Shown: positions 1-64,000 of the stretch, one piece after another | Layout of the letters: the number at the start of each line of letters is the position of its first letter | Numbering within the stretch: position 1 is the stretch's first letter | Assembly: GCA_964539505.1 (NCBI GenBank) | Contig: CAZIJS010000003.1 | Coordinates: 305 to 64,304, forward strand | Reading direction: 5' to 3' | From: an uncultured Myxococcales bacterium | GTDB taxonomy: Bacteria > Myxococcota_A > Polyangia > HGW-17 > SLPX01 | DNA length: 64,000 nt | Made by a program: the position numbers and the translations under genes | Notes under the pieces: model-generated | Told to the model about the DNA's origin: nothing | Database searches by the model: none | What the model saw: the letters and a program-made list of their open reading frames with translations, nothing else

Positions 1-422
1 GAGGAGTAGTAGGTCTCCAGGGCTTCTTCTATGGCCACTTCCGATGCCACCACCACCTCGATGTTTAGTCCTGTGAGGAACTTGAGCTCATCGATGGCGA
101 AGATGTTGGAAGGGTCGCTCATGGCCACGATGAGTGAAGCGCCGCGCCTGTCTACTGGGACGGCAAGGTGTTTTCGAGCCACGTCTTCTGGGACGAGCTT
201 GATGATGTCGGGATCGATGGAGAATTCGGCCAGGTTGATGGAGGGCACTCCATACTGTTTCGACAGGAAATCGACCAGGTCGTTTTCCGCGATGAACCCC
301 AGTTTCGTCAGGCTGTATCCGAGCCGTTTGCCCGTTTTCTTTTGTTCGTCCTGGGCCCGCCTGAGTTGATCGAGGCTGATCAGATTTTCACGAACGAGAA
401 GTTCACCGAGTCGATTGCTCAT
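1..422 (-). CDS. pilB: Type IV pilus / GspE-family assembly ATPase PilB, N-terminal part only. The gene runs off the left edge.
   Basis: Absent from the ORF track because it is open at the edge. My minus-strand translation from the ATG at 422-420 gives MSNRLGELLVRENLISLDQLRRAQDEQKKTGKRLGYSLTKLGFIAENDLVDFLSKQYGVPSINLAEFSIDPDIIKLVPEDVARKHLAVPVDRRGASLIVAMSDPSNIFAIDELKFLTGLNIEVVVASE. This is a T2SSE_N/MshEN-type N-domain as in PilB. Confidence 0.85.
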   Translation of the reverse strand, partial: MSNRLGELLVRENLISLDQLRRAQDEQKKTGKRLGYSLTKLGFIAENDLVDFLSKQYGVPSINLAEFSIDPDIIKLVPEDVARKHLAVPVDRRGASLIVAMSDPSNIFAIDELKFLTGLNIEVVVASEVAIEEALETYYS

Positions 423-492
423 CTAACGGTCTCCATCATCGACATCCCTGCCGTTGGGACTGCCGGGTTGCCGGACGACATGCCCAGGCGGG

Positions 493-1389
493 TCATTGCC
501 CGCATTGGAGGCAATCGGTGGGACACAGATCCGGGTTCTCTGTCGGGTCGCATACGCCGTTGCCACAGACACAATCAGTGGGACAACTCGCCGTGGTCTC
601 CCCCTGTTCACAGATGTAGTTGCCGCAGATGTTGTTTGCATTGCAGTCTGCAGAGCAAGAATCGATGGTCTCGTAGGCATCGCATTGGCCGTTGTTGTTG
701 CAGCCTGGGGGGTTCAGCTCGAAACTCAGGACGTATTCGTTCATGTCTGCCGGCCGGATGAGCGCGCCGTCTGGACCGAACTGGTCCTTGGTATTCTTCG
801 GCATGACCAGGATATAGTAGTATCCCGAGACCGTGGCGTTGATGGTCAACGTGTCGTTGTCATTGGTGGACTTGGCCTCCCCGATCTTTTCCAGGGTGCC
901 CTGGGCGTTGGGCCGCCAGACCTCCAGGTCCAGATCCCTGCCCACGTTGTAGCTGTAGTTCACCGTCACCTCGAGCACCTCGTTTTGGAGGAGCCAGAAC
1001 TTGTAAAAATCATTGTCTCCTGCAGGACAGATGGCCGCAGTTGGGGTTCCATTTTTATAATAGGCCCTGCGATAGCCCGGTTTGCTGGGCACGGTAGGAC
1101 AAGAGCAGGGGGCATACTCCGGGCTGTCGGGATTTGCGCCGCAAGAAAGAGTGATCGCCAGTTCCGGATAGTTGTTGGGCTCCGAGTCCTGGTCCGATGC
1201 ACCATCGAACACGAAGCCAGGCTGCATGCATTCGGGTTTCGAATCCATGCAAACACCTCCGTAACAGGAGTATCCGTCCGGGCATGTTCCTCCGGCTCCG
1301 CAGAGGAACGGAGAGGGTGCGAGTTCAGGGTTGTAGCAGCCCGCTGTCGCCAGCGCGCCGCCTACGAGAATGGTGACGAGTCTTTTCAT
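493..1389 (-). CDS. Secreted cysteine-rich lipoprotein with a PPC (pre-peptidase C-terminal)-like domain
   Basis: 298-aa ORF. It has a signal peptide with lipobox (LATAGC). PPC-like signature: DNDFYKFWLL...DLDLEVW...SGYYYILV. The C-terminus carries repeated C..g.C..gE...CPTDC modules. Confidence 0.7.
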   Translation of the reverse strand: MKRLVTILVGGALATAGCYNPELAPSPFLCGAGGTCPDGYSCYGGVCMDSKPECMQPGFVFDGASDQDSEPNNYPELAITLSCGANPDSPEYAPCSCPTVPSKPGYRRAYYKNGTPTAAICPAGDNDFYKFWLLQNEVLEVTVNYSYNVGRDLDLEVWRPNAQGTLEKIGEAKSTNDNDTLTINATVSGYYYILVMPKNTKDQFGPDGALIRPADMNEYVLSFELNPPGCNNNGQCDAYETIDSCSADCNANNICGNYICEQGETTASCPTDCVCGNGVCDPTENPDLCPTDCLQCGQ

Positions 1390-1410
1390 GGTCGCTTCCT
1401 CGAGAGTGAC

Positions 1411-2685
1411 TCAAAAAGTCAGTTCATAGCTCAGCCCGACGGTCTTCTTCCCAAGGACGGGAGTCAGAGCCTGCCTGGGCGCCTCGGCCTTCTCGGCGCT
1501 CTTGCCCACCACGCCGAGGTACTTTAGCCAGAGATACGTGGCACCACCAGCCGCGGCTGCCGCAACGACGTACGAGACGAGAGCACCGACCTGGTAGCTC
1601 TTGCCTCGGTCCTGGTGCTTCTTGAGCGTCGATGTAAAGGCGCTGCTCGGAGGATAGGCCCAACCGCCCCCTTCGCGCGGAGCGCCGGCATCGGCGATGT
1701 ATTGAGCCTCGTTTCTGGCGGAGATGTTGAGCGCGATACCGCTGGCAACCAGGGCCACTGTGAGTGCAGAGAGCCCTGCTGCGCCGTAAAGGGTCCAAGA
1801 GGCGGCGTGCTTGCCTTCTGTGCCCTTGCCGCCCCCTTCCGAAGGGATAGCGGGCCCTGCCGTGCCCTTTCCACCAGGCGTCTGGTCGGAGTCGTCCATG
1901 CGTCCGCCCGGTTGCATGGGAGCATCTCGGCTGAGCAAAATGATGTTGGGGCTCGTGGCGGTGCCAGATCCTGCGATTCGTTTGCCGTTGCGGCCCACGG
2001 CTTCGATATAATATTGCAGTGACTTGCCACGCAGAAAGCCGTGATGGATGAGATAGCTGTAAATGCCCCTGCGTCCGGGTTTCATGAGCTTTTTGACGAA
2101 TTGTTCCATGCCGGGCGGCCGAAAGTACACAAACATGCGCGCCCATTGGATGGTGTCGGGCAGTTCGGCCTCCACCAGGAGGGGCAAATTGGGCCGGGCC
2201 TCTTCGATGACCTCGTGGATGATCTCTCCGGGCTTGACCCGTTTGCGAGGTCTGGGCCTGGGGCGCGGAGCGGTGACCGCTGGCCGCGGTGTCGGCCTTG
2301 CCGGTGTGGTGGCGCTGGGCGTCGTGGCCATCCCTCCTGGGAGTCGGACCTTGCCCCCCAGCTCCTTGATGAGTCCTTCCACCTCCTTGCGTCTTGGATC
2401 CGTGAGCCTGGCCTCGTCCAGGAAGCGCTGGAAATAGATGAGAGCTTCTTCGGTGAGCCCGGCTTCCTTGTATGTGCGGCCGACGTAATACAGGACCAGG
2501 GGCACGGGGCGGATGCTGTAGGCCAGTTTGAGCTCTCGGACGGCCTTGAGATACTGGCCGGCCTGGTAGAACGCATAGCCCTTGTTGAAATGCTCCTTGG
2601 CCAGCTCGCGTGGGCTCTTGGGTCCGGCTTGAACGGCCTGTGTCGTCAGCAGGACCACAGCCAGGATCGTGGTGGTGTGCCTCAT
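1411..2685 (-). CDS. TPR-repeat envelope protein
   Basis: 424-aa ORF with a signal peptide (MRHTTTILAVVLLTTQAVQA). TPR-like helices: FNKGYAFYQAGQYLKAVRELKLAY, YYVGRTYKEAGLTEEALIYFQRFL. It also has a Pro/Arg-rich linker, C-terminal hydrophobic segments and an OMP-like terminal strand ...GLSYELTF. Confidence 0.65.
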   Translation of the reverse strand: MRHTTTILAVVLLTTQAVQAGPKSPRELAKEHFNKGYAFYQAGQYLKAVRELKLAYSIRPVPLVLYYVGRTYKEAGLTEEALIYFQRFLDEARLTDPRRKEVEGLIKELGGKVRLPGGMATTPSATTPARPTPRPAVTAPRPRPRPRKRVKPGEIIHEVIEEARPNLPLLVEAELPDTIQWARMFVYFRPPGMEQFVKKLMKPGRRGIYSYLIHHGFLRGKSLQYYIEAVGRNGKRIAGSGTATSPNIILLSRDAPMQPGGRMDDSDQTPGGKGTAGPAIPSEGGGKGTEGKHAASWTLYGAAGLSALTVALVASGIALNISARNEAQYIADAGAPREGGGWAYPPSSAFTSTLKKHQDRGKSYQVGALVSYVVAAAAAGGATYLWLKYLGVVGKSAEKAEAPRQALTPVLGKKTVGLSYELTF

Positions 2686-2740
2686 GATGTCGCCTCTCTC
2701 CTAGAGTCTTCGTTGGAGCCTGCTCGTCGTTGCAGGATCA

Positions 2741-3709
2741 CTAGCCAAAGGGGTTTGCCCAATTGCCCTTCTTCCCGCCGCGGGGACGTCGTTGGCGCGG
2801 CCGGCGCGGCCGGCGTGGTTTGTGCGATCTGGTCCGCGGCCTTCGATGGGTCGCCCTGGGCCTGGTGGCCCGGCTGTGTCTCGTTGCTGGTCTGGTGGCA
2901 GGCTGCGTTGCAGGCCTGGTAGCCGGTTGCGTTGCGGGCTGTGTTGCAGGCTGCGTCGCGGGCTGCGTCGCGGGCTGCGTCGCGGGCTGTGTTGCAGGCT
3001 GCGTCGCGGGCTGTGTTGCAGGCTGCGTTGCGGGCTGCGTCGCGGGCTGTGTTGCAGGCTGCGTTGCAGGCCTGGTGGCAGGCTGCGTTGCGGGCTGCGT
3101 CGCGGGCTGCACCTTGAACCCAGGCCTTGTGGTGTTACCCGGTTGCGCTGGCTTCGTGACGGTTGGTCTGGTCGCCGCAGGTGTCGGGGCTTGGACGACT
3201 TTGGTTTCCTTGGATTTTCCGATCTGTTTTCCCAGATAAATGAGCGCGATCGCCAGGACGAGGGCTGCGCCCAGGATGGAGAGCCACTTGAGAGTCTGGT
3301 TGGCCTGGGCTGGCTGTGGAGCAGATACCGGGACCGCAGCCTTTTTCTTGGATGCGTCTTTCTTGGCAGCAGCCGCGGCTTTTTTGGCCTTGGCCTCTTC
3401 CTTGGCTTTTCGTTCCGCTTCTTGTTTGGCTTTTCGTTCCGCCTCTTCGCGTGCTTTCCGTTCTGCAGCCAGCTTGGCTTCGAGTTCCTTTTTCGCACGG
3501 GCTTCGGCCTCGAGTTTGGCCTTCAGCTCTGCTTCCTGACGGGCACGCTCATTTGCCTCGGCCACCTCTTGTTCTTTCTTGGCCTCTTCCACTTCCTCGT
3601 CGAACCAGGAATGAGCATCCTTGACGAATGCATCGACGATTTCCTCGCCACGGTCTTCGAGGAAATCTTCGGGGGCCTTGGATGTGTTCGATTGCGACTC
3701 TTTCACCAC
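2741..3709 (-). CDS. Bitopic membrane protein: acidic/Lys-Glu-Ala coiled-coil N-domain, one TM helix, a (P-A-T-Q/R)n repeat and a polybasic C-terminal tail
   Basis: 322-aa ORF. It contains a TolA-domain-II-like composition (EAELKAKLEAEARAKKELEAKLAAERKAREEAERKAKQEAERKAKEEAKAKK). The TM helix is WLSILGAALVLAIALIYLG. This is followed by the PATQ array and the tail RRPRTRSHKPRRPRRPRQRRPRGGKK. Confidence 0.7.
   Translation of the reverse strand: MVKESQSNTSKAPEDFLEDRGEEIVDAFVKDAHSWFDEEVEEAKKEQEVAEANERARQEAELKAKLEAEARAKKELEAKLAAERKAREEAERKAKQEAERKAKEEAKAKKAAAAAKKDASKKKAAVPVSAPQPAQANQTLKWLSILGAALVLAIALIYLGKQIGKSKETKVVQAPTPAATRPTVTKPAQPGNTTRPGFKVQPATQPATQPATRPATQPATQPATQPATQPATQPATQPATQPATQPATQPATQPATQPATQPATRPATQPATRPATRHSRATRPRATHRRPRTRSHKPRRPRRPRQRRPRGGKKGNWANPFG
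2880..3112 (-). repeat. In-frame 12-bp tandem repeat (roughly 19 units) encoding P-A-T-Q/R
   Basis: Directly visible as ggctgcgt(c/t)gc(g/a)gg-type units on the plus strand. It translates as PATQPATQPATR... in the 2741..3709 ORF. The boundaries are approximate. Confidence 0.9.
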
Positions 3710-3878
3710 GCCTCTCCTTCGCGAAGTGACCCTGCGGTCCTTACAGTCTCGACCACGGCTGTTTGCGGTTTTGCTTGACTGCTCGTAGCAAAGCCCATTT
3801 TATAGTGCAACCCGATTACGGGAGACAAGCAGTTTTTGTCTATTACCGAGAGTCTTTGGGTACGCAGGAGCAAGAGTC

Positions 3879-5144
3879 ATGCCGCAAGGATCGCGAGGTC
3901 GGCAGGCGGGACGCGGGCGCAGGCCGCCGCCCCGGAGAAGCACTGTGTCTGTGCGTCGTTCCACTGTTCGCATCGACCGGGAGACGGCCTTGTGGATTCG
4001 GGAGGGACATCCCTGGATCTTTCGCGATTCATTGCGGAGTTCCCCCAAGGCGCTGGAGGGCAAGACCGGATTGGTCGAGGTGGTGGATCGGACCGGGGCC
4101 TTCGTGGGTCGGGGCTATTTCGTCAAGGAGGGAGCCATTGCCGTCAGGGTGCTGTCGGTCCAGGAACGCCCTTCGTCGGTCACCGGGATCGTGGATCAGG
4201 CCGTGGAAAAGGCCCTGGCCAGAAGGAGACTCCTCCCGGCGGATCTCACGGCCTACAGGATGCTCAACGGGGACGGAGAGGGGCTGTCGGGGCTCGTGGT
4301 GGATCGATACGGCTGCCATGCGGTGATGTACCAGTATTCCGAAGAGGCCGAGTTTCTCGTCCAGCCGGTCTGTGCGGCCCTGGGTCGGCAGACCGGGCTG
4401 TCTGGGATCTACCTCCAGCGCAGATACCGGGGCGCCACTCCCGACGAGGTGCGTGAAGCGGCTCAGCTCGTCTGGGGGATCAAGGCCGACGTCGAGCAGA
4501 TCGTCTCAGAGGACGGACTCCAATACTGGGTGGATGTCCGGGCGCCTTTGAGCATCGGCCTGTTTTCGGATCTGCGCGAGGTCCGGGCCCTGGTCAGGCG
4601 CCTGGCAAGTGGAGCCAGGGTGCTCAACCTGTTTTCCCACACGGGAGCCTTCTCCGTGGCTGCTGCAGCAGGAGGTGCCACGAGGGTGGTGTCGGTGGAC
4701 CTGTCGCGGCGTTATCAGGCCGTGGCGCAGAAAAACTTCCGGCTCAACCATCTCGATTTGCGACCCCATGCCTTCGTTTCCGGTGACGTCTCGGGCTATC
4801 TGGCCCAGGCCGCCTCCCGGCGGTCAGAGCGTTTCGACCTCGTGGTGGTGGATCCCCCAACGTTTTCTGCTGGCCGCAAGAAGGCGTTTTCCGTGGGGCG
4901 GGACTATCCCGAACTCATCCGGGCGGTCCTATCGGTGCTGGCCCCTGGTGGATTGATTCTGGCGGCGAGCAATACGAGAAAGTTGTCCGAACCGGAGTTT
5001 CACCGGCTCCTGGCGGAAGGAGGAGCCATGGCAGGCCGTCCGCTCGTGGTTCTGGGCAGGTTTGGATTGCCTTTGGATTTCCCCGTTCCCACGGCACTCT
5101 TCGACGGTCACTACCTCAAGGCCGTGCTCTGCCAGGCCCAGTGA
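3879..5144 (+). CDS. Class I SAM-dependent rRNA (cytosine-C5) methyltransferase, RlmI/YccW-like
   Basis: Motifs: GHPWIFRDS near the N-terminus; LSGLVVDRYG; the SAM-binding stretch VLNLFSHTGAFSVAAAAGGA; and FDLVVVDPPTFS. The start is uncertain: an in-frame GTG at 3945 behind GGAGAAG would remove the Arg-rich leader. Confidence 0.8.
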   Translation: MPQGSRGRQAGRGRRPPPRRSTVSVRRSTVRIDRETALWIREGHPWIFRDSLRSSPKALEGKTGLVEVVDRTGAFVGRGYFVKEGAIAVRVLSVQERPSSVTGIVDQAVEKALARRRLLPADLTAYRMLNGDGEGLSGLVVDRYGCHAVMYQYSEEAEFLVQPVCAALGRQTGLSGIYLQRRYRGATPDEVREAAQLVWGIKADVEQIVSEDGLQYWVDVRAPLSIGLFSDLREVRALVRRLASGARVLNLFSHTGAFSVAAAAGGATRVVSVDLSRRYQAVAQKNFRLNHLDLRPHAFVSGDVSGYLAQAASRRSERFDLVVVDPPTFSAGRKKAFSVGRDYPELIRAVLSVLAPGGLILAASNTRKLSEPEFHRLLAEGGAMAGRPLVVLGRFGLPLDFPVPTALFDGHYLKAVLCQAQ

Positions 5145-5246
5145 TCTCCCCCCCTGACGCGCCCGTGGCGCCCAGAGGGTCATGGTTTCGATTGCGGGCA
5201 GGGTCATGGGATGCATGCGGCTTTTGTTGGTTTGTGGAGAGGGCGG

Positions 5247-6344
5247 TCACCAGTCCGGGCCCGTGGCCCTTCTTCTGACAACGGCGTCGGCCAGGACGAA
5301 GGCTGCCATGGCCTCGGCCACCGGAAGGATCCTGGGGCAGAGACAGGGATCGTGGCGCCCTTCGACCTGGATGGTCGCCTCGTTGCCCTGGTCGTCCGTG
5401 GTGCGCTGGGGTTTTGCGATGGAGGCAGTGGGCTTGACGGCCAGCCGGATTCGAATCGGGCCTCCAGTAGAGATCCCTCCGAGCAAGCCTCCGCAGTGAT
5501 TGCTCTCCAGGCCCCCTGGGCCGATGGGATCGTTGGCCTGTGAACCGCGCAGATCCGTGATGCCGAACCCGTCGCCGATCTCTACGCCCTTGACGCCGCC
5601 GATGGAGAGCATGGCCCAGCCCAGCAACCCGTCCAGCTTGCCGAAGACCGGGTCACCCAGTCCTGCGGGGATGCGCACCGCCTCGACCACGACGACTCCA
5701 CCCACCGAGTCCCCCTCTGCCGATGCATCGCGGATGGCCTGTGCCATTTCCTCTGCGGCCCCGGGATCAGGGCATCTGGTGGGGTGCTTTTCCGTCAGAG
5801 CCTTTGCAGCCAGGGGATCTGTTCGTGCGAGTCGGTCCCAGTGCGTGAGGTCCGCCTGGACACCTGCAATGCGCTCGACGGCCCCCAGGATTTCTACGCC
5901 CAGATCCGCTAGGATCTGGCGGGCCACAGCCCCGGCGGCCACCCGGGCCAGGGTCTCGCGTCCCGAGATGCGGCCCGACCCCCTGGGGTCTCGGATACCG
6001 TAGCGTGCCAGCATGGTGAGATCGGCGTGGCCGGGCCGAAACAGGTGGGCGATGTCGTCATAGGCCGAAGGGTTGTGATCTTTATTGGCCACGAAGAGGG
6101 TCAGAGGCGCTCCAGTGGTCATTCCGTCGTAGAGCCCCGAGAGAACCTCGATCCGGTCGCGTTCATTTCTGGGCGTGGTCAGATCCGACTGGCCGGGCCT
6201 TCGTCGGTCCAATTCCTTTTGGATGGCATCGAGATCCAGCGCCAATCCCGGCGGCACCCCGTCGAGGACCAGGCCGATGCCCGGGCCGTGCGATTCGCCG
6301 AACGTGGTCATTTTCAACAAGAGCCCGAAAGAGTTCGGTCCCAT
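5247..6344 (-). CDS. aroC: Chorismate synthase
   Basis: 365 aa. Motifs: TTFGESHGPGIGLVLDGVPPG, RRRPGQS, FRPGHAD, RGSGRISGRET. An AAGGAA RBS precedes the ATG. Confidence 0.95.
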   Translation of the reverse strand: MGPNSFGLLLKMTTFGESHGPGIGLVLDGVPPGLALDLDAIQKELDRRRPGQSDLTTPRNERDRIEVLSGLYDGMTTGAPLTLFVANKDHNPSAYDDIAHLFRPGHADLTMLARYGIRDPRGSGRISGRETLARVAAGAVARQILADLGVEILGAVERIAGVQADLTHWDRLARTDPLAAKALTEKHPTRCPDPGAAEEMAQAIRDASAEGDSVGGVVVVEAVRIPAGLGDPVFGKLDGLLGWAMLSIGGVKGVEIGDGFGITDLRGSQANDPIGPGGLESNHCGGLLGGISTGGPIRIRLAVKPTASIAKPQRTTDDQGNEATIQVEGRHDPCLCPRILPVAEAMAAFVLADAVVRRRATGPDW

Positions 6345-6356
6345 GGATGGTTCCTT

Positions 6357-6947
6357 TCAGTTTCGTCGACCAGGGTCCGAGACACTTCGTTCCCGGTCTC
6401 GCGGGTTTGTTTTTCGCTCCCGGCGCCACCTGTCCCAGAGCCCTTCCAGGTCTGCGACCAGGTCTTCGAGGTGCTCTGCGGCTTGGATTCTTCTGTCCGC
6501 GACTTCCTCGTAGAGAGTCCTGCGCATCGCCGCGATGTCGGCCAGTTCCTCGGCCGGTGGCCGTCCCGTCAGAGAGGGGCGATCACTGCCCGCAATCCGC
6601 GCTGCCGCCACATCTGTCGGAAGATCCAGCCAGACCACCAGGCCTGCACGACGCAGAGCGATGCGGTTGCTCTCGTCCAGGATGATCCCGCCACCGGTGG
6701 CCACCACCGCAGGTTGATCGAGGTCCTCGATTTGGGCCAGGGCCTGCCGTTCAGCCGCTCGAAACCGCGATTCTCCGAAGCGCTCGAAAATTGCCGACAC
6801 AGACATTCCCTGCGCCGCCGCCACCAGGTCGTCTGTGTCCAGGAACAGACAGCCCATGCGACGGGCCAGGAGCCTGCCCAGGGTGGTCTTGCCGCTGCCC
6901 CGGATCCCCACCAAGACCAGATGGTCTCCTCTGTGGTTTTCGGCCAT
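6357..6947 (-). CDS. aroK: Shikimate kinase
   Basis: Walker A motif VGIRGSGKTTLGRLLA, followed by FLDTDDL and ATGGGII. The track ORF begins at 6977. I prefer the internal ATG at 6947 (MAENHRG...), which sits behind GGGAGA and removes the overlap with aroA. Confidence 0.9.
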   Translation of the reverse strand: MAENHRGDHLVLVGIRGSGKTTLGRLLARRMGCLFLDTDDLVAAAQGMSVSAIFERFGESRFRAAERQALAQIEDLDQPAVVATGGGIILDESNRIALRRAGLVVWLDLPTDVAAARIAGSDRPSLTGRPPAEELADIAAMRRTLYEEVADRRIQAAEHLEDLVADLEGLWDRWRRERKTNPRDRERSVSDPGRRN

Positions 6948-6951
6948 TCGT

Positions 6952-8241
6952 TCATTTCTCCCGGCTGCGGAAGCCATCGAGCATTCGCCAAAAATTCGGG
7001 TAGGACTTGGACACGCAGCCGGGATCGCTCACCTCGACGCCTGGAACCACCAGTCCCACGAGACCGAAGCACATGGCCATGCGATGGTCCGAGGCCGGGT
7101 CCAGGCGCGCCGGGCCGACCAGGGACGCCGGGCGGATCTCCCAGCCATCGGATCGGACCGCGATGTCGGCCCCGAGCTTTTGGAGTTCAGTAGCGAGGAC
7201 CTCCAGGCGGTTCGACTCTTTGATTGCCAGGTGTCTCAGCCCGGACAGGACCGTGGGGGCCTTGCGAAACAGGGCGCAGACCGCCAGGGTGGGGGCGATG
7301 TCCGGGCTCTCTTCCAAGTCGAACTCCAATGGACCGGGGCTGTCGAGCCGCGCCAAATGGTCTGCGAAAACCCGGTCGGGCTGCAGAGAGTTTTGGTCGA
7401 GGTTTGGGATCTCCACCTGCCGGTTCGTCAGCCATCCGGCAGCCAGGGGATAGGAAGCCGAAGAATGGTCCGCCTCCACTGTAAAGTCACGGGCCACGTA
7501 GGGCTTGTCAGCGACGACATAGGTCGCATGGTCGCGACGATCCACATGGGCCCCGAAAGCCTCCATGACTTGAATGGTGAGATCCACGTAGGGACTCGAC
7601 GGCAGGGGGCCGGTCAGGTGGATTTCGACACCTCCCATTGCCGGACCCACCAGGAGCAAGGCGCTGAGCTGTTGGCTGGACCCTGCTGGATCCAACTCGA
7701 CGTGACGCAGCGCCCTGTCTTGCGGTGGTTCGATCCGGACTGGTGGACGGCCAGGCCTTCGCAGCGTCGTCACCTGGGCGCCCATCTGGGAGAGGGCATC
7801 GAGCAGGCCGGGCATGGGCCTGTGTCTCATGGCCTCCACTCCGTCGATGGTGACCGGGCCGTCGGCCAGCAGGGCCAGCGCCGTGGAGAAGCGCACCGCC
7901 GTGCCGGCGTTTCCGAGAAAGAGCGGATCACTGGGAGCGTGAAGTTGATTGGTTCCGGTGACCAGCAGGGCCTCGTCCGACCAATCGATGTCTACACCCA
8001 TTTGCTGCAGCCCGTCGGTGAGATGGGCCGAGTCGTCGCAGCGCAACGCGCCGTGGATTCGGGACCGGCCTGGTGCCAGGGCAGCAGCCACCAGGGCGCG
8101 TTGCGTCACGCTCTTCGAGCCGGGGACCTGGACTCGGACGATGTTGCTCGGCGAAACGTGATCGCTGTTGGCTCCGGACATGCTTCTTCCTTCGGATGTA
8201 GGGCCTGGATTGTGCTGGTCTCCAGGAGAAATTGTTGTCAT
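6952..8241 (-). CDS. aroA: 3-phosphoshikimate 1-carboxyvinyltransferase (EPSP synthase)
   Basis: Motifs: VPGSKSVTQRAL, LFLGNAGTAVRF, AMRHRPM. The start may instead be the ATG at 8181 (MSGANSD...), which has a GAAGGAAG RBS. Confidence 0.93.
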   Translation of the reverse strand: MTTISPGDQHNPGPTSEGRSMSGANSDHVSPSNIVRVQVPGSKSVTQRALVAAALAPGRSRIHGALRCDDSAHLTDGLQQMGVDIDWSDEALLVTGTNQLHAPSDPLFLGNAGTAVRFSTALALLADGPVTIDGVEAMRHRPMPGLLDALSQMGAQVTTLRRPGRPPVRIEPPQDRALRHVELDPAGSSQQLSALLLVGPAMGGVEIHLTGPLPSSPYVDLTIQVMEAFGAHVDRRDHATYVVADKPYVARDFTVEADHSSASYPLAAGWLTNRQVEIPNLDQNSLQPDRVFADHLARLDSPGPLEFDLEESPDIAPTLAVCALFRKAPTVLSGLRHLAIKESNRLEVLATELQKLGADIAVRSDGWEIRPASLVGPARLDPASDHRMAMCFGLVGLVVPGVEVSDPGCVSKSYPNFWRMLDGFRSREK

Positions 8242-8347
8242 GGAAGGATAGGCGGTGGGTGGCGAGGCGTCAACCGACCTGGTTTGGCGGTGTTCTTGGC
8301 AGCACCCAGGAGGCGATGAACGGTGCTCTCGATTTCGACGTGGAAGC

Positions 8348-10048
8348 TTACTTGCAGGAAGCTGCCGGTCCGGTGATCTTCGAGTTGAGTTGTTTGCCGC
8401 AGTTTTTCATGGTCGGGTTGTGCTGGCAGAGATTTTTGCGCACCGTTTCTGCGTCCAGTCCGGAAAACATGAATCGGTTGTTGACGAGCCAGGTGGGACT
8501 GGCATCGATGCCGAGATCCTCCGCCGTTTTGAAGCTCTCTGTCAGGAGCCTCGTGCCTTCGCCTCTCTTGACGCAGCGGGCAATCCTCGATGCCCGGATG
8601 CGACCCGTTGCACAGCGCTTCCAGTCGTCGGACCGAGGGTTTTTGTTGCGGCACCAGATGTAGTCCATGTATTGGTAATTCTTTGGATAATGTTTCATGG
8701 CGCAAAGCGCGCGCTTGTCTTCTTCCACTTCCTTGGGGCCGTGCATGGAACTCAGGCTGCCGTTCGCTCGTTTGGTGCCGATGTAGTGGATGTGGAAATC
8801 GATCTCACCCTTGAAGTTGGTGAGGACTTCTTTCATGGAGTTGAGTGCCTTGATCCCGAAGGGGCAACGGGACATGACGAAGAGGTCGAGGCGCTTGGGC
8901 TTTTGTGTGCGGCAGACCAGTTTTGTTTTGCAGGTGCTGTCGGCGCAGTCCACCTTGCCGTTGCCCGTGTCGTCTTTGCCGTTGTCACAGATTTCGGCCG
9001 TAGGATCGAACTTTGCGCCCAGCCGCAGGCTTCGATAGGGTCCTGCCTGGGTCATCCAGGGCCGGAGTCGGGGATAGGCCTTGGTCTGTTCGACTCTCTG
9101 GTCGAAAAGGAGGGCTGGAAGGAATCTGAGCTTTGCCTCGCCAAAGAGCTGTTTTCCGTCAGGGCTGGAGTAGTCCAGGGTCCTGATTTTTGCTCCGGGA
9201 AACAGACGCCGCATGGAGCGAAGGAGCCTGTTTGCCCGGAGACAGATGGGCTGCTTGCAGCGCTGGTCTGTGAGCAGGGTGACCTGCAGGGTCACTGGCT
9301 TTTTCACCGTGACGCAGACAGCCGGTCTGCTTCCAGACATTGCCTGGCAGACGACGCGCATGAAATCCTCTTGGGACCGATTTCCGGAATACCGTCGATT
9401 GGCCACGTAGATGGTCGGGCTGCCGCGCACGTTTCGGGCCCTGCTCTTGGCCGCGGATTTGGCGAGCAGTTTGTCTCCATCCGGGCCGAACGCACAAGCC
9501 TTCAACGCCGTGCCATCGATCCCGGTCCTCTTGGCGCATTGCATCCATGAATTGGAGACCGTCCGGGGGTTTTCGCCTTGGCACGAGAGAAAGTCGAGGA
9601 ATCGGTCCGGGGCGATCTCCCTGGCGCAGAGTTGTATCTTGTCACCCAGCACTTCCGCGGGACCATGCAGGCTGGAGAATTGGCCGGGACGACCCGACAC
9701 GATGTAGTCGATCTGGAGATTCACCCGGTTGCCGATTTGCTTGACCGCCGGGATGAGGTTCTGCAGGGCCCGCGCAGCATAGGGGCACATGGACATCACG
9801 TAGATTTCCACTGTGACAGGCTTTCCCGGTGCCTGGCTTGCCTGCGAAGATTCAGGCCTGCCATCTGGTCGGTTTTTCTCCTGATGCCCTGCGGTTTTGC
9901 CGCTTCCCACGAAATCTCGATTGTGCTTTTTGTCACGGGCCGCTCGGGCCTTTGGTTCCGTCGATCCCTGGTGCAGGGTGCTCTTCGTGTTGCAGGCCGA
10001 CACGAGAAACAGAAAAACCAGGGCAAGGGTGCGATCATTGCTAATCAT
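8348..10048 (-). CDS. Lipoprotein built from repeated thioredoxin-fold (DsbA/GILT-like) modules, paralog 1
   Basis: 566 aa with lipobox FLVSAC. Modules begin VEIYVMSMCPYAARAL and LDLFVMSRCPFGIKAL. Between them lie a CKQPIC module and a Cys/Asp-rich linker, ICDNGKDDTGNGKVDCADSTC. The family assignment comes from motif memory only. Confidence 0.7.
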   Translation of the reverse strand: MISNDRTLALVFLFLVSACNTKSTLHQGSTEPKARAARDKKHNRDFVGSGKTAGHQEKNRPDGRPESSQASQAPGKPVTVEIYVMSMCPYAARALQNLIPAVKQIGNRVNLQIDYIVSGRPGQFSSLHGPAEVLGDKIQLCAREIAPDRFLDFLSCQGENPRTVSNSWMQCAKRTGIDGTALKACAFGPDGDKLLAKSAAKSRARNVRGSPTIYVANRRYSGNRSQEDFMRVVCQAMSGSRPAVCVTVKKPVTLQVTLLTDQRCKQPICLRANRLLRSMRRLFPGAKIRTLDYSSPDGKQLFGEAKLRFLPALLFDQRVEQTKAYPRLRPWMTQAGPYRSLRLGAKFDPTAEICDNGKDDTGNGKVDCADSTCKTKLVCRTQKPKRLDLFVMSRCPFGIKALNSMKEVLTNFKGEIDFHIHYIGTKRANGSLSSMHGPKEVEEDKRALCAMKHYPKNYQYMDYIWCRNKNPRSDDWKRCATGRIRASRIARCVKRGEGTRLLTESFKTAEDLGIDASPTWLVNNRFMFSGLDAETVRKNLCQHNPTMKNCGKQLNSKITGPAASCK

Positions 10049-10224
10049 GTGGTCATTTCCTTCTTTTAAGGTTGCGTCTCAGACATCGAGGCCGGCTGAG
10101 CCTTGGGCGCTCCTGCTGCCCACCAGTCAGAGGAAAATAGCCATGTGGTCTCTGCGAGTCGATACTCTTTTCCTTTTTATACGTTCTTTATCCGCGTTCG
10201 GGTCTTTTTTTTTCACGGGCTGTT

Positions 10225-10264
10225 TGGCAGGCTGCGTTGCAGGCCTGGTGGCCGGTTGCGTTGC
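10225..10264. repeat. Orphan 40-nt copy (1 mismatch) of part of the PATQ coding repeat at 2896..2935
   Basis: The sequence tggcaggctgcgttgcaggcctggt(g/a)gccggttgcgttgc is seen at both places. This copy lies in the aroDE / paralog-1 intergenic region. The PATQ reading frame here has no usable start codon. Confidence 0.9.
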
Positions 10265-10278
10265 TGCGAGCAGACGGA

Positions 10279-11835
10279 TCAGCCGGGTTTGCGAAGAATC
10301 TCATCGGTGCGTTCGATCATCCAGGCTTCATCGGGAGCCCTGCCGGTCCAGCGTCTCATCTGCGCCCGTCCCTGGGCCACCCACATGTGGAGGCCCGACC
10401 GGACGAGGACGGCCCCGGCCTGCCGTGCAGCCCGGACCAACGGGCTTGGGTGGGGACGCAAGAGCATGTCGAAGACCACCTTGCCCTGGAGTAAGCCGGG
10501 GTCGAAGGGCAGGCTTTCGCCGTCTCGTCCCAAGGGGGTGGCATTGACCAGGACATCGAAGGCGATGCGCTCTCGCTCCGACCAGGGGGCGATGCTGCAG
10601 CCGAGACGTCGTGCCAGGGGCCGGGCCCGGTCGGTGTTGCGCACCGCCAAGGTGACATGGGCGCCAAGACCAGTGAGCGTCCAGATGGCGGCAGCAGCGG
10701 CACCTCCGCCGCCAAGGACCAGGGCACCTCGGCCGTCGAGCGATCCTGCTCCTCTGAGTGCCTGCCGGATGCCATGGACGTCGGTGTTGAGGGCTTGCCA
10801 GCCTTCGGGGCCATTCGGGTCTGGGCCGCCGGCCCGTTTTGAGCCGGCCGCAACGATGGATTTGTGGCAGAGCGTGTTGGCCGCTCCCACTGCCTGCGCT
10901 TGGGGATGGACGTCCTGGGCCATGGCCAGGGCTGCGGCCTTGTGCGGCATGGTCACCGAGGCGCCCACCAACCCCAGCCGGCGCAAGATTGCCACGCCGC
11001 GAGGAAAATGCGCGGTTTGGGCCGCCAGGTATTGGAAGGGCAGCCTCTGTGCTGCGAGCCATTCATTGTAGACCATGGGGCCGGGCGAGTCCTGGACCGA
11101 GGGACCGCCAATGAGGGCCAGCAGGTGGGTGGGCTCTTCCAGCCGCAGCAGCCTGGCTGCTTCGAGATCGATTTGCCCGGGGGCTGTGGCTGTCTGATTG
11201 CCTGCTGCGACGTAGGTCCAGGCACTGCCCAGACGGCGGTATCGAACGCGTCCCAGGGTCCCGGCCGGTCCCATGGGAACAAGGACGACTCGGCGCCCCG
11301 AGAGAACCGGGCCGAGTCCGTCGAAGACGTCCAGGTCCGCGACATCCTCCACTGATGCCGCCAGCTTGATCCACCGAGCGGGCAAGCCGGCCATTGCCTC
11401 GGCGCGTTTGCGCAAGGCCGCCCCACTCTGTGGGCCGACAGGCTGCCAGAAGTGGGACGAGACCAGGATGCGGCCGGGTCCAAAGCGGCGAGCCAGTCGT
11501 TCCATGTCCTGGCGGCGACTGTCCCATTCCATGTCCACTGCCCAGGCTCCGGCTTCGAGGGCCTTTTCCAAGAGGGAGATACGCGTCCTTTCGGGACCGT
11601 CGAAGGCGCCGCCTTCGCGTGCGGGTCGACAGGTCACTAGGATTCTATGTGACCGCGCCCTTTGCCGGATGAGCCGCAGGTGGGCGGCAACGTCCTGGGA
11701 ATGGTCCAGGCGGACCTCGTGGAAAGGCTCGTTGCTCGTATCGAGTCTGGTTTCTGTTTCCTCGGCAGTGGGATCGGCTGCGGTGATGCAGAGCATGGAA
11801 AAATGTGAAAGAGCAGAGTGGAAGGCGCGGGGCAT
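10279..11835 (-). CDS. aroDE: Bifunctional 3-dehydroquinate dehydratase (type I) / shikimate 5-dehydrogenase fusion
   Basis: 518 aa. The N-half is AroD-like (HEVRLDH, ILVTCRP..EGG, ILVSSHFW, WIKLAA). The C-half is AroE-like (GASVTMPHK, GAANTL, NTDVHG, LVLGGGGAAAAA, LVNATPLG). Confidence 0.9.
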   Translation of the reverse strand: MPRAFHSALSHFSMLCITAADPTAEETETRLDTSNEPFHEVRLDHSQDVAAHLRLIRQRARSHRILVTCRPAREGGAFDGPERTRISLLEKALEAGAWAVDMEWDSRRQDMERLARRFGPGRILVSSHFWQPVGPQSGAALRKRAEAMAGLPARWIKLAASVEDVADLDVFDGLGPVLSGRRVVLVPMGPAGTLGRVRYRRLGSAWTYVAAGNQTATAPGQIDLEAARLLRLEEPTHLLALIGGPSVQDSPGPMVYNEWLAAQRLPFQYLAAQTAHFPRGVAILRRLGLVGASVTMPHKAAALAMAQDVHPQAQAVGAANTLCHKSIVAAGSKRAGGPDPNGPEGWQALNTDVHGIRQALRGAGSLDGRGALVLGGGGAAAAAIWTLTGLGAHVTLAVRNTDRARPLARRLGCSIAPWSERERIAFDVLVNATPLGRDGESLPFDPGLLQGKVVFDMLLRPHPSPLVRAARQAGAVLVRSGLHMWVAQGRAQMRRWTGRAPDEAWMIERTDEILRKPG

Positions 11836-11872
11836 CGGCGGCTGTCGAGCCGATGCCCCGGTGACGTTGGGA

Positions 11873-13480
11873 CTACTTGCAGGAACCCTTCGGGCCCGTC
11901 ACCTTGGAGCTGAGCTTCTTGTTGCAGTTCTTCATGCCCTTGTTGTGCTGGCAGATGTTGCGCCGTACGGTTTCGGCATCGATACCAGAGAACTTGAAGC
12001 GGTTGTTGGCGAGCCAGGTGGGGCTGGCACCGAATCCGAGCTTGTTGGAAAACTCCATGCTGTCGGCCAGCAGCTTTTTGCCTTCGTCGCCCTTGGCGCA
12101 CTTTTCGATTTTGGCGGCGTCGATGCCGTTTTTGGCACAGGACTTCCAGTCGTCGGACCGGATGTTCTTGTTGCGGCACCAGATGTACTCCATGTACTTG
12201 TGGTCTTTGGGATAGTACTTCATGGCGCAGAGTTCGCGCTTGTCTTCTTCCACTTCCTTGGGTCCGTGCATGGAACTCAGGCTGCCGTCCGGGCGCTTGC
12301 GGCCGATGTAGTGGATGTTGAAGTTGAGCTCGTTTTTGAAGTTGGCCAGCACCTCTTTCATTGCGTTGAGCGCCTTGATGCCGAAGGGGCAGTGGGACAT
12401 GACGAACAGGTCGAGACGCTTGGGCTCTTCTTTGCGGCAGACCATCTTGTCCTTACAGGAGTCGTCTGCGCAGTCCACTTTGCCGTTGCCGGTGTCGTCT
12501 TTGCCGTTGTCGCAGATTTCCGCATTGGGGTCGAACTTGGCGCCCACGCGCAGGTTCTGGTACTTGCCCGCCGGGCGGAGCCAGCGCTTGATCCGGGCAT
12601 ATCCTTCCGCCTTCTTGACCGTGTCGTCGAACAGGACCGCCGGCAGGAACTTCAGTTTGGCCTCGGCATAGAGCTTTTTGCCCTCGGGGCTGGAGTAGTC
12701 CAGGTTTTTCACCTTGGCGCCGGGGAAGAGGCGCTGCATGGATCGAACGATCCCTTTGGCCCGCAGGCAAGCACGCTCTTTGCAGCGCTTGTCGTTGAGC
12801 ACGATGATGTTGACGTCCACCGGCTTGGGAATGTTGGAGCAGGCAGCCGGCTTGCTTCCGGTCATGGCCTGGCACAGTCCGCGCATGAAGTCACGCTGGG
12901 TCCTGCCCCCGGCATAGCGCTTTCCTGCGACATAGATGGTGGGGCTGCCTCTGGCATTCCTGGCCTTGGCCCTGGCAGCGGACTCCTTGAGGAGTTTTTT
13001 GCCCTCTGGGCCGTCTTTGCACTTTTGCAGGGCGGCCTTGTTGATGCCCGTCTTCATGGCACATTGCGCCCAATTCGTGTGGACCTGTCTGGGGCTCTTG
13101 TTCTGGCAGAGGATGAAATCGAGATACTTGTCTGGGGCGATTTTTTTGGCGCAGAGCTGCACGATATCGCCGGTCACTTCGTTTGGGCCGTGGAGGCTGC
13201 GGAAGTTGTCGCCCTGTGGAGTGACGATATAGTCGATGTGGAGATCGACTTTGTTTCCCATTTTCTTGGCAACGGGGATCATGGCGTTGACGGCCCGGAC
13301 CCCGAAGGGGCACATGGACATCACGTACATCTCCACCTTGACCGCGTCGGCAGCGGGCTTGACCGCGGATCCAGACGAACCTTTCTTTTCATTTTTTTGG
13401 TTGCCGCATGCCGATGTGAGCAACAAGGCGGCTCCTGCCAGCAGCGCATAGTGCATGTTTGTTCTGCCAAACCTCATCAC
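11873..13480 (-). CDS. Lipoprotein built from repeated thioredoxin-fold (DsbA/GILT-like) modules, paralog 2
   Basis: 535 aa with lipobox LLTSAC. It is collinear with 8348..10048 (VEMYVMSMCPFGVRAV; LDLFVMSHCPFGIKALNAMKEVL; ICDNGKDDTGNGKVDCADDSC). A 54-nt DNA stretch, 12235..12288, matches 8710..8763 with 1 mismatch. Confidence 0.7.
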   Translation of the reverse strand: MMRFGRTNMHYALLAGAALLLTSACGNQKNEKKGSSGSAVKPAADAVKVEMYVMSMCPFGVRAVNAMIPVAKKMGNKVDLHIDYIVTPQGDNFRSLHGPNEVTGDIVQLCAKKIAPDKYLDFILCQNKSPRQVHTNWAQCAMKTGINKAALQKCKDGPEGKKLLKESAARAKARNARGSPTIYVAGKRYAGGRTQRDFMRGLCQAMTGSKPAACSNIPKPVDVNIIVLNDKRCKERACLRAKGIVRSMQRLFPGAKVKNLDYSSPEGKKLYAEAKLKFLPAVLFDDTVKKAEGYARIKRWLRPAGKYQNLRVGAKFDPNAEICDNGKDDTGNGKVDCADDSCKDKMVCRKEEPKRLDLFVMSHCPFGIKALNAMKEVLANFKNELNFNIHYIGRKRPDGSLSSMHGPKEVEEDKRELCAMKYYPKDHKYMEYIWCRNKNIRSDDWKSCAKNGIDAAKIEKCAKGDEGKKLLADSMEFSNKLGFGASPTWLANNRFKFSGIDAETVRRNICQHNKGMKNCNKKLSSKVTGPKGSCK

Positions 13481-13647
13481 GGTAACTCTCCTTTCGATAC
13501 GATGGTCCCGGGTGCTCGACCAGCCCGTCTCGTTGGCGGGTTACGAAGCTTTTCTGGGCCGACCACGTTTTTTTCCGGATAGTTCGTTCCAATAGCATAT
13601 AGCTGCATCTTTGTGGGCTTGAGTGGGCAAAATGTCAACGACAAAAG

Positions 13648-15588
13648 TTACGTATGGACGTCGGACCATGCGCAATTCACACAGCAAGCATAAGGACCCA
13701 CGGCCAGCGCCGGGGCTTGGCACCTCGGGCAGTTCGTGGGCCCGACGCCGCGGTTCGATGGTTTCATAGGAGCCTGATTTTCTCCGGCATGGGGGGCGGG
13801 AACGGCCGCCTTGGTGGTTGGTGCGAGCCCCATTTCCAGGATTTGCTGCGGCCTGGATCCTTGGCGAAACAGGGTGACGCCCTTGCAGTCCAATGCGTGG
13901 GCCGCGAGGAAAATATCGAACACCACGTCCGGACTGCTCGTCTCGGGCAGATTGATGGTTTTCGAGACACTGTTGTCCACGTGACGCTGAAACGCCGCCT
14001 GGATTTCCAGGTGTCGCTTCCAACCGATCTCCTGGGCGGTCACAAACAGGCTTCGAAAAGCCTCAGGGATGCCTCGTGAGTCAGACAGGAGTCCTGTGGC
14101 CAGCACGCCAGGCGCCAGGTCTTTCCATGACAGGCCCCATCGCCTGGTTGCAGGTTCGAGGGTGGGCACTATTTCCTGGAAGATCCGTCCGTCCAGGGCT
14201 TTTCGCCGCATGGCCAGCGCGAAGTATGGTTCGATCCCGGCACTGCACCCGGCGATGATGCTGATGGTTCCCGTGGGCGCAATCGAGAGTCTGGTGGCGT
14301 TTCGAACCGGCGGCTTTCCTTCCGCTGCCAGCCGACTGGCGGCGAATTCGGGGAAGGGACCGCGCTCATCGGCGAGGGCCTGGGATGCCCTTTCGGTTTG
14401 CCGGGAGATGAAGGACATGATCCGCTCGGCCCATTGGACCGCCTGCTGTGAATCGTACGAAACATCGAGCGCCACCAGCATGTCTGCAAAGCCCATGACA
14501 CCCAGGCCGATTTTTCTGGTGGCCCGGGACCGTTGCGCGATTTCTGTGATGGGAAATCGGTTGACCTCGATGACGTCGTCCAAAAACCTCGTAGAGATCC
14601 AGACTGTGTCAGCCAGGGCCTGCCAGTCCAGGTCCGATCCCTGGGTGAATTTGGCCAGGTTGATGCTGCCCAGGGTGCATGCCTCATAGGGAAGCAGCGG
14701 CAATTCTCCGCATGGGTTCGTGGCGCTGAGCCGCCCCAGGTGGGGCGTGGGATTGTCTCGTTCGATGCGGTCCAAGTAGAGGACGCCGGGATCGCCGCTC
14801 GCCCAAGCCGACAGTGCCATGATGGTCAGGATGTCTCGGGCTTTGATCGTGGCGGTCCGTTTTCCCGAGATTGGGTCCAGCAGGTCTTGGTTTCCTCCCT
14901 TGTCCAGGGCATCCATGAATGAGTCGGAGACAGCCACCGAAAGGTTGAAGTTCTCGAGCTGGCCGGGTTTCAGCTTTGCCGTGACAAACTCCAGGATCGC
15001 GGGATGGTTCACGGCCAACACCGCCATGTTGGCTCCCCTTCTTGGGTCTTCGTTGGCTGCCAGACTCGTGGCTTCATCGAAGCGCCTGAGGCGATCCATG
15101 GGGGAGGCCCGCCCGAGAGGAGAGAGAGGGGTCAGGTCGAATCCGGTTCCCCCACCCGTCCGGTGGATCTGGAGCATGTCCTGCAATGTGTCTTTCTGTG
15201 GTGATGTGGCGGGCAGGACGAAGCAGGCAGAAAGTTGGCCGCCGCCCTCGGTGGCATTCATGAGTGTGGGTGAATTGGGCAAAAAGGCCTGCCGGAGCAT
15301 GACGAGGGTGAAGAGTTCCGCCCAGAGGTTCAGATCCCCGTTCCATTGCCTTTCGGCCTGGGCAACGTGCGCTGCAACCCTGTGGACCATCTCTTCCGGG
15401 GACTCTCCGATGTGACCATCCCTGTCCCTGCGCAGGTACCGGGCATCGAGGATCTCCCGGGCTGTCTGGGAAATCGCCAGGCTCCTGGGCGCTTTTCGGG
15501 AGAGTCGTTCCAACGCTGATTTGGGCTCGAATGTCAGTGGCGGCCTCCTTTTCATGCCTTGCGAATACCCCGGCAAGGGCGGTTCCAT
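13648..15588 (-). CDS. nrdJ: Adenosylcobalamin-dependent (class II) ribonucleotide reductase
   Basis: 646 aa. Motifs: FLPNSPTLMNA, LSACFVLP, GGGTGFDL, NPCGELPL..YEACTLGS, KIGLGVMGFADML. The C-terminal tail is CPRCQ...CCVNC. Confidence 0.9.
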   Translation of the reverse strand: MEPPLPGYSQGMKRRPPLTFEPKSALERLSRKAPRSLAISQTAREILDARYLRRDRDGHIGESPEEMVHRVAAHVAQAERQWNGDLNLWAELFTLVMLRQAFLPNSPTLMNATEGGGQLSACFVLPATSPQKDTLQDMLQIHRTGGGTGFDLTPLSPLGRASPMDRLRRFDEATSLAANEDPRRGANMAVLAVNHPAILEFVTAKLKPGQLENFNLSVAVSDSFMDALDKGGNQDLLDPISGKRTATIKARDILTIMALSAWASGDPGVLYLDRIERDNPTPHLGRLSATNPCGELPLLPYEACTLGSINLAKFTQGSDLDWQALADTVWISTRFLDDVIEVNRFPITEIAQRSRATRKIGLGVMGFADMLVALDVSYDSQQAVQWAERIMSFISRQTERASQALADERGPFPEFAASRLAAEGKPPVRNATRLSIAPTGTISIIAGCSAGIEPYFALAMRRKALDGRIFQEIVPTLEPATRRWGLSWKDLAPGVLATGLLSDSRGIPEAFRSLFVTAQEIGWKRHLEIQAAFQRHVDNSVSKTINLPETSSPDVVFDIFLAAHALDCKGVTLFRQGSRPQQILEMGLAPTTKAAVPAPHAGENQAPMKPSNRGVGPTNCPRCQAPALAVGPYACCVNCAWSDVHT

Positions 15589-15852
15589 GTCCTTTTTTTC
15601 GTATCATGGTGCCTTGTCCAGCGGCTTGTCCAGCCCGTTTTTGCCTGGTCAATCCCGATGTCACTGAGCCACGTTGGCAGGGCGGCCCGAAGACGCCAAA
15701 AGCGGCATCGACTCGATCCAGGGGGCACCTTCCCCGTTCTGTCGGATGGGCATGACTGTTGCACAGGTATGCGCCGAGACAGGGCCTGGTGGCAGAAAAA
15801 AGCCACTGGTCCCTTGATTTCTGGACCCAAGAAAGGAGGCGCTGGATCCGCC

Positions 15853-17160
15853 ATGTCCGTCCTCTCGGGATTCCTCTATTTTGTGGGGCTCTGGACATCT
15901 TTGCCAGCGACGGTCTGGCTGCCCACGCAGAGACCTCGTCCCCCTTGTCCGGTCCGTCATGTTGCCTTGTCCGATGCCGGGACCCTGGCGGTGTCCGATG
16001 GGCGGCGTGTCTTCGCGCTCCACCCAAGGGCATCGGCCTGGCGCCGGGTGGGATGGGTCAAGAACAGCAGCCAGGCGGGCCAGGACTTGTCCGTGACAGG
16101 GATGGTGTTCTGCCGTGATCGCCTCCTGGTCGCAGGATCTGGAAGGCTCGAAATTTGGAGCGAGAAGAGCCGAAGTGTCCTGGTGGGTCCGTCGGGACTC
16201 GGGAAACTCTCGGGCGTGGTGACTGCCGGTCGCAGGGTAGTTGCCTGGTCTCACTCGCGAGTCTGGGAGAGTCCGGATTGCGGCGGTCATTGGCAACCTC
16301 GGCCGGTGGTCGTGGGAGAGCGCCTCCAGGCCTTGGCGCTGTCTGGCCGCTGGCGACTGTGGCTCACCGACCGTGGTGTCACTGCATCCCTTGGTTGGTC
16401 GGTTTCGAGATACCATCGCCCCTTTACCGGCCTGAACTCTCTCGTGGTGGCACAGATGGAGAGAGGTCTCGTGGTGGCGGTGGGGGGCCGAGGGCTGGTG
16501 CGCATCATGTCCCTGACCACGGGGCGCCATCTTGCCCGACTCGTGGTGCCGGGCCGCCGTTTCGTCTCCGACCCCGGCGGAGGGTTTTGGATCATGGGTC
16601 AGGGGTTGATTCGGGTCCCGCCCAGCGGGCGGGCCCATCGTGCGGACATGGGGTTGCCTGCCCGCCCCATGCTCGCCGCGTCACATCACCAGGTGCTTGC
16701 CGTGACCAGAGCGGGTATCTACCAGCGCGAGGTCATCTGGTTGGCGCGGACTCGGTTGGTATCGGGCCGTCCCTGCCGGGTAAGTGGCTTTTTCGGTGCG
16801 GGGCACGGATTCGGGCCTGCGGGCCTGGCTTCGTTGGCGCCGGACCTGTCTCTTCGAGCCGGTGCTTTGCCCCAGGGAGAAAGCAGGTCCAGCATGGGCT
16901 TTGGATGGCGGGTCTTTATGGAACTGCTTTGGCGCCCTTCGTCCTCGACGAGTTCACGAGCGGAAGGCATCGGGATTCGAATACGTAGACGGAAGTTGCG
17001 CAGGGATCTGTCGTGGCGGCAGAGACTGTCGTCCTGCCGGCGATGGAAGGCTCTCGCGGAAAGGAACGTGTCCTGGAGCGTCGCTGTTCGTCTCGGAATT
17101 CGGCTCGGCCTGGAACGAGCAGCCGCGATTTTGGCCGGCTGGGATCTCGTCGCGCCGTGA
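15853..17160 (+). CDS. Hypothetical protein (N-terminal hydrophobic segment, repeat-like beta-rich body)
   Basis: ATG at 15853 behind a strong AAAGGAGG. The long ORF 15559..17160 is trimmed to this start. I recognised no family. Confidence 0.55.
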   Translation: MSVLSGFLYFVGLWTSLPATVWLPTQRPRPPCPVRHVALSDAGTLAVSDGRRVFALHPRASAWRRVGWVKNSSQAGQDLSVTGMVFCRDRLLVAGSGRLEIWSEKSRSVLVGPSGLGKLSGVVTAGRRVVAWSHSRVWESPDCGGHWQPRPVVVGERLQALALSGRWRLWLTDRGVTASLGWSVSRYHRPFTGLNSLVVAQMERGLVVAVGGRGLVRIMSLTTGRHLARLVVPGRRFVSDPGGGFWIMGQGLIRVPPSGRAHRADMGLPARPMLAASHHQVLAVTRAGIYQREVIWLARTRLVSGRPCRVSGFFGAGHGFGPAGLASLAPDLSLRAGALPQGESRSSMGFGWRVFMELLWRPSSSTSSRAEGIGIRIRRRKLRRDLSWRQRLSSCRRWKALAERNVSWSVAVRLGIRLGLERAAAILAGWDLVAP

Positions 17161-17295
17161 CCCGTGGGGACGAGTGCTCTGGCATGGCAGGTCCCGCAGG
17201 AAGGCAAGGGGTCGACAGACAAGTGCGGGCATGTGGCGGGATTGCAGCGGTGACGGGAAGCTGTTTGGTATCGGCTGGGATCTTAGGAGGATGGC

Positions 17296-18213
17296 ATGAA
17301 GAACGGCAGTACAGCAAGACAGGACGGTCAGAAGCAGCAACGAGCAACGGCGGACGAACCGCCCGGCGCTGACAGGATGGCTTTGTGTGCCGGCCCTTTG
17401 GTGCGACGGGCGAAGACCGCGGGATTGGTGATCCCTGCAGTCCTTCTGTTCTGGTCGCCGGACCTGCTCGCGAGACGAACCAGGCGCAAGAGGGGATACC
17501 AAGCGTCTTGGTCTGTCAGAACGGCTGGGATTGGTGGTCGGGATGCATCCAGGAGAAGGCAGGGTGCCCGGAAAATGCCTGCGACGGATCGTTTTGGCAA
17601 GGCCTCCAGAAACATGGAGAGAAAGCGTCGTCAGATCTCTGCCGCCGAAGCCGCAAGGCGGGCCAGAGTGGCGGCCAGGGCCGTGTCTCGGGCCCTGGCC
17701 CGATTCGACTGGGAGCCTTCGGTGCGCGAGGTGCAGCGCAAGGCATTGGCGTTTGCCAGGCTCCACAAACCCGGTATCACCAAGTCCAGGATCCGTGGTG
17801 CCGCCGCCCTTCCCGAGTTGCGGATCGGCGTGGATCTCGGTCGGCTCCAGACATCCACGTCACGCCGGGAGGTGGGCAGTCCCGTCCGGCTCACCGATCG
17901 AATGGATGCCGACCGGACATGGACGGTGGAGGCCAGATGGCGCTTGCATCGCTTGATCTTTGATCCAAACGAGCTTAAGCTCCAATCGGCGCAGTTGCGA
18001 AGAGGTGAATTGCGAGACGAACTTTTGGCTCATGTCACGCGACTCTATTTTCTGCGCCGGCGCCTCCAGGCCTTGGAGGTTCTTCAGCCGGCCAGGACCT
18101 TGCGCACTGCTCTGGCTCGACGCCTGTCCATACAGCGATTGACAGGCGAATTGGATGGCTTGACCGGTGGTTGGTTTTCAGCAAGGCTCCGCAAGCGCGA
18201 GTCTCGCAAGTGA
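17296..18213 (+). CDS. Hypothetical Arg-rich protein with a TolC/OEP-like helical segment
   Basis: 305-aa ORF with a TAGGAGGA RBS before the ATG. The C-terminal half (WTVEARWRLHRLIFDPNELKLQSAQLRRGELRDELLAHVTRLYF) resembles outer-membrane-efflux repeat helices. The functional call is weak. Confidence 0.5.
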   Translation: MKNGSTARQDGQKQQRATADEPPGADRMALCAGPLVRRAKTAGLVIPAVLLFWSPDLLARRTRRKRGYQASWSVRTAGIGGRDASRRRQGARKMPATDRFGKASRNMERKRRQISAAEAARRARVAARAVSRALARFDWEPSVREVQRKALAFARLHKPGITKSRIRGAAALPELRIGVDLGRLQTSTSRREVGSPVRLTDRMDADRTWTVEARWRLHRLIFDPNELKLQSAQLRRGELRDELLAHVTRLYFLRRRLQALEVLQPARTLRTALARRLSIQRLTGELDGLTGGWFSARLRKRESRK

Positions 18214-18241
18214 GCCTGGGCCGGTAGAGAGGGAGCGGATC

Positions 18242-18667
18242 ATGGCCCCAAAAGGCCGCTACTCAACACCTCGTGCCCACCCACGATTTGCCCTGGAGAT
18301 GAATGCCAGGGTGACCACGGAAATGGGGCGCTACCGGGCCAGGACTCATGACCTGAGTCGGGGAGGTGTTTCGATCTACCTTCCGTTCCCGTTGGACGTG
18401 GGCGCGACCTTCAGCCTGGATTTGATCCTGATGTTTGGAGAAAACGCCCAGTCCGAGCCCTTGACCCTGGCGGCGCAGGTGGTTTGGTGTACCCACAAAG
18501 CAGAGGGCTACCAGGTGGGGGCTTCCTTTTTGACCATGGATGCCCAGACCCAGCAGTATCTCCAGATGTTTCTCAACTTTCTCTCCGAAGGGGTTTCATC
18601 GGATCCGTTGGAACGACAAGCCTTGGACTCTGGGCCGGCCGAGGGCGCAAAATGGTATGGTGATTGA
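18242..18667 (+). CDS. Single-domain PilZ protein
   Basis: RxxxR (RAHPR) and D/NxSxxG (DLSRGG) motifs. I take the start at MAPKGRY behind a GGGAG-type RBS. The track ORF begins at 18167. Confidence 0.75.
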   Translation: MAPKGRYSTPRAHPRFALEMNARVTTEMGRYRARTHDLSRGGVSIYLPFPLDVGATFSLDLILMFGENAQSEPLTLAAQVVWCTHKAEGYQVGASFLTMDAQTQQYLQMFLNFLSEGVSSDPLERQALDSGPAEGAKWYGD

Positions 18668-18763
18668 CGGCGGGTCCATGCACGGAGACAGTCGCATACT
18701 TGCGCCGAGCGAGTCGGGGCACCGGGCGGCAGAAAGTGGTTCGACGAGTCGAGAAGAGAGGCA

Positions 18764-19108
18764 ATGCAGCGAGAACAACGAAGATATCCCAGATACGACG
18801 TCCGAATCGGTGCTGAAGTGCAGACAGCGGACAAGGCAGTCACTTGCACAACGAAAAACTTGAGCCTGGGCGGGGTGGCCCTGGACCTGGATCGCGCCCT
18901 TCCAGAAGGCCGTCCAGTCCTGGTGACCCTCTTCGTGGTGGTCGACGACATCGAGGACCTGGCCACCAGGCCTGTGGAGGTGTCGGGGACCCTGGTGTGG
19001 TGTCGCCAGGTGGGGCCCGAGCGGTTCGAGGCCGGGATTCGGTTCGATCCGTTGGCTGAGGGGCCCAGGGGCTCTTTGCAGCAATTGCTGTCTGTTGGGT
19101 CGCGGTGA
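18764..19108 (+). CDS. Single-domain PilZ protein
   Basis: 114 aa with RRYPR (RxxxR) and NLSLGG (NxSxxG). Confidence 0.8.
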   Translation: MQREQRRYPRYDVRIGAEVQTADKAVTCTTKNLSLGGVALDLDRALPEGRPVLVTLFVVVDDIEDLATRPVEVSGTLVWCRQVGPERFEAGIRFDPLAEGPRGSLQQLLSVGSR

Positions 19109-19121
19109 AAGGGGTCGGGTG

Positions 19122-20492
19122 ATGCGGCGTTTTTTGTGGATCGTGTTGGCGGGATGCCTGGTCACATCACAGGCCAAGGCCAAGGAAACTTGGAGTCTGG
19201 TCTATTCGAAGCCGGGCCAGGACAATGCAGTGTATGCGCTCTGGGCGGTGGACGGGAGCCATGCTTGGGCCTTGGGGGTGGATTCCAGCGGCGGCAGCTC
19301 CAGGCCCTTCGGAGTGCGCACATCCAACGGGGCATCTTGGGCGGATATGATTCTTCCTGCCGGCGGGGGCGGCCAGTTTGACCTGACCATGTTTCTCATG
19401 GTGGCCTTTGCCGACGAGAACCATGGCTGGCTCTATGGGAGTCACGTTTCGATGAGCGGAGCCGATCCTTTGCTCTATGAGACCACCGACGGAGGTGGCT
19501 CCTGGACCGAAGTGACGGCTCCGAGCAAGGGATTCGAAGACCTCCAGGCCCTGCCGTCGGGCCAGGTCTACGGGGTCGGTGAGTCCATGGTTTTCATTGG
19601 TGACGCAGGTTCGTACCAGGAAGTCACCGCGCCGGTGCCCTCGGGCATGCACCTGGCCTCCATTTTCATGCTCAATTCCCAGTGCGGTGCAGCCCTGGCT
19701 GTTTCCGACGAGGACAGCGGGCAGGAGACAGGGGCGCTTTTGTGGACCTCGGACGGTGGCGGCTCTTGGGCCGTGCGCAACCAGGACCTGGGATTTTTGC
19801 CCCACCGGGTCTTTTTCGTGGATGGGCAGAAGGGCTGGCTTGCAGGCGAAGTCGGCGGGGCCGGGTTGTTGGCCTGGACCGAGGATGGGGGGCAGACCTG
19901 GACGCAAGTTATGGCGCCCGACCACCCGGCGGTCATGGGCAATGAGACGGCGCCGGTGACGAGTTGTGTGGGAGTGCGTTTCTTCGATGACCAGAGGGGC
20001 GTTGGGCTCTGTTTGTCTTGCACTGCAAACTGCGACGATCAAAGTGAGGGCAGCCCTTCGTACCTCACAGTCTTTTTGCGCAGCAACGACGCGGGGCGGA
20101 CCTGGACCATGGATCCCGACTACGAGCCCCAGATGACGGCACCTCCCTTCGGTGACATGGTCAAGTATTCCGGGTTGATGGTTTTGGCGTTTCCCGATCC
20201 GAACCATGGGTTTCTGGCAGGGCAAAATGCCCTGATCCTGCGCTACGAGGCTGCGCAGCCCGAGTCGGATGGTTGGAGCGAGTTTTCCTGTGATTCGAGC
20301 AATTCCAACACGAATTCCAATGGCAACGACAACTCCAACAACTCTTCGAACACCAACAATGGTTCGGGCATGGACGATGGGGGCACGGAACTCCAGGGCT
20401 GTGGTTGCCGGTCCCAAGGGCCGGCCGGCCCGCTCGGCCTGTTTGCCGTTTTGTTTGGTTTGGCCCTGATGCTCCACCGACGCCGGGTCTGA
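19122..20492 (+). CDS. Secreted BNR/Asp-box repeat (beta-propeller, Ycf48/sialidase-like) protein with a MYXO-CTERM-like tail
   Basis: Signal peptide MRRFLWIVLAGCLVTSQAKA. Asp-boxes: TTDGGGSWTEV, TSDGGGSWAV, TEDGGQTWTQV, SNDAGRTWTM. Tail: GCGCRSQGPAGPLGLFAVLFGLALMLHRRRV. Confidence 0.8.
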   Translation: MRRFLWIVLAGCLVTSQAKAKETWSLVYSKPGQDNAVYALWAVDGSHAWALGVDSSGGSSRPFGVRTSNGASWADMILPAGGGGQFDLTMFLMVAFADENHGWLYGSHVSMSGADPLLYETTDGGGSWTEVTAPSKGFEDLQALPSGQVYGVGESMVFIGDAGSYQEVTAPVPSGMHLASIFMLNSQCGAALAVSDEDSGQETGALLWTSDGGGSWAVRNQDLGFLPHRVFFVDGQKGWLAGEVGGAGLLAWTEDGGQTWTQVMAPDHPAVMGNETAPVTSCVGVRFFDDQRGVGLCLSCTANCDDQSEGSPSYLTVFLRSNDAGRTWTMDPDYEPQMTAPPFGDMVKYSGLMVLAFPDPNHGFLAGQNALILRYEAAQPESDGWSEFSCDSSNSNTNSNGNDNSNNSSNTNNGSGMDDGGTELQGCGCRSQGPAGPLGLFAVLFGLALMLHRRRV

Positions 20493-20522
20493 AACCCGCT
20501 ATCCAAAAGAAAGATTGCCGCC

Positions 20523-21641
20523 ATGGCTTGGACGACCCGCGGGCAGGCCCAGGGCCCGGAGAACCTGGCTGCGCGACAGACCACCAGGAGACTGCTCCTG
20601 GGCGGGCTGCCCGTGGGGGCTGGTGCCCCTGTTTCCGTCCAGTCCATGGTCCGCAGTGGACTCGCTGACAGCGACGCCGTCCTGGAAGAAATCCAACGCC
20701 TTGCCGGGATTGGCTGTCAGGTCATCCGTGTGGCCCTGGTGGACGACAGCCAGCTCGACGCTTTGGCCAGGGTGGCAAAATCTTCGGTTTTGCCCCTGGT
20801 GGCTGACGTGCACTACCCCTTTCGCCTGGCCCTTGCCGCCTTGGAGATGGGCGCTCATGGGGTGCGGGTCAATCCCCTCGTCCCCTGGGACAAGCATCTG
20901 CTGCGCGATGTGGCTCGCCTGGCCGAAGAGCGTCGGGCCGTGATCCGGGTGGGGATCAATGCAGGGCGTTGGCCTTCGGACCTCCCCTTGACGCCCCAGG
21001 CGCTTGTGGATCGGGTCCTGGAGAGGGCAGACATGTTGGCCCAACGAGGGGCCGACCAAATCAAGTGTTCGGTCAAGAGTTCCGATCCGGCCATGACTTT
21101 GCAGGCCAATCGTCTCTTGGCCCGGCAAGGTCCCTGGCCGATTCACCTGGGCCTTACAGAAGCAGGTCCCGGTCTGGCCGGGGCTGCGAGGTCGGCCGCG
21201 GTCATGGGGCGGATTCTTTCCGAGGGGATCGGTGACACCATCCGCGTTTCTCTGTCCGGCCCGGCATGCGACGAAGTGGTGGCGGCCAGGGAGATTCTCC
21301 GGGCCCTGGGGCTGTTGCATCGAGGGGCTCTGGTGGTGTCTTGTCCGGGGTGCGGACGGTCCCATGCAGATGTGGCCGAGGCGGCCCTGTTCGTGCAGCG
21401 GGCCCTGGCTGGGGTCGAAGAGCCGATCACCGTGGCGGTCATGGGCTGTGAGATCAATGGTCCCGGAGAGGCTGCCGGAGCCGATGTCGGAATTGCCGCC
21501 ACGAGCAAGGGCTGGCAGCTCTTTTCCCAGGGCAGCAACAGGGGGGCTCTTTCCTGGGAGGAAGGCCCCAGACGCTTGGTGGCCTTGGCGCTGGAGGCGA
21601 CCCGAATCCAGAACCACTCCACAGGGGAGGAGAACCAGTAG
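20523..21641 (+). CDS. ispG: 4-hydroxy-3-methylbut-2-en-1-yl diphosphate synthase
   Basis: 372 aa. Motifs: PVSVQSM, VIRVAL, ADVHY, RVNP, VSCPGCGR, GCEINGPGEA. Confidence 0.93.
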   Translation: MAWTTRGQAQGPENLAARQTTRRLLLGGLPVGAGAPVSVQSMVRSGLADSDAVLEEIQRLAGIGCQVIRVALVDDSQLDALARVAKSSVLPLVADVHYPFRLALAALEMGAHGVRVNPLVPWDKHLLRDVARLAEERRAVIRVGINAGRWPSDLPLTPQALVDRVLERADMLAQRGADQIKCSVKSSDPAMTLQANRLLARQGPWPIHLGLTEAGPGLAGAARSAAVMGRILSEGIGDTIRVSLSGPACDEVVAAREILRALGLLHRGALVVSCPGCGRSHADVAEAALFVQRALAGVEEPITVAVMGCEINGPGEAAGADVGIAATSKGWQLFSQGSNRGALSWEEGPRRLVALALEATRIQNHSTGEENQ

Positions 21642-21726
21642 GCACCGAATCCGGGGCAGGGTTGAGCAGGTGGGGCCGCATGGGTGGTGTCAACGGAAAG
21701 CCGCGTTTGTGCGAAAGAAGCGCTGG

Positions 21727-22569
21727 TCAATAGTAGAGAAGTTTGTCGATGTTTCTGCGTTCCCAGGTCCTTGCGCGGTCATAGTGGGGAAAGGATTGTT
21801 CCTTGGCCCGAAATTCCGGGGTGTGGAACCGGCGCTTTCCATTGACCACGGGCATGGGGAATATGTGATGGAGCATCTCGTGGTACACCACGAGTTCGAT
21901 GAAAAAACGGGGTACGAAGGGCCGATCCAAGGCCGGATGGATTCGAATGAGCTGGTCTTCGACCGAGTAGGATCCCATCTTGAGGCTTCGATGCTTTTTG
22001 GGCCGGCGCCGGGAACGTTTGCCCCAGGTGATGGCGATATCGAGCGTGCCGTCGAAGTAGCGATGGTTCAAACCGTCGAAGATTTCCTTGAGGTTCCAGA
22101 CGTCACCTTTGGGGTTGAGTACGGGCTGGTTCCTCTTGCGCTGCGGGCTTTGCTTGATGCGATCTTTGTGGAATTCAATGTATTCGTTGAGCAATGCCGA
22201 GGCTCCCGGGTCTTTTCCCATGGCATAGCGGGCCAGGGCCCGGATGATTCGAGGCTCGGCATCCAGGAACATGTGATGCACGCGGAGCCGGTAGCGTCCA
22301 GCCTTGCGTTGCACCGAAATGAGGGTGCAGCGATTGTCCGTGACCACGAGGTCCAGCTCTCCGTCCAGGTGGGCGGCAATGCGTCTTCGGAGCCGATCCT
22401 GGGCCGCCGGGTCGTCGGGTTTGTGGAGTGGGAGGATGGCCTGCGGAACCATCTGGACCGCTCGCCTCGATGGCTTGGATCGACGCTTGGTACGCAGTCC
22501 CGATGTACGACCCGCGGCATCGGACCCGGCAAAAGGAAAGGTTGTCTGTTTCATTCGATTCTTTGCCAT
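21727..22569 (-). CDS. HExxH zinc metallopeptidase-like protein (SprT/DUF45-like)
   Basis: 280 aa. The motif VVYHEMLHH is followed by H..EF....FP.Y..A..W, as in DUF45/YgjP-type proteins. Confidence 0.65.
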   Translation of the reverse strand: MAKNRMKQTTFPFAGSDAAGRTSGLRTKRRSKPSRRAVQMVPQAILPLHKPDDPAAQDRLRRRIAAHLDGELDLVVTDNRCTLISVQRKAGRYRLRVHHMFLDAEPRIIRALARYAMGKDPGASALLNEYIEFHKDRIKQSPQRKRNQPVLNPKGDVWNLKEIFDGLNHRYFDGTLDIAITWGKRSRRRPKKHRSLKMGSYSVEDQLIRIHPALDRPFVPRFFIELVVYHEMLHHIFPMPVVNGKRRFHTPEFRAKEQSFPHYDRARTWERRNIDKLLYY

Positions 22570-22901
22570 CTCCAGAGAATACGGCTTCGTGGCTCAGGTC
22601 TCATGGTCGGCACTGTGGCGAAGACCTGGCCGGCTGTCCAATTTCTCGATCGAACCCGGCGCGGCGAGATCCGGTCCTTGACGCCCTTCGAGCGAGACAA
22701 AGAAAGTATAGCCCTTGTGGGTGTATGTGGCAAATTTGCGCACCTTTTGGCGGGCTGGCTAGCGACAGCATTTAACTCTTGGCATAATCCCTGTGATGGC
22801 TCGATCACTTGTGGTGTGTTCGCGGGGCTTGACGAAAGAGCAGACCAGATCCTAAAGTCTCGTGTCTGCTGTCGGTGGACGGTTTACATCGGGAGGTTTT
22901 C

Positions 22902-23960
22902 ATGTCGATTGAAGGGAATGGGATGAAAGCGCTGGCAGAGGAGACGGTTTGGGCGTTGTCGGTCCTGGTCCTGGGGCTGATGGGGATGGGCTGTTCGGAC
23001 GATACCACATCGGGAAGTCCGGACGCTGCGCGGGACGTTGGGATTGTTTTGGATGGAGCCATGGACGCAGGCCCGACAGCCGATGCTGCGGACGATCAGG
23101 ACGCAGGGCGGCTCGGCGATGCGGCAGCACCTTCGGATGGAGGGGGCCAGGATGCCGGGGGCGGCGAATGCGACAACTGGCAGCAGCGCCATCCGGAATG
23201 GATTTTTTGTGATGACTTCGAGAGTCACGAACCCCTGGTGGGGCCGGGGCGCTACTTCGAATACGACGATGACGACGGTGACTGTCATGTCGAAGATGGT
23301 GTGGGGGTCGGTGGCAGCCGCGGTCTGAGTATTCTGTGGCAGGCAGGAGAAGTGCAGGCCGGGGGCCTGAAACTGGCTTTCGGGAGAAATCCACAGGGTT
23401 ATATGGACAAAGGCATCCGGTCCAATACGGATTTTCGAGAAATCTATTATCGGATGTACCTGCGCAACCAGCCCGGTTGGCAGGGTAGCCCCGCCAAGTT
23501 GTCGCGGGCCACGGTTTTCGTTTCGTCGAGTGACTGGTCGCAGGCCATGATCGCGCATTTGTGGAGCCACGGTGACGTCTTGCTCATCGATCCGGCCAGT
23601 TGCGTGGATGCCAACGGGAATGTCATGTGCCAGGGCTACAACGACTTCGACCATCTCGACTGGCTGGGAAACCAGGACGGATCGACGCCCATCTTTGCTA
23701 CGGACCACTCGGGGATTTGGTACTGCATCGAGGCCCACGTCAAGCTCAACGATCCCGGTCAGTCCAACGGCGTGCAGGAGTTTTGGATCGATGGTCACTT
23801 GGAGGCCAGGCGGGAGAATCTGAACTTCGTGGGCACATACAACGACTATGCTCTCAACGCGGTGTTTTTCGAAAATTACTGGAACGATGGTTCACCGGTG
23901 GAGCAGGGCCGCACTTTCGACAACATCGTGGTCTCCACCGAACGCATCGGTTGCCTGTAG
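22902..23960 (+). CDS. Secreted lipoprotein, possibly with a concanavalin-like polysaccharide-lyase/hydrolase fold
   Basis: GGGAGG RBS before the ATG at 22902. Lipobox LMGMGC, followed by an acidic low-complexity linker. The C-terminal pattern FWIDGHL...AVFFENYWNDG...FDNIVVS suggests the fold. The functional call is weak. Confidence 0.55.
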   Translation: MSIEGNGMKALAEETVWALSVLVLGLMGMGCSDDTTSGSPDAARDVGIVLDGAMDAGPTADAADDQDAGRLGDAAAPSDGGGQDAGGGECDNWQQRHPEWIFCDDFESHEPLVGPGRYFEYDDDDGDCHVEDGVGVGGSRGLSILWQAGEVQAGGLKLAFGRNPQGYMDKGIRSNTDFREIYYRMYLRNQPGWQGSPAKLSRATVFVSSSDWSQAMIAHLWSHGDVLLIDPASCVDANGNVMCQGYNDFDHLDWLGNQDGSTPIFATDHSGIWYCIEAHVKLNDPGQSNGVQEFWIDGHLEARRENLNFVGTYNDYALNAVFFENYWNDGSPVEQGRTFDNIVVSTERIGCL

Positions 23961-24146
23961 GGCCTCGAAGGTTCATGCTTCGTCCGTGGCGGCTTCGATC
24001 CGCTCCGACGCGGTGATCCTGGGGGGGCTGGCGATGGGCCTGGTCGGTCTGGTTTTCTTGCGCCACTGGTCCCTGCCCTGGTATGTAGAGGGTCCGTCGT
24101 CGAGACCGATCTCTGGAACGTCTCGACCATGAGGTGAGGAGACGAG

Positions 24147-25079
24147 ATGAAAAGGCTCTTTGCGTTGCTGGTGGTTTGGGGGCTGCTCATGACAGGGGCT
24201 GGGCCTGCTGGGGCCCAGGAGGAGTCCACGGTTCGTGGGCTTGGAATGGGAAACGCCCTGACCGCGTCTGCCGCCGGTTCCGGCGCCCTGTTCTACAATC
24301 CAGCCGGGCTGAGCACGGTTCGTGCCTACACGGTGGAGACGTTCTACCAGTTTGCCGTTCAGCGCCAGGGGCACCTGGCTCATGCCTCTGTGGTGGATTC
24401 CATCACTTCGAAATGGGTCCATGCCGGGCTTTTTTACGACTATTTCCGTTCGCGCCCAGAAGTTTTCGAACCAGCAGTAGGGCGATCCGTCCGGCTCAGA
24501 AAGCAGCGACACGAGACAGGATTGGCCCTCTCCGTTCCCTTTGCCAACATGGTCAGTCTGGGAGTTTCCATCCGTTATCTCCATCTCGAAACCCTGTCCC
24601 GGGCTCCCAGTGACGAAGATCCTTCCGAGGCCGTGGATGCCACGGTTGAAAAGAAAGACACCGTGGGCTTAGATGCCGGTGCCCACGTGAGTTTCGGAGG
24701 GGGATTCGCCTTGGGGGTGGCGGGACGAAATCTCGTGCCCACCCATTCCATCGATGCGCCCATGACCTTGTCGGTGGGTGCGGCCTATGCTTACCATCGC
24801 CTGTTTCTCGTCACCTCCGATTTGGTGTTGGATTTCAATACGCCCGAACGCAGGCAGATGGTGGGGGTTCGGGCCGGGGCGGAGTTCTTCATCAAGGGCA
24901 TGTTCGCCTTGCGGGCAGGCACCTGGTACGATGGCTGGCCCCAGTCGGTCTATGTGACTGGCGGGTTTGCTTATGTCTCTCCCAAGGTTTCCGTGGAGTT
25001 GGGGTTGGCCCAGCAGGCCGATGGCGGGATCGAGACCCAGTTCGGTTTATCTGTGCGTTTGTTTTTCAACCAGATGTGA
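24147..25079 (+). CDS. Outer-membrane beta-barrel protein
   Basis: Signal peptide MKRLFALLVVWGLLMTGAGPAGA. It has GMGNA...LFYNPAGL near the N-terminus, alternating hydrophobic strands and an aromatic-rich C-terminus. Confidence 0.65.
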   Translation: MKRLFALLVVWGLLMTGAGPAGAQEESTVRGLGMGNALTASAAGSGALFYNPAGLSTVRAYTVETFYQFAVQRQGHLAHASVVDSITSKWVHAGLFYDYFRSRPEVFEPAVGRSVRLRKQRHETGLALSVPFANMVSLGVSIRYLHLETLSRAPSDEDPSEAVDATVEKKDTVGLDAGAHVSFGGGFALGVAGRNLVPTHSIDAPMTLSVGAAYAYHRLFLVTSDLVLDFNTPERRQMVGVRAGAEFFIKGMFALRAGTWYDGWPQSVYVTGGFAYVSPKVSVELGLAQQADGGIETQFGLSVRLFFNQM

Positions 25080-25705
25080 TCGCCATGAAGCGATCGTCCA
25101 GGCACAGTGCTCGGGCCCAGGAGGAAGTCGAACTCGTCGAGCGGCTCAAGAAAGGTGACGAGGCGGCGTTTGCTGAAGTGGTCCGGCGCCACCAGGACCG
25201 CATCTTCAGTCTCGTCTATCGCATGGTTTCCAATCCCCAAGAGGCCGAAGACGTGGCCCAGGACGTGTTTATCTCTTTTTACACGTCCATCGAGAGTTTT
25301 CGCGGAGATTGCAGTCTGAGCACATGGCTCTATCGGATAGCAGTCAATCAGAGCAGAAATCGGCTCAAGTATCTCAAGATTCGTCGCGAGCACCGAGACT
25401 CCAGCTTTCACGAACGGCAGCAGCGGGGCATCGAGGAGAAGGAGACCCTGGCTGGGGCGAGTTTTCAGGCCCATGTGCCCAGGCCGGACCATCTCGCGGC
25501 AGGCCGGGAACTCGAGCGCATCGTGGCCGGAGCGCTTGATGCACTCCCGCCCGATCAGCGTTCCCTTATCGTGTGTCGAGACATCGAGGGGTTGTCGTAC
25601 CAGGAAATGGTCGAAATCTTCGACCTGCCCCTTGGCACCCTCAAGTCCCGGCTTCACAGGGCCCGGTTGGCCCTCAAGGACGAGGTGAGCCGCCGCTGGA
25701 AGTGA
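25076..25705 (+). CDS. ECF-type RNA polymerase sigma-70 factor
   Basis: Region 2: IFSLVYRMVSNPQEAEDVAQDVFISFY, STWLYRIAVN. Region 4: LPPDQRSLIVCRDIEGLSYQEMVEIFDLPLGTLKSRLHRAR. The GTG at 25076 overlaps the upstream stop. The ATG at 25085 is an alternative start. Confidence 0.9.
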   Translation: MIAMKRSSRHSARAQEEVELVERLKKGDEAAFAEVVRRHQDRIFSLVYRMVSNPQEAEDVAQDVFISFYTSIESFRGDCSLSTWLYRIAVNQSRNRLKYLKIRREHRDSSFHERQQRGIEEKETLAGASFQAHVPRPDHLAAGRELERIVAGALDALPPDQRSLIVCRDIEGLSYQEMVEIFDLPLGTLKSRLHRARLALKDEVSRRWK

Positions 25706-25730
25706 GGCGCGCGGCCCGACAGGATGGACC

Positions 25731-26267
25731 ATGACTCACGAACAGGTCAGAGAGCGACTCAGTGACTACATCGAAGGATCGCTGTCTGAAGAAGAACATG
25801 GCCTGGTGGAGGAACATCTGACCACCTGCGATTCCTGCCGGGCCGAACTCGATGCGCTGGAAAAGACGCTCTCCATGCTCTCTTCTCTGGCCCCGCTGCA
25901 GGCGCCCGAGGGTTTCGCTTCTTCGGTACGCTACAAGATGCGGCGTCGTGGGCGCAGGCAGCGGCGCACAGAGGTCTCCCACGGACTGCGTCAAAAAGTG
26001 CCCTACGAGACCACGGCCGTGATCATGCTCTTCATCGTCATGGCCATCTATCTCATGCTCTTCATTTTTCGCAGCCTGGATTTCGAGTTCGAGCCGTCTC
26101 CACCCAAAGAAGCGGTCCCCAGCAGGCCGCAACCTCGGCCCATGTCGCCTGGCCGTAATCCGCCGACTCGAGGCGCTCGCGCGCCGCGCGGGCCTCTCCC
26201 TGACACCACGATCGCGCCTTCTCGATCCATGGCCGTGGAACGCAGCAGGCCGGTTCCTTCCAGATAG
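25731..26267 (+). CDS. Anti-sigma factor (zf-HC2 type) with one TM helix
   Basis: H-x3-C-x2-C motif (EEHLTTCDSCRAEL). It lies directly downstream of the ECF sigma gene. TM helix: TTAVIMLFIVMAIYLMLFIF. Confidence 0.8.
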   Translation: MTHEQVRERLSDYIEGSLSEEEHGLVEEHLTTCDSCRAELDALEKTLSMLSSLAPLQAPEGFASSVRYKMRRRGRRQRRTEVSHGLRQKVPYETTAVIMLFIVMAIYLMLFIFRSLDFEFEPSPPKEAVPSRPQPRPMSPGRNPPTRGARAPRGPLPDTTIAPSRSMAVERSRPVPSR

Positions 26268-26311
26268 AGCCCCCCTGTGAGGATGTCTCCTGTGTTTTCT
26301 CTGGGGGTGGC

Positions 26312-26503
26312 TCAGAGAGGCTCGTTGTAGAAGAGCGTGATCGCGATGCAGTGGAATGCTTCGTCCGAAGATTGGGTGACCACCGTGTCTACGACCTCGA
26401 CCTGCGGGTGCTTTCTCAGCCAATGGGTGACCTTTTCGCCGAGCTGCTCCCGCTCCTGGGCCATGGTCGCACTGAACACTTTGACGCCGTTGAACTGTTT
26501 CAT
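26312..26503 (-). CDS. Small hypothetical protein (63 aa)
   Basis: Non-repetitive, balanced composition: MKQFNGVKVFSATMAQEREQLGEKVTHWLRKHPQVEVVDTVVTQSSDEAFHCIAITLFYNEPL. This is unlike the shadow ORFs around it. I recognised no family. Confidence 0.5.
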   Translation of the reverse strand: MKQFNGVKVFSATMAQEREQLGEKVTHWLRKHPQVEVVDTVVTQSSDEAFHCIAITLFYNEPL

Positions 26504-26826
26504 GCTGCCTCGACCTCCCTCGCGACCGCGTCTCGCGTGGCAACCCTCCTGTCTTCGTGCTGTTCAGGAGATGGTCGCTCGTTTCGTCGTTTCGCTACAA
26601 AAGCCATCCGACGTTTTTTCAAGCGAGGACTTTGTAACCGCGCGAAACAGGTAAGTCAATTCCCATGCTGAAAGGCATGCGGCGACTGTTTGCGTTTTTT
26701 GTGGCATGGACTAAAACGCCTTTCGTGCCCGGGCAGGGACCATGGGCTCTGCCGGCCGCGAGGTCTGTCGTGGCCGCCCCCGATTCTCGATGGTGGCGCT
26801 GGGTCGCACAGTGAGGAGTGGACTCC

Positions 26827-27666
26827 ATGTTTGCATATATCGACGAGTCTGTAGGCGATGTGCTCTGTCGTGAGCACAAGCTCCGGCATTTCGACAAGGA
26901 TGGCCGCCCCCTGGGCTGTCCTCCAGATGGGCAACCGTATTTGAGCATGATAGGCCCGGTTCCCTTGCCCGTCCTCGTGGGCGGAGAGGAGATCGTGTTC
27001 CATTGGTACCCCTTCGTGCGCCGCTCCGAGCTGGCGCACATCGAGCAAGTGGCCGAGCAGGTCCGGGCCGGTGGTCTCAAGGACATCTGGCCGCTGGTCA
27101 GCTCGTACATGGTGGTCAATTCCGTGCTGCTCTACGGACCCTTTGCCACTGCCAGCAGGCCCCTGGTTCGAGTGCACTCCACCTGTGTCACTTCGGATAT
27201 CTTCGGATCGCGGCGTTGTGAGTGCGGTCCCCAGCTCCATCAGGCCATGGAACGCATCGTGTCGGAGGGCGTGGGCGCCGTCGTCTACATGGCGGGCCAC
27301 GAAGGTCGCGGCATCGGCCTTTGGGCCAAGGCCGTGACCTATCTTCTCCAGGACATGGGGCAGGACACCTACCAGGCGAACGAATCTTTGGGCCTGCCCG
27401 CCGATTCGCGCAACTTCGAAGACGCCGGCGTGGTGCTCCGGGCCCTGCGTCCCGAAGGGGACGGCATTGTGCTGCTCACCAACAATCCCCTCAAGGAGCA
27501 CGATCTGGAGGCCGCTGGTGTGGAGATCGCAGCCGTCGAGCCGCTGGTCTGCGGCCTGACCCAGCACAACCGGCGGTACCTGGCGGCCAAGGCCGCCCAC
27601 GGCCATCAGATTCCCATGGATTTTCTTCTTGGAGAGAGCAAGTCCCGCCGGGAGCAGGATCACTGA
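26827..27666 (+). CDS. GTP cyclohydrolase II family protein (RibA-like)
   Basis: Motifs: VRVHSTCVTSDIFGSRRCECGPQL (zinc Cys triad), GHEGRGIG, QDTYQAN..LG, LLTNNP.K. The ATG at 26827 sits behind GAGGAG. The track ORF starts at the GTG at 26818. Confidence 0.8.
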   Translation: MFAYIDESVGDVLCREHKLRHFDKDGRPLGCPPDGQPYLSMIGPVPLPVLVGGEEIVFHWYPFVRRSELAHIEQVAEQVRAGGLKDIWPLVSSYMVVNSVLLYGPFATASRPLVRVHSTCVTSDIFGSRRCECGPQLHQAMERIVSEGVGAVVYMAGHEGRGIGLWAKAVTYLLQDMGQDTYQANESLGLPADSRNFEDAGVVLRALRPEGDGIVLLTNNPLKEHDLEAAGVEIAAVEPLVCGLTQHNRRYLAAKAAHGHQIPMDFLLGESKSRREQDH

Positions 27667-30119
27667 TTCGACAACGAGGCCGGCTGCGGCTCAGTGGATG
27701 GAGATGTTTTCATTGCCACGATCTTGCCCCGCTTCCGGGTGATGGTCCAGAGAAGCCAACCTACGAGGAGCCAGGGCCACGACGGAATGGAGGCGTCGGC
27801 ACTGCGACAAGAGCAGCCCGAGTCCGCCTCGTCGGTGGCCCCGTCTGTTTCTCGACCACTGTCCAGGCCCCCATCCAGCTCTTCGTCCACCGATGCGTCG
27901 GCTTTGCCGGCACCCTCGATGAGATCGAGGCGTTGGTCGACCTGGATGGCAGAGTAGACATCCACAGCGCCGGAGGGCCAGGTCACGACGAGTCGATCCA
28001 CCTCGTCGGCCGGTCCCAGGCCGAAATGCAGCGTCAGAGGGTTTTGGTTTCCAGTGCCCCGTCCGCCTGAAACCTGGCGCATCATGGTCAGCCCGCCGGA
28101 GGTCACGGTCACCTGCGCGCCGATGGCCGCCCGGTTCGAGGGATTGCCTGTGAGGTGCACTGCGAGGAAGTGCCCGGTGTCTGGGCTGTCGTTGTGCCAG
28201 GCCCGTTGCGACACCAGGTCCAGTCGCCCGTCTCCGTCGAAGTCGGCCCAGGTGCAGCCCCAGCCGTTGTCGAAAAGGATTCCGGAAGGATAGGTCACGT
28301 CGCGAAACGTTCCGTCGGTCTGGTTGCGGTACAGGAACGCAAAGTAGCCTTCGTAGACATCGGTGACAAAGAGGTCTTGCCAGCCGTCGTTGTCGAAATC
28401 CCCCCAGGCAGGATCCGAATGCGTCTCGCTGTATGTGATGCCGGCTTGCTGTCGGATGTCGGTGAAATGAAAGTCAGGCGATCCATCTGACTGGTAGAGC
28501 ATGCTCTTGTCCGAAAATTCGATGAACCTGGGGTGGGCCAGGTTGGCCACGAACAGGTCCCAATCGCCGTCATTGTCGAAGTCGGCCCAGTCTGCGCCGA
28601 TGGAATGTCCGAAGGCTCCTTGGATGAGGACACCGGCGGTGCCCGTCTGCGAGGCCACGTTCCAAAAGGTTCCGTCCCCTTGGTTTTTCCAGAGGAAATT
28701 GAAATCGAGTCGATAGTTGGCCACGTAGATGTCCAGGTCTCCGTCCTGGTCGAAATCCGCCCATGTCACGCCCCTGCCGCATTGGTCCTCGGGATAGGAA
28801 CGGATGCCGGCGGCCTCGGAAACGTCCGTAAAGGTTCCATCTCCGTTGTTGTGCCAGAGAGAGTCCGGCGTTCCCACGCCCCTTGCACCGCCAACCCATG
28901 TGGGGGGCACTTCATAGTTGGCCACATACAGATCCACGAATCCGTCGTTGTCATAGTCTCCCCAGGCGGCTGCCTCGCTGGGGAAAAAGTCGTAGGGCCT
29001 GCCGGCCTCCTCGGACATATCCGTGAATGTTCCGTCTCCGTTGTTGTGCCAGAGCACGTCATGGGCCTGGGCGCCGCTGGGTGGAGTGCAGCGTCCGCCG
29101 ATGCAGGTCCAATCGTGGAAATATTCGTCGCAGACCGAGACGCCCTGGGTATTGGTGGTCAGGCTGCAATAGACGCAATCGTCGTCTCCATTGCAGTCTT
29201 TGTGGAAGCTGCTTACCGTGGCATAAAAGTCCACAAAGCCGTCGTTGTCGTAGTCCGCCCAGACTCCACCGTTGGCTGGAACGTCTCCGATACCGGCCTG
29301 ATCGGTGACTTCAGTGAATCGGCCAAGGTCGTTGCGAAACAACCGTCTTCCCGACACCAGGAGGTCTGGATCTCCGTCGTTGTCGTAGTCTGTCCAGGCC
29401 AGTCTGCGCATGCCCAAGGGCAGACCGATGTTTTCGGTCACGTCGGAGAACCAGCGGGGATCCACCAGGTCGTGGTAGGTGACAGTTGCCCGGATCATGG
29501 CGTCGAGCACGCCGTCTTGGCCGTCTGATATCGAGTACCAGTTCCCGCCGAGCCTGGCGAGGCTGCGCACCTCGGTGGATCCCTGCATGCTCCAGGCAAC
29601 GCCGCAGGGCGAGGCGTCATCCACTTCATGGCCCACATAGAAAGGCTCTGGCGGGTCGATGTCCACGAGCAGGCTGGAGACGTCTGCAGTGAGCCAGCCG
29701 GATGCGTCCACCGTGGTGTCGATGGTGGCCAGGGGGTGACTCAGGTCTGGTGCGTTCCCCCCGTTGTCCGGCCAAACGAAGAGATGTGCTTGGCAATGGG
29801 GGGTCCAAAAGAAAAGGCGCACCGATTCCAGGCGGGCGGGGTTTGCGGGGTTCATCCGGGTCACCTCGATGTCACCTCCCGCCAATTGGGTGAGACTCCC
29901 GACGGGGGTTCCGTCGTCGTAGGCCAGCTCCACGGTTTGTGCCATGGCGGGAGCGCCGAGGCAGAGGGCCCAGGCCATGACCAGGCCCACCAGGATGGAC
30001 CGGATGACTGCAGGCCTGGGAAGGGCGGCGGGGCGCAAGGCCTCTGGGCGCTGCCGGATTCCTGTGGTGCTCATGGGGTCTCCGAAGCCGAAACGGCTAC
30101 CGTTCGATTTCTCCAGCAC
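27660..30119 (-). CDS. Secreted FG-GAP/VCBS repeat protein with an ASPIC/UnbV domain (CRTAC1 family) and a MYXO-CTERM-like tail
   Basis: Repeats include TDYDNDGDPDLLV, ADYDNDGFVDFY, GDYDNDGFVDLYVANY, ADFDQDGDLDIYVANY, ADFDNDGDWDLFVAN and GDFDNDGWQDLFV. UnbV-like part: AIGAQVTV..GGLTMMRQVSGGRGTGNQ. The start is possibly the internal ATG near 30074. Confidence 0.85.
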   Translation of the reverse strand: MLEKSNGSRFGFGDPMSTTGIRQRPEALRPAALPRPAVIRSILVGLVMAWALCLGAPAMAQTVELAYDDGTPVGSLTQLAGGDIEVTRMNPANPARLESVRLFFWTPHCQAHLFVWPDNGGNAPDLSHPLATIDTTVDASGWLTADVSSLLVDIDPPEPFYVGHEVDDASPCGVAWSMQGSTEVRSLARLGGNWYSISDGQDGVLDAMIRATVTYHDLVDPRWFSDVTENIGLPLGMRRLAWTDYDNDGDPDLLVSGRRLFRNDLGRFTEVTDQAGIGDVPANGGVWADYDNDGFVDFYATVSSFHKDCNGDDDCVYCSLTTNTQGVSVCDEYFHDWTCIGGRCTPPSGAQAHDVLWHNNGDGTFTDMSEEAGRPYDFFPSEAAAWGDYDNDGFVDLYVANYEVPPTWVGGARGVGTPDSLWHNNGDGTFTDVSEAAGIRSYPEDQCGRGVTWADFDQDGDLDIYVANYRLDFNFLWKNQGDGTFWNVASQTGTAGVLIQGAFGHSIGADWADFDNDGDWDLFVANLAHPRFIEFSDKSMLYQSDGSPDFHFTDIRQQAGITYSETHSDPAWGDFDNDGWQDLFVTDVYEGYFAFLYRNQTDGTFRDVTYPSGILFDNGWGCTWADFDGDGRLDLVSQRAWHNDSPDTGHFLAVHLTGNPSNRAAIGAQVTVTSGGLTMMRQVSGGRGTGNQNPLTLHFGLGPADEVDRLVVTWPSGAVDVYSAIQVDQRLDLIEGAGKADASVDEELDGGLDSGRETDGATDEADSGCSCRSADASIPSWPWLLVGWLLWTITRKRGKIVAMKTSPSTEPQPASLSNQ

Positions 30120-30414
30120 ATTGCAGGTTCACATAGGACCAGATGTCCCCCTTGGATGGTCGGCCCATGTCGGTGAGGGGAGAGGTGACCAGCCAGCCTT
30201 CGGGCGTGATCAGATGCAGACGTCGCCCCCTTCCCGGTTGACTCCAGACCCTGCGGTCCTTGTCCAGGTATCCGGTGAGCATGGAACGCAGGGCCCTGTG
30301 TTTCCAAACCCAACGACCCGTGCGCCGGTCACGCACTCCCACGCATTCCGAGTCCCTGAAGTGGTACTCACTGTTTTTTGTCACGAACATTTTGTGTCGT
30401 CTGCGTTCCCTCAT
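30097..30414 (-). CDS. Small Arg-rich hypothetical protein
   Basis: ATG at 30414 behind GGGAGG (MRERRRHKMFVTKNSEYHFRDSECVGVRDRRTG...). I recognised no family. It overlaps the longest-ORF start of the downstream gene. Confidence 0.45.
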   Translation of the reverse strand: MRERRRHKMFVTKNSEYHFRDSECVGVRDRRTGRWVWKHRALRSMLTGYLDKDRRVWSQPGRGRRLHLITPEGWLVTSPLTDMGRPSKGDIWSYVNLQCAGEIER

Positions 30415-30589
30415 GGTGAACCTCCCAATGCTGTTTGTCCTACAAAATACCACATAAGCTCACATTGTCCAAAAAATGCGTCGAAACGAGGCTTTTGCCG
30501 GGGCTTTTGTCCCAAAAAGGGGTTGTCAAACAGGATTGCTTGGAGTTTTCTGGGTCAAAGACGGATTTTTGTGAAAGAAAGAGGACTTC

Positions 30590-32266
30590 ATGGGAAAAGT
30601 TCTTTTGGGGCAGCCGCGAGGCTGGATTTTTTCCAGGCGGGTTTTCGGGCAGCGGGAAGGGGGGGATGCGTGCAGACGGGTTTTCGGGCCGATCCACAGG
30701 ACCAGTTCCATGCGTTGTGGATTTCTGGCGTTGTGCCTGGTGGCTGTGACCATGGCATCCTGTCGTCTCGTTGCGGTGGGCATTCCACTCGAAGAGACCA
30801 GGGTCTTGTCCCAGCAGATGCATCGGGCCCGCCAACCGTCCGACAGGGAATTCAGGGTGGCCTTTTCGGGCCTGGCCGAAGACGGCCGGCATATCCTGGG
30901 CCAGGTCAAGGAAGTGGGCCGCTGCAAGCAATGGAAGGAGTCACGGGTCCAGGTCGTTTCCACCACTGCCTATCATCGCAGATACGTGCCATCCAAGGCC
31001 TGGGGATGGGTGACCACTGTGACCGGAGTTGGGCTTTCCGCCCTTGGGGTGGGATTGATGGCGGCCAACGGCGACGGGATGAAGGGAAATCGAGACGACC
31101 TGGACGCAGACCTGCAGCGTCGTCGATTCATTGGAGGAATCTGGAGCCTCTTGCCGGGACTGGGCCTTGCCGCCTTGGGCGTCACCTGGTTGGCATTGGA
31201 TGCCGACGAGACGGTGGTGGAGAAGGGGCCGGTGCAGCGGATCCGCGAGCCTCGGGGGCTGCGGGATTGCCAGGTGCGACCTTTGGCCCGGGCCACCTTG
31301 CAGGTGTCTCCAGGAGATAGCGGAGCCTGGCAGACGATCACCACGGACGGTCAGGGGCGATTCCGCCTGGACCTTTTGCCCATCCTCACCCATCTTCCTC
31401 TGGCAGCGGTTCCCAGGACCTTTCTGTTCAAAAGGCCGGGCCGCAAACGAGACGAGCGGGTTCTGGTTGGAACGAACAGGGGCGCTGGACGTGGCAATGC
31501 TTCCATGGCCCTGCAGATTCAGGTCCCCCGGATGTCCCAGACCGCGGTGGTGGAAGCGGACGACGACCTCTATCCTCGGATCGCTCGTTTGCTCCGGATC
31601 GACGCAATCACCTTGGGCCCAGGTGAGAACCACTGGCGTCTGTCCCTGGGCGCCAAGGATGGTCCTTTGGTTTCTCGGGCCTTGCTTACCTGCAGGCGGT
31701 ACCTCGACCTGTCGCTTTCCGTCGACAGGTGGGAGCCTCGCGGCGCCGCACCTCGGTTGGGTCGGGTCCATCCCCGAAAGAAGAGCAATGCCCGCAGTCG
31801 GCCATCGAGAAAACCGGCCGGCGCAAGCGCGACCGATGCGCGGGCGCCTGCTGGGCATCCCGGCGAGGCTTGCAAGTCCGTGGGGATGGTCATCGACGGC
31901 ATGGGGGCTGAATTTTCCTTGAGGCTCGGGGCGGCACGAAAAGTTTTTTGTGGGCCCGGGGCGGTAGCGCGCCTGCGCATCGCGGCGACTGCGGGCCGTC
32001 CCGTCACCTATGTCCTGGATATCCATGCCAAACCAGACAGCCCGGCGGGACGGGTCGTCCGGGTGGAAGGACGGTTGCTGGCCCTGGACCAAGGAACTGC
32101 CGGTCGGGTGCTCGTGGGGCGTCGCGGCTTTTTGTATCACAGGGGCAAAAAGGTGGGGGAGTTTTCAGTGATCGAGGTCACTCGAAACAACGCTGCAGCA
32201 AGGCTCGACCAGGGCATGCCAGAGCGCTTCGCAAACCAGCGGCTCACCTATCGACTGGTGGACTGA
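30590..32266 (+). CDS. Hypothetical envelope protein (internal lipobox-like signal, two hydrophobic helices)
   Basis: 558-aa ORF with an AGAGGA RBS before the ATG at 30590. Alternatively, the start is the ATG at 30710, giving MRCGFLALCLVAVTMASC as a lipoprotein signal. Confidence 0.55.
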   Translation: MGKVLLGQPRGWIFSRRVFGQREGGDACRRVFGPIHRTSSMRCGFLALCLVAVTMASCRLVAVGIPLEETRVLSQQMHRARQPSDREFRVAFSGLAEDGRHILGQVKEVGRCKQWKESRVQVVSTTAYHRRYVPSKAWGWVTTVTGVGLSALGVGLMAANGDGMKGNRDDLDADLQRRRFIGGIWSLLPGLGLAALGVTWLALDADETVVEKGPVQRIREPRGLRDCQVRPLARATLQVSPGDSGAWQTITTDGQGRFRLDLLPILTHLPLAAVPRTFLFKRPGRKRDERVLVGTNRGAGRGNASMALQIQVPRMSQTAVVEADDDLYPRIARLLRIDAITLGPGENHWRLSLGAKDGPLVSRALLTCRRYLDLSLSVDRWEPRGAAPRLGRVHPRKKSNARSRPSRKPAGASATDARAPAGHPGEACKSVGMVIDGMGAEFSLRLGAARKVFCGPGAVARLRIAATAGRPVTYVLDIHAKPDSPAGRVVRVEGRLLALDQGTAGRVLVGRRGFLYHRGKKVGEFSVIEVTRNNAAARLDQGMPERFANQRLTYRLVD

Positions 32267-32397
32267 GCGGTTTCGTGCTACGTCCGCATGCCAAGGGCTC
32301 TTTTGTCCCTTCCATTCATCGGTCCCATGGGCCCAAGATTGCTCGTGGCGTGGGGACGGGGCTCGTTGGTTTCCTGTCAGCAAGGAGGACTGCGACG

Positions 32398-32715
32398 ATG
32401 AGCAGAAACGACGGACAGAGCAATTCCGCACAACCACAGGGACAGCAAATCCAGATTCAGATAGACGATCCTACGGCCCAGGGCGTTTATGCGAACTTTG
32501 CCATGATCTACCATTCCGAAAACGAGTTCGTCCTGGATTTCGCATACATCCAGCCCGGTCCCAACCCCCCCAGGGCCAAGGTGCGGTCCCGCGTGATCCT
32601 GGCACCCAAGAACCTCAAAAAGGTGCTTGGGGCCATCGAGACCAACCTGCGCAAGTTCGAGGAGCGATTCGGGCCCATCGACAGCTTTAGTGAAGAGCCG
32701 CCGGTGTTCCACTGA
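32398..32715 (+). CDS. DUF3467-family small protein
   Basis: AAGGAGGA RBS. The pattern GVYANFAMIYHSENEFVLDF...RVILAPKNLKKVLGAIETNLRKFEERFGPI matches my memory of DUF3467. Confidence 0.7.
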   Translation: MSRNDGQSNSAQPQGQQIQIQIDDPTAQGVYANFAMIYHSENEFVLDFAYIQPGPNPPRAKVRSRVILAPKNLKKVLGAIETNLRKFEERFGPIDSFSEEPPVFH

Positions 32716-32745
32716 TCTTCGACAGGTCCACCAAGAGCGGGTCGA

Positions 32746-33789
32746 TCACCTCGACGACACGGCACTCTCGGTGCAGGTGAGGGTGCCGTCTCGCTGGTTC
32801 AGTCTGGCTGAAAGCCCGAGGGCAACGGCCTGATTCTTTCCCACGTGGCCCCAAGGCATGTTCATGACCGAGGGCTTGCCCAGCTCGGCGAGACGGCAGG
32901 CCACGATTCTGGCCAGGTCCGGCTGGGAGCGACCGGCATGGGGCGGATCGTCGGGTGGGCGGGCCGCTGGTGTCCTGGTGGGCTGGGCTGGAGGCGAGAA
33001 GGTCCCCAGAGCTGCGGCCAGGACCGGTCCGAGTTGACCGGAGAGATGGAGCTGGGTCACCATGCGGTCCAGCCGGTAGGGGGCTTCGGCCAGGTCTTCG
33101 AAAATGGCGATGGTGGGCCCTGAAGGCGGCTTGCACCAGCCGGATCTGGAGGACAGCATGGTCAAGTTGCCGCCCCAGAGTCGTCCTTCGAGGATTTCTC
33201 TCTCGTCGCCGGGGCCAGGGACCTTGGGATTCTTTCCAGCCATGCAGGGCAGCGCAATGGTTTGCCGATCTCTCTCGGTGAGAGCCTGTCCCTGGTAGGT
33301 GGGCTGGTAGTCGGGATCTTCGAGGAGTCTCCAGAGATGATCCAGTTCTGATCGGTCCATGGATCCGAGTTGCGTCACCACGGGGCCGTGGATCGACACC
33401 ACCCCGGATTCCAGCCACCAATGGAGCAGAATCGTGGCGTCACTGAACCCGATGATGGGCTTTGGATGGGCGGCGATGAGCTTGCGATCGAAGATCTCGA
33501 TGAGCCGCATGCTGCCGTATCCGCCCCGGGCGACGAAGATGGCGGACACCGACGGGTCGGTGAGGGCTGCGGTCAGCTCCTCGGCCCGCTGGTCGTCGGG
33601 TCCGGCCAGGTATCCGAAAGACAGGCGCGGTGACCCGGCATCCAGCAACGATTCATCGAACCGCACCTGGTATCGGCGCCGCAGGACATCGATGCCTCGC
33701 GCAAGGCGATAGGGATCGGGTGGGCCCGCAGGGGCGCAGACCGCGATGGTGGTCGCTGGCCTGAGGGCTGGCGGACGGATGGGTGCCAC
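32746..33789 (-). CDS. LD-carboxypeptidase (peptidase S66, muramoyltetrapeptide carboxypeptidase-like)
   Basis: Motifs: IAVCAPAG, YLAGPDDQRAEEL, IFVARGGYGSMRL, IIGFSDATILL (nucleophile Ser). Confidence 0.8.
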   Translation of the reverse strand: MAPIRPPALRPATTIAVCAPAGPPDPYRLARGIDVLRRRYQVRFDESLLDAGSPRLSFGYLAGPDDQRAEELTAALTDPSVSAIFVARGGYGSMRLIEIFDRKLIAAHPKPIIGFSDATILLHWWLESGVVSIHGPVVTQLGSMDRSELDHLWRLLEDPDYQPTYQGQALTERDRQTIALPCMAGKNPKVPGPGDEREILEGRLWGGNLTMLSSRSGWCKPPSGPTIAIFEDLAEAPYRLDRMVTQLHLSGQLGPVLAAALGTFSPPAQPTRTPAARPPDDPPHAGRSQPDLARIVACRLAELGKPSVMNMPWGHVGKNQAVALGLSARLNQRDGTLTCTESAVSSR

Positions 33790-33888
33790 GATGGGAGTCT
33801 CCTCTGGTTTGGGCTGTCTGGATGCCGCGTTCGCCTCGCCGCGGGGTTCACGCTGGTCCAGGAACGGGGTGAAGAGTGCGCTTTGGTA

Positions 33889-34863
33889 CTATTTGTTCTT
33901 CTTCTTGCGGCGGCCACGGCGGCGCTTTTTCTTCTTCGGCTGATCGGTTTCGTCTCCGTTGTCCTTCTTTTCCACCGGGGCCGACTCTGCGGCTGGCTTT
34001 GCCTGGGCCTTCTCTTCGGTGGGCTCGGTCAGGAGTTCTCCCACCACCACCGAGGGTTGTTCCTGGCGGTCTGCTGCTGGTTCCTGGGTGGCGATTTCAC
34101 CGGAGATGGCAGCACTGCCTCGCAGCTCCAATTGTTCGGGCACCCCGGCATCGATCACCACGGACGGTTGTTCGTCTGCCATGTCGGTTTCCGGCTGACT
34201 CTCTTTTTGTGGGGCGCCGATTTCGCCGGTTGCCACGTCTCCACTCCTGGAGCCTGAGCCATCCATCTGCCCGGTCGCGATTTCTCCGGAAGCCCGGCCT
34301 GACGATGCAGGCGAGTTGGCGAGCTGGTCTTCGTTTTCCGGCTCGGCCGGCCTCTCCTGCTGTTCGGGTTGGGCTGGTTGCGGTGGGGTGGCTTGGTCTT
34401 TGGATGACTGGTCGCTGTCCGCTTCCGGTACGGGGTTTGGTGCTGAGACTGGTTCGACCGGTGCTGGCGCAACGGCCTCGCCGGGAATGGGGGGTTCGGG
34501 CAAGGTGAAGTCCGGCTCGTCGGGGAAGTCCACACCAGCTTCCTGCGGAGCGGTTCCCTCCAGGATTGCCGACAGGAAGTCCATCCGGGGCTCTTCGAGC
34601 TCCTCGAAGGCAAGGGCCACGCCGGAACGCCCTGATTTTTCACGGGAAGAGATTTCCTCGACATGGGTTACGCTGCAGGGGAGGGCCGGGCCCACGCCCT
34701 TGTCTTCGGCACGGAACCGGATCACCAGCGGACTGCCCACGGGCATGGGCTGGGCCATGTGGACGAAGGCACCTGTGGTACCGAGCCCTTCCAGGGCGCA
34801 GGATTCCTCCAGGATGCGGCGATGATAGTAGACCGCCACAGAGAGAGCCTCTTTCTTCGACAT
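33889..34863 (-). CDS. PilZ-like N-domain protein with a long acidic disordered region and a polybasic C-terminus
   Basis: ATG at 34863 behind GGAGGA. The PilZ-like fold pattern GLGTTGAFVHMAQPMPVGSPLVIRF lacks a clean RxxxR / DxSxxG pair. The protein ends with an acidic Pro/Glu-rich tail terminating in KKKKRRRGRRKKKNK. Confidence 0.6.
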   Translation of the reverse strand: MSKKEALSVAVYYHRRILEESCALEGLGTTGAFVHMAQPMPVGSPLVIRFRAEDKGVGPALPCSVTHVEEISSREKSGRSGVALAFEELEEPRMDFLSAILEGTAPQEAGVDFPDEPDFTLPEPPIPGEAVAPAPVEPVSAPNPVPEADSDQSSKDQATPPQPAQPEQQERPAEPENEDQLANSPASSGRASGEIATGQMDGSGSRSGDVATGEIGAPQKESQPETDMADEQPSVVIDAGVPEQLELRGSAAISGEIATQEPAADRQEQPSVVVGELLTEPTEEKAQAKPAAESAPVEKKDNGDETDQPKKKKRRRGRRKKKNK

Positions 34864-35203
34864 TGTATCCTCCGAGCTGTGTTCGTCTGCCCCGACGGGC
34901 GGCGTTTGCAGGCGCATAATACCCAGGACTGTTTCCGATTGCCAGATCTTGTTTTTCGACGGCATGCCGAGTTGTCCTGCAACGCGCAGGGTTTTTGGGT
35001 AAGACAGGGGCGGTGAGGATTGGTTTCGATAATGCGCCTGTTTCTTTTTTTCCCCCTCCATCGACGACTCGATTTGACCCGGTCCCTTCGATTCGCTAAA
35101 ACCCAAAGGAATTTTGGTCTTCGGGCCGCAGGTCCCTGTGGGTTGCGCCGGAATCGGCCAACGCGGCAAGAGGGCTTGGGTCTTGGGACAGGAGGTGATT
35201 TCA

Positions 35204-37684
35204 GTGGTGTCCGAACAGACGAAGAGCGTTGGAAGTATGGTTGTGATTGGCCCTATGCGCCGAGCATGGATCGCCGCTTTGCTCCTGGCCATGGTGGTTG
35301 TTTTGCCAGGGTCTGGCTGCGGCAAAGATCAGAGCAGGTCCCAAGGGGCGGGAGCAGGAAAGCAGACTACCCGTGAGCCGACGAGGCCGCGGGGCCGGGC
35401 CTCGACAGCGGGCAGGACCGGGCAACCCAGACCCACTTCGTCGGCGCGACCACAAGCACCAGTGAGCATGGCGGGTTATGAGCCGGCCTATTCTTTCCTG
35501 GTAAACAGGGTGTCGGCCTACCAGTATCGAGGCGACACCCTGATCGCGGCAGCTTCTGGACCGCAGTTCGCCAAGTTCGTAGACGGCTCCTGGAAAAACC
35601 CCTGGGCCATCGGGCAGACCGTCCGGGCCCCCGCTCAGAATGGCAAACAGGCCCAGACGCTGTCCGTTGCCCTGGTGTCCGGGCTTGCAGGCACCTTGGT
35701 GTTGCCATACTGGAGCCCGGAAAAGGACGCCCACCTCGACGCAGAACTGGTCACCTGGGCGCAGGGCCAGTACGTCACCGTGATGGTCAATGGAAAGACC
35801 CTGCGTTCCATGCCCCTGGCCCAGGGCGTCAGCCACCTGGTCCTGGATGTGCCGGCCGCTCACTTGAAAACAGGGGACAACCTCGTTCGTTTCGTGTTCC
35901 GCAAGGCCCAGGTGGTGTCTGGGACCAAGGCGGTCTCTGGTCTGATTTCGGGCATGGGCCCGCGTCGGGCTCGTGGTGCCCAGCGCTCGGCCGCCGGGTT
36001 TGTTTCAGTGACCTGGGGTCCCAAGGGGGAAGCGGTCGTCCGAAAGCCCCCGGTATCTTTCCGGTCGGGGGCTCTGGACATGGATGCCCATGGCCGCCTC
36101 GATTTCTATCTCTCCGTTCCAAAAGAAGGAGCCAGGTTGTCGGTGTCGGTGCGCAGTGAGGCTCCATCGGACCTGAAAATCATGGTCCAAGCCGACGGGT
36201 CGGGCAGGACCGAGCTGAAACGCATCTCCACGGCGGGATCACGCAGCGATTCGGCGGTGGACCTGTCGGCCTATGCGGGCAAGGCGATCCGGCTCGAACT
36301 GGTTGCCGGGGACGAGCCGTTGCATATTTTGGATGCCGGGCTCTACACGAAGAAACGAACCCCTGTCACCTGGACCAAAAAGCCGGTCGAGTATGTGTTT
36401 ATTTGGGTGGCCGACACCTTGAGAAGGGATGCCGTGCATTGTTTGGGGGGCAAGGGGGTCAAGACTCCGAACTTCGATGCATTCTGCAAACGCGCGTTGG
36501 TCTTTACCCAGGCGACCGCCCCTGGAAACCATTCCATGCCCAGCCACGCCTCGTTCATCTCCGGTCTCTATCCTCCGGTGCATGGATTTGTTCGCGCCAA
36601 GCGCCGCATGCCGCAAAATGTTCCGTTCATTTACGAACTTTTCAAGAAAGCCGGTTGGGTGACGGCCCTGTTTTCCTCGAACGGCTATGTGTCGGATCAC
36701 TGGGGATTCGCCAGGGGGCTCGATAAATATACAAACTTCATCCGGGAGAACAAGGCGAACGCATCGAAGTATCTCTGGGGGGCTGCCAAGCGGTGGCTCA
36801 AGGGACGACTCGGCAAGAAGGTGTTTGCCTACCTTGCCACCATCGATCCCCACGTGACCTATGATCCGCCCACTGCCATGCTCAAGCTCTATTACCCAGA
36901 ACCGTATTCCGGCCCCATTCCGCGCCGGGTCACTGGTTTTTACCTCGAAAAAATCATCCGAGGCGTCATCAAGGTGGATGATCCCAAGGACCGCAAGTAC
37001 CTCAAAGCGCTCTACTTGGGAGAGGTCACATACAACGACGAGTGGTTCGGCCATTTCCTGTCGGACTTGAAAAAAATGGGGATCGCGGACAAATCGGTGG
37101 TGTTCCTGGTGGCGGACCATGGAGACCAGTTCTGGGAGCATGGGTCGGTGGGCCACGGCAAGCATCTCTACGAAGAGGAGATCGCGGTTCCCCTCATGGT
37201 TTGGTGGCCAGGTCTGGAGGCGCAGCCGCCACGGTTCACCTGGGACGCCGAGGCCATCGACATCCTGCCCACGGCCCTGGATTTGGCCGGGTTGCCTCAG
37301 GACCCAAGGGCACAGGGGGCTTCGTTGTTGCGCCTGGCCAGGATGACCCACGTGCCTGCCATGCTCTCGGCCTTTTCATACAACGACCGGCGGAGCCGTT
37401 CGGTGCGCCTGGGGCGATACAAGTTGATTGCCCACAGCCCTTCGCGGATGCTTCTCTTCGACCTCGACAAGGATCCCCACGAGACGAAGAACCTCAAGAC
37501 CGCGGCGCCCATCGCTTTGCGGCTGGTACGCACGGCGTTTTCCCTGCAAAACGCCTATCTCGATATCTGGAAGAAGAGTTTGTTCGGCGAGGCCTCGAAT
37601 CTGATGGAAGGCTTTTGGACCAAGGGCCCGGGCGCCCAAACGCTGGCCGGATCCAGGACCGCAAGCCGTTCTGGGGCCAGATAG
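35204..37684 (+). CDS. Lipoprotein with a C-terminal sulfatase-like (alkaline phosphatase superfamily) domain
   Basis: GTG at 35204 behind AGGAGGTGA. Lipobox VVLPGSGC. Sulfatase-like motifs: VFIWVADTLRRD, APGNHSMPSHASFISGLYP, FLVADHGDQFWEHG. The start is uncertain within 35114-35255. Confidence 0.75.
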   Translation: MVSEQTKSVGSMVVIGPMRRAWIAALLLAMVVVLPGSGCGKDQSRSQGAGAGKQTTREPTRPRGRASTAGRTGQPRPTSSARPQAPVSMAGYEPAYSFLVNRVSAYQYRGDTLIAAASGPQFAKFVDGSWKNPWAIGQTVRAPAQNGKQAQTLSVALVSGLAGTLVLPYWSPEKDAHLDAELVTWAQGQYVTVMVNGKTLRSMPLAQGVSHLVLDVPAAHLKTGDNLVRFVFRKAQVVSGTKAVSGLISGMGPRRARGAQRSAAGFVSVTWGPKGEAVVRKPPVSFRSGALDMDAHGRLDFYLSVPKEGARLSVSVRSEAPSDLKIMVQADGSGRTELKRISTAGSRSDSAVDLSAYAGKAIRLELVAGDEPLHILDAGLYTKKRTPVTWTKKPVEYVFIWVADTLRRDAVHCLGGKGVKTPNFDAFCKRALVFTQATAPGNHSMPSHASFISGLYPPVHGFVRAKRRMPQNVPFIYELFKKAGWVTALFSSNGYVSDHWGFARGLDKYTNFIRENKANASKYLWGAAKRWLKGRLGKKVFAYLATIDPHVTYDPPTAMLKLYYPEPYSGPIPRRVTGFYLEKIIRGVIKVDDPKDRKYLKALYLGEVTYNDEWFGHFLSDLKKMGIADKSVVFLVADHGDQFWEHGSVGHGKHLYEEEIAVPLMVWWPGLEAQPPRFTWDAEAIDILPTALDLAGLPQDPRAQGASLLRLARMTHVPAMLSAFSYNDRRSRSVRLGRYKLIAHSPSRMLLFDLDKDPHETKNLKTAAPIALRLVRTAFSLQNAYLDIWKKSLFGEASNLMEGFWTKGPGAQTLAGSRTASRSGAR

Positions 37685-37769
37685 ACCGGAGATGTGGGGG
37701 AGGCGCAAACGGCACAGCCCCCAAGCCTTGCAGCAACCGAAGCATTACTACGCTCGATAGGAGTCTTTC

Positions 37770-39155
37770 GTGCCGAGACGTTACGACACCCTGGTCCTGG
37801 GCGCCGGGCCCGCGGGCCAGAGGGCGGCATTGGAACTGGCACGACACCAGCGCAAGGTGGCCCTGGTGGAAGCTCGAAATGTGCTGGGTGGCGTTTGCCT
37901 GCACGAGGGCACCATCCCCAGCAAGGCGCTGCGCACCGCGATCCTCTATCTCTCCGGCCGCAGGCAGCGCATGCTCACAGGTTCGGTGGCCTGGCCCAAA
38001 CAACGCCTTTCTGGAGAACTGCTGGCCGAGCATGTCGAGCGGGTCATCGAGCGTGAACTCACGGTGATCCATCGTCTCATGGAGCGTCATGGGGTGGCTG
38101 TGCTCCATGGCAGAGCGAGATTTCTGTCCAACCACGAGGTGATCCTGGACGAAACGCAGCGCCTGGAGGCCGAGTCCTTTGTGATCGCCGTGGGCAGCAA
38201 GGCCCGGCGTTTCCAGGGGGTCCCTTACGATGACGAGCAGGTGATCGATTCCGACCAGCTCTATTCGGTGCTCGCAGAACTGCCCGAGAGACTCACCATC
38301 GTGGGCGCGGGCGTGGTGGGCATGGAATATGCGTCCATGCTGGCCCTGGCCGGCTATGAAGTCTGCCTGGTCAACCACAGACCGAAGGCCCTGGGATTCG
38401 TGGATCAGGACCTGGTCGCCGTCTGCCTGGAGGCATTCGAGCAAGAGGGCGGCAGATTCATGGCGCCGGCGAGGGTCACATCGGTCCTGCCGGCGGGAGG
38501 GGACGTGACCCTGGAGTTTGCAGACGGAAGCCGAATGGCTCAAGACCTGGTCATGTATGCCGTGGGGCGCGAGGCAGCGCTGGTGGGGCTGGGCCTGGAC
38601 CAGGCAGGGGTGACGGTGGATCGAGGCTGCATCGTGGTGGATGACCACTACCAGACGAGTCAACCCAACATCGTGGCGGCGGGAGACGTGATCGGGCCGC
38701 CCAGTCTCGCGTCCACTTCCAGGGAGCAGGGGCGCCTGGCTGCCCGGTCGCTCCTGGATGTGCCGGCCAGACCCCTACCAGCCGAGTCGATTCCCTACGG
38801 GATATACACCATTCCAGAAATCGCCTGGGTCGGAGCCACCGAACAGTCCCTTGGTGTCATGGGGCAGGATGTCGTGGTGGGCCGTGCTTCTTATTCGGAA
38901 CTGGCCAAGGGGGAGATGCTTGGAGACGATTCGGGCTTTTTGAAACTCCTGTTCCATCCCGAGTCGAGACGACTCATCGGCGCCGGGATGGTGGGCACGG
39001 ATGCCTCGGAGGTGATCCACCTGGCCAAGGTCATGGTGGACCGGGGAGCCTCGCTCGACGATCTCTTGTCGGACGTGTTCAACTATCCAACCCTGGCCGA
39101 GGCCTACAAGGTGGCGGCCATGGATGCGGAGGTGCGGTTTGATGAAGGCGCCTGA
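37770..39155 (+). CDS. sthA: Soluble pyridine nucleotide transhydrogenase (Si-specific), SthA-like flavoprotein
   Basis: Motifs: LVLGAGPAGQRAA and GGVCLHEGTIPSKALR. The latter has a single Cys with Thr replacing the second redox Cys, as in SthA rather than Lpd. A second dinucleotide fold is present (LTIVGAGVVGMEYA). Confidence 0.8.
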   Translation: MPRRYDTLVLGAGPAGQRAALELARHQRKVALVEARNVLGGVCLHEGTIPSKALRTAILYLSGRRQRMLTGSVAWPKQRLSGELLAEHVERVIERELTVIHRLMERHGVAVLHGRARFLSNHEVILDETQRLEAESFVIAVGSKARRFQGVPYDDEQVIDSDQLYSVLAELPERLTIVGAGVVGMEYASMLALAGYEVCLVNHRPKALGFVDQDLVAVCLEAFEQEGGRFMAPARVTSVLPAGGDVTLEFADGSRMAQDLVMYAVGREAALVGLGLDQAGVTVDRGCIVVDDHYQTSQPNIVAAGDVIGPPSLASTSREQGRLAARSLLDVPARPLPAESIPYGIYTIPEIAWVGATEQSLGVMGQDVVVGRASYSELAKGEMLGDDSGFLKLLFHPESRRLIGAGMVGTDASEVIHLAKVMVDRGASLDDLLSDVFNYPTLAEAYKVAAMDAEVRFDEGA

Positions 39156-42100
39156 CGTAAACAAGGAACTGGAGCTCAAGAGTCGCTACGGCATGCAGCT
39201 CGAGGAGTTCTCCGCCCTGATGGAACATCGGATCAGGGACATCCTGATCGTGGCTTCTCCCTACAGTGCCTTTATTCTCGAGGAAGACGGGCAGCTTACC
39301 GAACTCATCTTCGAAGAGTATCGAAACCTGGACCTCAACATGCGCTACGTCCCCAGGTTCCATCGCGCCTCCTCGGCGACGGAGGCTCTGGCCATGTTGG
39401 AGTCTCACCGGGTCGATCTTCTGGTCACCACCGCCCGGATTGGGGACATGAGCGTTTCTGAGTTTGTCGGCGAGGCCAAGCGGCGCAAGGACATCCCTGT
39501 CAGCGCCCTGGCAGCCCATGCCTGGGAATTGCCGGAGCTGCTCGGATTGGCCGACAGCGGGCTGGCCGACTTCGTGTTCCTCTGGCAGGGCGACGTGAAG
39601 GTCTTGCTGGCCATGGTCAAGCAGATCGAAGATCGGCTCAACGCGCCTCACGATATACTCGACGGCGGGGTCCAGGTCATCGTGGTGGTGGAAGACGAGG
39701 TGCGGTACTATTCGGTCTTTTTGCCTCTGGTCTACACCGAGGTCACCACGCAGACCGCGCGACTCATGGGAGAAGGGCTCAACCTTCCTCACCGCCTGCT
39801 TCGTATCCGGGCAAGGCCCAAGATACTCCTGGCGCGCAATTACGAGGAGGCCATTGATTTTCTCGACCAGTATGGTGGCAGCCTCCTTGGGCTCATCAGT
39901 GACGTGAGTTTTCCGAAAAACGGCAAGATGGACGATGCGGCGGGCCCGGCCCTGGTGGAGCACGTGCGCCGGTTGCACAAGGATGTTCCCGTGCTGTTGC
40001 AGTCCACCGAGTCGAGACATGCAGATCTCAGCGATCGGCTCGGGGTCAGTTTCCTGTCCAAGCAGAGTTCGAATCTGCTCGAAGAGATCCGGCGCTTCAT
40101 GATAGAGCACTTCGGGTTCGGCGACTTTTTGTTTCGCATGCCCGACGGCACGGAGGTGGCCAGGGCCAAGGATCTGCGCAGCCTCGTGCAGGTCCTCGAG
40201 ACGGTACCGGACGAATCCATCGAGTTTCATGCCACTCGGAATCACTTTTCGGCCTGGCTCAAGGCCCGCTGCGAGTTCGAACTGGCCTCCATGATCCGTC
40301 CCGTCGGGATCGAGGCCTTCCGAAGCATCTCGGAACTGCGCCATCATCTCATCGTGGTGTTTACGTCCTATCTCAGGGAGGTCCAACGCCACATTATCGT
40401 GGATTTCGACCGGGAACGGTTCGACCAGTTCGTCATTTTTTCGCGGATCGGACAGGGCTCGCTGGGAGGAAAGGGCAGGGGGCTGGCCTTTGTCAACAAG
40501 CTCCTGGCCCAGGACCCCGTGGATCTTCCGGGCGTTCACGTGACCATTCCCCAGACGGTGGTCTTGTCCTCGGAAGTGTTCGAAGAATTTCTCGAGAAAA
40601 ACAGCCTTCAGGATTTTCCTTCCATTGCCCAGGGCATGGAAGACGGAGAAATTCTGGATGCCCTCAGGAGGGGACGGTTCCCTCGATCTCTTCGTGCAGA
40701 CCTGGCAGCGCTTCTGCGCCGGATCGGCGAGCCCCTGGCCGTGAGATCTTCCTCCATCCTCGAGGATTCGCTCTATCAGCCCTTTGCCGGGGTCTATGCC
40801 ACGGTGATGCTTCCCAACAGCCATCCATCCCTGGATGTGCGGCTTGCCCAGTTGCTCGAGGCCATCAAGGTGGTCTATGCGTCGACCTACTACAAGGCTG
40901 CCAGAGACTATCTGGGCACCACACCCCATCGAGTGGAAGAAGAACGCATGGCCGTGCTCATCCAGCGCCTGGTGGGCAGCAGGCGGGGCACGCGGTTCTA
41001 TCCCTCCTTTTCCGGGGTGGCCTCGTCGTACAACTTCTATCCGTTCGGAGGCGTCCGTCCCGAAGACGGGGTGGCCTTGGTGGCGGCGGGCCTTGGAAAG
41101 TCCATCGTAGACGGGTTCGAGGCGCTTCGTTTCTCTCCTGCATATCCGAAGATCCTTCCCCAGTTTTCCTCGGTGAAAGACATTTTGGATAATGCGCAGC
41201 GCAAGTTCTACGCCTTGGACTTGGATCGATCGGATCTCATTCCAGGAAAGGACGTGGATGCGAGTCTGTTGCGACTCTCCACCGTGGAGGCGGTCAGAGA
41301 CGGGGCTGCCGACCAGATGGTATCGACGTACCTGCCGGACAACGACGCCATCACCACGGGATTTCGCAAGGGCGGCAGCCCGCTCATCACCTTCGACCCC
41401 ATTTTGAAGGGACGCGCCTTCCCCCTGGCCGAACAGCTCGGCAAGCTCTTGGAACTGTCCCAGCGTGGGTTCGGAACGCCGGTGGAGATCGAATTTGCGG
41501 TGGATTTCCAAAGACCGCTTCGCGACCCCCAGCCGTTTCACGTGCTCCAGGTGCGGCCCATGGTGTCGGCCAGGTCCGTTCAGGAAATTTCGATCACAGC
41601 CGAGGATGTCGAGCAATCCCTGGTCTATTCGAAGCAGACCCTTGGACATGGTCACAGCGGGGAGATCCACGACGTCATCTTCATCGATCCCGAGAGTTTT
41701 CCACGCAACAAGACGGAATACGCAGTCCAGGTCATCCAAGACATCAACGACGCATTGCGCGAGGAAGGGCGCCATAGTTTGCTCATCGGGCCGGGCCGTT
41801 GGGGGTCGCGCGATCCCTGGTTGGGCATCCCGGTGGACTGGTCCCAAATTTCCATGGCCCGAGCCATCGTGGAGGCGGATTTTTCAGACCTTCAGGTGGA
41901 ACCTTCCCAGGGCTCGCATTTTTTCCACAACCTCACCTGCTTCGGCGTGGCCTATTTCCACGCGCACCAGAGGGCCTCGGCGAAGATCGACCTGGAATGG
42001 TTCCGCGGGCGCAGGGCGCTGCGCAGTGAGCTGGATGGGTCCATTCGCTGGCTGCGGCTGGATCGTGCCTTGGAAGCCAAGGTAGACGGGGCCAAGGGGG

Positions 42101-42156
42101 TGGGAGTGGTTCTGGAGAGGCGGCCCCAGATCGCTTCTTTGGAGATATCATCGTAG
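39142..42156 (+). CDS. PEP/pyruvate-binding (PPDK_N ATP-grasp) domain protein with N-terminal receiver-like domains
   Basis: Motifs: IGQGSLGGKGRGLAFV, LAVRSSSILEDS, FAGVYAT, FHVLQVRPM. The N-terminal CheY-like segments lack a clear acceptor Asp (VDLLVTTARIGDMS). The ATG at 39142 sits behind GGAGGTG and overlaps the sthA stop. Confidence 0.8.
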   Translation: MKAPDVNKELELKSRYGMQLEEFSALMEHRIRDILIVASPYSAFILEEDGQLTELIFEEYRNLDLNMRYVPRFHRASSATEALAMLESHRVDLLVTTARIGDMSVSEFVGEAKRRKDIPVSALAAHAWELPELLGLADSGLADFVFLWQGDVKVLLAMVKQIEDRLNAPHDILDGGVQVIVVVEDEVRYYSVFLPLVYTEVTTQTARLMGEGLNLPHRLLRIRARPKILLARNYEEAIDFLDQYGGSLLGLISDVSFPKNGKMDDAAGPALVEHVRRLHKDVPVLLQSTESRHADLSDRLGVSFLSKQSSNLLEEIRRFMIEHFGFGDFLFRMPDGTEVARAKDLRSLVQVLETVPDESIEFHATRNHFSAWLKARCEFELASMIRPVGIEAFRSISELRHHLIVVFTSYLREVQRHIIVDFDRERFDQFVIFSRIGQGSLGGKGRGLAFVNKLLAQDPVDLPGVHVTIPQTVVLSSEVFEEFLEKNSLQDFPSIAQGMEDGEILDALRRGRFPRSLRADLAALLRRIGEPLAVRSSSILEDSLYQPFAGVYATVMLPNSHPSLDVRLAQLLEAIKVVYASTYYKAARDYLGTTPHRVEEERMAVLIQRLVGSRRGTRFYPSFSGVASSYNFYPFGGVRPEDGVALVAAGLGKSIVDGFEALRFSPAYPKILPQFSSVKDILDNAQRKFYALDLDRSDLIPGKDVDASLLRLSTVEAVRDGAADQMVSTYLPDNDAITTGFRKGGSPLITFDPILKGRAFPLAEQLGKLLELSQRGFGTPVEIEFAVDFQRPLRDPQPFHVLQVRPMVSARSVQEISITAEDVEQSLVYSKQTLGHGHSGEIHDVIFIDPESFPRNKTEYAVQVIQDINDALREEGRHSLLIGPGRWGSRDPWLGIPVDWSQISMARAIVEADFSDLQVEPSQGSHFFHNLTCFGVAYFHAHQRASAKIDLEWFRGRRALRSELDGSIRWLRLDRALEAKVDGAKGVGVVLERRPQIASLEISS

Positions 42157-42339
42157 ACACCGCATTGCTTCGTCTTCTTGTCGCTGGTTGTGTCGGTTCG
42201 GCGCCGCGCAACGTGTTTTCCTGTCGATGTCAGCCACAAGATCGTTGTATCCCTTCCTGTCTCGCAGTAGGCTTTCCCTGCGTGTCACAGACGAGACGTG
42301 ATGGTTCCGATGAGCTATACGGGCTCGGGAGGTCGTCTC

Positions 42340-44124
42340 ATGCATTCCCTTCCCGGTTCTTACCGAAGATTCTTTTCCCTCGCTCAGCAACACGTCCCCC
42401 GATGGGCCCATGCGGTGGTCTTGCTGGTCGTTGCATCGACGATGGTCCTCGTCTCTTCCTGCGGGGACTCGGGTGGACGTTCCAGCGGGCGGGACGGGGC
42501 GGCGCGAGACGCTGCCGGGGATGGGGCGGTGGCCTGGGATGCCCGGTTGGATGCCGGTGACACGCAGAGCGATGCCCAGGTCTCGGACGCAAGTCCCGGC
42601 CTGGATGCCGCAGCCTGCCATGGACCGGCGGACTGCGACGACGGCAATGCCTGCACGGCGGACGACTGTGACGGACAGGGCGTCTGCCGGCATCGAGAAA
42701 CCTGTTGTGACAACGGGCTCGACGACGACGGGGATGGGTCTGCCGATTGCAGCGATCCGAATTGTGCCGAGGCGTCCAATTGCACCGAATGTGCTCCGGT
42801 GTCGCCGCCAGATCCCATTGCCGATGCGCCCCTTCCCGACGAAAACCCTCCAGGAACCTTCGAGACCGCCGTGGAAGGAGGGTTTCACGACGAATTCGTG
42901 TTCGACTCTTCGCATTATCTCAAGGTGGGCATCCGGAGAGAATGGGGCGGCAGCATCATTTTCTTCGGGATCGACCAGGGCCAGCCCGGCATGAACGGGA
43001 CCAACGCCATCGATGCCAACGACACGGGTCGCGAGGTCCAGGTGGCCTTCTACGACCCGGATCGAGCCATGCAGAACTGTGCCTGGAACGCGAGCTGTGC
43101 CAGCGCTGCAACCCAGTGCGAAAACTCCATCACGTTCCTGGGCTGGAACCCGGTCCAGGGTGGGAATCGTTGCAACCGCGGCTCTGGTGTCGAGTCCGTG
43201 GACAAGTCCGACGGGCGGCTCACGGTCACCACGAACCCTCTTTTCTGGAATCCCGACTGGGATCGACAGGATTGCGACAGCAGCGGTTGCAGCGATCCCA
43301 ACTTGCGGGAGCGTCGTTCGGACGTGCGGGTGATCCAGCGCATTCGGTTCGTCAGGACCCATATCGTGGAACTCGACTATACTGTGATCAACCTGTCCGG
43401 TCTCGACCATCGCGCCACGGCCCAGGAGATGCCCACGGTCTACACGGCCAACGGCAACCAGGGGCCGGACCTCTGGCGCCTGTTCAACTCCGACAGGACC
43501 GAGATCCCCATCGACCAGGGCGGCAACGACGGGTTCCACTACAAGAACTTTGCCAGCCCCGGCGGTTGGGCCGCCATGCAAAACAACGATCTGACCTATG
43601 GCGTGGGCCTCTCGGTGGAAAATCGCAACCAGCAATGGCAGGCCTGGCAGCTCCGCAGCCTTCCGTTCAACAATTTCAGACCCCTGCCTGTTTTCGGCAT
43701 CCCCGCCAACGCAACGGTTCGCGCCAGGAGCTATCTCATCCTGGGGGATCTGGACACGATTCAGGCCAATGCCCAGTGGCTCGACGGTCACCTGGCGCCC
43801 TTCGGTGTGATGGACGAGCCGGTGGCAGACGCCACATTGTCGGGCCAGGTCCTGGTCCGGGGCTGGGCACTGGACAACAAGGGCGTGACCTCTCTGCAGC
43901 TCCTGGTGGACGGTGCCGCGGTGGGCACCCTGTCCTACGGCACGAGCCGTCCCGACGTCTGTCTCGTCTGGTCCGGGTATCCCCACTGCAACGACGTGGG
44001 CTACTCCGGGACTCTGGACACATCGGCACTGACACCTTGTCCCCACCTCATCGAGGTCCTGGCCATGGACAGCGACGGCAACAGTAGGATCATTGCTGCG
44101 CGACGTATTTTCGTGACCCGCTAG
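42340..44124 (+). CDS. Secreted lipoprotein, function unknown (Cys/Asp-rich N-region, C-terminal Ig-like domain)
   Basis: ATG at 42340 behind GGGAGG. Lipobox VLVSSCG. Contains CCDNGLDDDGDGSADCSDPNC. The C-terminal part reads LSGQVLVRGWALDNKGVTSLQLLVDG. Confidence 0.6.
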   Translation: MHSLPGSYRRFFSLAQQHVPRWAHAVVLLVVASTMVLVSSCGDSGGRSSGRDGAARDAAGDGAVAWDARLDAGDTQSDAQVSDASPGLDAAACHGPADCDDGNACTADDCDGQGVCRHRETCCDNGLDDDGDGSADCSDPNCAEASNCTECAPVSPPDPIADAPLPDENPPGTFETAVEGGFHDEFVFDSSHYLKVGIRREWGGSIIFFGIDQGQPGMNGTNAIDANDTGREVQVAFYDPDRAMQNCAWNASCASAATQCENSITFLGWNPVQGGNRCNRGSGVESVDKSDGRLTVTTNPLFWNPDWDRQDCDSSGCSDPNLRERRSDVRVIQRIRFVRTHIVELDYTVINLSGLDHRATAQEMPTVYTANGNQGPDLWRLFNSDRTEIPIDQGGNDGFHYKNFASPGGWAAMQNNDLTYGVGLSVENRNQQWQAWQLRSLPFNNFRPLPVFGIPANATVRARSYLILGDLDTIQANAQWLDGHLAPFGVMDEPVADATLSGQVLVRGWALDNKGVTSLQLLVDGAAVGTLSYGTSRPDVCLVWSGYPHCNDVGYSGTLDTSALTPCPHLIEVLAMDSDGNSRIIAARRIFVTR

Positions 44125-44133
44125 GAGCGAGAT

Positions 44134-45372
44134 GTGATCAGGCGCTTTTGCCTCTACGGATTTCTCAAAAACCAGCGCTACTTCGAACCCTTCTTGATCC
44201 TGGCCTTTCTGGACAAGGGCCTGGGCTTTGCCACCATCGGGCTCCTGGTTGCGGTCCGGGAAGGGACCACGAGTCTTCTGGAGATCCCCTCGGGCGCCCT
44301 GGCGGATCTTTGGGGCCGCAGGCGATCCATGGTCTTGTCCTTTGCCGCTTACGTGACGAGTTTTCTCCTGCTCGGTGCGGCGGACCGCTGGCTGTGGCTC
44401 GCTGCGGGCATGGTCCTCTTCGGCATTGGAGACGCCTTTCGTACCGGGACCCACAAGGCCATGATCCTGACCTGGCTCGAACGGGAAGGCCGGCTTTCGG
44501 AAAAGACGGCTGTGTATGGACAGACCAGGTCCTGGAGTAAGCTGGGGTCTGCGGCTTCCATCCCCATTTCAATGGCTGTCGTTTGGATCAGCGGTGACTA
44601 TCAGGCCGTGTTTTTCGTATCTGTGATTCCGGCTCTGGCAGACTTGGTCAACCTGGCCCTCTATCCGGCCTTCCTCGAAGGTCCCGCACAAGGGGCGGAT
44701 TTTGGAGCCGTCTGGCGCCACATGCGCGCTGCCCTCCTGGCTGCCCTCCAGTTGCATCCCCTCAGGAGGTTGGTGGCCGAATCCATGGGGTACGAAGGGT
44801 ACGTCAAGGTGGCCAAGGACTATCTCCAGCCCGTAGTCAAGGCAGTGGCTCTGGCCGCCGGTCTGGGCATGATCCTGCCCACGGGCCTGGACGAGCCGGC
44901 CAGGGTGGCCCTGCTTGCCGGTCCCTTGTATTTTCTCGTTCATATTCTATCGGCTGCCGCCAGCAGGGGCGCTGGGTGGTATTCGAATTGGGCGGGAGGA
45001 GACGAGGCTGCGGCCCGGAGGCTCTGGTCTGGCCTTGCGCTCCTCAGTGCCCTGCTGTTGCTCGCCAGCCTGGCCGGTTGGGCTGCCCTGTTTATCCTGG
45101 CCCTGGCAGCGGTGATCGTCCTCCAAAACCTGTGGCGGCCCCTGCTCGTGTCCCGGTTCCATCAGGTGGCCGCTTCGGATCAGGTGGCCACGGTCCTGTC
45201 CATCGAGAGCCAGGCCAAGAGCCTTTCGGGCATGGTCCTGGCCCCGCTTGTCGGCCTGGCCGTGGAACTGGCCGGCAATGGCACGATTCGGTTCTGGCCC
45301 GTGGCAGCCCTGGGCTTGTTGCTGGGCATCGGTTTTCGCGCCACTGCTCGCAGAGATGCGGCCCAGGGGTAG
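44134..45372 (+). CDS. MFS transporter
   Basis: GTG start behind AGGAG. About 12 hydrophobic helices. The loop 2-3 motif is GALADLWGRRRS. Confidence 0.8.
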   Translation: MIRRFCLYGFLKNQRYFEPFLILAFLDKGLGFATIGLLVAVREGTTSLLEIPSGALADLWGRRRSMVLSFAAYVTSFLLLGAADRWLWLAAGMVLFGIGDAFRTGTHKAMILTWLEREGRLSEKTAVYGQTRSWSKLGSAASIPISMAVVWISGDYQAVFFVSVIPALADLVNLALYPAFLEGPAQGADFGAVWRHMRAALLAALQLHPLRRLVAESMGYEGYVKVAKDYLQPVVKAVALAAGLGMILPTGLDEPARVALLAGPLYFLVHILSAAASRGAGWYSNWAGGDEAAARRLWSGLALLSALLLLASLAGWAALFILALAAVIVLQNLWRPLLVSRFHQVAASDQVATVLSIESQAKSLSGMVLAPLVGLAVELAGNGTIRFWPVAALGLLLGIGFRATARRDAAQG

Positions 45373-45645
45373 CGCAGACCATCGCGTCCGGGCGCTGGGA
45401 ATCGCAGGGCCGGCGGTCGATGGGGAGAGCGGATCGTCACGACTCGGGAAGGGATTGTCACGGCTCGGGGGGGGAGAGATCGCCGCTTTGGCGGCCTGAA
45501 CGCAGTGGGGCTTGTGGCCCAGCCTCTTGGTACCATGCTACCAGCGATCGCCGCGCAGGTGCAGGCCGAGGAGGATTCCTCCGAGGTCGGCCGGGCAGGC
45601 CGATTGGAGACGACTTGCAGGCCTTGGAGATGACCTGGAAACTAG

Positions 45646-47169
<1,524 letters not shown>

Positions 47170-47198
47170 TCCTGTCCGACAGTTCGTGATTCTCGAAA

Positions 47199-47234
47199 GA
47201 ACGGCGACCAGAAGCGGTCGCCGTTCCTTTTGGG
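47199..47234 (+). terminator. Rho-independent terminator after gdhA
   Basis: An 11-bp GC-rich stem: gaacggcgacc (47199-47209) pairs with ggtcgccgttc (47216-47226). The loop is 6 nt. A short T-run, cttttggg, follows. The hairpin lies 30 nt after the stop codon. Confidence 0.65.
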
Positions 47235-47275
47235 ATGCTTGCTCCCGGCGCCCTTCGCTCGTATTGTCTTTCGTC

Positions 47276-49162
47276 ATGACGAAGACCTCCAGACAATCCC
47301 TTCAGTCAGGCCATGTCGAGGAAGTGGATCAGCAACACGGCATACGGAGACGATCCGCCCAGGACGAATGGCTCCCGGTCTGGGCCTGGGCCCTGCTCAT
47401 CGGATGCCTGGCCTTTTTGCTTGGCCTGCGCAGCCTTTCCTTCGGCTTTGCCTACGACGACTTCTGGACCATCCTGGACAATCACTATCTCCACAGCCCT
47501 TACGGTCTGGCCGGGCTCTTCGACAGGACCGCAGCGAGTCTGGGCGTTGCCGATGCAGGAAGGCCGGTCATGGTGGCGATCCATTGGTTCGAATGGCGCC
47601 TTTTCGGAGCTCGTTCCAGTCCCTATCATGTCGTGGACCTGCTCCTCCATGCGGCGACCACGGCCATGCTGTTTGCGGTCCTCGCGGAGTTGAGCGGCCG
47701 AAAGCTCCTGGCTGCCGCCGCCGCCCTGCTCTTTGCCGCGCATCCCCTCCATGCCGAGGTCTTTGCGGTCACCAGCTTTCGGGAAGACAGTCTGGTCACG
47801 TTTTTCGGTCTGGCCTGGTGGGCCGGTCTGTTGCTGGCCCGCCGATGGAGGGCTGCGGCCTCCACCCGTCGGGCCTGGGCCATCGAGGTCCTCTCGGCGG
47901 TACTTTTCGTCCTGGCCCTGGGCAGCAAGGAGTCTGGTGCGGCACTGCTCCCCGGGGTCTGGCTCGCCACGGCCGTTGCCCGCAGACAGGGCCCCTGGGC
48001 CGAGCTCAAAGCCGGCCGCTGGGGGTATGGCTCTGCCGCTTTTGCGCTGGCCGGCTTGCTCCTGTTTCGCCTCTGGAGTTTCGGGACACTGGCACCCTAT
48101 TCTGGGCCCCTCTATCCCCATCCCGGAGACCTGTGGCACCTGGGCCTTCTGTCTCGCCTGGGCCTTGCTGCCAAGGCCACGTTCCTTGGTCTGGGCCGGT
48201 TCCTTTGGCCCTTCCGTCTGGCCCCGGAGTATTGTCTCCTGTCGGTGCCCTCCAACCCGGCATCTGTGGCCTGGATCCTGGCAGGCCTCGCCCTGGCGGC
48301 CTTGCCGGTCTGGCTCTGGATGCGGGCTGTTTCCTCGCGGCGTCGAGCCGGTGTCGAGGGTCCGGACGTGGCCCTGATAGCCGCAGGGATGCTTTTCGCC
48401 CTGGCGACCTTTGCGCCCACGTCGAATCTCTTTTGGATGCCCAACACAGAGGCCGACAGGTTCTGGTACCTGCCCTCTGTGGGCCTGGTCCTGGCCCTGG
48501 CCGCGATCCTGTCCTGGGCCACGCGCCACCTGGCTGCCAGGGTCCGGTTCGGCCTGTCCACATTTCCGCAGGCCTGGCACCCCTCTCTTCGTCAATGGAT
48601 GGAGCCTTGGCTCGGTCGTCCGGGGGTCTGGTTCGTCCTGGTCCTGGCCCCGCTGGTTTTGATTCTGGCCGGGATCCTCATCGGGCATCTGCCGGTCTAT
48701 CGCAACGACCCGACCCTCTGGTCGGTTGCCTGGAAGCAGGCGCCATGCAGTCCCAGGGCCGCAGTAGGCCAGGCCACCGGCCTGCTGCATCGAGGGCGCA
48801 TCGAAGAGGCATCGCGTCTTGCACGCAAAGCCCTGGCCCTGCGGCCGGGATTTCCGCCGGCGCGGTTTCTCCTTGCCCGGATCGCAGAGGCTCAGGGCCA
48901 CTACGGCGAGGCGTTTCGCCTCTATCGCCGGGCCCTTCGGGCCGGATACTGGGAGCCATGGCGTTGTCATGTCGGCATGGCAGCGACCCTGTCCGCCCAG
49001 GGCCGCCTTGCCGCCGCCCGCCGGCAACTCGCCATGGCCCGGCTCCTGGCGCCCCACCAGGTCACGCCCAACCTGCTTTCTTTCGGTCTGGCCTGGCGGC
49101 AGGGAGATCCCATGTCGGCCGGCCTCTTCTTGGCCCGGGCCCTGGGAGCGCCATTTTTCTGA
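47276..49162 (+). CDS. Polytopic GT-C-type glycosyltransferase-like membrane protein with C-terminal TPR repeats (TMTC/PMT_2-like)
   Basis: About 11 hydrophobic helices. Loop-1 motif FGFAYDDFWTILDNHYL. C-terminal TPRs: ASRLARKALALRPGFPPARFLLARIAEAQGHYGEAFRLYRRAL. Confidence 0.7.
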   Translation: MTKTSRQSLQSGHVEEVDQQHGIRRRSAQDEWLPVWAWALLIGCLAFLLGLRSLSFGFAYDDFWTILDNHYLHSPYGLAGLFDRTAASLGVADAGRPVMVAIHWFEWRLFGARSSPYHVVDLLLHAATTAMLFAVLAELSGRKLLAAAAALLFAAHPLHAEVFAVTSFREDSLVTFFGLAWWAGLLLARRWRAAASTRRAWAIEVLSAVLFVLALGSKESGAALLPGVWLATAVARRQGPWAELKAGRWGYGSAAFALAGLLLFRLWSFGTLAPYSGPLYPHPGDLWHLGLLSRLGLAAKATFLGLGRFLWPFRLAPEYCLLSVPSNPASVAWILAGLALAALPVWLWMRAVSSRRRAGVEGPDVALIAAGMLFALATFAPTSNLFWMPNTEADRFWYLPSVGLVLALAAILSWATRHLAARVRFGLSTFPQAWHPSLRQWMEPWLGRPGVWFVLVLAPLVLILAGILIGHLPVYRNDPTLWSVAWKQAPCSPRAAVGQATGLLHRGRIEEASRLARKALALRPGFPPARFLLARIAEAQGHYGEAFRLYRRALRAGYWEPWRCHVGMAATLSAQGRLAAARRQLAMARLLAPHQVTPNLLSFGLAWRQGDPMSAGLFLARALGAPFF

Positions 49163-49243
49163 GTCATCGGATGCTTTCACCGCCCTTCGGCATCCTTCGG
49201 CACCCTCAGTACCCTTTCACTCGTATCCCGTCTTTGGATGTCC

Positions 49244-49858
49244 TCAGCCCTTTGTGAAGACGAGACTGTAGAAATCTTCGTAGAGGGGCAGTTGGTCTTC
49301 CAAAACGAGGCCCTGCTGCGTCATGGTGGAGATCACCTGCCCGGGCGCGAGGCGATGGTCTGTGGGCGGTCCGTGGAGTGCCTTGGCATCGGGATCCCAG
49401 TCGACCACCAGGATCCTGCCGTTGTCGCGCAGGATCCGGCGCACCTCCCGGGCAAAGGCATTCCTGTCGGCGACCTCATGGGTCAGGCTCATGGCCAGGG
49501 CCAGGTCGAAGGACTTTGGGGCCAGGGGCCAGGGCTGTTCGTCCAGGTCGTGGAGGACCATCGTGATCCGATCCTGCACACCTGCGCTCGTTGCACGTGC
49601 TTCGAAGGTCTGCAGCATTTCGGAGGAGACATCCAGGCCCGTGACCCGCGCCTCTGGGAGGTGCTGAAGAAGGGGCAGTGCGAAGTAGCCGGTGCCCACT
49701 CCGATGTCGACGATCTGTCTTGGCGCAACGAAAGTCGCCAGCTCCAAGATGGCCGAGGCCGGTTGGAACCGCTTTCGTTCCTCGCTGTGGAGCTTGTGTT
49801 TGTGGGCGGCACGGAAGCGCCGGTGGTTGTGTTGTTTGTGGTGCTCTTCGTCCATCAT
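49244..49858 (-). CDS. Class I SAM-dependent methyltransferase
   Basis: Motif I is IVDIGVGTGYFALPL, followed by VTGLDVS and ILVVDW. The leader is His/Lys-rich. Confidence 0.8.
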   Translation of the reverse strand: MMDEEHHKQHNHRRFRAAHKHKLHSEERKRFQPASAILELATFVAPRQIVDIGVGTGYFALPLLQHLPEARVTGLDVSSEMLQTFEARATSAGVQDRITMVLHDLDEQPWPLAPKSFDLALAMSLTHEVADRNAFAREVRRILRDNGRILVVDWDPDAKALHGPPTDHRLAPGQVISTMTQQGLVLEDQLPLYEDFYSLVFTKG

Positions 49859-50044
49859 GACCGTTTTTCCAGGTGAATGCGTCTCACTGGAAGATGCACC
49901 ATGTCCCGCCGATGGACAACCCCCCGGGCGAAACTTATTTCGCGATGCGCTGTGCCGTCTCCCCTTGGCGGGCCACCAGCCGCCGTCTACGGATCCAATG
50001 CGTGAAAAATGCAGAAAATAGGACAGACCGAGGCAGCGTCCAGG

Positions 50045-51763
50045 TCACTTGTCGCGACCTGGGATCCGGATCCCCTCCAGCCGAAACCGTCCCCGCACCG
50101 CTACGACCTGCGGGTTCACGAAGAGCTGGAGCTTCCAGCCCTTCATCTTGGCCGGATCGGTGGGTGACTGCCACGTCGGCGCGCTCCCGCCGTCCATGCC
50201 AGCCGAGACTTCCGTCGACTTGCCCGCAGTGTCCAGGAACTTCACCGTTTCTAGCTGCCCCAGGCGACCCCCCTTGTACGAGACGACCACGCCCCCCTCG
50301 CTCCCGCGCCGCGGCGTCACGACGAGGCCCATTTTCTTCAGGGTGGGGTGCGCGAGGGGCTTTCCCATCAGACCGGACAGGTTGTCGAAGGTGAGGGTCT
50401 CGCTCCCCCTGGACTCGTACATCACGAAGGTGCCCTCCAGCCTCGCGATGCCCTTGACCGAACCGGAAAGGCCATGGAGCGTAACAGGGAAGGAGAAGCC
50501 ATCCTTGTCGGTCATGCCAAACTGGCGGTCCCGTTGCGACAGCCACTTGGTCATCCGCAAGCTGGTGGAGATGGACTTGACCGGACGGCCCTGGTCGTCC
50601 ACCGCCTTCAGACCGGTGAGGTGCCCGTAGGCGACGGTCCGCGCCGGCACTGCGCCCACCACGGCCAGCTCCAGGCGCAAGGCGGGGCCGTCGTCGTTCA
50701 ACCAGCGCGCCTGTCGTACGCTGACACCGAGGTCGGGCAGCTTGTCGAACAGGTACAGTCGGACATAGCCAGAGCCCCCCTTCTGCGTGACCGCCAGGGT
50801 GCGGCCGTCGGGCGTGAAAGCGGGCGGGCCGGCATCGGCAGCGCCCGCAAGAGTGCTGACCACCTTTCCCGTGGCCACGCTGCGCAGCACGACGTGCTTG
50901 TCCCGGGTCCCCACCGCCAGCCACTGCCCGCTGGGATCGTAGACTGCCGGAGGACGGAGCGCGCCGCCGGCCTGCACGGGCTTCCAGTTCGCCGTGTCCA
51001 GGATCTGCGCCTGGCGCTCGCTGGCGACCGCCAGCCGCTTGCCGTCCCGTCGAAAGCTCAGCGACTCGACGTTGCCGTCGAGCACGGAGATCGTCTTGGC
51101 GAAGGCGCCCTTGGCGAGATCGAACAGGAAGATCTGGCGGTAGCCCCCCGCCACGATGCCCTTGGCGTCGGGCCGGAACGTCACCGACCAGAGCCCGTTG
51201 GCCTTGGGGCCCTTCACCGAATGGAGCAGCGCGCCCTTGCCCACATCGTAGACCAGCAGGGTCCCGTCCTCGCTCACTGCTGCGAGCTTCTTGCCCCGGG
51301 GCCCGAAGGCCAAACCCCGCACCGCCCCGGGGCTCTTGGGCAGGGTCGTGACCGAGTGCGTCTTGCGGTCGATGAGCCGTACCGGACCCTGCTCATAGCC
51401 GACCGCGAGCAGCTTCCCATCGGGGCTGGCAGCCAGGCAGCTCGTCTGCCCCTGCGTCTTCACGCGGCCCATTTCCTGTCCAGTGCCAGCCAGGAGCAGC
51501 GACACCTTGTCACTCGTCGAGGTGGCCACGACGGGCTGCACCGCTCCGCCCCCCGTCAAGAGAGCCAGGCCCGACAGGCTCGAGTCCAAATGATGCGACC
51601 AGGCCAGCCGCCACCTGGGCGTCGCTGGCGCGGGAAGCGGAGCGGCTTTCACATCCTTGGGAGCCTTGCCCGCCTCACCAGACTTGCCAGACTTGCCACA
51701 CCCTCCCGCCGATGCGGCGAGCAGGAGCAGGAGACCACAGGAGCAGAGAGCACATCTTTTCAT
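50045..51763 (-). CDS. WD40/PD40-like beta-propeller lipoprotein with a C-terminal domain of unknown function
   Basis: Lipobox LLAASAGGCG after MKRCALCSCG. Repeats have the form SPDGKLLAVGYEQGPVRLID, GKKLAAVSEDGTLLVYD, DGRTLAVTQKGG. The track ORF starts at 51805. Confidence 0.7.
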   Translation of the reverse strand: MKRCALCSCGLLLLLAASAGGCGKSGKSGEAGKAPKDVKAAPLPAPATPRWRLAWSHHLDSSLSGLALLTGGGAVQPVVATSTSDKVSLLLAGTGQEMGRVKTQGQTSCLAASPDGKLLAVGYEQGPVRLIDRKTHSVTTLPKSPGAVRGLAFGPRGKKLAAVSEDGTLLVYDVGKGALLHSVKGPKANGLWSVTFRPDAKGIVAGGYRQIFLFDLAKGAFAKTISVLDGNVESLSFRRDGKRLAVASERQAQILDTANWKPVQAGGALRPPAVYDPSGQWLAVGTRDKHVVLRSVATGKVVSTLAGAADAGPPAFTPDGRTLAVTQKGGSGYVRLYLFDKLPDLGVSVRQARWLNDDGPALRLELAVVGAVPARTVAYGHLTGLKAVDDQGRPVKSISTSLRMTKWLSQRDRQFGMTDKDGFSFPVTLHGLSGSVKGIARLEGTFVMYESRGSETLTFDNLSGLMGKPLAHPTLKKMGLVVTPRRGSEGGVVVSYKGGRLGQLETVKFLDTAGKSTEVSAGMDGGSAPTWQSPTDPAKMKGWKLQLFVNPQVVAVRGRFRLEGIRIPGRDK

Positions 51764-52424
51764 CGGAAAACCATCCTGACCCGGCAAAACCGGAAGAGAG
51801 CTCATTTGCTGTGCGGGGCGATACCTTCCGGCGCAGCAATGGGCGGATTAAAGACCTGCGCGTCGCCGGGGCCTTCTCCCCGAAGACATATGGCGTGCAG
51901 GCACTTCGTGTCATCTTACGCCGATTGCCCCGTGAGTCGTGCAAGGCGGTCTTGGTGGGGCAATTCCAAATCCAAGCGATGTGTAAGGCTACATCCGTCC
52001 GGCGATGGGTGTCAAGCCTGGCCGGCGCTGACGCTGAGCTCTTCGCGCTGTCCCTGGCGGCGGTCCGGCAGGCGCCCGGCGGGCGCCGACCAGCCGTGGC
52101 TTAAGATTTGGCCACTGTGGCGCCTTTCATCTCGCTAGTGGCCGTCAGGGGGCCCAACCTGGGGGAAACTTGTTGCAGCGCTTCGCAAATCCCACGGAGC
52201 CACAGGGCCCTATCGGCAGCGCGAATGGCTCGTCTTTGTGTCCTTTCCGATTGGGGGATGTGTCTGGTATTGACCGGACGTCAAGGTGGGGTCGGGCCAA
52301 GATGGTATGGGAAACTCACCAGGATTGCTTGACAGGGAGTAGCGGCCTTGGCAACCATGACGCAAGCTTAGATTCCGGGACGATTCGGCCGGCTCGACGG
52401 CTGGTCCTCGCACGAGGAGGGATC

Positions 52425-54707
52425 GTGTCCACGACAAAGTCCAGATCATCTCACAACAGAGATGTCCCGAGATATCGGCGGCAGGACGATCTGGATCCGG
52501 CGCGGGATGACTGGGGGGGGCTGACCCGGCCGCTCGGGGAAGGGGCCGAGGTGTCTCGTCTGGGCCATCCTCCCTGTAGCCGGGCCTGCCCCGTGGGGAC
52601 CAACGTCAAGGGGTACGTCACCGCCATTGCCGAGGGACGATTCGAAGAGGCCGAGTCCATTGCCAGGCAGGCCAATCCCATGGCCTCGGTCTGCGGGTAT
52701 ATCTGCTCTCGGCCCTGTGAGGCGGAATGCTCCCTGGCCGAGCAGGCGGGCCGGCCCGTTCCGGTGCGTGCTCTCAAGGCGTTCGTCTGCGATTTCGTCC
52801 GGGACCAGGGCCGGCTCTCTCCAGTCAGGCAGGCCGAATCGGACTGGGGCGCGGGGTTGTCGGTGGCAGTGGTGGGAGCGGGTCCTGCCGGGCTGAGTGC
52901 CGCCAGGGAACTGGCCAGGCTCGGGGCCCAGGTGACTGTCTTCGACGGCAGGAACCAGGCGGGGGGGCTGCTGGCCCGAGAGGTGCCAGCGTTCCGACTG
53001 GATCGGTCCGAGCTGGAACGGGACGTGGAAGAGATTCGTGCCTGGGGGGTGCGTTTCGAGTTGGGCCGGCTCCTTGGGGCCCGAGACCTGGAGCGGCTCT
53101 CCAGGGAACACGAGGCGGTCTTGTTGGCCACCGGGGCGCACCGGACGGTCCTGCCCGAGCCTTTCGGCCAGGGCTTTGTCCCGGCAGGCGTGGCGCCGGT
53201 TCTGGATTGTCTCGGGTCGGAAGAGCCCGTGAATTTTTTAGAGGGCGCGGCCAGGGTGCTGGTGGTGGGCGGGTCGCCTGCGGCCCTGGCAGCAGCCAGG
53301 ATCCTGGCAAGGGCCGGGCGGGACTGTGCCTTGCTGTTGCCGGGTGGGGAAGACGATGCTGCGGCAGACCAGGACGATCTCCTGGCTGCCCGGGCCGAGG
53401 GCGTGGAGGTGACAGAGCATATCGTTCCTGTGGGACTTCGCACCCTGGGCCGGCGCGTCGTGGGGCTGCTCTGTCGAGACGGCATGGCCGGGACTCAAAA
53501 CACCAGGGAGTTTGGCGCCGAGGCAATTTTGGTGGACGGGTTTCGTTGCAGCGCCTGGACCGCGGCGGATCTGCCAGACGGTCTGTCCTTGGGGCCGGCT
53601 GGCACCATCGCCGTGGACCACGAGACAGGAGCCACCAGTCGGCCAGGGTTTTTCGCGGCGGGCGAGGCGGCCCTGGGACCCAGGGGCGTCATCGGGGTGG
53701 TGGCTTCGGGCAAGCGGGCGGCCCAGGGGATTTTGTCGTCTCTGCGGCCGCAACATCCCGAGGCAGCGCGTTGGACCGGGACCGGGCCGGCCTGGCGGCA
53801 GGGCCCCGACGAGCAGGGGCTGCGGCTGTCGTTTCCCACGGAGGCTGCCGGTCGGGTGGGCCGACCGTCCTTGCCAGGGTCCGTGGGGCGGGATCCCGCC
53901 GGGGACGAAGCGGTTCGTTCCCTGGAACACGTTGCCGTCCAGGCAGCCAGGCAGTGCCTTCGGTGCGGTCGCTGCGAGGACTGTTGGACCTGTTCGAGCC
54001 ATTGCCCCGACATCCAGGCCGTGGCGCCCGACTCGCAGGGACGTGACCGGCTCGTCCGGCTGGATCGGCAGGTGGCGCAGACCACGGATGGGTTGGATGC
54101 TTCGGCCCTGTTGGCCCGGGTGGAGCCATCGGCCTGCACGGGCTGCGGCAGGTGCGAAGAGGCCTGTCCCTACCATGCCGTCAGGCTCTTTTTGAAAGAT
54201 GGCGCCGTGGTGGCCCAGGTGCAGGCATCGGCCTGTCGGGGCTGTGGTCGCTGCACCGCTGTCTGTCCCACTGCGGCCGTCACGGTCCCCTGGAGCGTCC
54301 AGGGTGGGGCCGCTGCGCCGGGTGCCGCGCCGGATATCGTGGTGTTCCACGCGAACGGTGGAGCCCTGGCTCATCCGGGTCTTGAACCAGTCTCTGGGAT
54401 CGAGAGCCGGTTCGTTCCCTGCACCGGGGCGTTGGCCTTGTCTGATGTCCTGGTTGCGCTGGAACGCAGCAGGCTGGGTGTGGCCCTGGTGGGTTGTGAG
54501 CACTGTCGGTTCCCTCATGAGCATATCGACTGTCCGGCCCAGGGTCTGGCCGAGAGGGTTTCCGGCCTGGTCGGGATCGCGGGCCTGGACAAGCAGGTGG
54601 CTTACTTCGAGGCGGGCAGTGGGCCTGACATGGCGCCGGTCCTGGCCGGGATACAAGATTCGTTCGCCCGAGCAGGGCGCGATTCCAACGGGGAGGTGCC
54701 TCGATGA
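52425..54707 (+). CDS. Multidomain iron-sulfur flavoprotein: GltD/NfnB-like NAD(P)H oxidoreductase + polyferredoxin + MvhD/FlpD-like domain
   Basis: In-frame GTG at 52425 behind GGAGGG. Motifs: CSRACPVGTNVKGY...NPMASVCGYICSRPCEAEC; VAVVGAGPAGLSAARELARLGAQVTVFDG; CLRCGRCEDCWTCSSHCP; CTGCGRCEEACP; CRGCGRCTAVCP; FVPCTGALALSDVLVALERSRLGVALVGCEHCRF. Confidence 0.8.
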   Translation: MSTTKSRSSHNRDVPRYRRQDDLDPARDDWGGLTRPLGEGAEVSRLGHPPCSRACPVGTNVKGYVTAIAEGRFEEAESIARQANPMASVCGYICSRPCEAECSLAEQAGRPVPVRALKAFVCDFVRDQGRLSPVRQAESDWGAGLSVAVVGAGPAGLSAARELARLGAQVTVFDGRNQAGGLLAREVPAFRLDRSELERDVEEIRAWGVRFELGRLLGARDLERLSREHEAVLLATGAHRTVLPEPFGQGFVPAGVAPVLDCLGSEEPVNFLEGAARVLVVGGSPAALAAARILARAGRDCALLLPGGEDDAAADQDDLLAARAEGVEVTEHIVPVGLRTLGRRVVGLLCRDGMAGTQNTREFGAEAILVDGFRCSAWTAADLPDGLSLGPAGTIAVDHETGATSRPGFFAAGEAALGPRGVIGVVASGKRAAQGILSSLRPQHPEAARWTGTGPAWRQGPDEQGLRLSFPTEAAGRVGRPSLPGSVGRDPAGDEAVRSLEHVAVQAARQCLRCGRCEDCWTCSSHCPDIQAVAPDSQGRDRLVRLDRQVAQTTDGLDASALLARVEPSACTGCGRCEEACPYHAVRLFLKDGAVVAQVQASACRGCGRCTAVCPTAAVTVPWSVQGGAAAPGAAPDIVVFHANGGALAHPGLEPVSGIESRFVPCTGALALSDVLVALERSRLGVALVGCEHCRFPHEHIDCPAQGLAERVSGLVGIAGLDKQVAYFEAGSGPDMAPVLAGIQDSFARAGRDSNGEVPR

Positions 54708-55978
54708 CCAGCAACCTTCCTACGGGGTCCCAGCAGAGAGTCTCGGACTGGCGCGCATTTGCTTCCCGGTTCGACCTGGACGGGATGCGCGCCGTCTTGA
54801 ACGAATCGGCCTGTCCTTTCGACGCGGAGGATGAGAAGTTTTCCGCAAGAGCCCTGCTGGATGCGGTCCAGGCCGGTGATCTTTCGGGCGACACACCACT
54901 CCACACGTTGTGGCATTGTCTGGGCTGTGGCGCCTGTACGCCTGGGGCCCAGTCACCAAGGGTCAGTTTTGCCGCGTTGGTGCTCCAGGCCAGGAGGCTG
55001 GTGGTGGCCCAGGGCGAGCCCAAGCCGGAACTGTTTCGCGGGGCGTTTGCCTCGCTTGGGCGCCTGGCGGATGCCTCGGGCGGTCTGCGCCCTCGTCGTC
55101 TCCTCGGCGAGCAGGTGCCGGTCTGGCCCCATGGGGAGACGGTGTTTTGGACGGGCCGGATGGGGCTGGCCGCGGCCTTGCTGGATGCAGCCCAGGCGGC
55201 CCGGGTCCAATCCGCCCTGGTCCGCAGTTTCCATGCCCTCGAACGGGCGGGCTTGAAGCCTGCGGTCCTCGACCCAGAGCCAATCCTGGATTTCGAGTCC
55301 GCCTGGTGGGGAGACCGAGACACCTTCTTGCGTCGCGCCGATCTGGTGGGCAGCCTGTTTAAGCGGCTGGATGTCAGTCGGGTGGTGACCGCCGATCCCA
55401 TCAGCAGTCTGCTTGTCCAATGGGCGGTGGAAGAGCGGGGGTTGGACGTTTCGGTGGAATCCTTCGTGGAGCGTTGGCGCCAGATGCTTGCGGGCCAGTC
55501 CATAGCAAATCAGTCCACAGCGGACCAGCCCAGAGCGGACCAGCCCAGGGTCGGATTCCAACGAGCCCGGTCTGTCGCGGGGGGCGAGCCGCTGGCGGTC
55601 CTTCCTGGTCCATTGGTCAACCTGAGTTTTCTTGCAACAGAGCCGGTGCTCGACTCCTGGAGTCCGCCGTCCCTGGATGACCTGGTCTGGGCGCTGGGCT
55701 ACGAGCCCAAGGTCCTTTTCGCCGAGGAGGCCCGCAGCCAGCCGGGCATGGCTTCTGTCGGGTTGCGGAGCCTGGCGCTGGTTTCGGCCAGGTCGGCGGC
55801 CCTTTGTCGGCGGCTGCTCCGGGAGGCGGACCGGGTCCATGCCAGAAAGGTGCTCGTGTCAGACCCCATGGCCTGGGCTGCGCTGATGGACGTGTCACGG
55901 ACCGGGACCTGGCGACAGGCCCTGGCCGGGCCGGTGCTTCCAGGGGAGTTGGTTCCCCTGGACGGGAGGGAGGGGTGA
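54704..55978 (+). CDS. HdrD/GlcF-like Fe-S subunit homolog with most cluster cysteines missing
   Basis: The ATG overlaps the upstream stop (ATGA). One partial ferredoxin motif (WHCLGCGACTP) plus an upstream ACPF. CCG-domain-like ends read VVTADPISSLL and VLVSDPMAWAAL, where Cys would be expected. There are only 5 Cys in 424 aa. Confidence 0.6.
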   Translation: MTSNLPTGSQQRVSDWRAFASRFDLDGMRAVLNESACPFDAEDEKFSARALLDAVQAGDLSGDTPLHTLWHCLGCGACTPGAQSPRVSFAALVLQARRLVVAQGEPKPELFRGAFASLGRLADASGGLRPRRLLGEQVPVWPHGETVFWTGRMGLAAALLDAAQAARVQSALVRSFHALERAGLKPAVLDPEPILDFESAWWGDRDTFLRRADLVGSLFKRLDVSRVVTADPISSLLVQWAVEERGLDVSVESFVERWRQMLAGQSIANQSTADQPRADQPRVGFQRARSVAGGEPLAVLPGPLVNLSFLATEPVLDSWSPPSLDDLVWALGYEPKVLFAEEARSQPGMASVGLRSLALVSARSAALCRRLLREADRVHARKVLVSDPMAWAALMDVSRTGTWRQALAGPVLPGELVPLDGREG

Positions 55979-55980
55979 CC

Positions 55981-58053
55981 ATGGCCGGGCGCATCACGAA
56001 CCATCCCATTTTGCCGCCCCTGTCTGGTGGGTCCGTGTCCTTTTCGTTCGAGGGCCGGACCATGACCGGACGACAGGGCGAGCCGGTGGCCTCGGCTCTC
56101 TATGCCAACGGGGTGCGGATCTTTGGTCACCATCCCCGAGATGGCGGCCCGCAGGGCATCTTTTGTGCGAACGGGCAATGTTCCCAATGCCTGATGATCG
56201 TGAACGGAAAGCCGGTCAAGTCCTGCATGGAGCCCCTTGCCGAGGGCATGGTGGTGGAGGCCTGCGAGGGATTGCCGGTCCTTCCCACCGACGATCGGGC
56301 GGGTGAGCCCCGGCCGCCTGAAGAAATCTCGGTGGACGTGCTCGTGGTGGGGGGCGGACCGGCTGGGATCAGTGCGGCCACTGAGCTGGGCCGGGCCGGC
56401 CTGTCGGTGCTCCTCATCGACGACAAGGCGGAAATCGGCGGGAAGCTGACGCTCCAGACCCACACGTTTTTCGGGTCCATCCGGGCCTGCCATGCCGGCA
56501 GCCGGGGCATCGACATCACCGGCAAGCTGGCCGCAGAGTTGCCGTCCCTCGACGCGGTCGAAGTCTGGACGAACACCACGGCGGTGGGTGTGTTTGCCGA
56601 CAAGGCGGTGGGCCTCGTCAGGGAAAAGCGATACATCCTGGCCAGGCCGAAGGTGCTGTTGGTAGCGGCAGGCGCCAGGGAAAAGAGCCTCAGCTTTCCC
56701 GGGGCCGATCTGCCCGGCGTCTACGGCGCCGGTGCGTTTCAGACACTGGTCAACCGGGACCTGGTCAAGGCGGCCCGGCGCCTGTTCATCGTGGGCGGCG
56801 GCAATGTCGGTCTCATTGGAGGGTACCACGCTCTGCAGGCCGGCATCGACGTGGTGGGCCTGGTCGAGGCGCTGCCGCAGGTGGGGGGCTACAAGGTCCA
56901 TCTCGACAAGTTGCGCCGTCTGGGCGTGCCCATCTGGACATCCCATACCGTGGTGCGGGCCGAAGGCACCTCGGAGCTGGAGCGGGTGGTGGTGGCGCGC
57001 TGCGACGAGCGGTTTTCTCCCATCGAAGGAACATTTCGAGCCTTTGACATCGATACCTTGCTCATTGCCGTGGGGCTGTCGCCCGTGGACGAACTCATGG
57101 GACAGGCAAAGGAGGCCGGGCTTCCTCTGTATGCGGCGGGAGACGCCGCCCAGATCGCCGAGGCGAGCGCGGCCATCTTTTCGGGCAAGATCGTGGGTCG
57201 CACCATGGCAAGGGATTTGGGCCGGGATCTGCCCTTGCCCGAATCATGGGGTGAAACGGCGGCGGTGCTTCGGAGCCGGCCGGGCCGCACCGAAGACGTG
57301 GAGTTCCAGGATCCCGGCCTGCCGGTGTTTCCCGTGATCAGTTGTCTCCAGGAGATTCCCTGCAATCCCTGCACCCAGGTCTGCCCCGTGGGATCCATCA
57401 CCATTCCCGATGGCAGCATCACCTCCAGGCCCGTTTTTTCCGGGGACTGTCTCGGCTGTGCCCGCTGCGTGGTGGTTTGTCCGGGCCTTGCCATTCGGCT
57501 GGTGGAGAAAGGACGGCCCGGCTTTTCACTCCTCACGCTGCCCTGGGAGTTTTCCGAGGAGCGGGTCTTGGTGGGTGAGAGGGTCCAGACCGTGGACCTG
57601 GAGGGTCAACTCGTGGGAGAGGGGCTGGTGGTTGCGGTCAAGGGTCGCAAGGATTTCGACCGCCGGCGCCTGCTGGTGGTCGAGGTGCCGGAGCAAGAGG
57701 CTCTCGCCGTGGCGGGATTTCGAATCCAGCAGCCCGAGATGGGGATTCCCGCAGAGATGAGCAGCGAAGAAGAAGACCCCATCGTCTGCCGTTGTGAGCG
57801 GATACGACGTTCGGAGATCGTGGCTGCCATCCGGTCGGGCATCACGGACTACAATGTGCTCAAAGCCGTGACCAGGGCTTCCATGGGAGGCTGCGGCGGC
57901 AAGACCTGCCGGGAGTTGGTCATGCGCCTGTTTCGGCAGGAGGGTGTGGCACCAGACCGGGTGACTCCTCCCACGGTGCGGCCTCTGGTCACAGAGGTGC
58001 GCATGGATTTGTTTGCCGGTCTGGACCAGGGCGACGACGGCGAGACGAGGTGA
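55981..58053 (+). CDS. Fused 2Fe-2S (SoxA/HcnA-type) + FAD/NAD(P) oxidoreductase (HcnB/OoxA/LhpF-like) subunit with a BFD-like 2Fe-2S domain
   Basis: ATG 2 nt after the upstream stop. Motifs: IFCANGQCSQCLMIVNGKPVKSC; VLVVGGGPAGISAATELGRAG; IVGGGNVGLIGG; YAAGDAAQ; CNPCTQVCP..CLGCARCVVVCP; CRCERIRRSEIVAAIRSG...GGCGGKTC. Confidence 0.8.
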   Translation: MAGRITNHPILPPLSGGSVSFSFEGRTMTGRQGEPVASALYANGVRIFGHHPRDGGPQGIFCANGQCSQCLMIVNGKPVKSCMEPLAEGMVVEACEGLPVLPTDDRAGEPRPPEEISVDVLVVGGGPAGISAATELGRAGLSVLLIDDKAEIGGKLTLQTHTFFGSIRACHAGSRGIDITGKLAAELPSLDAVEVWTNTTAVGVFADKAVGLVREKRYILARPKVLLVAAGAREKSLSFPGADLPGVYGAGAFQTLVNRDLVKAARRLFIVGGGNVGLIGGYHALQAGIDVVGLVEALPQVGGYKVHLDKLRRLGVPIWTSHTVVRAEGTSELERVVVARCDERFSPIEGTFRAFDIDTLLIAVGLSPVDELMGQAKEAGLPLYAAGDAAQIAEASAAIFSGKIVGRTMARDLGRDLPLPESWGETAAVLRSRPGRTEDVEFQDPGLPVFPVISCLQEIPCNPCTQVCPVGSITIPDGSITSRPVFSGDCLGCARCVVVCPGLAIRLVEKGRPGFSLLTLPWEFSEERVLVGERVQTVDLEGQLVGEGLVVAVKGRKDFDRRRLLVVEVPEQEALAVAGFRIQQPEMGIPAEMSSEEEDPIVCRCERIRRSEIVAAIRSGITDYNVLKAVTRASMGGCGGKTCRELVMRLFRQEGVAPDRVTPPTVRPLVTEVRMDLFAGLDQGDDGETR

Positions 58054-58060
58054 TCGATCC

Positions 58061-59227
58061 ATGGCTTCGGAAAATTACGATGCGGTGGTGATCGGTGCGG
58101 GTAGCGTGGGTTGTCCCACGGCCTATTTTTTGGCCAAGGCCGGGCTGTCGGTGCTCGTGGTTGAGTCTCGTCCCGCCTGCGGACAGGGCCAGAACAAGGC
58201 GGCCATCGGCGGGGTGCGGGCCACGCATTCAGATCCGGCCAAGATCCAGCTTTGCCGTGACAGCCTGGAGATCTTTGGTTCCTGGAAAGAGGAACATGGT
58301 TTCGATTTGGGTTGGAAGCAGGGCGGATACTGCTTTCCGGCATACAGCGACGAGCTCGAAGAGACGCTGCGCGCCTTGGTGCAGCGGCAGCGATCCTACG
58401 GACTCGATATCGACTGGATGGATGCAGATCGCGTTGCAGAGCTGGTTCCCGGCATTTTAAGGGAGGGCCTTCGCGGGGGAACCTACTCTCCGGGGGACGG
58501 CCAGGTCAGTCCCCTGCTCGCAGCCGAGGCCTTTCGCCGGGCATCGGTGGAACTGGGCGTCAAATTCCGGTTTTCCGAACCAGTGACCGGCATGGACGTG
58601 AGTGAAGGTAAGGTGTCGGCGGTGATCACGAGCAAGGGCCGTTACGGCGCAGCCATGGTGGTCATCGCCGCCGGGGCCGAGGCCAGGGAGGTGGGCGCCC
58701 TGGCAGGGCTGGACCTGCCCGTGACGCCAGACAGCCACGAGGCCGCCATCACCGCCCCGGTGGAGCAGTTTCTCGGGCCCCTGGTGGTGGATCTTCGCCC
58801 AGGGCCCGAGGGCAGGACAGCGAATTTCTATTTTGGTCAAAACCAGGAAGGACAGATCATTTTTTGTTACACGCCCAAGACATTGTTTGTGGGCACAGAC
58901 CGGCGCAATACCTCGGAGTTTCTTCCCATTGCCGCGGCCAGGCTCGTCAGGCTCGTGCCCAGGTTGCGGCACATGCTCGTGCGGCGCACCTGGCGAGGCC
59001 TCTACCCCATGACCCCGGACGGCAGACCCATCTGCGGGCCCGTGACTGGGGTCGCGGGATTGTTCCTGGCCGTGGGCATGTGCGGCCAGGGCTTCATGCT
59101 CGGGCCGGGGGTGGGCAGGAGCCTGGCCTCCCAGATGCTGGGGCAAGGGCCCGTCATCGACGCAGAACTGTGGCAGGGGCTTGCTTTCGAGCGGGATTTC
59201 GCCGCTGGTGACGAGGCGCTGAAGTGA
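58061..59227 (+). CDS. FAD-dependent oxidoreductase, DAO family (SoxB/HcnC/OoxB/LhpB-like beta subunit)
   Basis: ATG 7 nt after the upstream stop. Motifs: YDAVVIGAGSVGCPTAYFLAKAGLSVLVVE; GGTYSPGDGQVSP; GMCGQGFMLGPGVG. Confidence 0.85.
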   Translation: MASENYDAVVIGAGSVGCPTAYFLAKAGLSVLVVESRPACGQGQNKAAIGGVRATHSDPAKIQLCRDSLEIFGSWKEEHGFDLGWKQGGYCFPAYSDELEETLRALVQRQRSYGLDIDWMDADRVAELVPGILREGLRGGTYSPGDGQVSPLLAAEAFRRASVELGVKFRFSEPVTGMDVSEGKVSAVITSKGRYGAAMVVIAAGAEAREVGALAGLDLPVTPDSHEAAITAPVEQFLGPLVVDLRPGPEGRTANFYFGQNQEGQIIFCYTPKTLFVGTDRRNTSEFLPIAAARLVRLVPRLRHMLVRRTWRGLYPMTPDGRPICGPVTGVAGLFLAVGMCGQGFMLGPGVGRSLASQMLGQGPVIDAELWQGLAFERDFAAGDEALK

Positions 59228-59290
59228 TGTCTGGAAAAGGGAAAAACCGAATCGGGCGAGCCGTTGGCCCGGCATAAGGAGGACGCATCA

Positions 59291-61855
59291 GTGACTGACG
59301 AGATCAGAAAGGACGGGGATGGGCAGGACAAGGAAACAGGCACTTCTTCGTTGGGTGCAGGCGAACCGACCGGGGCCGAGAAGATGGAATCGTCCGGGGC
59401 CGAGGTGAAAGAAACATCCGGCAGCGAGGGATCGGATGCAGAGCCGGTGGGGTTCGGCGAAGCGTTCACCAAGGGAATCAAGGAGGCGGTCGACCCCTTC
59501 AAGAGCCTGCTCCATACATCCCAGGCTCTTTGGGGCATCTACTTGTCCTACCTCATCGAGGGGCTCGTCTATTTTGGCATCTTGACGATTCTGGGTAAGT
59601 ACCTCTCCGAAAACGTGGGCCTCAAGGATCTCCATGCCGGGTGGGTGTATAGCTTTTTCACCGGAGGCATCACCCTGGCCATGCTCTTCATGGGGGGCAT
59701 CGCAGACAAAATCGGCGTGCGCAAGGCCCTGCTGTTGTCCATGGGGACCATGGTCCTGGGCCGTTTGGCCCTGGCGGCTTCGGGAACGTTCTTCCCTCAC
59801 GGGCTGGGCCTGTCTTCCGGCATGTTCTACATGGTGTCTCTGGGCCTTTTCATCGTGGTGCTGGGCTACGGCATGTACCAGCCTGCCGCCTATGCCGGGG
59901 TCAAGCAGTTCACCGACAAGAAGTCGGCCACCATCGGCTATGCCATGATCTATGGCCTCATGAACCTGGGAGCCTTTTTTTCCGGGCTCCTCTCTCCACC
60001 GATCCGCCAGCATTTTGGCATCGTCTCGGTGTTCTGGGTCTACGCAGGCCTCACCATGCTTTCCTTCCTGGTGGTGGCCCTGCTCCTGACCAGGCGGGCG
60101 GTGCAGGCGGGAACGCTCACAGACATCGATGCTGAAGAGACAGAAGACGACGAGGCCGACCAGGCAGATGGCGAGTCGGGTGCGAACGAAGATGCCGGTG
60201 CGCACACCGCTTCGAAGAAGAAAGAACCACTCTGGACCCCGGTCTTCATCGGCCTGGTGGCACTGTCGGTGGCTGCAGCCGGCCTCTTGGGCTACCTTGG
60301 GTTCACGGCGCCCAAGTTGGAGTCTCAAAAGGCGTTGGAGCGGGCCTCCGAGCTGTTCAAAAAGGCTATCGGGCCCGTGGGGGGTGCCAAGGACGCAGCC
60401 GCGTTGGCCAAGGCCGTCGAGAAGACGGAGAGAGATCTGGCGCCCCTGGCGGCCAAGGTCACACCCAAGGGCCCTGCCGGCGCCAGGCCGAACCCGAACC
60501 TGTATCGCGGGATTGCCGCCTGGCTCAAGATACAGACCAGGTTACTCCAGTCTGCAAGAGCCAAAGCCGGTCCTTTGACAGCCAAGGAGGATGTGAGTCC
60601 AGCCGCGGCCAAGGCTGCGTCCCGCGAGGTGCGGGCCCTGGGTCTGTGGCAATTGGCTTCTGCCTATGCCCTGGTGGGAAAAGTGGACGGGGCCGTCCTG
60701 GACCGACTTCGTCGGCGCATGAAGATGCGTTCCGAAAAGATGGTTCCCCTGGCTGAGAGCGACAGGAAATCCCTGCTTTCAGTCCTGGCCGAGCGCCGGG
60801 CCCCGAACATCGTGGCGGCCTGCGCCGCCAGGGCCAGGAAGGCTGTCGAGCATGTCAGGGTCCAGGGCCCGGTGGGAGCCGCGCTCATCCTGGAGGCCCA
60901 GGCTTCTTTGTTCGAGACGCTTGCCAGGCGCCTGAGGACCCAGGACGATCCCCAACTCGCCGGCCTGGCCAAGACCCTGCTCTTGGAAGATTCCGTGTTC
61001 CTGCTCAAAGAATTGGGGCCGAGTCTGGCTTCCAGGAAGGGGAAGGCCGATGGAGGCAAGAGCCTGCTCGCCTCCTACCTGGCGAGCGCCTCGCGCAGAG
61101 CCGCCGGCCTGGTAGACCAGGCCGGTGCAGCCCAGAACATGCCTCGGATGGAAGCGGTGATGCATTGGCTCCGGCGTTTCGGACTGGTCACGATCCTGTT
61201 GATCCTGTTTGTGACCTTCACGCTCATCTACATGCTCAAAAGACGGCCGGACCATCCGTTCCGGGATTCGCGGTTCGTGTTTTTCATTTTCATTTTGATT
61301 CCCGTCCAGACCCTGTTTGCGCACAACTGGCTCACCTTGCCCTACTATATCAACCGGGCCTTCGGCGGGAGCTGGGTCGGGGACTCTTTCGAGTTTTTCT
61401 CCAACATCAATCCGCTGCTCATCTTTTTCCTGACGCCCGTGGTGGCGGCGCTCACCATGAGGTTTCGCGTCTACAAGATGATGGTGGCAGGGACCTTCGT
61501 CATGGCTGCCCCCACGTTCCTGCTGGCCCTTGGTCCCAACCCGGTCTTGCTCCTGGTCTATATCCTGCTCATGTCCGTGGGCGAGGCCATGTGGCAGCCT
61601 CGGTTCCTGCAGTGGGTGGCGGAGATTGCGCCCAAGGGTAAGGCCGGGTCCTACATGGGGATTGCCCAGTTCCCTTGGTTCCTCACCAAGGTGGTCACAG
61701 GCATCTATTCCGGGTACTTCCTGGCACGCTACTGTCCCATGGTGGGTCCGCAGAATACCGAGCTGCTCTGGCTCATCTACGGTATCATCGCCATGGCCAG
61801 TCCCTTGGCCCTTTGGATGGCCCGTGGCTGGATGATGAAGGGCAAGAACCTGTGA
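59291..61855 (+). CDS. MFS transporter, POT/PTR2-like topology, with a ~300-aa helical insert between the two halves
   Basis: GTG at 59291 behind AAGGAGG. The N-terminal six-helix bundle contains GGIADKIGVRKALL. An extra helix pair (LWTPVFIGLVALSVAAAGLLGYLGF / FGLVTILLILFVTFTLIYML) brackets a long Ala/Leu/Lys/Arg-rich soluble segment. A C-terminal six-helix bundle follows. Confidence 0.7.
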   Translation: MTDEIRKDGDGQDKETGTSSLGAGEPTGAEKMESSGAEVKETSGSEGSDAEPVGFGEAFTKGIKEAVDPFKSLLHTSQALWGIYLSYLIEGLVYFGILTILGKYLSENVGLKDLHAGWVYSFFTGGITLAMLFMGGIADKIGVRKALLLSMGTMVLGRLALAASGTFFPHGLGLSSGMFYMVSLGLFIVVLGYGMYQPAAYAGVKQFTDKKSATIGYAMIYGLMNLGAFFSGLLSPPIRQHFGIVSVFWVYAGLTMLSFLVVALLLTRRAVQAGTLTDIDAEETEDDEADQADGESGANEDAGAHTASKKKEPLWTPVFIGLVALSVAAAGLLGYLGFTAPKLESQKALERASELFKKAIGPVGGAKDAAALAKAVEKTERDLAPLAAKVTPKGPAGARPNPNLYRGIAAWLKIQTRLLQSARAKAGPLTAKEDVSPAAAKAASREVRALGLWQLASAYALVGKVDGAVLDRLRRRMKMRSEKMVPLAESDRKSLLSVLAERRAPNIVAACAARARKAVEHVRVQGPVGAALILEAQASLFETLARRLRTQDDPQLAGLAKTLLLEDSVFLLKELGPSLASRKGKADGGKSLLASYLASASRRAAGLVDQAGAAQNMPRMEAVMHWLRRFGLVTILLILFVTFTLIYMLKRRPDHPFRDSRFVFFIFILIPVQTLFAHNWLTLPYYINRAFGGSWVGDSFEFFSNINPLLIFFLTPVVAALTMRFRVYKMMVAGTFVMAAPTFLLALGPNPVLLLVYILLMSVGEAMWQPRFLQWVAEIAPKGKAGSYMGIAQFPWFLTKVVTGIYSGYFLARYCPMVGPQNTELLWLIYGIIAMASPLALWMARGWMMKGKNL

Positions 61856-61887
61856 CGGAAGGACTGGCCGGGGATCGAGAAAGGAGA

Positions 61888-63465
61888 ATGGTGGCGATGC
61901 AACGCAACATGCTGGCAGCAGTGCTGGGTGTCTGTCTGTTCGGGTCGGCGGTTTCCGCCATGGCCCAAGGCGGGACGCACAGCCGTGGCTTGCGCCAAGG
62001 GGCCAGGAATCCCGGTGCACAGGCCAAGAAGGCGGACAACGAGGTCGCTGCCCTCGCCGCGCAGGTCCAATCCCTCGAAGAGCGTCTCGCAGCCATGAAC
62101 GTGGAACTGGACCGGCTCCGCCGCCAGGCAGCCAGTCGGCCCGAACTCCTGGGACGTCTCGATCGTCTCGAGGCACTGGCCCGAAAGCTCAGAGAGGACC
62201 TCGATGCCCTCAGGATTCGCCAGGCGGACATCGAGCGGGATCGGGACCAGGTGGCCAAGGCCATGGAGAAGCAAAAGTCCGGGGCCTGGCACATGAAGTA
62301 CCGAGATGGGTTTTTGTTCCGTTCACCTGCAGACCGGTTCGCCTTCAGGTTCAGAGGGTTCATCGTGGGGCGATACAGCCTGGGTGCGGCTCAGACCTCC
62401 GATGCCACGGCGGATCCTCAAGAAGGGGTGGACGAAAACGGGTTTCGGCTTGTCCATGCCAAGTTCGGGTTCTTCGGGCACGTCTGGTTCTCCCAATTGA
62501 CCTACGCATTGGAAGTGGAAACCGCCGGAGGTCCCAAGGTCAAAAAAGCCTTTTTCAAGATCCAGCCCTGGTCGTTTTGGAGCATCACCATCGGTCAGCA
62601 CAAGGTCATGGATTCCTGGCAAGAGCTTTCTTCGACGGGCAGACTCCAGCTCGCCGATAGGTCCCGGGCCGTCAAAAACTTCGCCCACGGCTACGATGTC
62701 GGCTTGAGCACCACTTTTTCGTTCTGGCATCAAGGCCTGGTGGCCCAGATCGGGGTGTTCAACGGGTCGGGTGAGAACGTGCCCAACGACGACAACCGGC
62801 TTCTCTACATCCTTCGGCTCGGCACGGCCCCTCTGGGCCCTGTCCCCCATATCGAAGAGGACGCCGAGCGGTCGGCCCATCCCAAACTCTGGCTGGGCAC
62901 CTCGGCGGAGTTCAACCGGGTGGCCATCGGTGACCTGGACGGCGACGGCGACATGGACGACAAGCAGATCTACACGGTGGGAGCAGAGATGGCCTTCTAC
63001 TGGAAGGGGTTCAACTTCCAGTCCGAGTTCTTTGCCGCCATCGGGCGCCATACGGTGAAGGATTGCCCCACGTCCTATCCTGCTACGAACCGGAAATGCA
63101 ACAAAGTGGATACGAGTTACGGCGCCTATGCCCAGGCCGGCTACATCATCGGCCGCGGCTGGCAGTTGGCCGGCCGGTTTTCCTACACAGATGTCTTCGA
63201 CAGCGGCTGGAGCGGAGATCTGAGCAGTGGAACCTGGAAGCGGACCCTCAAGTCCGTGGTTGCCCAGCCCAAGGGATACCGGCTCGACCACGTCTACGAG
63301 GCCACCGCCGGCCTGATGTACGACCCATGGAAGAAACACCTACGCCTGGGGCTTACCTATTCCTTCCAGCGCGAGGCTTTCACCTCGAACCTGTCGTCTC
63401 TGGGCCCCTTGACCCTGAACCGGAACCTGCACGTGGGATCTTTGGTGGCCCGGCTCAATTTCTGA
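61888..63465 (+). CDS. Outer-membrane porin, phosphate-selective porin O/P (OprO/OprP)-like, with an N-terminal coiled coil
   Basis: AAAGGAGA RBS. Signal peptide MLAAVLGVCLFGSAVSAMA. Coiled coil: VAALAAQVQSLEERLAAMNVELDRLRRQ. Beta-strand body beginning DGFLFRSPADRFAFRFRGFIVGRY. Terminal strand ...LVARLNF. Confidence 0.6.
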   Translation: MVAMQRNMLAAVLGVCLFGSAVSAMAQGGTHSRGLRQGARNPGAQAKKADNEVAALAAQVQSLEERLAAMNVELDRLRRQAASRPELLGRLDRLEALARKLREDLDALRIRQADIERDRDQVAKAMEKQKSGAWHMKYRDGFLFRSPADRFAFRFRGFIVGRYSLGAAQTSDATADPQEGVDENGFRLVHAKFGFFGHVWFSQLTYALEVETAGGPKVKKAFFKIQPWSFWSITIGQHKVMDSWQELSSTGRLQLADRSRAVKNFAHGYDVGLSTTFSFWHQGLVAQIGVFNGSGENVPNDDNRLLYILRLGTAPLGPVPHIEEDAERSAHPKLWLGTSAEFNRVAIGDLDGDGDMDDKQIYTVGAEMAFYWKGFNFQSEFFAAIGRHTVKDCPTSYPATNRKCNKVDTSYGAYAQAGYIIGRGWQLAGRFSYTDVFDSGWSGDLSSGTWKRTLKSVVAQPKGYRLDHVYEATAGLMYDPWKKHLRLGLTYSFQREAFTSNLSSLGPLTLNRNLHVGSLVARLNF

Positions 63466-63511
63466 TTGGGTGGAACAAGACACCATTGCTGCTTGATGGA
63501 GATTCGGCTCA

Positions 63512-64000
63512 TCATGCGGCGCCTCCCTTCCAATGGTCACCAGGGAGATGGCGGACCAGAGCGTGGTGGACGGTCTTCCACGCCCGACCGACGTCGTAGT
63601 CCAGGCCAGGTCGCAGGAGCGGACGGATGTCGGTCACGAAGAGTGCGTCGCGCAGCTTGGCGTCGTTTGCTTCAAACTGAGCCCGATTCGGTATGGTCGC
63701 TTCTGAGTCCATGTATGCGGTGAAGGTCTGGAGGATTTGCTCAGGGGGGAGGTACAATCGGTCTCGCCGGTCTCCACCATGACCCGGCGCCGCAGGGTGC
63801 CCGTAAGCGGTAGCCATCCGGCCATCCGTTCCGCCAATTGCCTTATCCGTTGCTCGTTACAAACTGGCCACTTTTCGAGAGATTTCAGGCGCGCCACGGC
63901 GTCTTCCACCGTGGTGAAGGGCCACACCGCCAAGCTTGGCGTGGAGTTCCTTCAGCCCTTCGCGCAAGATGCGGAGGAAGTGCTCTCGCCGCGCCTCGTC
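63512..64000 (-). pseudogene. Possible frameshifted gene remnant (three consecutive minus-strand fragments in different frames), family unknown
   Basis: From the right edge, frame 1 reads ...DEARREHFLRILREGLKELHAKLGGV and then degenerates to a stop. Frame 2 continues WPFTTVEDAVARLKSLEKWPVCNEQRIRQLAERMAGW... Frame 3 then continues ...RLYLPPEQILQTFTAYMDSEATIPNRAQFEANDAKLRDALFVTDIRPLLRPGLDYDVGRAWKTVHHAL to a stop at 63512. Confidence 0.3.

Follow-up and report, generated by a model that had tools for sequence, protein, structure and literature searches.

Conserved pairing of a likely proline-oxidising flavoenzyme with a diverged flavin/Fe-S electron-transfer module in an uncultured Myxococcales bacterium

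Organization of the locus

The window analysed here is the whole 64,000-nucleotide stretch of contig CAZIJS010000003.1 (positions 305 to 64,304) from an uncultured Myxococcales bacterium. Four ORFs, named A to D, lie on one strand together with genes for two transport proteins and for a glutamate dehydrogenase.

45811-47169, forward strand: NADP-specific glutamate dehydrogenase (NCBIfam PRK09414, 791 bits vs a cut-off of 536)
52425-54707, forward strand: ORF A, GTG start, 760 aa
54704-55978, forward strand: ORF B, 424 aa
55981-58053, forward strand: ORF C, 690 aa
58061-59227, forward strand: ORF D, 388 aa
59291-61855, forward strand: MFS transporter, 854 aa (Pfam MFS_1, 1.8e-31)
61897-63465, forward strand: Porin_O_P-type outer-membrane porin, 522 aa (Pfam Porin_O_P, 1.6e-9)

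As read directly in the sequence, A and B share an ATGA overlap (54704-54707), B and C are separated by a 2-nt gap (55979-55980), and C and D by a 7-nt gap (58054-58060). A GGAGG-type ribosome-binding site lies 5' of every start from A to D. The preliminary description had given the same four ORFs and junctions, and all of its coordinates were confirmed. The MFS gene follows D after 63 nt and the porin gene comes next, such that the unit goes on past the four ORFs. A hydropathy scan divides the MFS protein into two six-helix halves with a helical, soluble insert of ~280 aa between them, and the porin, encoded by the final gene of the unit, has a signal peptide and a coiled-coil N-terminus. No transmembrane helices were predicted in A, B, C or D.

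The order A-B-C-D-MFS-porin is found again in one related locus, L001, and A-B-C-D-MFS in another, L004. The window and L001 also have GDH-TPR-...-A-B-C-D synteny in common. The overlap, the short gaps and the recurring order support the first proposal that A to D form one unit. Identity to the L001 orthologues is 62-64% for A, 53-54% for B, 84% for C and 87% for D; A and B have diverged far more rapidly than C and D (53-64% vs 84-87%). An automatic gene call places the start of A at 52593, but the start at 52425 is preferred, given that the shorter form would lose a conserved PPCSRACP motif; the alignment of A with its L001 orthologue (62%) reaches the N-terminus.

The dehydrogenase pair and its substrate

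ORF C is a fused gamma/alpha-type subunit with matches to Fer2_4 (8.9e-25), Pyr_redox_2 (1.9e-24) and Fer2_BFD (8.4e-10), which bears out its initial assignment as a fusion of a 2Fe-2S domain, an FAD/NAD(P) protein and a BFD-like domain. A first [2Fe-2S] site (C62x4C67x2C70x11C82) and a BFD-type one (C603xC605...C638x4C643) are accompanied by GGGPAG, an FAD motif, and by GGGNVG, which marks a second dinucleotide site. To the domains listed earlier can be added a 2x[4Fe-4S] ferredoxin insert at aa 455-501. Across 63 C-D pairs, essentially no variation is seen at the 16 cluster cysteines, except at C464, which falls to 0.97 in the clade that is free of A-B-type partners. More than 7000 homologues of C were found; its solved relatives are SoxA (2GAG_A, 2.6e-25) and PH1363 (1Y56_A, 1.2e-21).

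ORF D belongs to the DAO family of flavoproteins, as anticipated (Pfam DAO, 2.4e-69), with the motifs GAGSVG at aa 12 and RTW at aa 309. Its top solved relative, aligned over the full length, is the beta subunit of the L-proline dehydrogenase from P. horikoshii (1Y56_B, 5.3e-49), followed by dimethylglycine dehydrogenase (3.4e-27) and then by SoxB and glycine oxidase (~1e-25). C and D are thus predicted to be a heteromeric DAO-family dehydrogenase, with D as the putative catalytic FAD subunit.

The neighbouring genes in related loci bear on the substrate. A P5C dehydrogenase gene lies directly upstream of C in L065 and upstream of A in L044, the latter in the order P5CDH-A-B-C-D, and the products score 806 and 798 bits vs the TIGR01236 equivalog cut-off of 614. 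The same aldehyde-dehydrogenase cluster is present in L061, L074 and L083, and L057 and L063 have proline-racemase-like genes upstream of C; archaeal L-proline dehydrogenase genes likewise cluster with proline racemase (PMC4364671). Because a P5C dehydrogenase or proline-racemase-like gene adjoins C-D in these loci, the most probable substrate is proline or a closely related imino acid. We infer proline from gene neighbours in other genomes and from the closest homologue with a solved structure.

It is possible, but distinctly less probable, that the same architecture serves another substrate, such as sarcosine, glycine, a D-amino acid, hydroxyproline, pipecolate or an opine-like secondary amine, taken up via the MFS transporter and porin. 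HCN synthase, opine dehydrogenase, D-hydroxyproline dehydrogenase and sarcosine oxidase are all heteromeric DAO-family enzymes (PMC4575208), and the NCBIfam matches, to ThiO, SoxB and D-amino acid dehydrogenase, are all sub-threshold. The MFS protein and porin are unusual rather than typical proline transporters, and the window holds no P5C dehydrogenase gene, with only the glutamate dehydrogenase and transporters nearby. Nevertheless, the L-proline dehydrogenase beta subunit is a far closer match to D than SoxB or glycine oxidase is, the proline-related neighbours recur in several loci, one of them with A-B-C-D, and the glutamate dehydrogenase gene is syntenic.

The accessory proteins A and B

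Features within ORF A are as follows.

52569-52730, forward strand: Fe-S motifs of the Fer4_20 domain, PPC-SRA-CP and VCGYICSRPCEAEC, six Cys
52872-52892, forward strand: FAD ADP-binding fingerprint VGAGPAG, intact
53262-53369, forward strand: second Rossmann (NAD(P)H) site, degenerate in alignments to GltD, StnC-type chains and 13 A-like proteins
53649-53669, forward strand: C-terminal FAD motif FFAAGEA
53955-54269, forward strand: three Cys motifs ending in CP, CLRCGRCEDCWTCSSHCP, CTGCGRCEEACP and CRGCGRCTAVCP
54339-54707, forward strand: MvhD/FlpD-like tail (FlpD, E 1.5e-3, 19 bits vs a cut-off of 22.3)

ORF A (Fer4_20, 2.8e-17; Pyr_redox_2, 7.6e-18; Fer4_7, 5.2e-12) comprises a GltD/NfnB/StnC-type flavoprotein, a Cys-rich motif, a 2x[4Fe-4S] ferredoxin domain and an MvhD-like tail. 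Its top solved relatives are the StnC-type chains 9BOV_A and 8OH5_C (1e-49), then GltD (2VDC_G) and NfnB (5JCA_L). The Fer4_20 domain differs from that of GltD in that the 'RCxxC' pair is missing, and its Cys pattern is kept in all A-like proteins of related loci. At the second Rossmann site, VVGGSPAALAAAR stands in place of the GGGxxAxDxAR of relatives, such that GGGxxAxD becomes GGSPAALA, and LLLPGGEDDAAAD in place of YRRxxEEMPA, such that YRR becomes LPG. The motif is degenerate in the window, L001, L004, L007, L008 and L016 and partly so in L022, whereas it is canonical in L018, L044, L019, L021, L027, L029 and L033; relatives with the canonical GGGxxAxD/YRR site come from Thermoplasmatota and other phyla. 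Therefore, the idea that A is a GltD/NfnB-type NAD(P)H module holds for its descent, but goes too far as regards NAD(P)H function.

The three ferredoxin-type motifs reported earlier were found at aa 511-528, 571-582 and 604-615, with Fer4_7 and Fer4_21 spanning aa 564-619, and are common to A-like proteins. In the tail, the CNWC cysteines are replaced (FHANGG), but PCTG, GCEHC and a clade-specific DCPA cysteine are retained. Although the standard FlpD HMM stays under threshold, a profile of five tails matches the MvhD chains 7BKB_F (1.4e-9) and 5ODC_D (3.3e-6), supporting the proposed MvhD/FlpD-like character; NCBIfam HdrA2 also matches aa 557-722 (3.5e-11). By these comparisons, the ancestor of A would be an NfnB/GltD/StnC-type flavoprotein joined to ferredoxin and MvhD domains, and A appears to have lost the canonical NAD(P)H-binding fingerprint in the window lineage.

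ORF B has no match in Pfam or NCBIfam; standard HMMs thus recovered the expected domains of A, C and D, apart from the sub-threshold MvhD tail, but not those of B. Just three close homologues were found among 5.8 billion proteins, and an exhaustive profile search gave 74 distant relatives. When 34 of these were aligned, CCG was present in 30/34 and Fer4_8 in 33/34. The family profile matches 9OJN (5.9e-55), HdrC (1.6e-20) and HdrB (4e-9), and an AF2 model of B (pLDDT 85.3, pTM 0.87) has EtfD 9OJN (2.9e-7), HdrB 5ODC_B and LutA as its top Foldseek matches. Motif alignments reveal CCG domains without any cysteine, and one ferredoxin cluster is gone. B retains C37-P38 and C72xxC75xxC78, the four ligands of one [4Fe-4S] cluster, which are invariant in 37/37 aligned homologues. 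From the profile and structure searches, B is predicted to be an HdrD/EtfD-fold protein, HdrD-like by descent as first suggested; with every CCG cysteine gone, to call it an Hdr-type catalytic part says too much.

Proposed role of the complex

We give about an even chance to the following reading: the six genes are an operon that takes up and oxidises a small imino or amino acid, proline being the most probable, and A-B serves as an FAD and Fe-S relay or adaptor. D would be the catalytic FAD dehydrogenase and C its electron-transfer partner, carrying by motif two [2Fe-2S] and two [4Fe-4S] clusters, FAD and a second dinucleotide site. A and B would make up a soluble accessory module, which most likely docks on C-D and moves electrons between its Fe-S chain and a soluble carrier: ferredoxin, a pyridine nucleotide with its binding site elsewhere (such as GGGNVG in C), or both. 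A relay is suggested because A is without the NAD(P)H fingerprint and B without CCG cysteines, which argues against an NADPH oxidoreductase and a disulfide reductase, respectively, in the window lineage. The invariant cluster ligands of B, the conserved FAD and Fe-S motifs of A, and the lack of predicted transmembrane helices in A to D support this assignment. We infer complex formation, the direction of electron flow and the acceptor, and the same applies to possible bifurcation and to a link with NAD(P)H or ferredoxin. Proline, at about -120 mV, is unable to reduce ferredoxin or NAD(P)+ unaided, so a relay to either would be thermodynamically incomplete without a second driving input.

An unlikely alternative is a flavin-based confurcating or bifurcating enzyme on Nfn logic. 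One electron would reach the FAD of A from the substrate via D, C and the MvhD-like [2Fe-2S], the high-potential branch, and another from reduced ferredoxin via the [4Fe-4S] clusters of A; the FAD would then reduce NAD(P)+. The reverse reaction would be equally possible. NfnB and StnC, homologues of A, contribute a flavin or module to bifurcating enzymes, the tail of A resembles MvhD, the adaptor through which electrons enter the Hdr complex, and thermodynamics would call for such coupling in an anaerobe. The canonical NADPH site of relatives fits as well, and NuoF-like genes upstream of A-like genes in L015, L018, L022 and L067 recall StnABC. However, the degenerate fingerprint in the window and its clade leaves an Nfn-type hydride step without an obvious site in A, the operon is without a ferredoxin gene, and bifurcation is not readable from sequence.

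Since several cofactor motifs are eroded and A and B evolve faster than C-D, the two could instead be losing function. Under this rather improbable reading, they would be decaying relics, either non-redox scaffolds or proteins nearing loss, and C-D would work alone, as in the partner-free clade. The losses comprise the NAD(P)H motif and the CNWC cysteines in A, and every CCG cysteine plus one ferredoxin cluster in B, and half of the sampled C-D pairs have no A-B-type partner. Yet A and B remain long, intact ORFs in three genomes, still translationally coupled at 53-64% identity; exactly four ligands of one cluster are invariant in B, whose model is a high-confidence, HdrD-like fold, and A has kept the remainder of its Fe-S and FAD motifs.

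Linkage of A-B to C-D across genomes

An A-like gene lies upstream of C in 15 loci besides the window (L001, L004, L007, L008, L014, L016, L018, L019, L021, L022, L027, L029, L033, L044 and L067), and an MvhD-polyferredoxin takes its place in five more. Genes of related loci were called as naive longest ORFs from metagenome-assembled genomes. A neighbour-joining tree of C and D, without support values, takes in 14 of the 15 A-like loci and the window, and confines A/B-type or MvhD-polyferredoxin partners to one clade: among loci with enough upstream sequence, a partner is present in 20/27 in that clade vs 0/27 in the other (Fisher p = 5.5e-9). A diverged form of the gene order occurs in Myxococcota, Thermoplasmatota, Spirochaetes and UBP1 loci, Thermoplasmatota and other loci carry A-B fusions, and P0113 has an FlpD-ferredoxin-C fusion. 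Because the partners are clade-specific and fusions join the parts, the adjacency is not attributed to chance; A-B-type partners appear to be co-inherited with one C-D clade across several phyla, in line with the co-conservation that had been expected. Although A-like and HdrD-like proteins are common, promiscuous modules and standard HMMs do not even recognise B, a chance placement of A-B from an unrelated redox system is strongly disfavoured and highly improbable, given the start/stop overlap and tiny gaps, the order kept in L001 and L004 and in diverged form across phyla, the clade-specific association and the known fusions.

Comparison with known systems

A literature search found no paper describing the A-B-C-D subunit set, in agreement with the earlier statement that no characterised enzyme was known to have it. 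Gamma-type and BFD-type [2Fe-2S] motifs and an RxW motif define the group of heteromeric L-proline, D-hydroxyproline and opine dehydrogenases (PMC4575208). Both cluster motifs are present in C and RxW in D, and the solved relatives agree with the original placement of the pair beside HcnABC and the opine, D-hydroxyproline and archaeal proline dehydrogenases. The locus thus suggests a conserved pairing of a likely proline-oxidising flavoenzyme with a diverged flavin/Fe-S electron-transfer module, which may show the electron destination of "dye-linked" proline-type dehydrogenases.

Operon layout and surroundings

Four same-strand open reading frames had been reported at 52425-59227 as one translationally coupled unit, and both their coordinates and their junctions are confirmed. 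ORFs A and B meet in an ATGA at 54704-54707, B and C are separated by 2 nt and C and D by 7 nt, and a purine-rich ribosome-binding site lies 5' of every start. The operon runs past D, across a 63-nt gap, to an MFS transporter and then a porin, which is the last gene of the operon both in the window and in L001 (L numbers denote related loci from other genomes).

Genes of the operon
52425-54707, + strand, ORF A, 760 aa, GTG start after GAGGAGG
54704-55978, + strand, ORF B, 424 aa
55981-58053, + strand, ORF C, 690 aa
58061-59227, + strand, ORF D, 388 aa
59291-61855, + strand, MFS transporter, 854 aa
61897-63465, + strand, Porin_O_P-type porin

The public gene call places the start of A at 52593. 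The start at 52425 is preferred, given that the later one would cut a PPCSRACP motif that is conserved in every relative. A 620-nt leader precedes A, with a divergent WD40 gene before it. In L001 a TPR gene adjoins A, and in the window minus-strand genes for a methyltransferase and a WD40 beta-propeller protein (49242-51805) sit between the two; the insertion of these genes accounts for the leader. No regulatory RNA was identified in the leader, which has no Rfam match, and searches of the whole window with Rfam at gathering thresholds and for tRNAs returned nothing. A promoter and terminator scan of 51700-64000 gave nothing beyond shuffled expectation.

The GC content at codon positions 1 and 2 is raised in A and B relative to C and D (0.74/0.57 and 0.71/0.52), owing to the abundance of Ala, Gly and Arg in both proteins. 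A GC3-based gene filter wrongly dropped both genes, although their GC3 (0.76) is normal. Long antisense ORFs overlap A and B as well and can mislead ORF-based gene finders. A and B diverge much faster than C and D, with synonymous sites saturated at 54-62% amino-acid identity.

The MFS protein is twice the usual length, owing to an Ala/Lys-rich, helical, non-membrane insert of about 280 aa (roughly aa 340-620) between transmembrane helices 6 and 7, and it has no match among NCBIfam models. Its gene is kept immediately 3' of D in three genomes (the window, L001 at 14420-16960 and L004 at 13313-16024). Behind its signal peptide the porin has a coiled-coil segment, where weak matches to several coiled-coil Pfam families fall. 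The pairing of a porin with an operon for a cytoplasmic dehydrogenase suggests a dedicated uptake route.

Elsewhere in the window, two paralogous minus-strand genes (8348-10048 and 11873-13480) encode proteins of 566 and 535 aa that combine DsbA/thioredoxin-like regions with GILT (gamma-interferon-inducible thiol reductase) domains, which are uncommon in bacteria. An FG-GAP/ASPIC protein is encoded at 27660-30119 (-), a sulfatase (856 aa) that has a long extension at its N-terminus at 35114-37684 (+), and, at 39124-42156 (+), a protein of 1010 aa in which a PPDK_N domain (PEP-utilising, ATP-binding) is confined to the C-terminal half.

The dehydrogenase pair

The assignment of C as a fused Fer2_4/FAD/BFD protein and of D as a DAO-family protein is borne out by both Pfam and motifs. 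ORF D matches Pfam DAO over its full length (2.4e-69) and carries an N-terminal GxGxxG motif, GAGSVG, at aa 12. By a wide margin, its nearest solved relative is 1Y56_B, the beta subunit of the L-proline dehydrogenase from Pyrococcus horikoshii (5.3e-49, end-to-end), followed by dimethylglycine dehydrogenase (3.4e-27) and by SoxB and glycine oxidase (about 1e-25). The RTW at aa 309 of ORF D aligns with the RTW of 1Y56_B; an Arg-X-Trp motif in beta subunits has been described as a putative FMN site at the alpha/beta interface (PMC4575208).

ORF C is matched by Fer2_4 (8.9e-25), Pyr_redox_2 and Fer2_BFD (8.4e-10). It contains a gamma-type [2Fe-2S] motif, C62x4C67x2C70x11C82, whose four Cys are invariant in 63 homologues, the dinucleotide fingerprints GGGPAG (FAD, aa 124) and GGGNVG, a two-cluster ferredoxin insert with the motifs CLQEIPCNPCTQVCP and CLGCARCVVVCP, and a BFD-type [2Fe-2S] motif, C603xC605-x32-C638x4C643. 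The last motif has a spacing of 32 residues, against 15-20 quoted for CxC...Cx4C in OpnDH (PMC4575208). Across 63 C-D pairs the 16 cluster Cys of ORF C are essentially invariant, with C464 at 0.97 in the clade of C-D pairs that lack A-like or B-like neighbours. A gamma-type [2Fe-2S] site, an FAD/BFD alpha subunit and an RxW beta subunit mark the heteromeric group of L-proline, D-hydroxyproline and opine dehydrogenases and HCN synthase (PMC4575208), and C-D bears every sequence-level mark of that group that was examined.

More than 7000 homologues of ORF C were found, almost always with a D homologue just 3' of them. Their labels go no further than "FAD-dependent oxidoreductase", "sarcosine oxidase subunit alpha" or comparable generic names for reductases. 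An HCN synthase or an aerobic sarcosine oxidase is rejected as the identity of the pair, since ORF D is much nearer to L-proline dehydrogenase and only residues 19-376 of C are matched by SoxA. GlpABC fares no better, as the GlpA match is limited to the BFD region of ORF C.

Candidate substrate

The neighbours of related C-D pairs point to proline metabolism. A gene that passes the equivalog threshold for P5C (L-glutamate gamma-semialdehyde) dehydrogenase (P5CDH) lies directly 5' of C in L065, and in L044 it is upstream of the A-like gene in the order P5CDH-A-B-C-D. Members of the same aldehyde-dehydrogenase cluster adjoin C in L061, L074 and L083, and proline-racemase-like genes are found 5' of C in L057 and L063. 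The window and L001 share a syntenic NADP-dependent glutamate dehydrogenase (GDH). LIV-type amino-acid ABC transporter genes occur near C-D in L036, L051, L059, L072 and L073, and P5C reductase, peptidases and peptide transporters appear as single neighbours. Archaeal L-proline dehydrogenase genes likewise cluster with proline racemase (PMC4364671). Given the P5CDH, proline-racemase and GDH neighbours and this archaeal precedent, proline, in the L- or D-form, is the leading candidate for the substrate of C-D in the window.

The electron-transfer partners

The preliminary description read ORF A as a GltD/NfnB-type NAD(P)H module with ferredoxin motifs and an MvhD/FlpD-like tail, and ORF B as HdrD/GlcF-like. 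The homology behind these assignments stands, although the erosion of motifs in both proteins of the window had been missed. Standard Pfam and NCBIfam searches recovered Fer4_20, Pyr_redox_2, Fer2_4, Fer2_BFD and DAO of the domains expected among the four proteins, but left ORF B entirely blank and the FlpD domain below threshold.

In ORF A, Fer4_20 (2.8e-17), Pyr_redox_2 (7.6e-18) and ferredoxin motifs are recognised by Pfam. The Fe-S domain that corresponds to Fer4_20 has only six Cys. The FAD fingerprint is intact, with VGAGPAG and FFAAGEA, so that the Fer4_20 and FAD-Rossmann arrangement of NfnB and GltD is present. The best solved matches are StnC-type chains, 9BOV_A and 8OH5_C (1e-49, residues 48-619), then GltD and NfnB, and descent from this group is thus upheld. 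The NAD(P)H fingerprint, by comparison, is degenerate. GltD, StnC-type chains and many A-like proteins, including those of Thermoplasmatota, have GGGxxAxDxAR ... YRRxxEEMPA at the second Rossmann fold, where ORF A reads VVGGSPAALAAAR ... LLLPGGEDDAAAD and has neither GGGxxAxD nor YRR/MPA. The same loss is seen in L001, L004, L007, L008 and L016, and the fingerprint is kept in Thermoplasmatota, Spirochaete and other versions (L018, L019, L021, L027, L029, L033 and L044). Binding of NAD(P)H by ORF A at the classical site is therefore unlikely as judged by its motifs, loss of a motif not being proof of loss of binding.

The tail of ORF A scores under the cut-off of Pfam FlpD (PF02662; E 1.5e-3, 19.0 bits against 22.3). 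A profile built from five orthologous tails does match solved MvhD proteins (7BKB_F at 1.4e-9, 9SW2_D at 1.1e-7 and 5ODC_D at 3.3e-6), and in relatives FlpD itself is matched at 4.7e-11 (L016) and 5.8e-15 (L018). The MvhD-like character of the tail is thus supported by the profile and not by the curated Pfam threshold, and one of its Cys motifs is lost: CNWC is replaced by HANGG. PCTG and GCEHC are retained, so that three Cys remain besides the lost CNWC, plus one clade-specific Cys in a conserved DCPA. Because CNWC is replaced and a different Cys is conserved in the clade, cluster binding by the tail is uncertain.

ORF B has no hit in Pfam or NCBIfam, with only Fer4_8 at E 0.067, and profile and structure searches were therefore used. 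An exact look-up of the protein returned no record, and a search of 5.8 billion proteins found only two close relatives. An exhaustive profile search added 74 distant relatives; 34 were aligned, with CCG domains in 30/34 and an HdrC-type Fer4_8 domain in 33/34. The family profile matches EtfD of M. smegmatis (9OJN, 5.9e-55), HdrC (1.6e-20) and HdrB (4e-9). An AF2 model (pLDDT 85, pTM 0.87) resembles EtfD, HdrB and LutA, with Foldseek giving 2.9e-7 for EtfD 9OJN and a probability of 1.0 for HdrB 5ODC_B; it shows a helical ferredoxin domain like that of HdrC and, after it, two CCG-fold domains of the HdrB kind. Distant relatives, family profile and model together make ORF B HdrD-like by descent and by fold.

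The HdrD/GlcF-like reading holds to that extent, but the CCG Cys are all gone. Canonical relatives have 20 conserved Cys columns, and ORF B keeps four. FxGC is replaced by WTGR, CCG by LDF or SVG, and CPxC by DPIS or DPMA; there is no Cys in the CCG columns and no Pfam CCG domain, where two Cx31-39CCGx35-36CxxC motifs for non-cubane [4Fe-4S] clusters would be expected. Instead of two CxxCxxCxxxCP motifs at the N-terminus, ORF B retains only C37-P38 and C72xxC75xxC78, whose four Cys are invariant in 37/37 aligned sequences. By the cross-ligation rule of two-cluster ferredoxins, we take these to be the four ligands of one [4Fe-4S] cluster, and at most one such cluster can be predicted for ORF B. 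With about ten CCG Cys and three Cys of the first ferredoxin motif replaced, neither a non-cubane cluster nor a disulfide or quinone site can form, so that ORF B, on its predicted ligands, cannot reduce disulfides or quinones as an HdrD would. A link through B to the membrane or to quinones, in the manner of EtfD or GlpC, is rejected because both the CCG Cys and a transmembrane helix are lacking. Some loss of CCG Cys is seen in every B-like protein that adjoins a C-D pair, so the subunit probably has a conserved role in the family other than CCG-cluster chemistry.

Pairing across genomes

About 80 species-level loci were surveyed with naive gene calls, and all relatives come from metagenome-assembled genomes. 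Besides the window, 15 loci have an A-like gene just 5' of C; they belong to Myxococcota or "Deltaproteobacteria", Thermoplasmatota, "Methanobacteriota", Spirochaetaceae and UBP1. The A-like gene is followed by a B-like gene or takes the form of an A-B fusion of about 1000-1300 aa. In five further loci a Fer2_4-polyferredoxin-MvhD protein stands in place of the A-like one. The exact order A-B-C-D-MFS-porin, preceded by the GDH and TPR genes, recurs in L001, and A-B-C-D-MFS in L004.

A neighbour-joining tree of concatenated C and D, built without support values, places the window and all includable partner loci in one of two deep clades. Among loci with enough upstream sequence, a partner is present in 20/27 of that clade and in 0/27 of the other (p = 5.5e-9). 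Chance adjacency of the A-B and C-D halves had been named as an outcome that would undo the proposal; the recurring order, the clade-restricted partners and the fusions instead establish that the two are co-conserved.

Several partner loci have features of their own. In L085, protein P0113 (7001-9717, 904 aa) is a fusion of a full C-type protein with FlpD and ferredoxin domains, and D comes next; the locus translation is not identical to the deposited protein, and a frameshift or annotation merge is possible. L009 (4232-7855) and L015 (3973-7476), both from Myxococcota/Polyangia, have an MvhD-polyferredoxin partner with an extra N-terminus of about 550 aa that has no Pfam match. NuoF/HydB-like genes are found near the A-like gene in L015, L018, L022 (e.g. 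3243-5126) and L067. They comprise Complex1_51K, NADH_4Fe-4S and thioredoxin-like 2Fe-2S domains, in an arrangement that recalls StnABC or HydABC-type bifurcating modules. All-against-all clustering of the naive ORF calls from the 80 loci suffered from shadow ORFs on the antisense strand of high-GC DNA, and gave usable clusters for the amino-acid ABC transporter, P5CDH and NuoF-like genes only.

Proposed electron route

No transmembrane helices are predicted in ORFs A-D, which are four soluble proteins. Together they hold motifs for at least 3 flavin or dinucleotide sites and about 10 Fe-S clusters. The substrate would be oxidised at the FAD of D, and electrons would cross the C-D interface and the clusters of C. 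They could then pass through the MvhD-like tail and the ferredoxin domain to the FAD of A, with the single cluster of B en route, and end at a soluble acceptor. A and B endure as long, translationally coupled ORFs in which the FAD and Fe-S motifs are conserved, and this argues for a continued role as electron relay or adaptor.

Proline/P5C has a much more positive potential than NAD(P)+ or ferredoxin. Therefore, an anaerobic version of the enzyme would need a second, low-potential input, by analogy with the logic of Nfn or of lactate dehydrogenase-Etf. A bifurcation reading fits those relatives that have an intact NADPH site or a NuoF-like gene upstream of A. Given that the hydride site of A is missing in the clade of the window, the options for an acceptor there would be the GGGNVG site of C, an external ferredoxin or another partner.

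In its most extended form, the proposal is that the wider A-B-C-D family is a new class of flavin-based confurcating or bifurcating enzyme, in which an NfnB-like flavin fed by an MvhD-type adaptor would link proline/P5C (or a related imine) to ferredoxin and NAD(P)(H). The clade of the window would then be derived, with a GltD-fold flavin that has no NAD(P)H site of its own, as in HdrA. We regard this as a long shot worth stating. Homology to components of the Nfn, Stn and Mvh-Hdr bifurcating complexes is established for A, its tail and B, and a bifurcating function would be a prediction from that homology. If true, the proposal would supply the long-missing physiological acceptor of the "dye-linked" proline dehydrogenases.

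Implications

The operon combines a known dehydrogenase family with a conserved, uncharacterised electron-transfer partner that is partly degenerate in the lineage of the window. One large clade of C-D pairs is co-inherited with, and sometimes fused to, modules derived from Nfn/Stn, MvhD and HdrD, from Myxococcota-type bacteria to Thermoplasmatota. A-B-C-D is thus a testable candidate for the missing electron route and for a family of bifurcating enzymes. The version in the window is a natural experiment, in which the proteins persist despite having lost the NAD(P)H site and the HdrD catalytic clusters, and it can reveal which parts of such modules are required for electron relay and docking. 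There is also an annotation gap, given that neither Pfam nor NCBIfam recognises ORF B or its relatives and that homologues of ORF C are named only generically.

Comparison with known systems

A paper on the A-B-C-D subunit set was not found in the literature searched, in agreement with the earlier remark that no characterised enzyme has this composition. The heteromeric dehydrogenases of the DAO family that act on proline, hydroxyproline and opines have, to our knowledge, been described as "dye-linked" enzymes only, and we know of no natural acceptor in anaerobes or archaea. The closest systems are the archaeal "dye-linked" L-proline dehydrogenases, PH1363/PH1364 (alpha4beta4, 1Y56) and Thermococcus PdhA/B/F/X (alpha-beta-gamma-delta). 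As in those enzymes, the alpha and beta genes are adjacent, and D aligns with 1Y56_B over its full length with GxGxxG and RxW in common. As in the archaeal group, the gamma-type [2Fe-2S] motif is fused to alpha, at the N-terminus of C with the FAD domain next, and proline-racemase and proline-pathway genes cluster with relatives of C-D. Unlike the archaeal enzymes, ORF C is a single 690-aa fusion with a 2x[4Fe-4S] insert and a BFD-type [2Fe-2S] domain, and it matches solved PH1363 over residues 15-273 only. The archaeal enzymes are not described with GltD-, MvhD- or HdrD-type partners.

HcnABC, OdhABC/OoxAB and LhpBEF share with C-D the gamma [2Fe-2S] site, the alpha FAD and CxC...Cx4C motifs and the beta DAO fold with RxW. 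In contrast, these systems are aerobic, dye- or respiratory-chain-linked alpha4beta4gamma4 enzymes with no ferredoxin insert and no A/B-type partner. Enzymes of the HcnABC, opine and LhpBEF type have been described with FAD, FMN and [2Fe-2S] (PMC4575208). Judged by the solved relatives compared, ORF D is probably nearer to L-proline dehydrogenase than to the Hcn/Odh/Lhp branch. With ORF B in mind, a DAO/BFD dehydrogenase that works with an HdrD-like subunit has a precedent in GlpABC, although GlpABC is membrane-linked and has no A-type protein. The domain order of ORF B is that of HdrD, HdrBC, GlcF, LutA, GlpC and mycobacterial EtfD, whereas its CCG Cys are gone and it has no membrane anchor.

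ORF A resembles NfnAB (5JCA), GltD (2VDC) and StnABC (8OH5) over residues 48-440, with Fer4_20, the FAD fingerprint and the two-Rossmann fold, and the alignment with StnC-type chains extends into the ferredoxin part, up to residue 619. Unlike NfnB, GltD and StnC, the version in the clade of the window has neither the NAD(P)H fingerprint nor YRR, and an MvhD-like tail is added; the RCxxC Cys pair of GltD is also absent. The partner of A is a DAO-family dehydrogenase rather than NfnA, GltB or StnAB. The tail of A aligns with MvhD/FlpD of the Mvh-Hdr and Fdh-Hdr complexes (7BKB_F, 9SW2_D and 5ODC_D), and its position after a 2x[4Fe-4S] domain is that found in HdrA2-type proteins.
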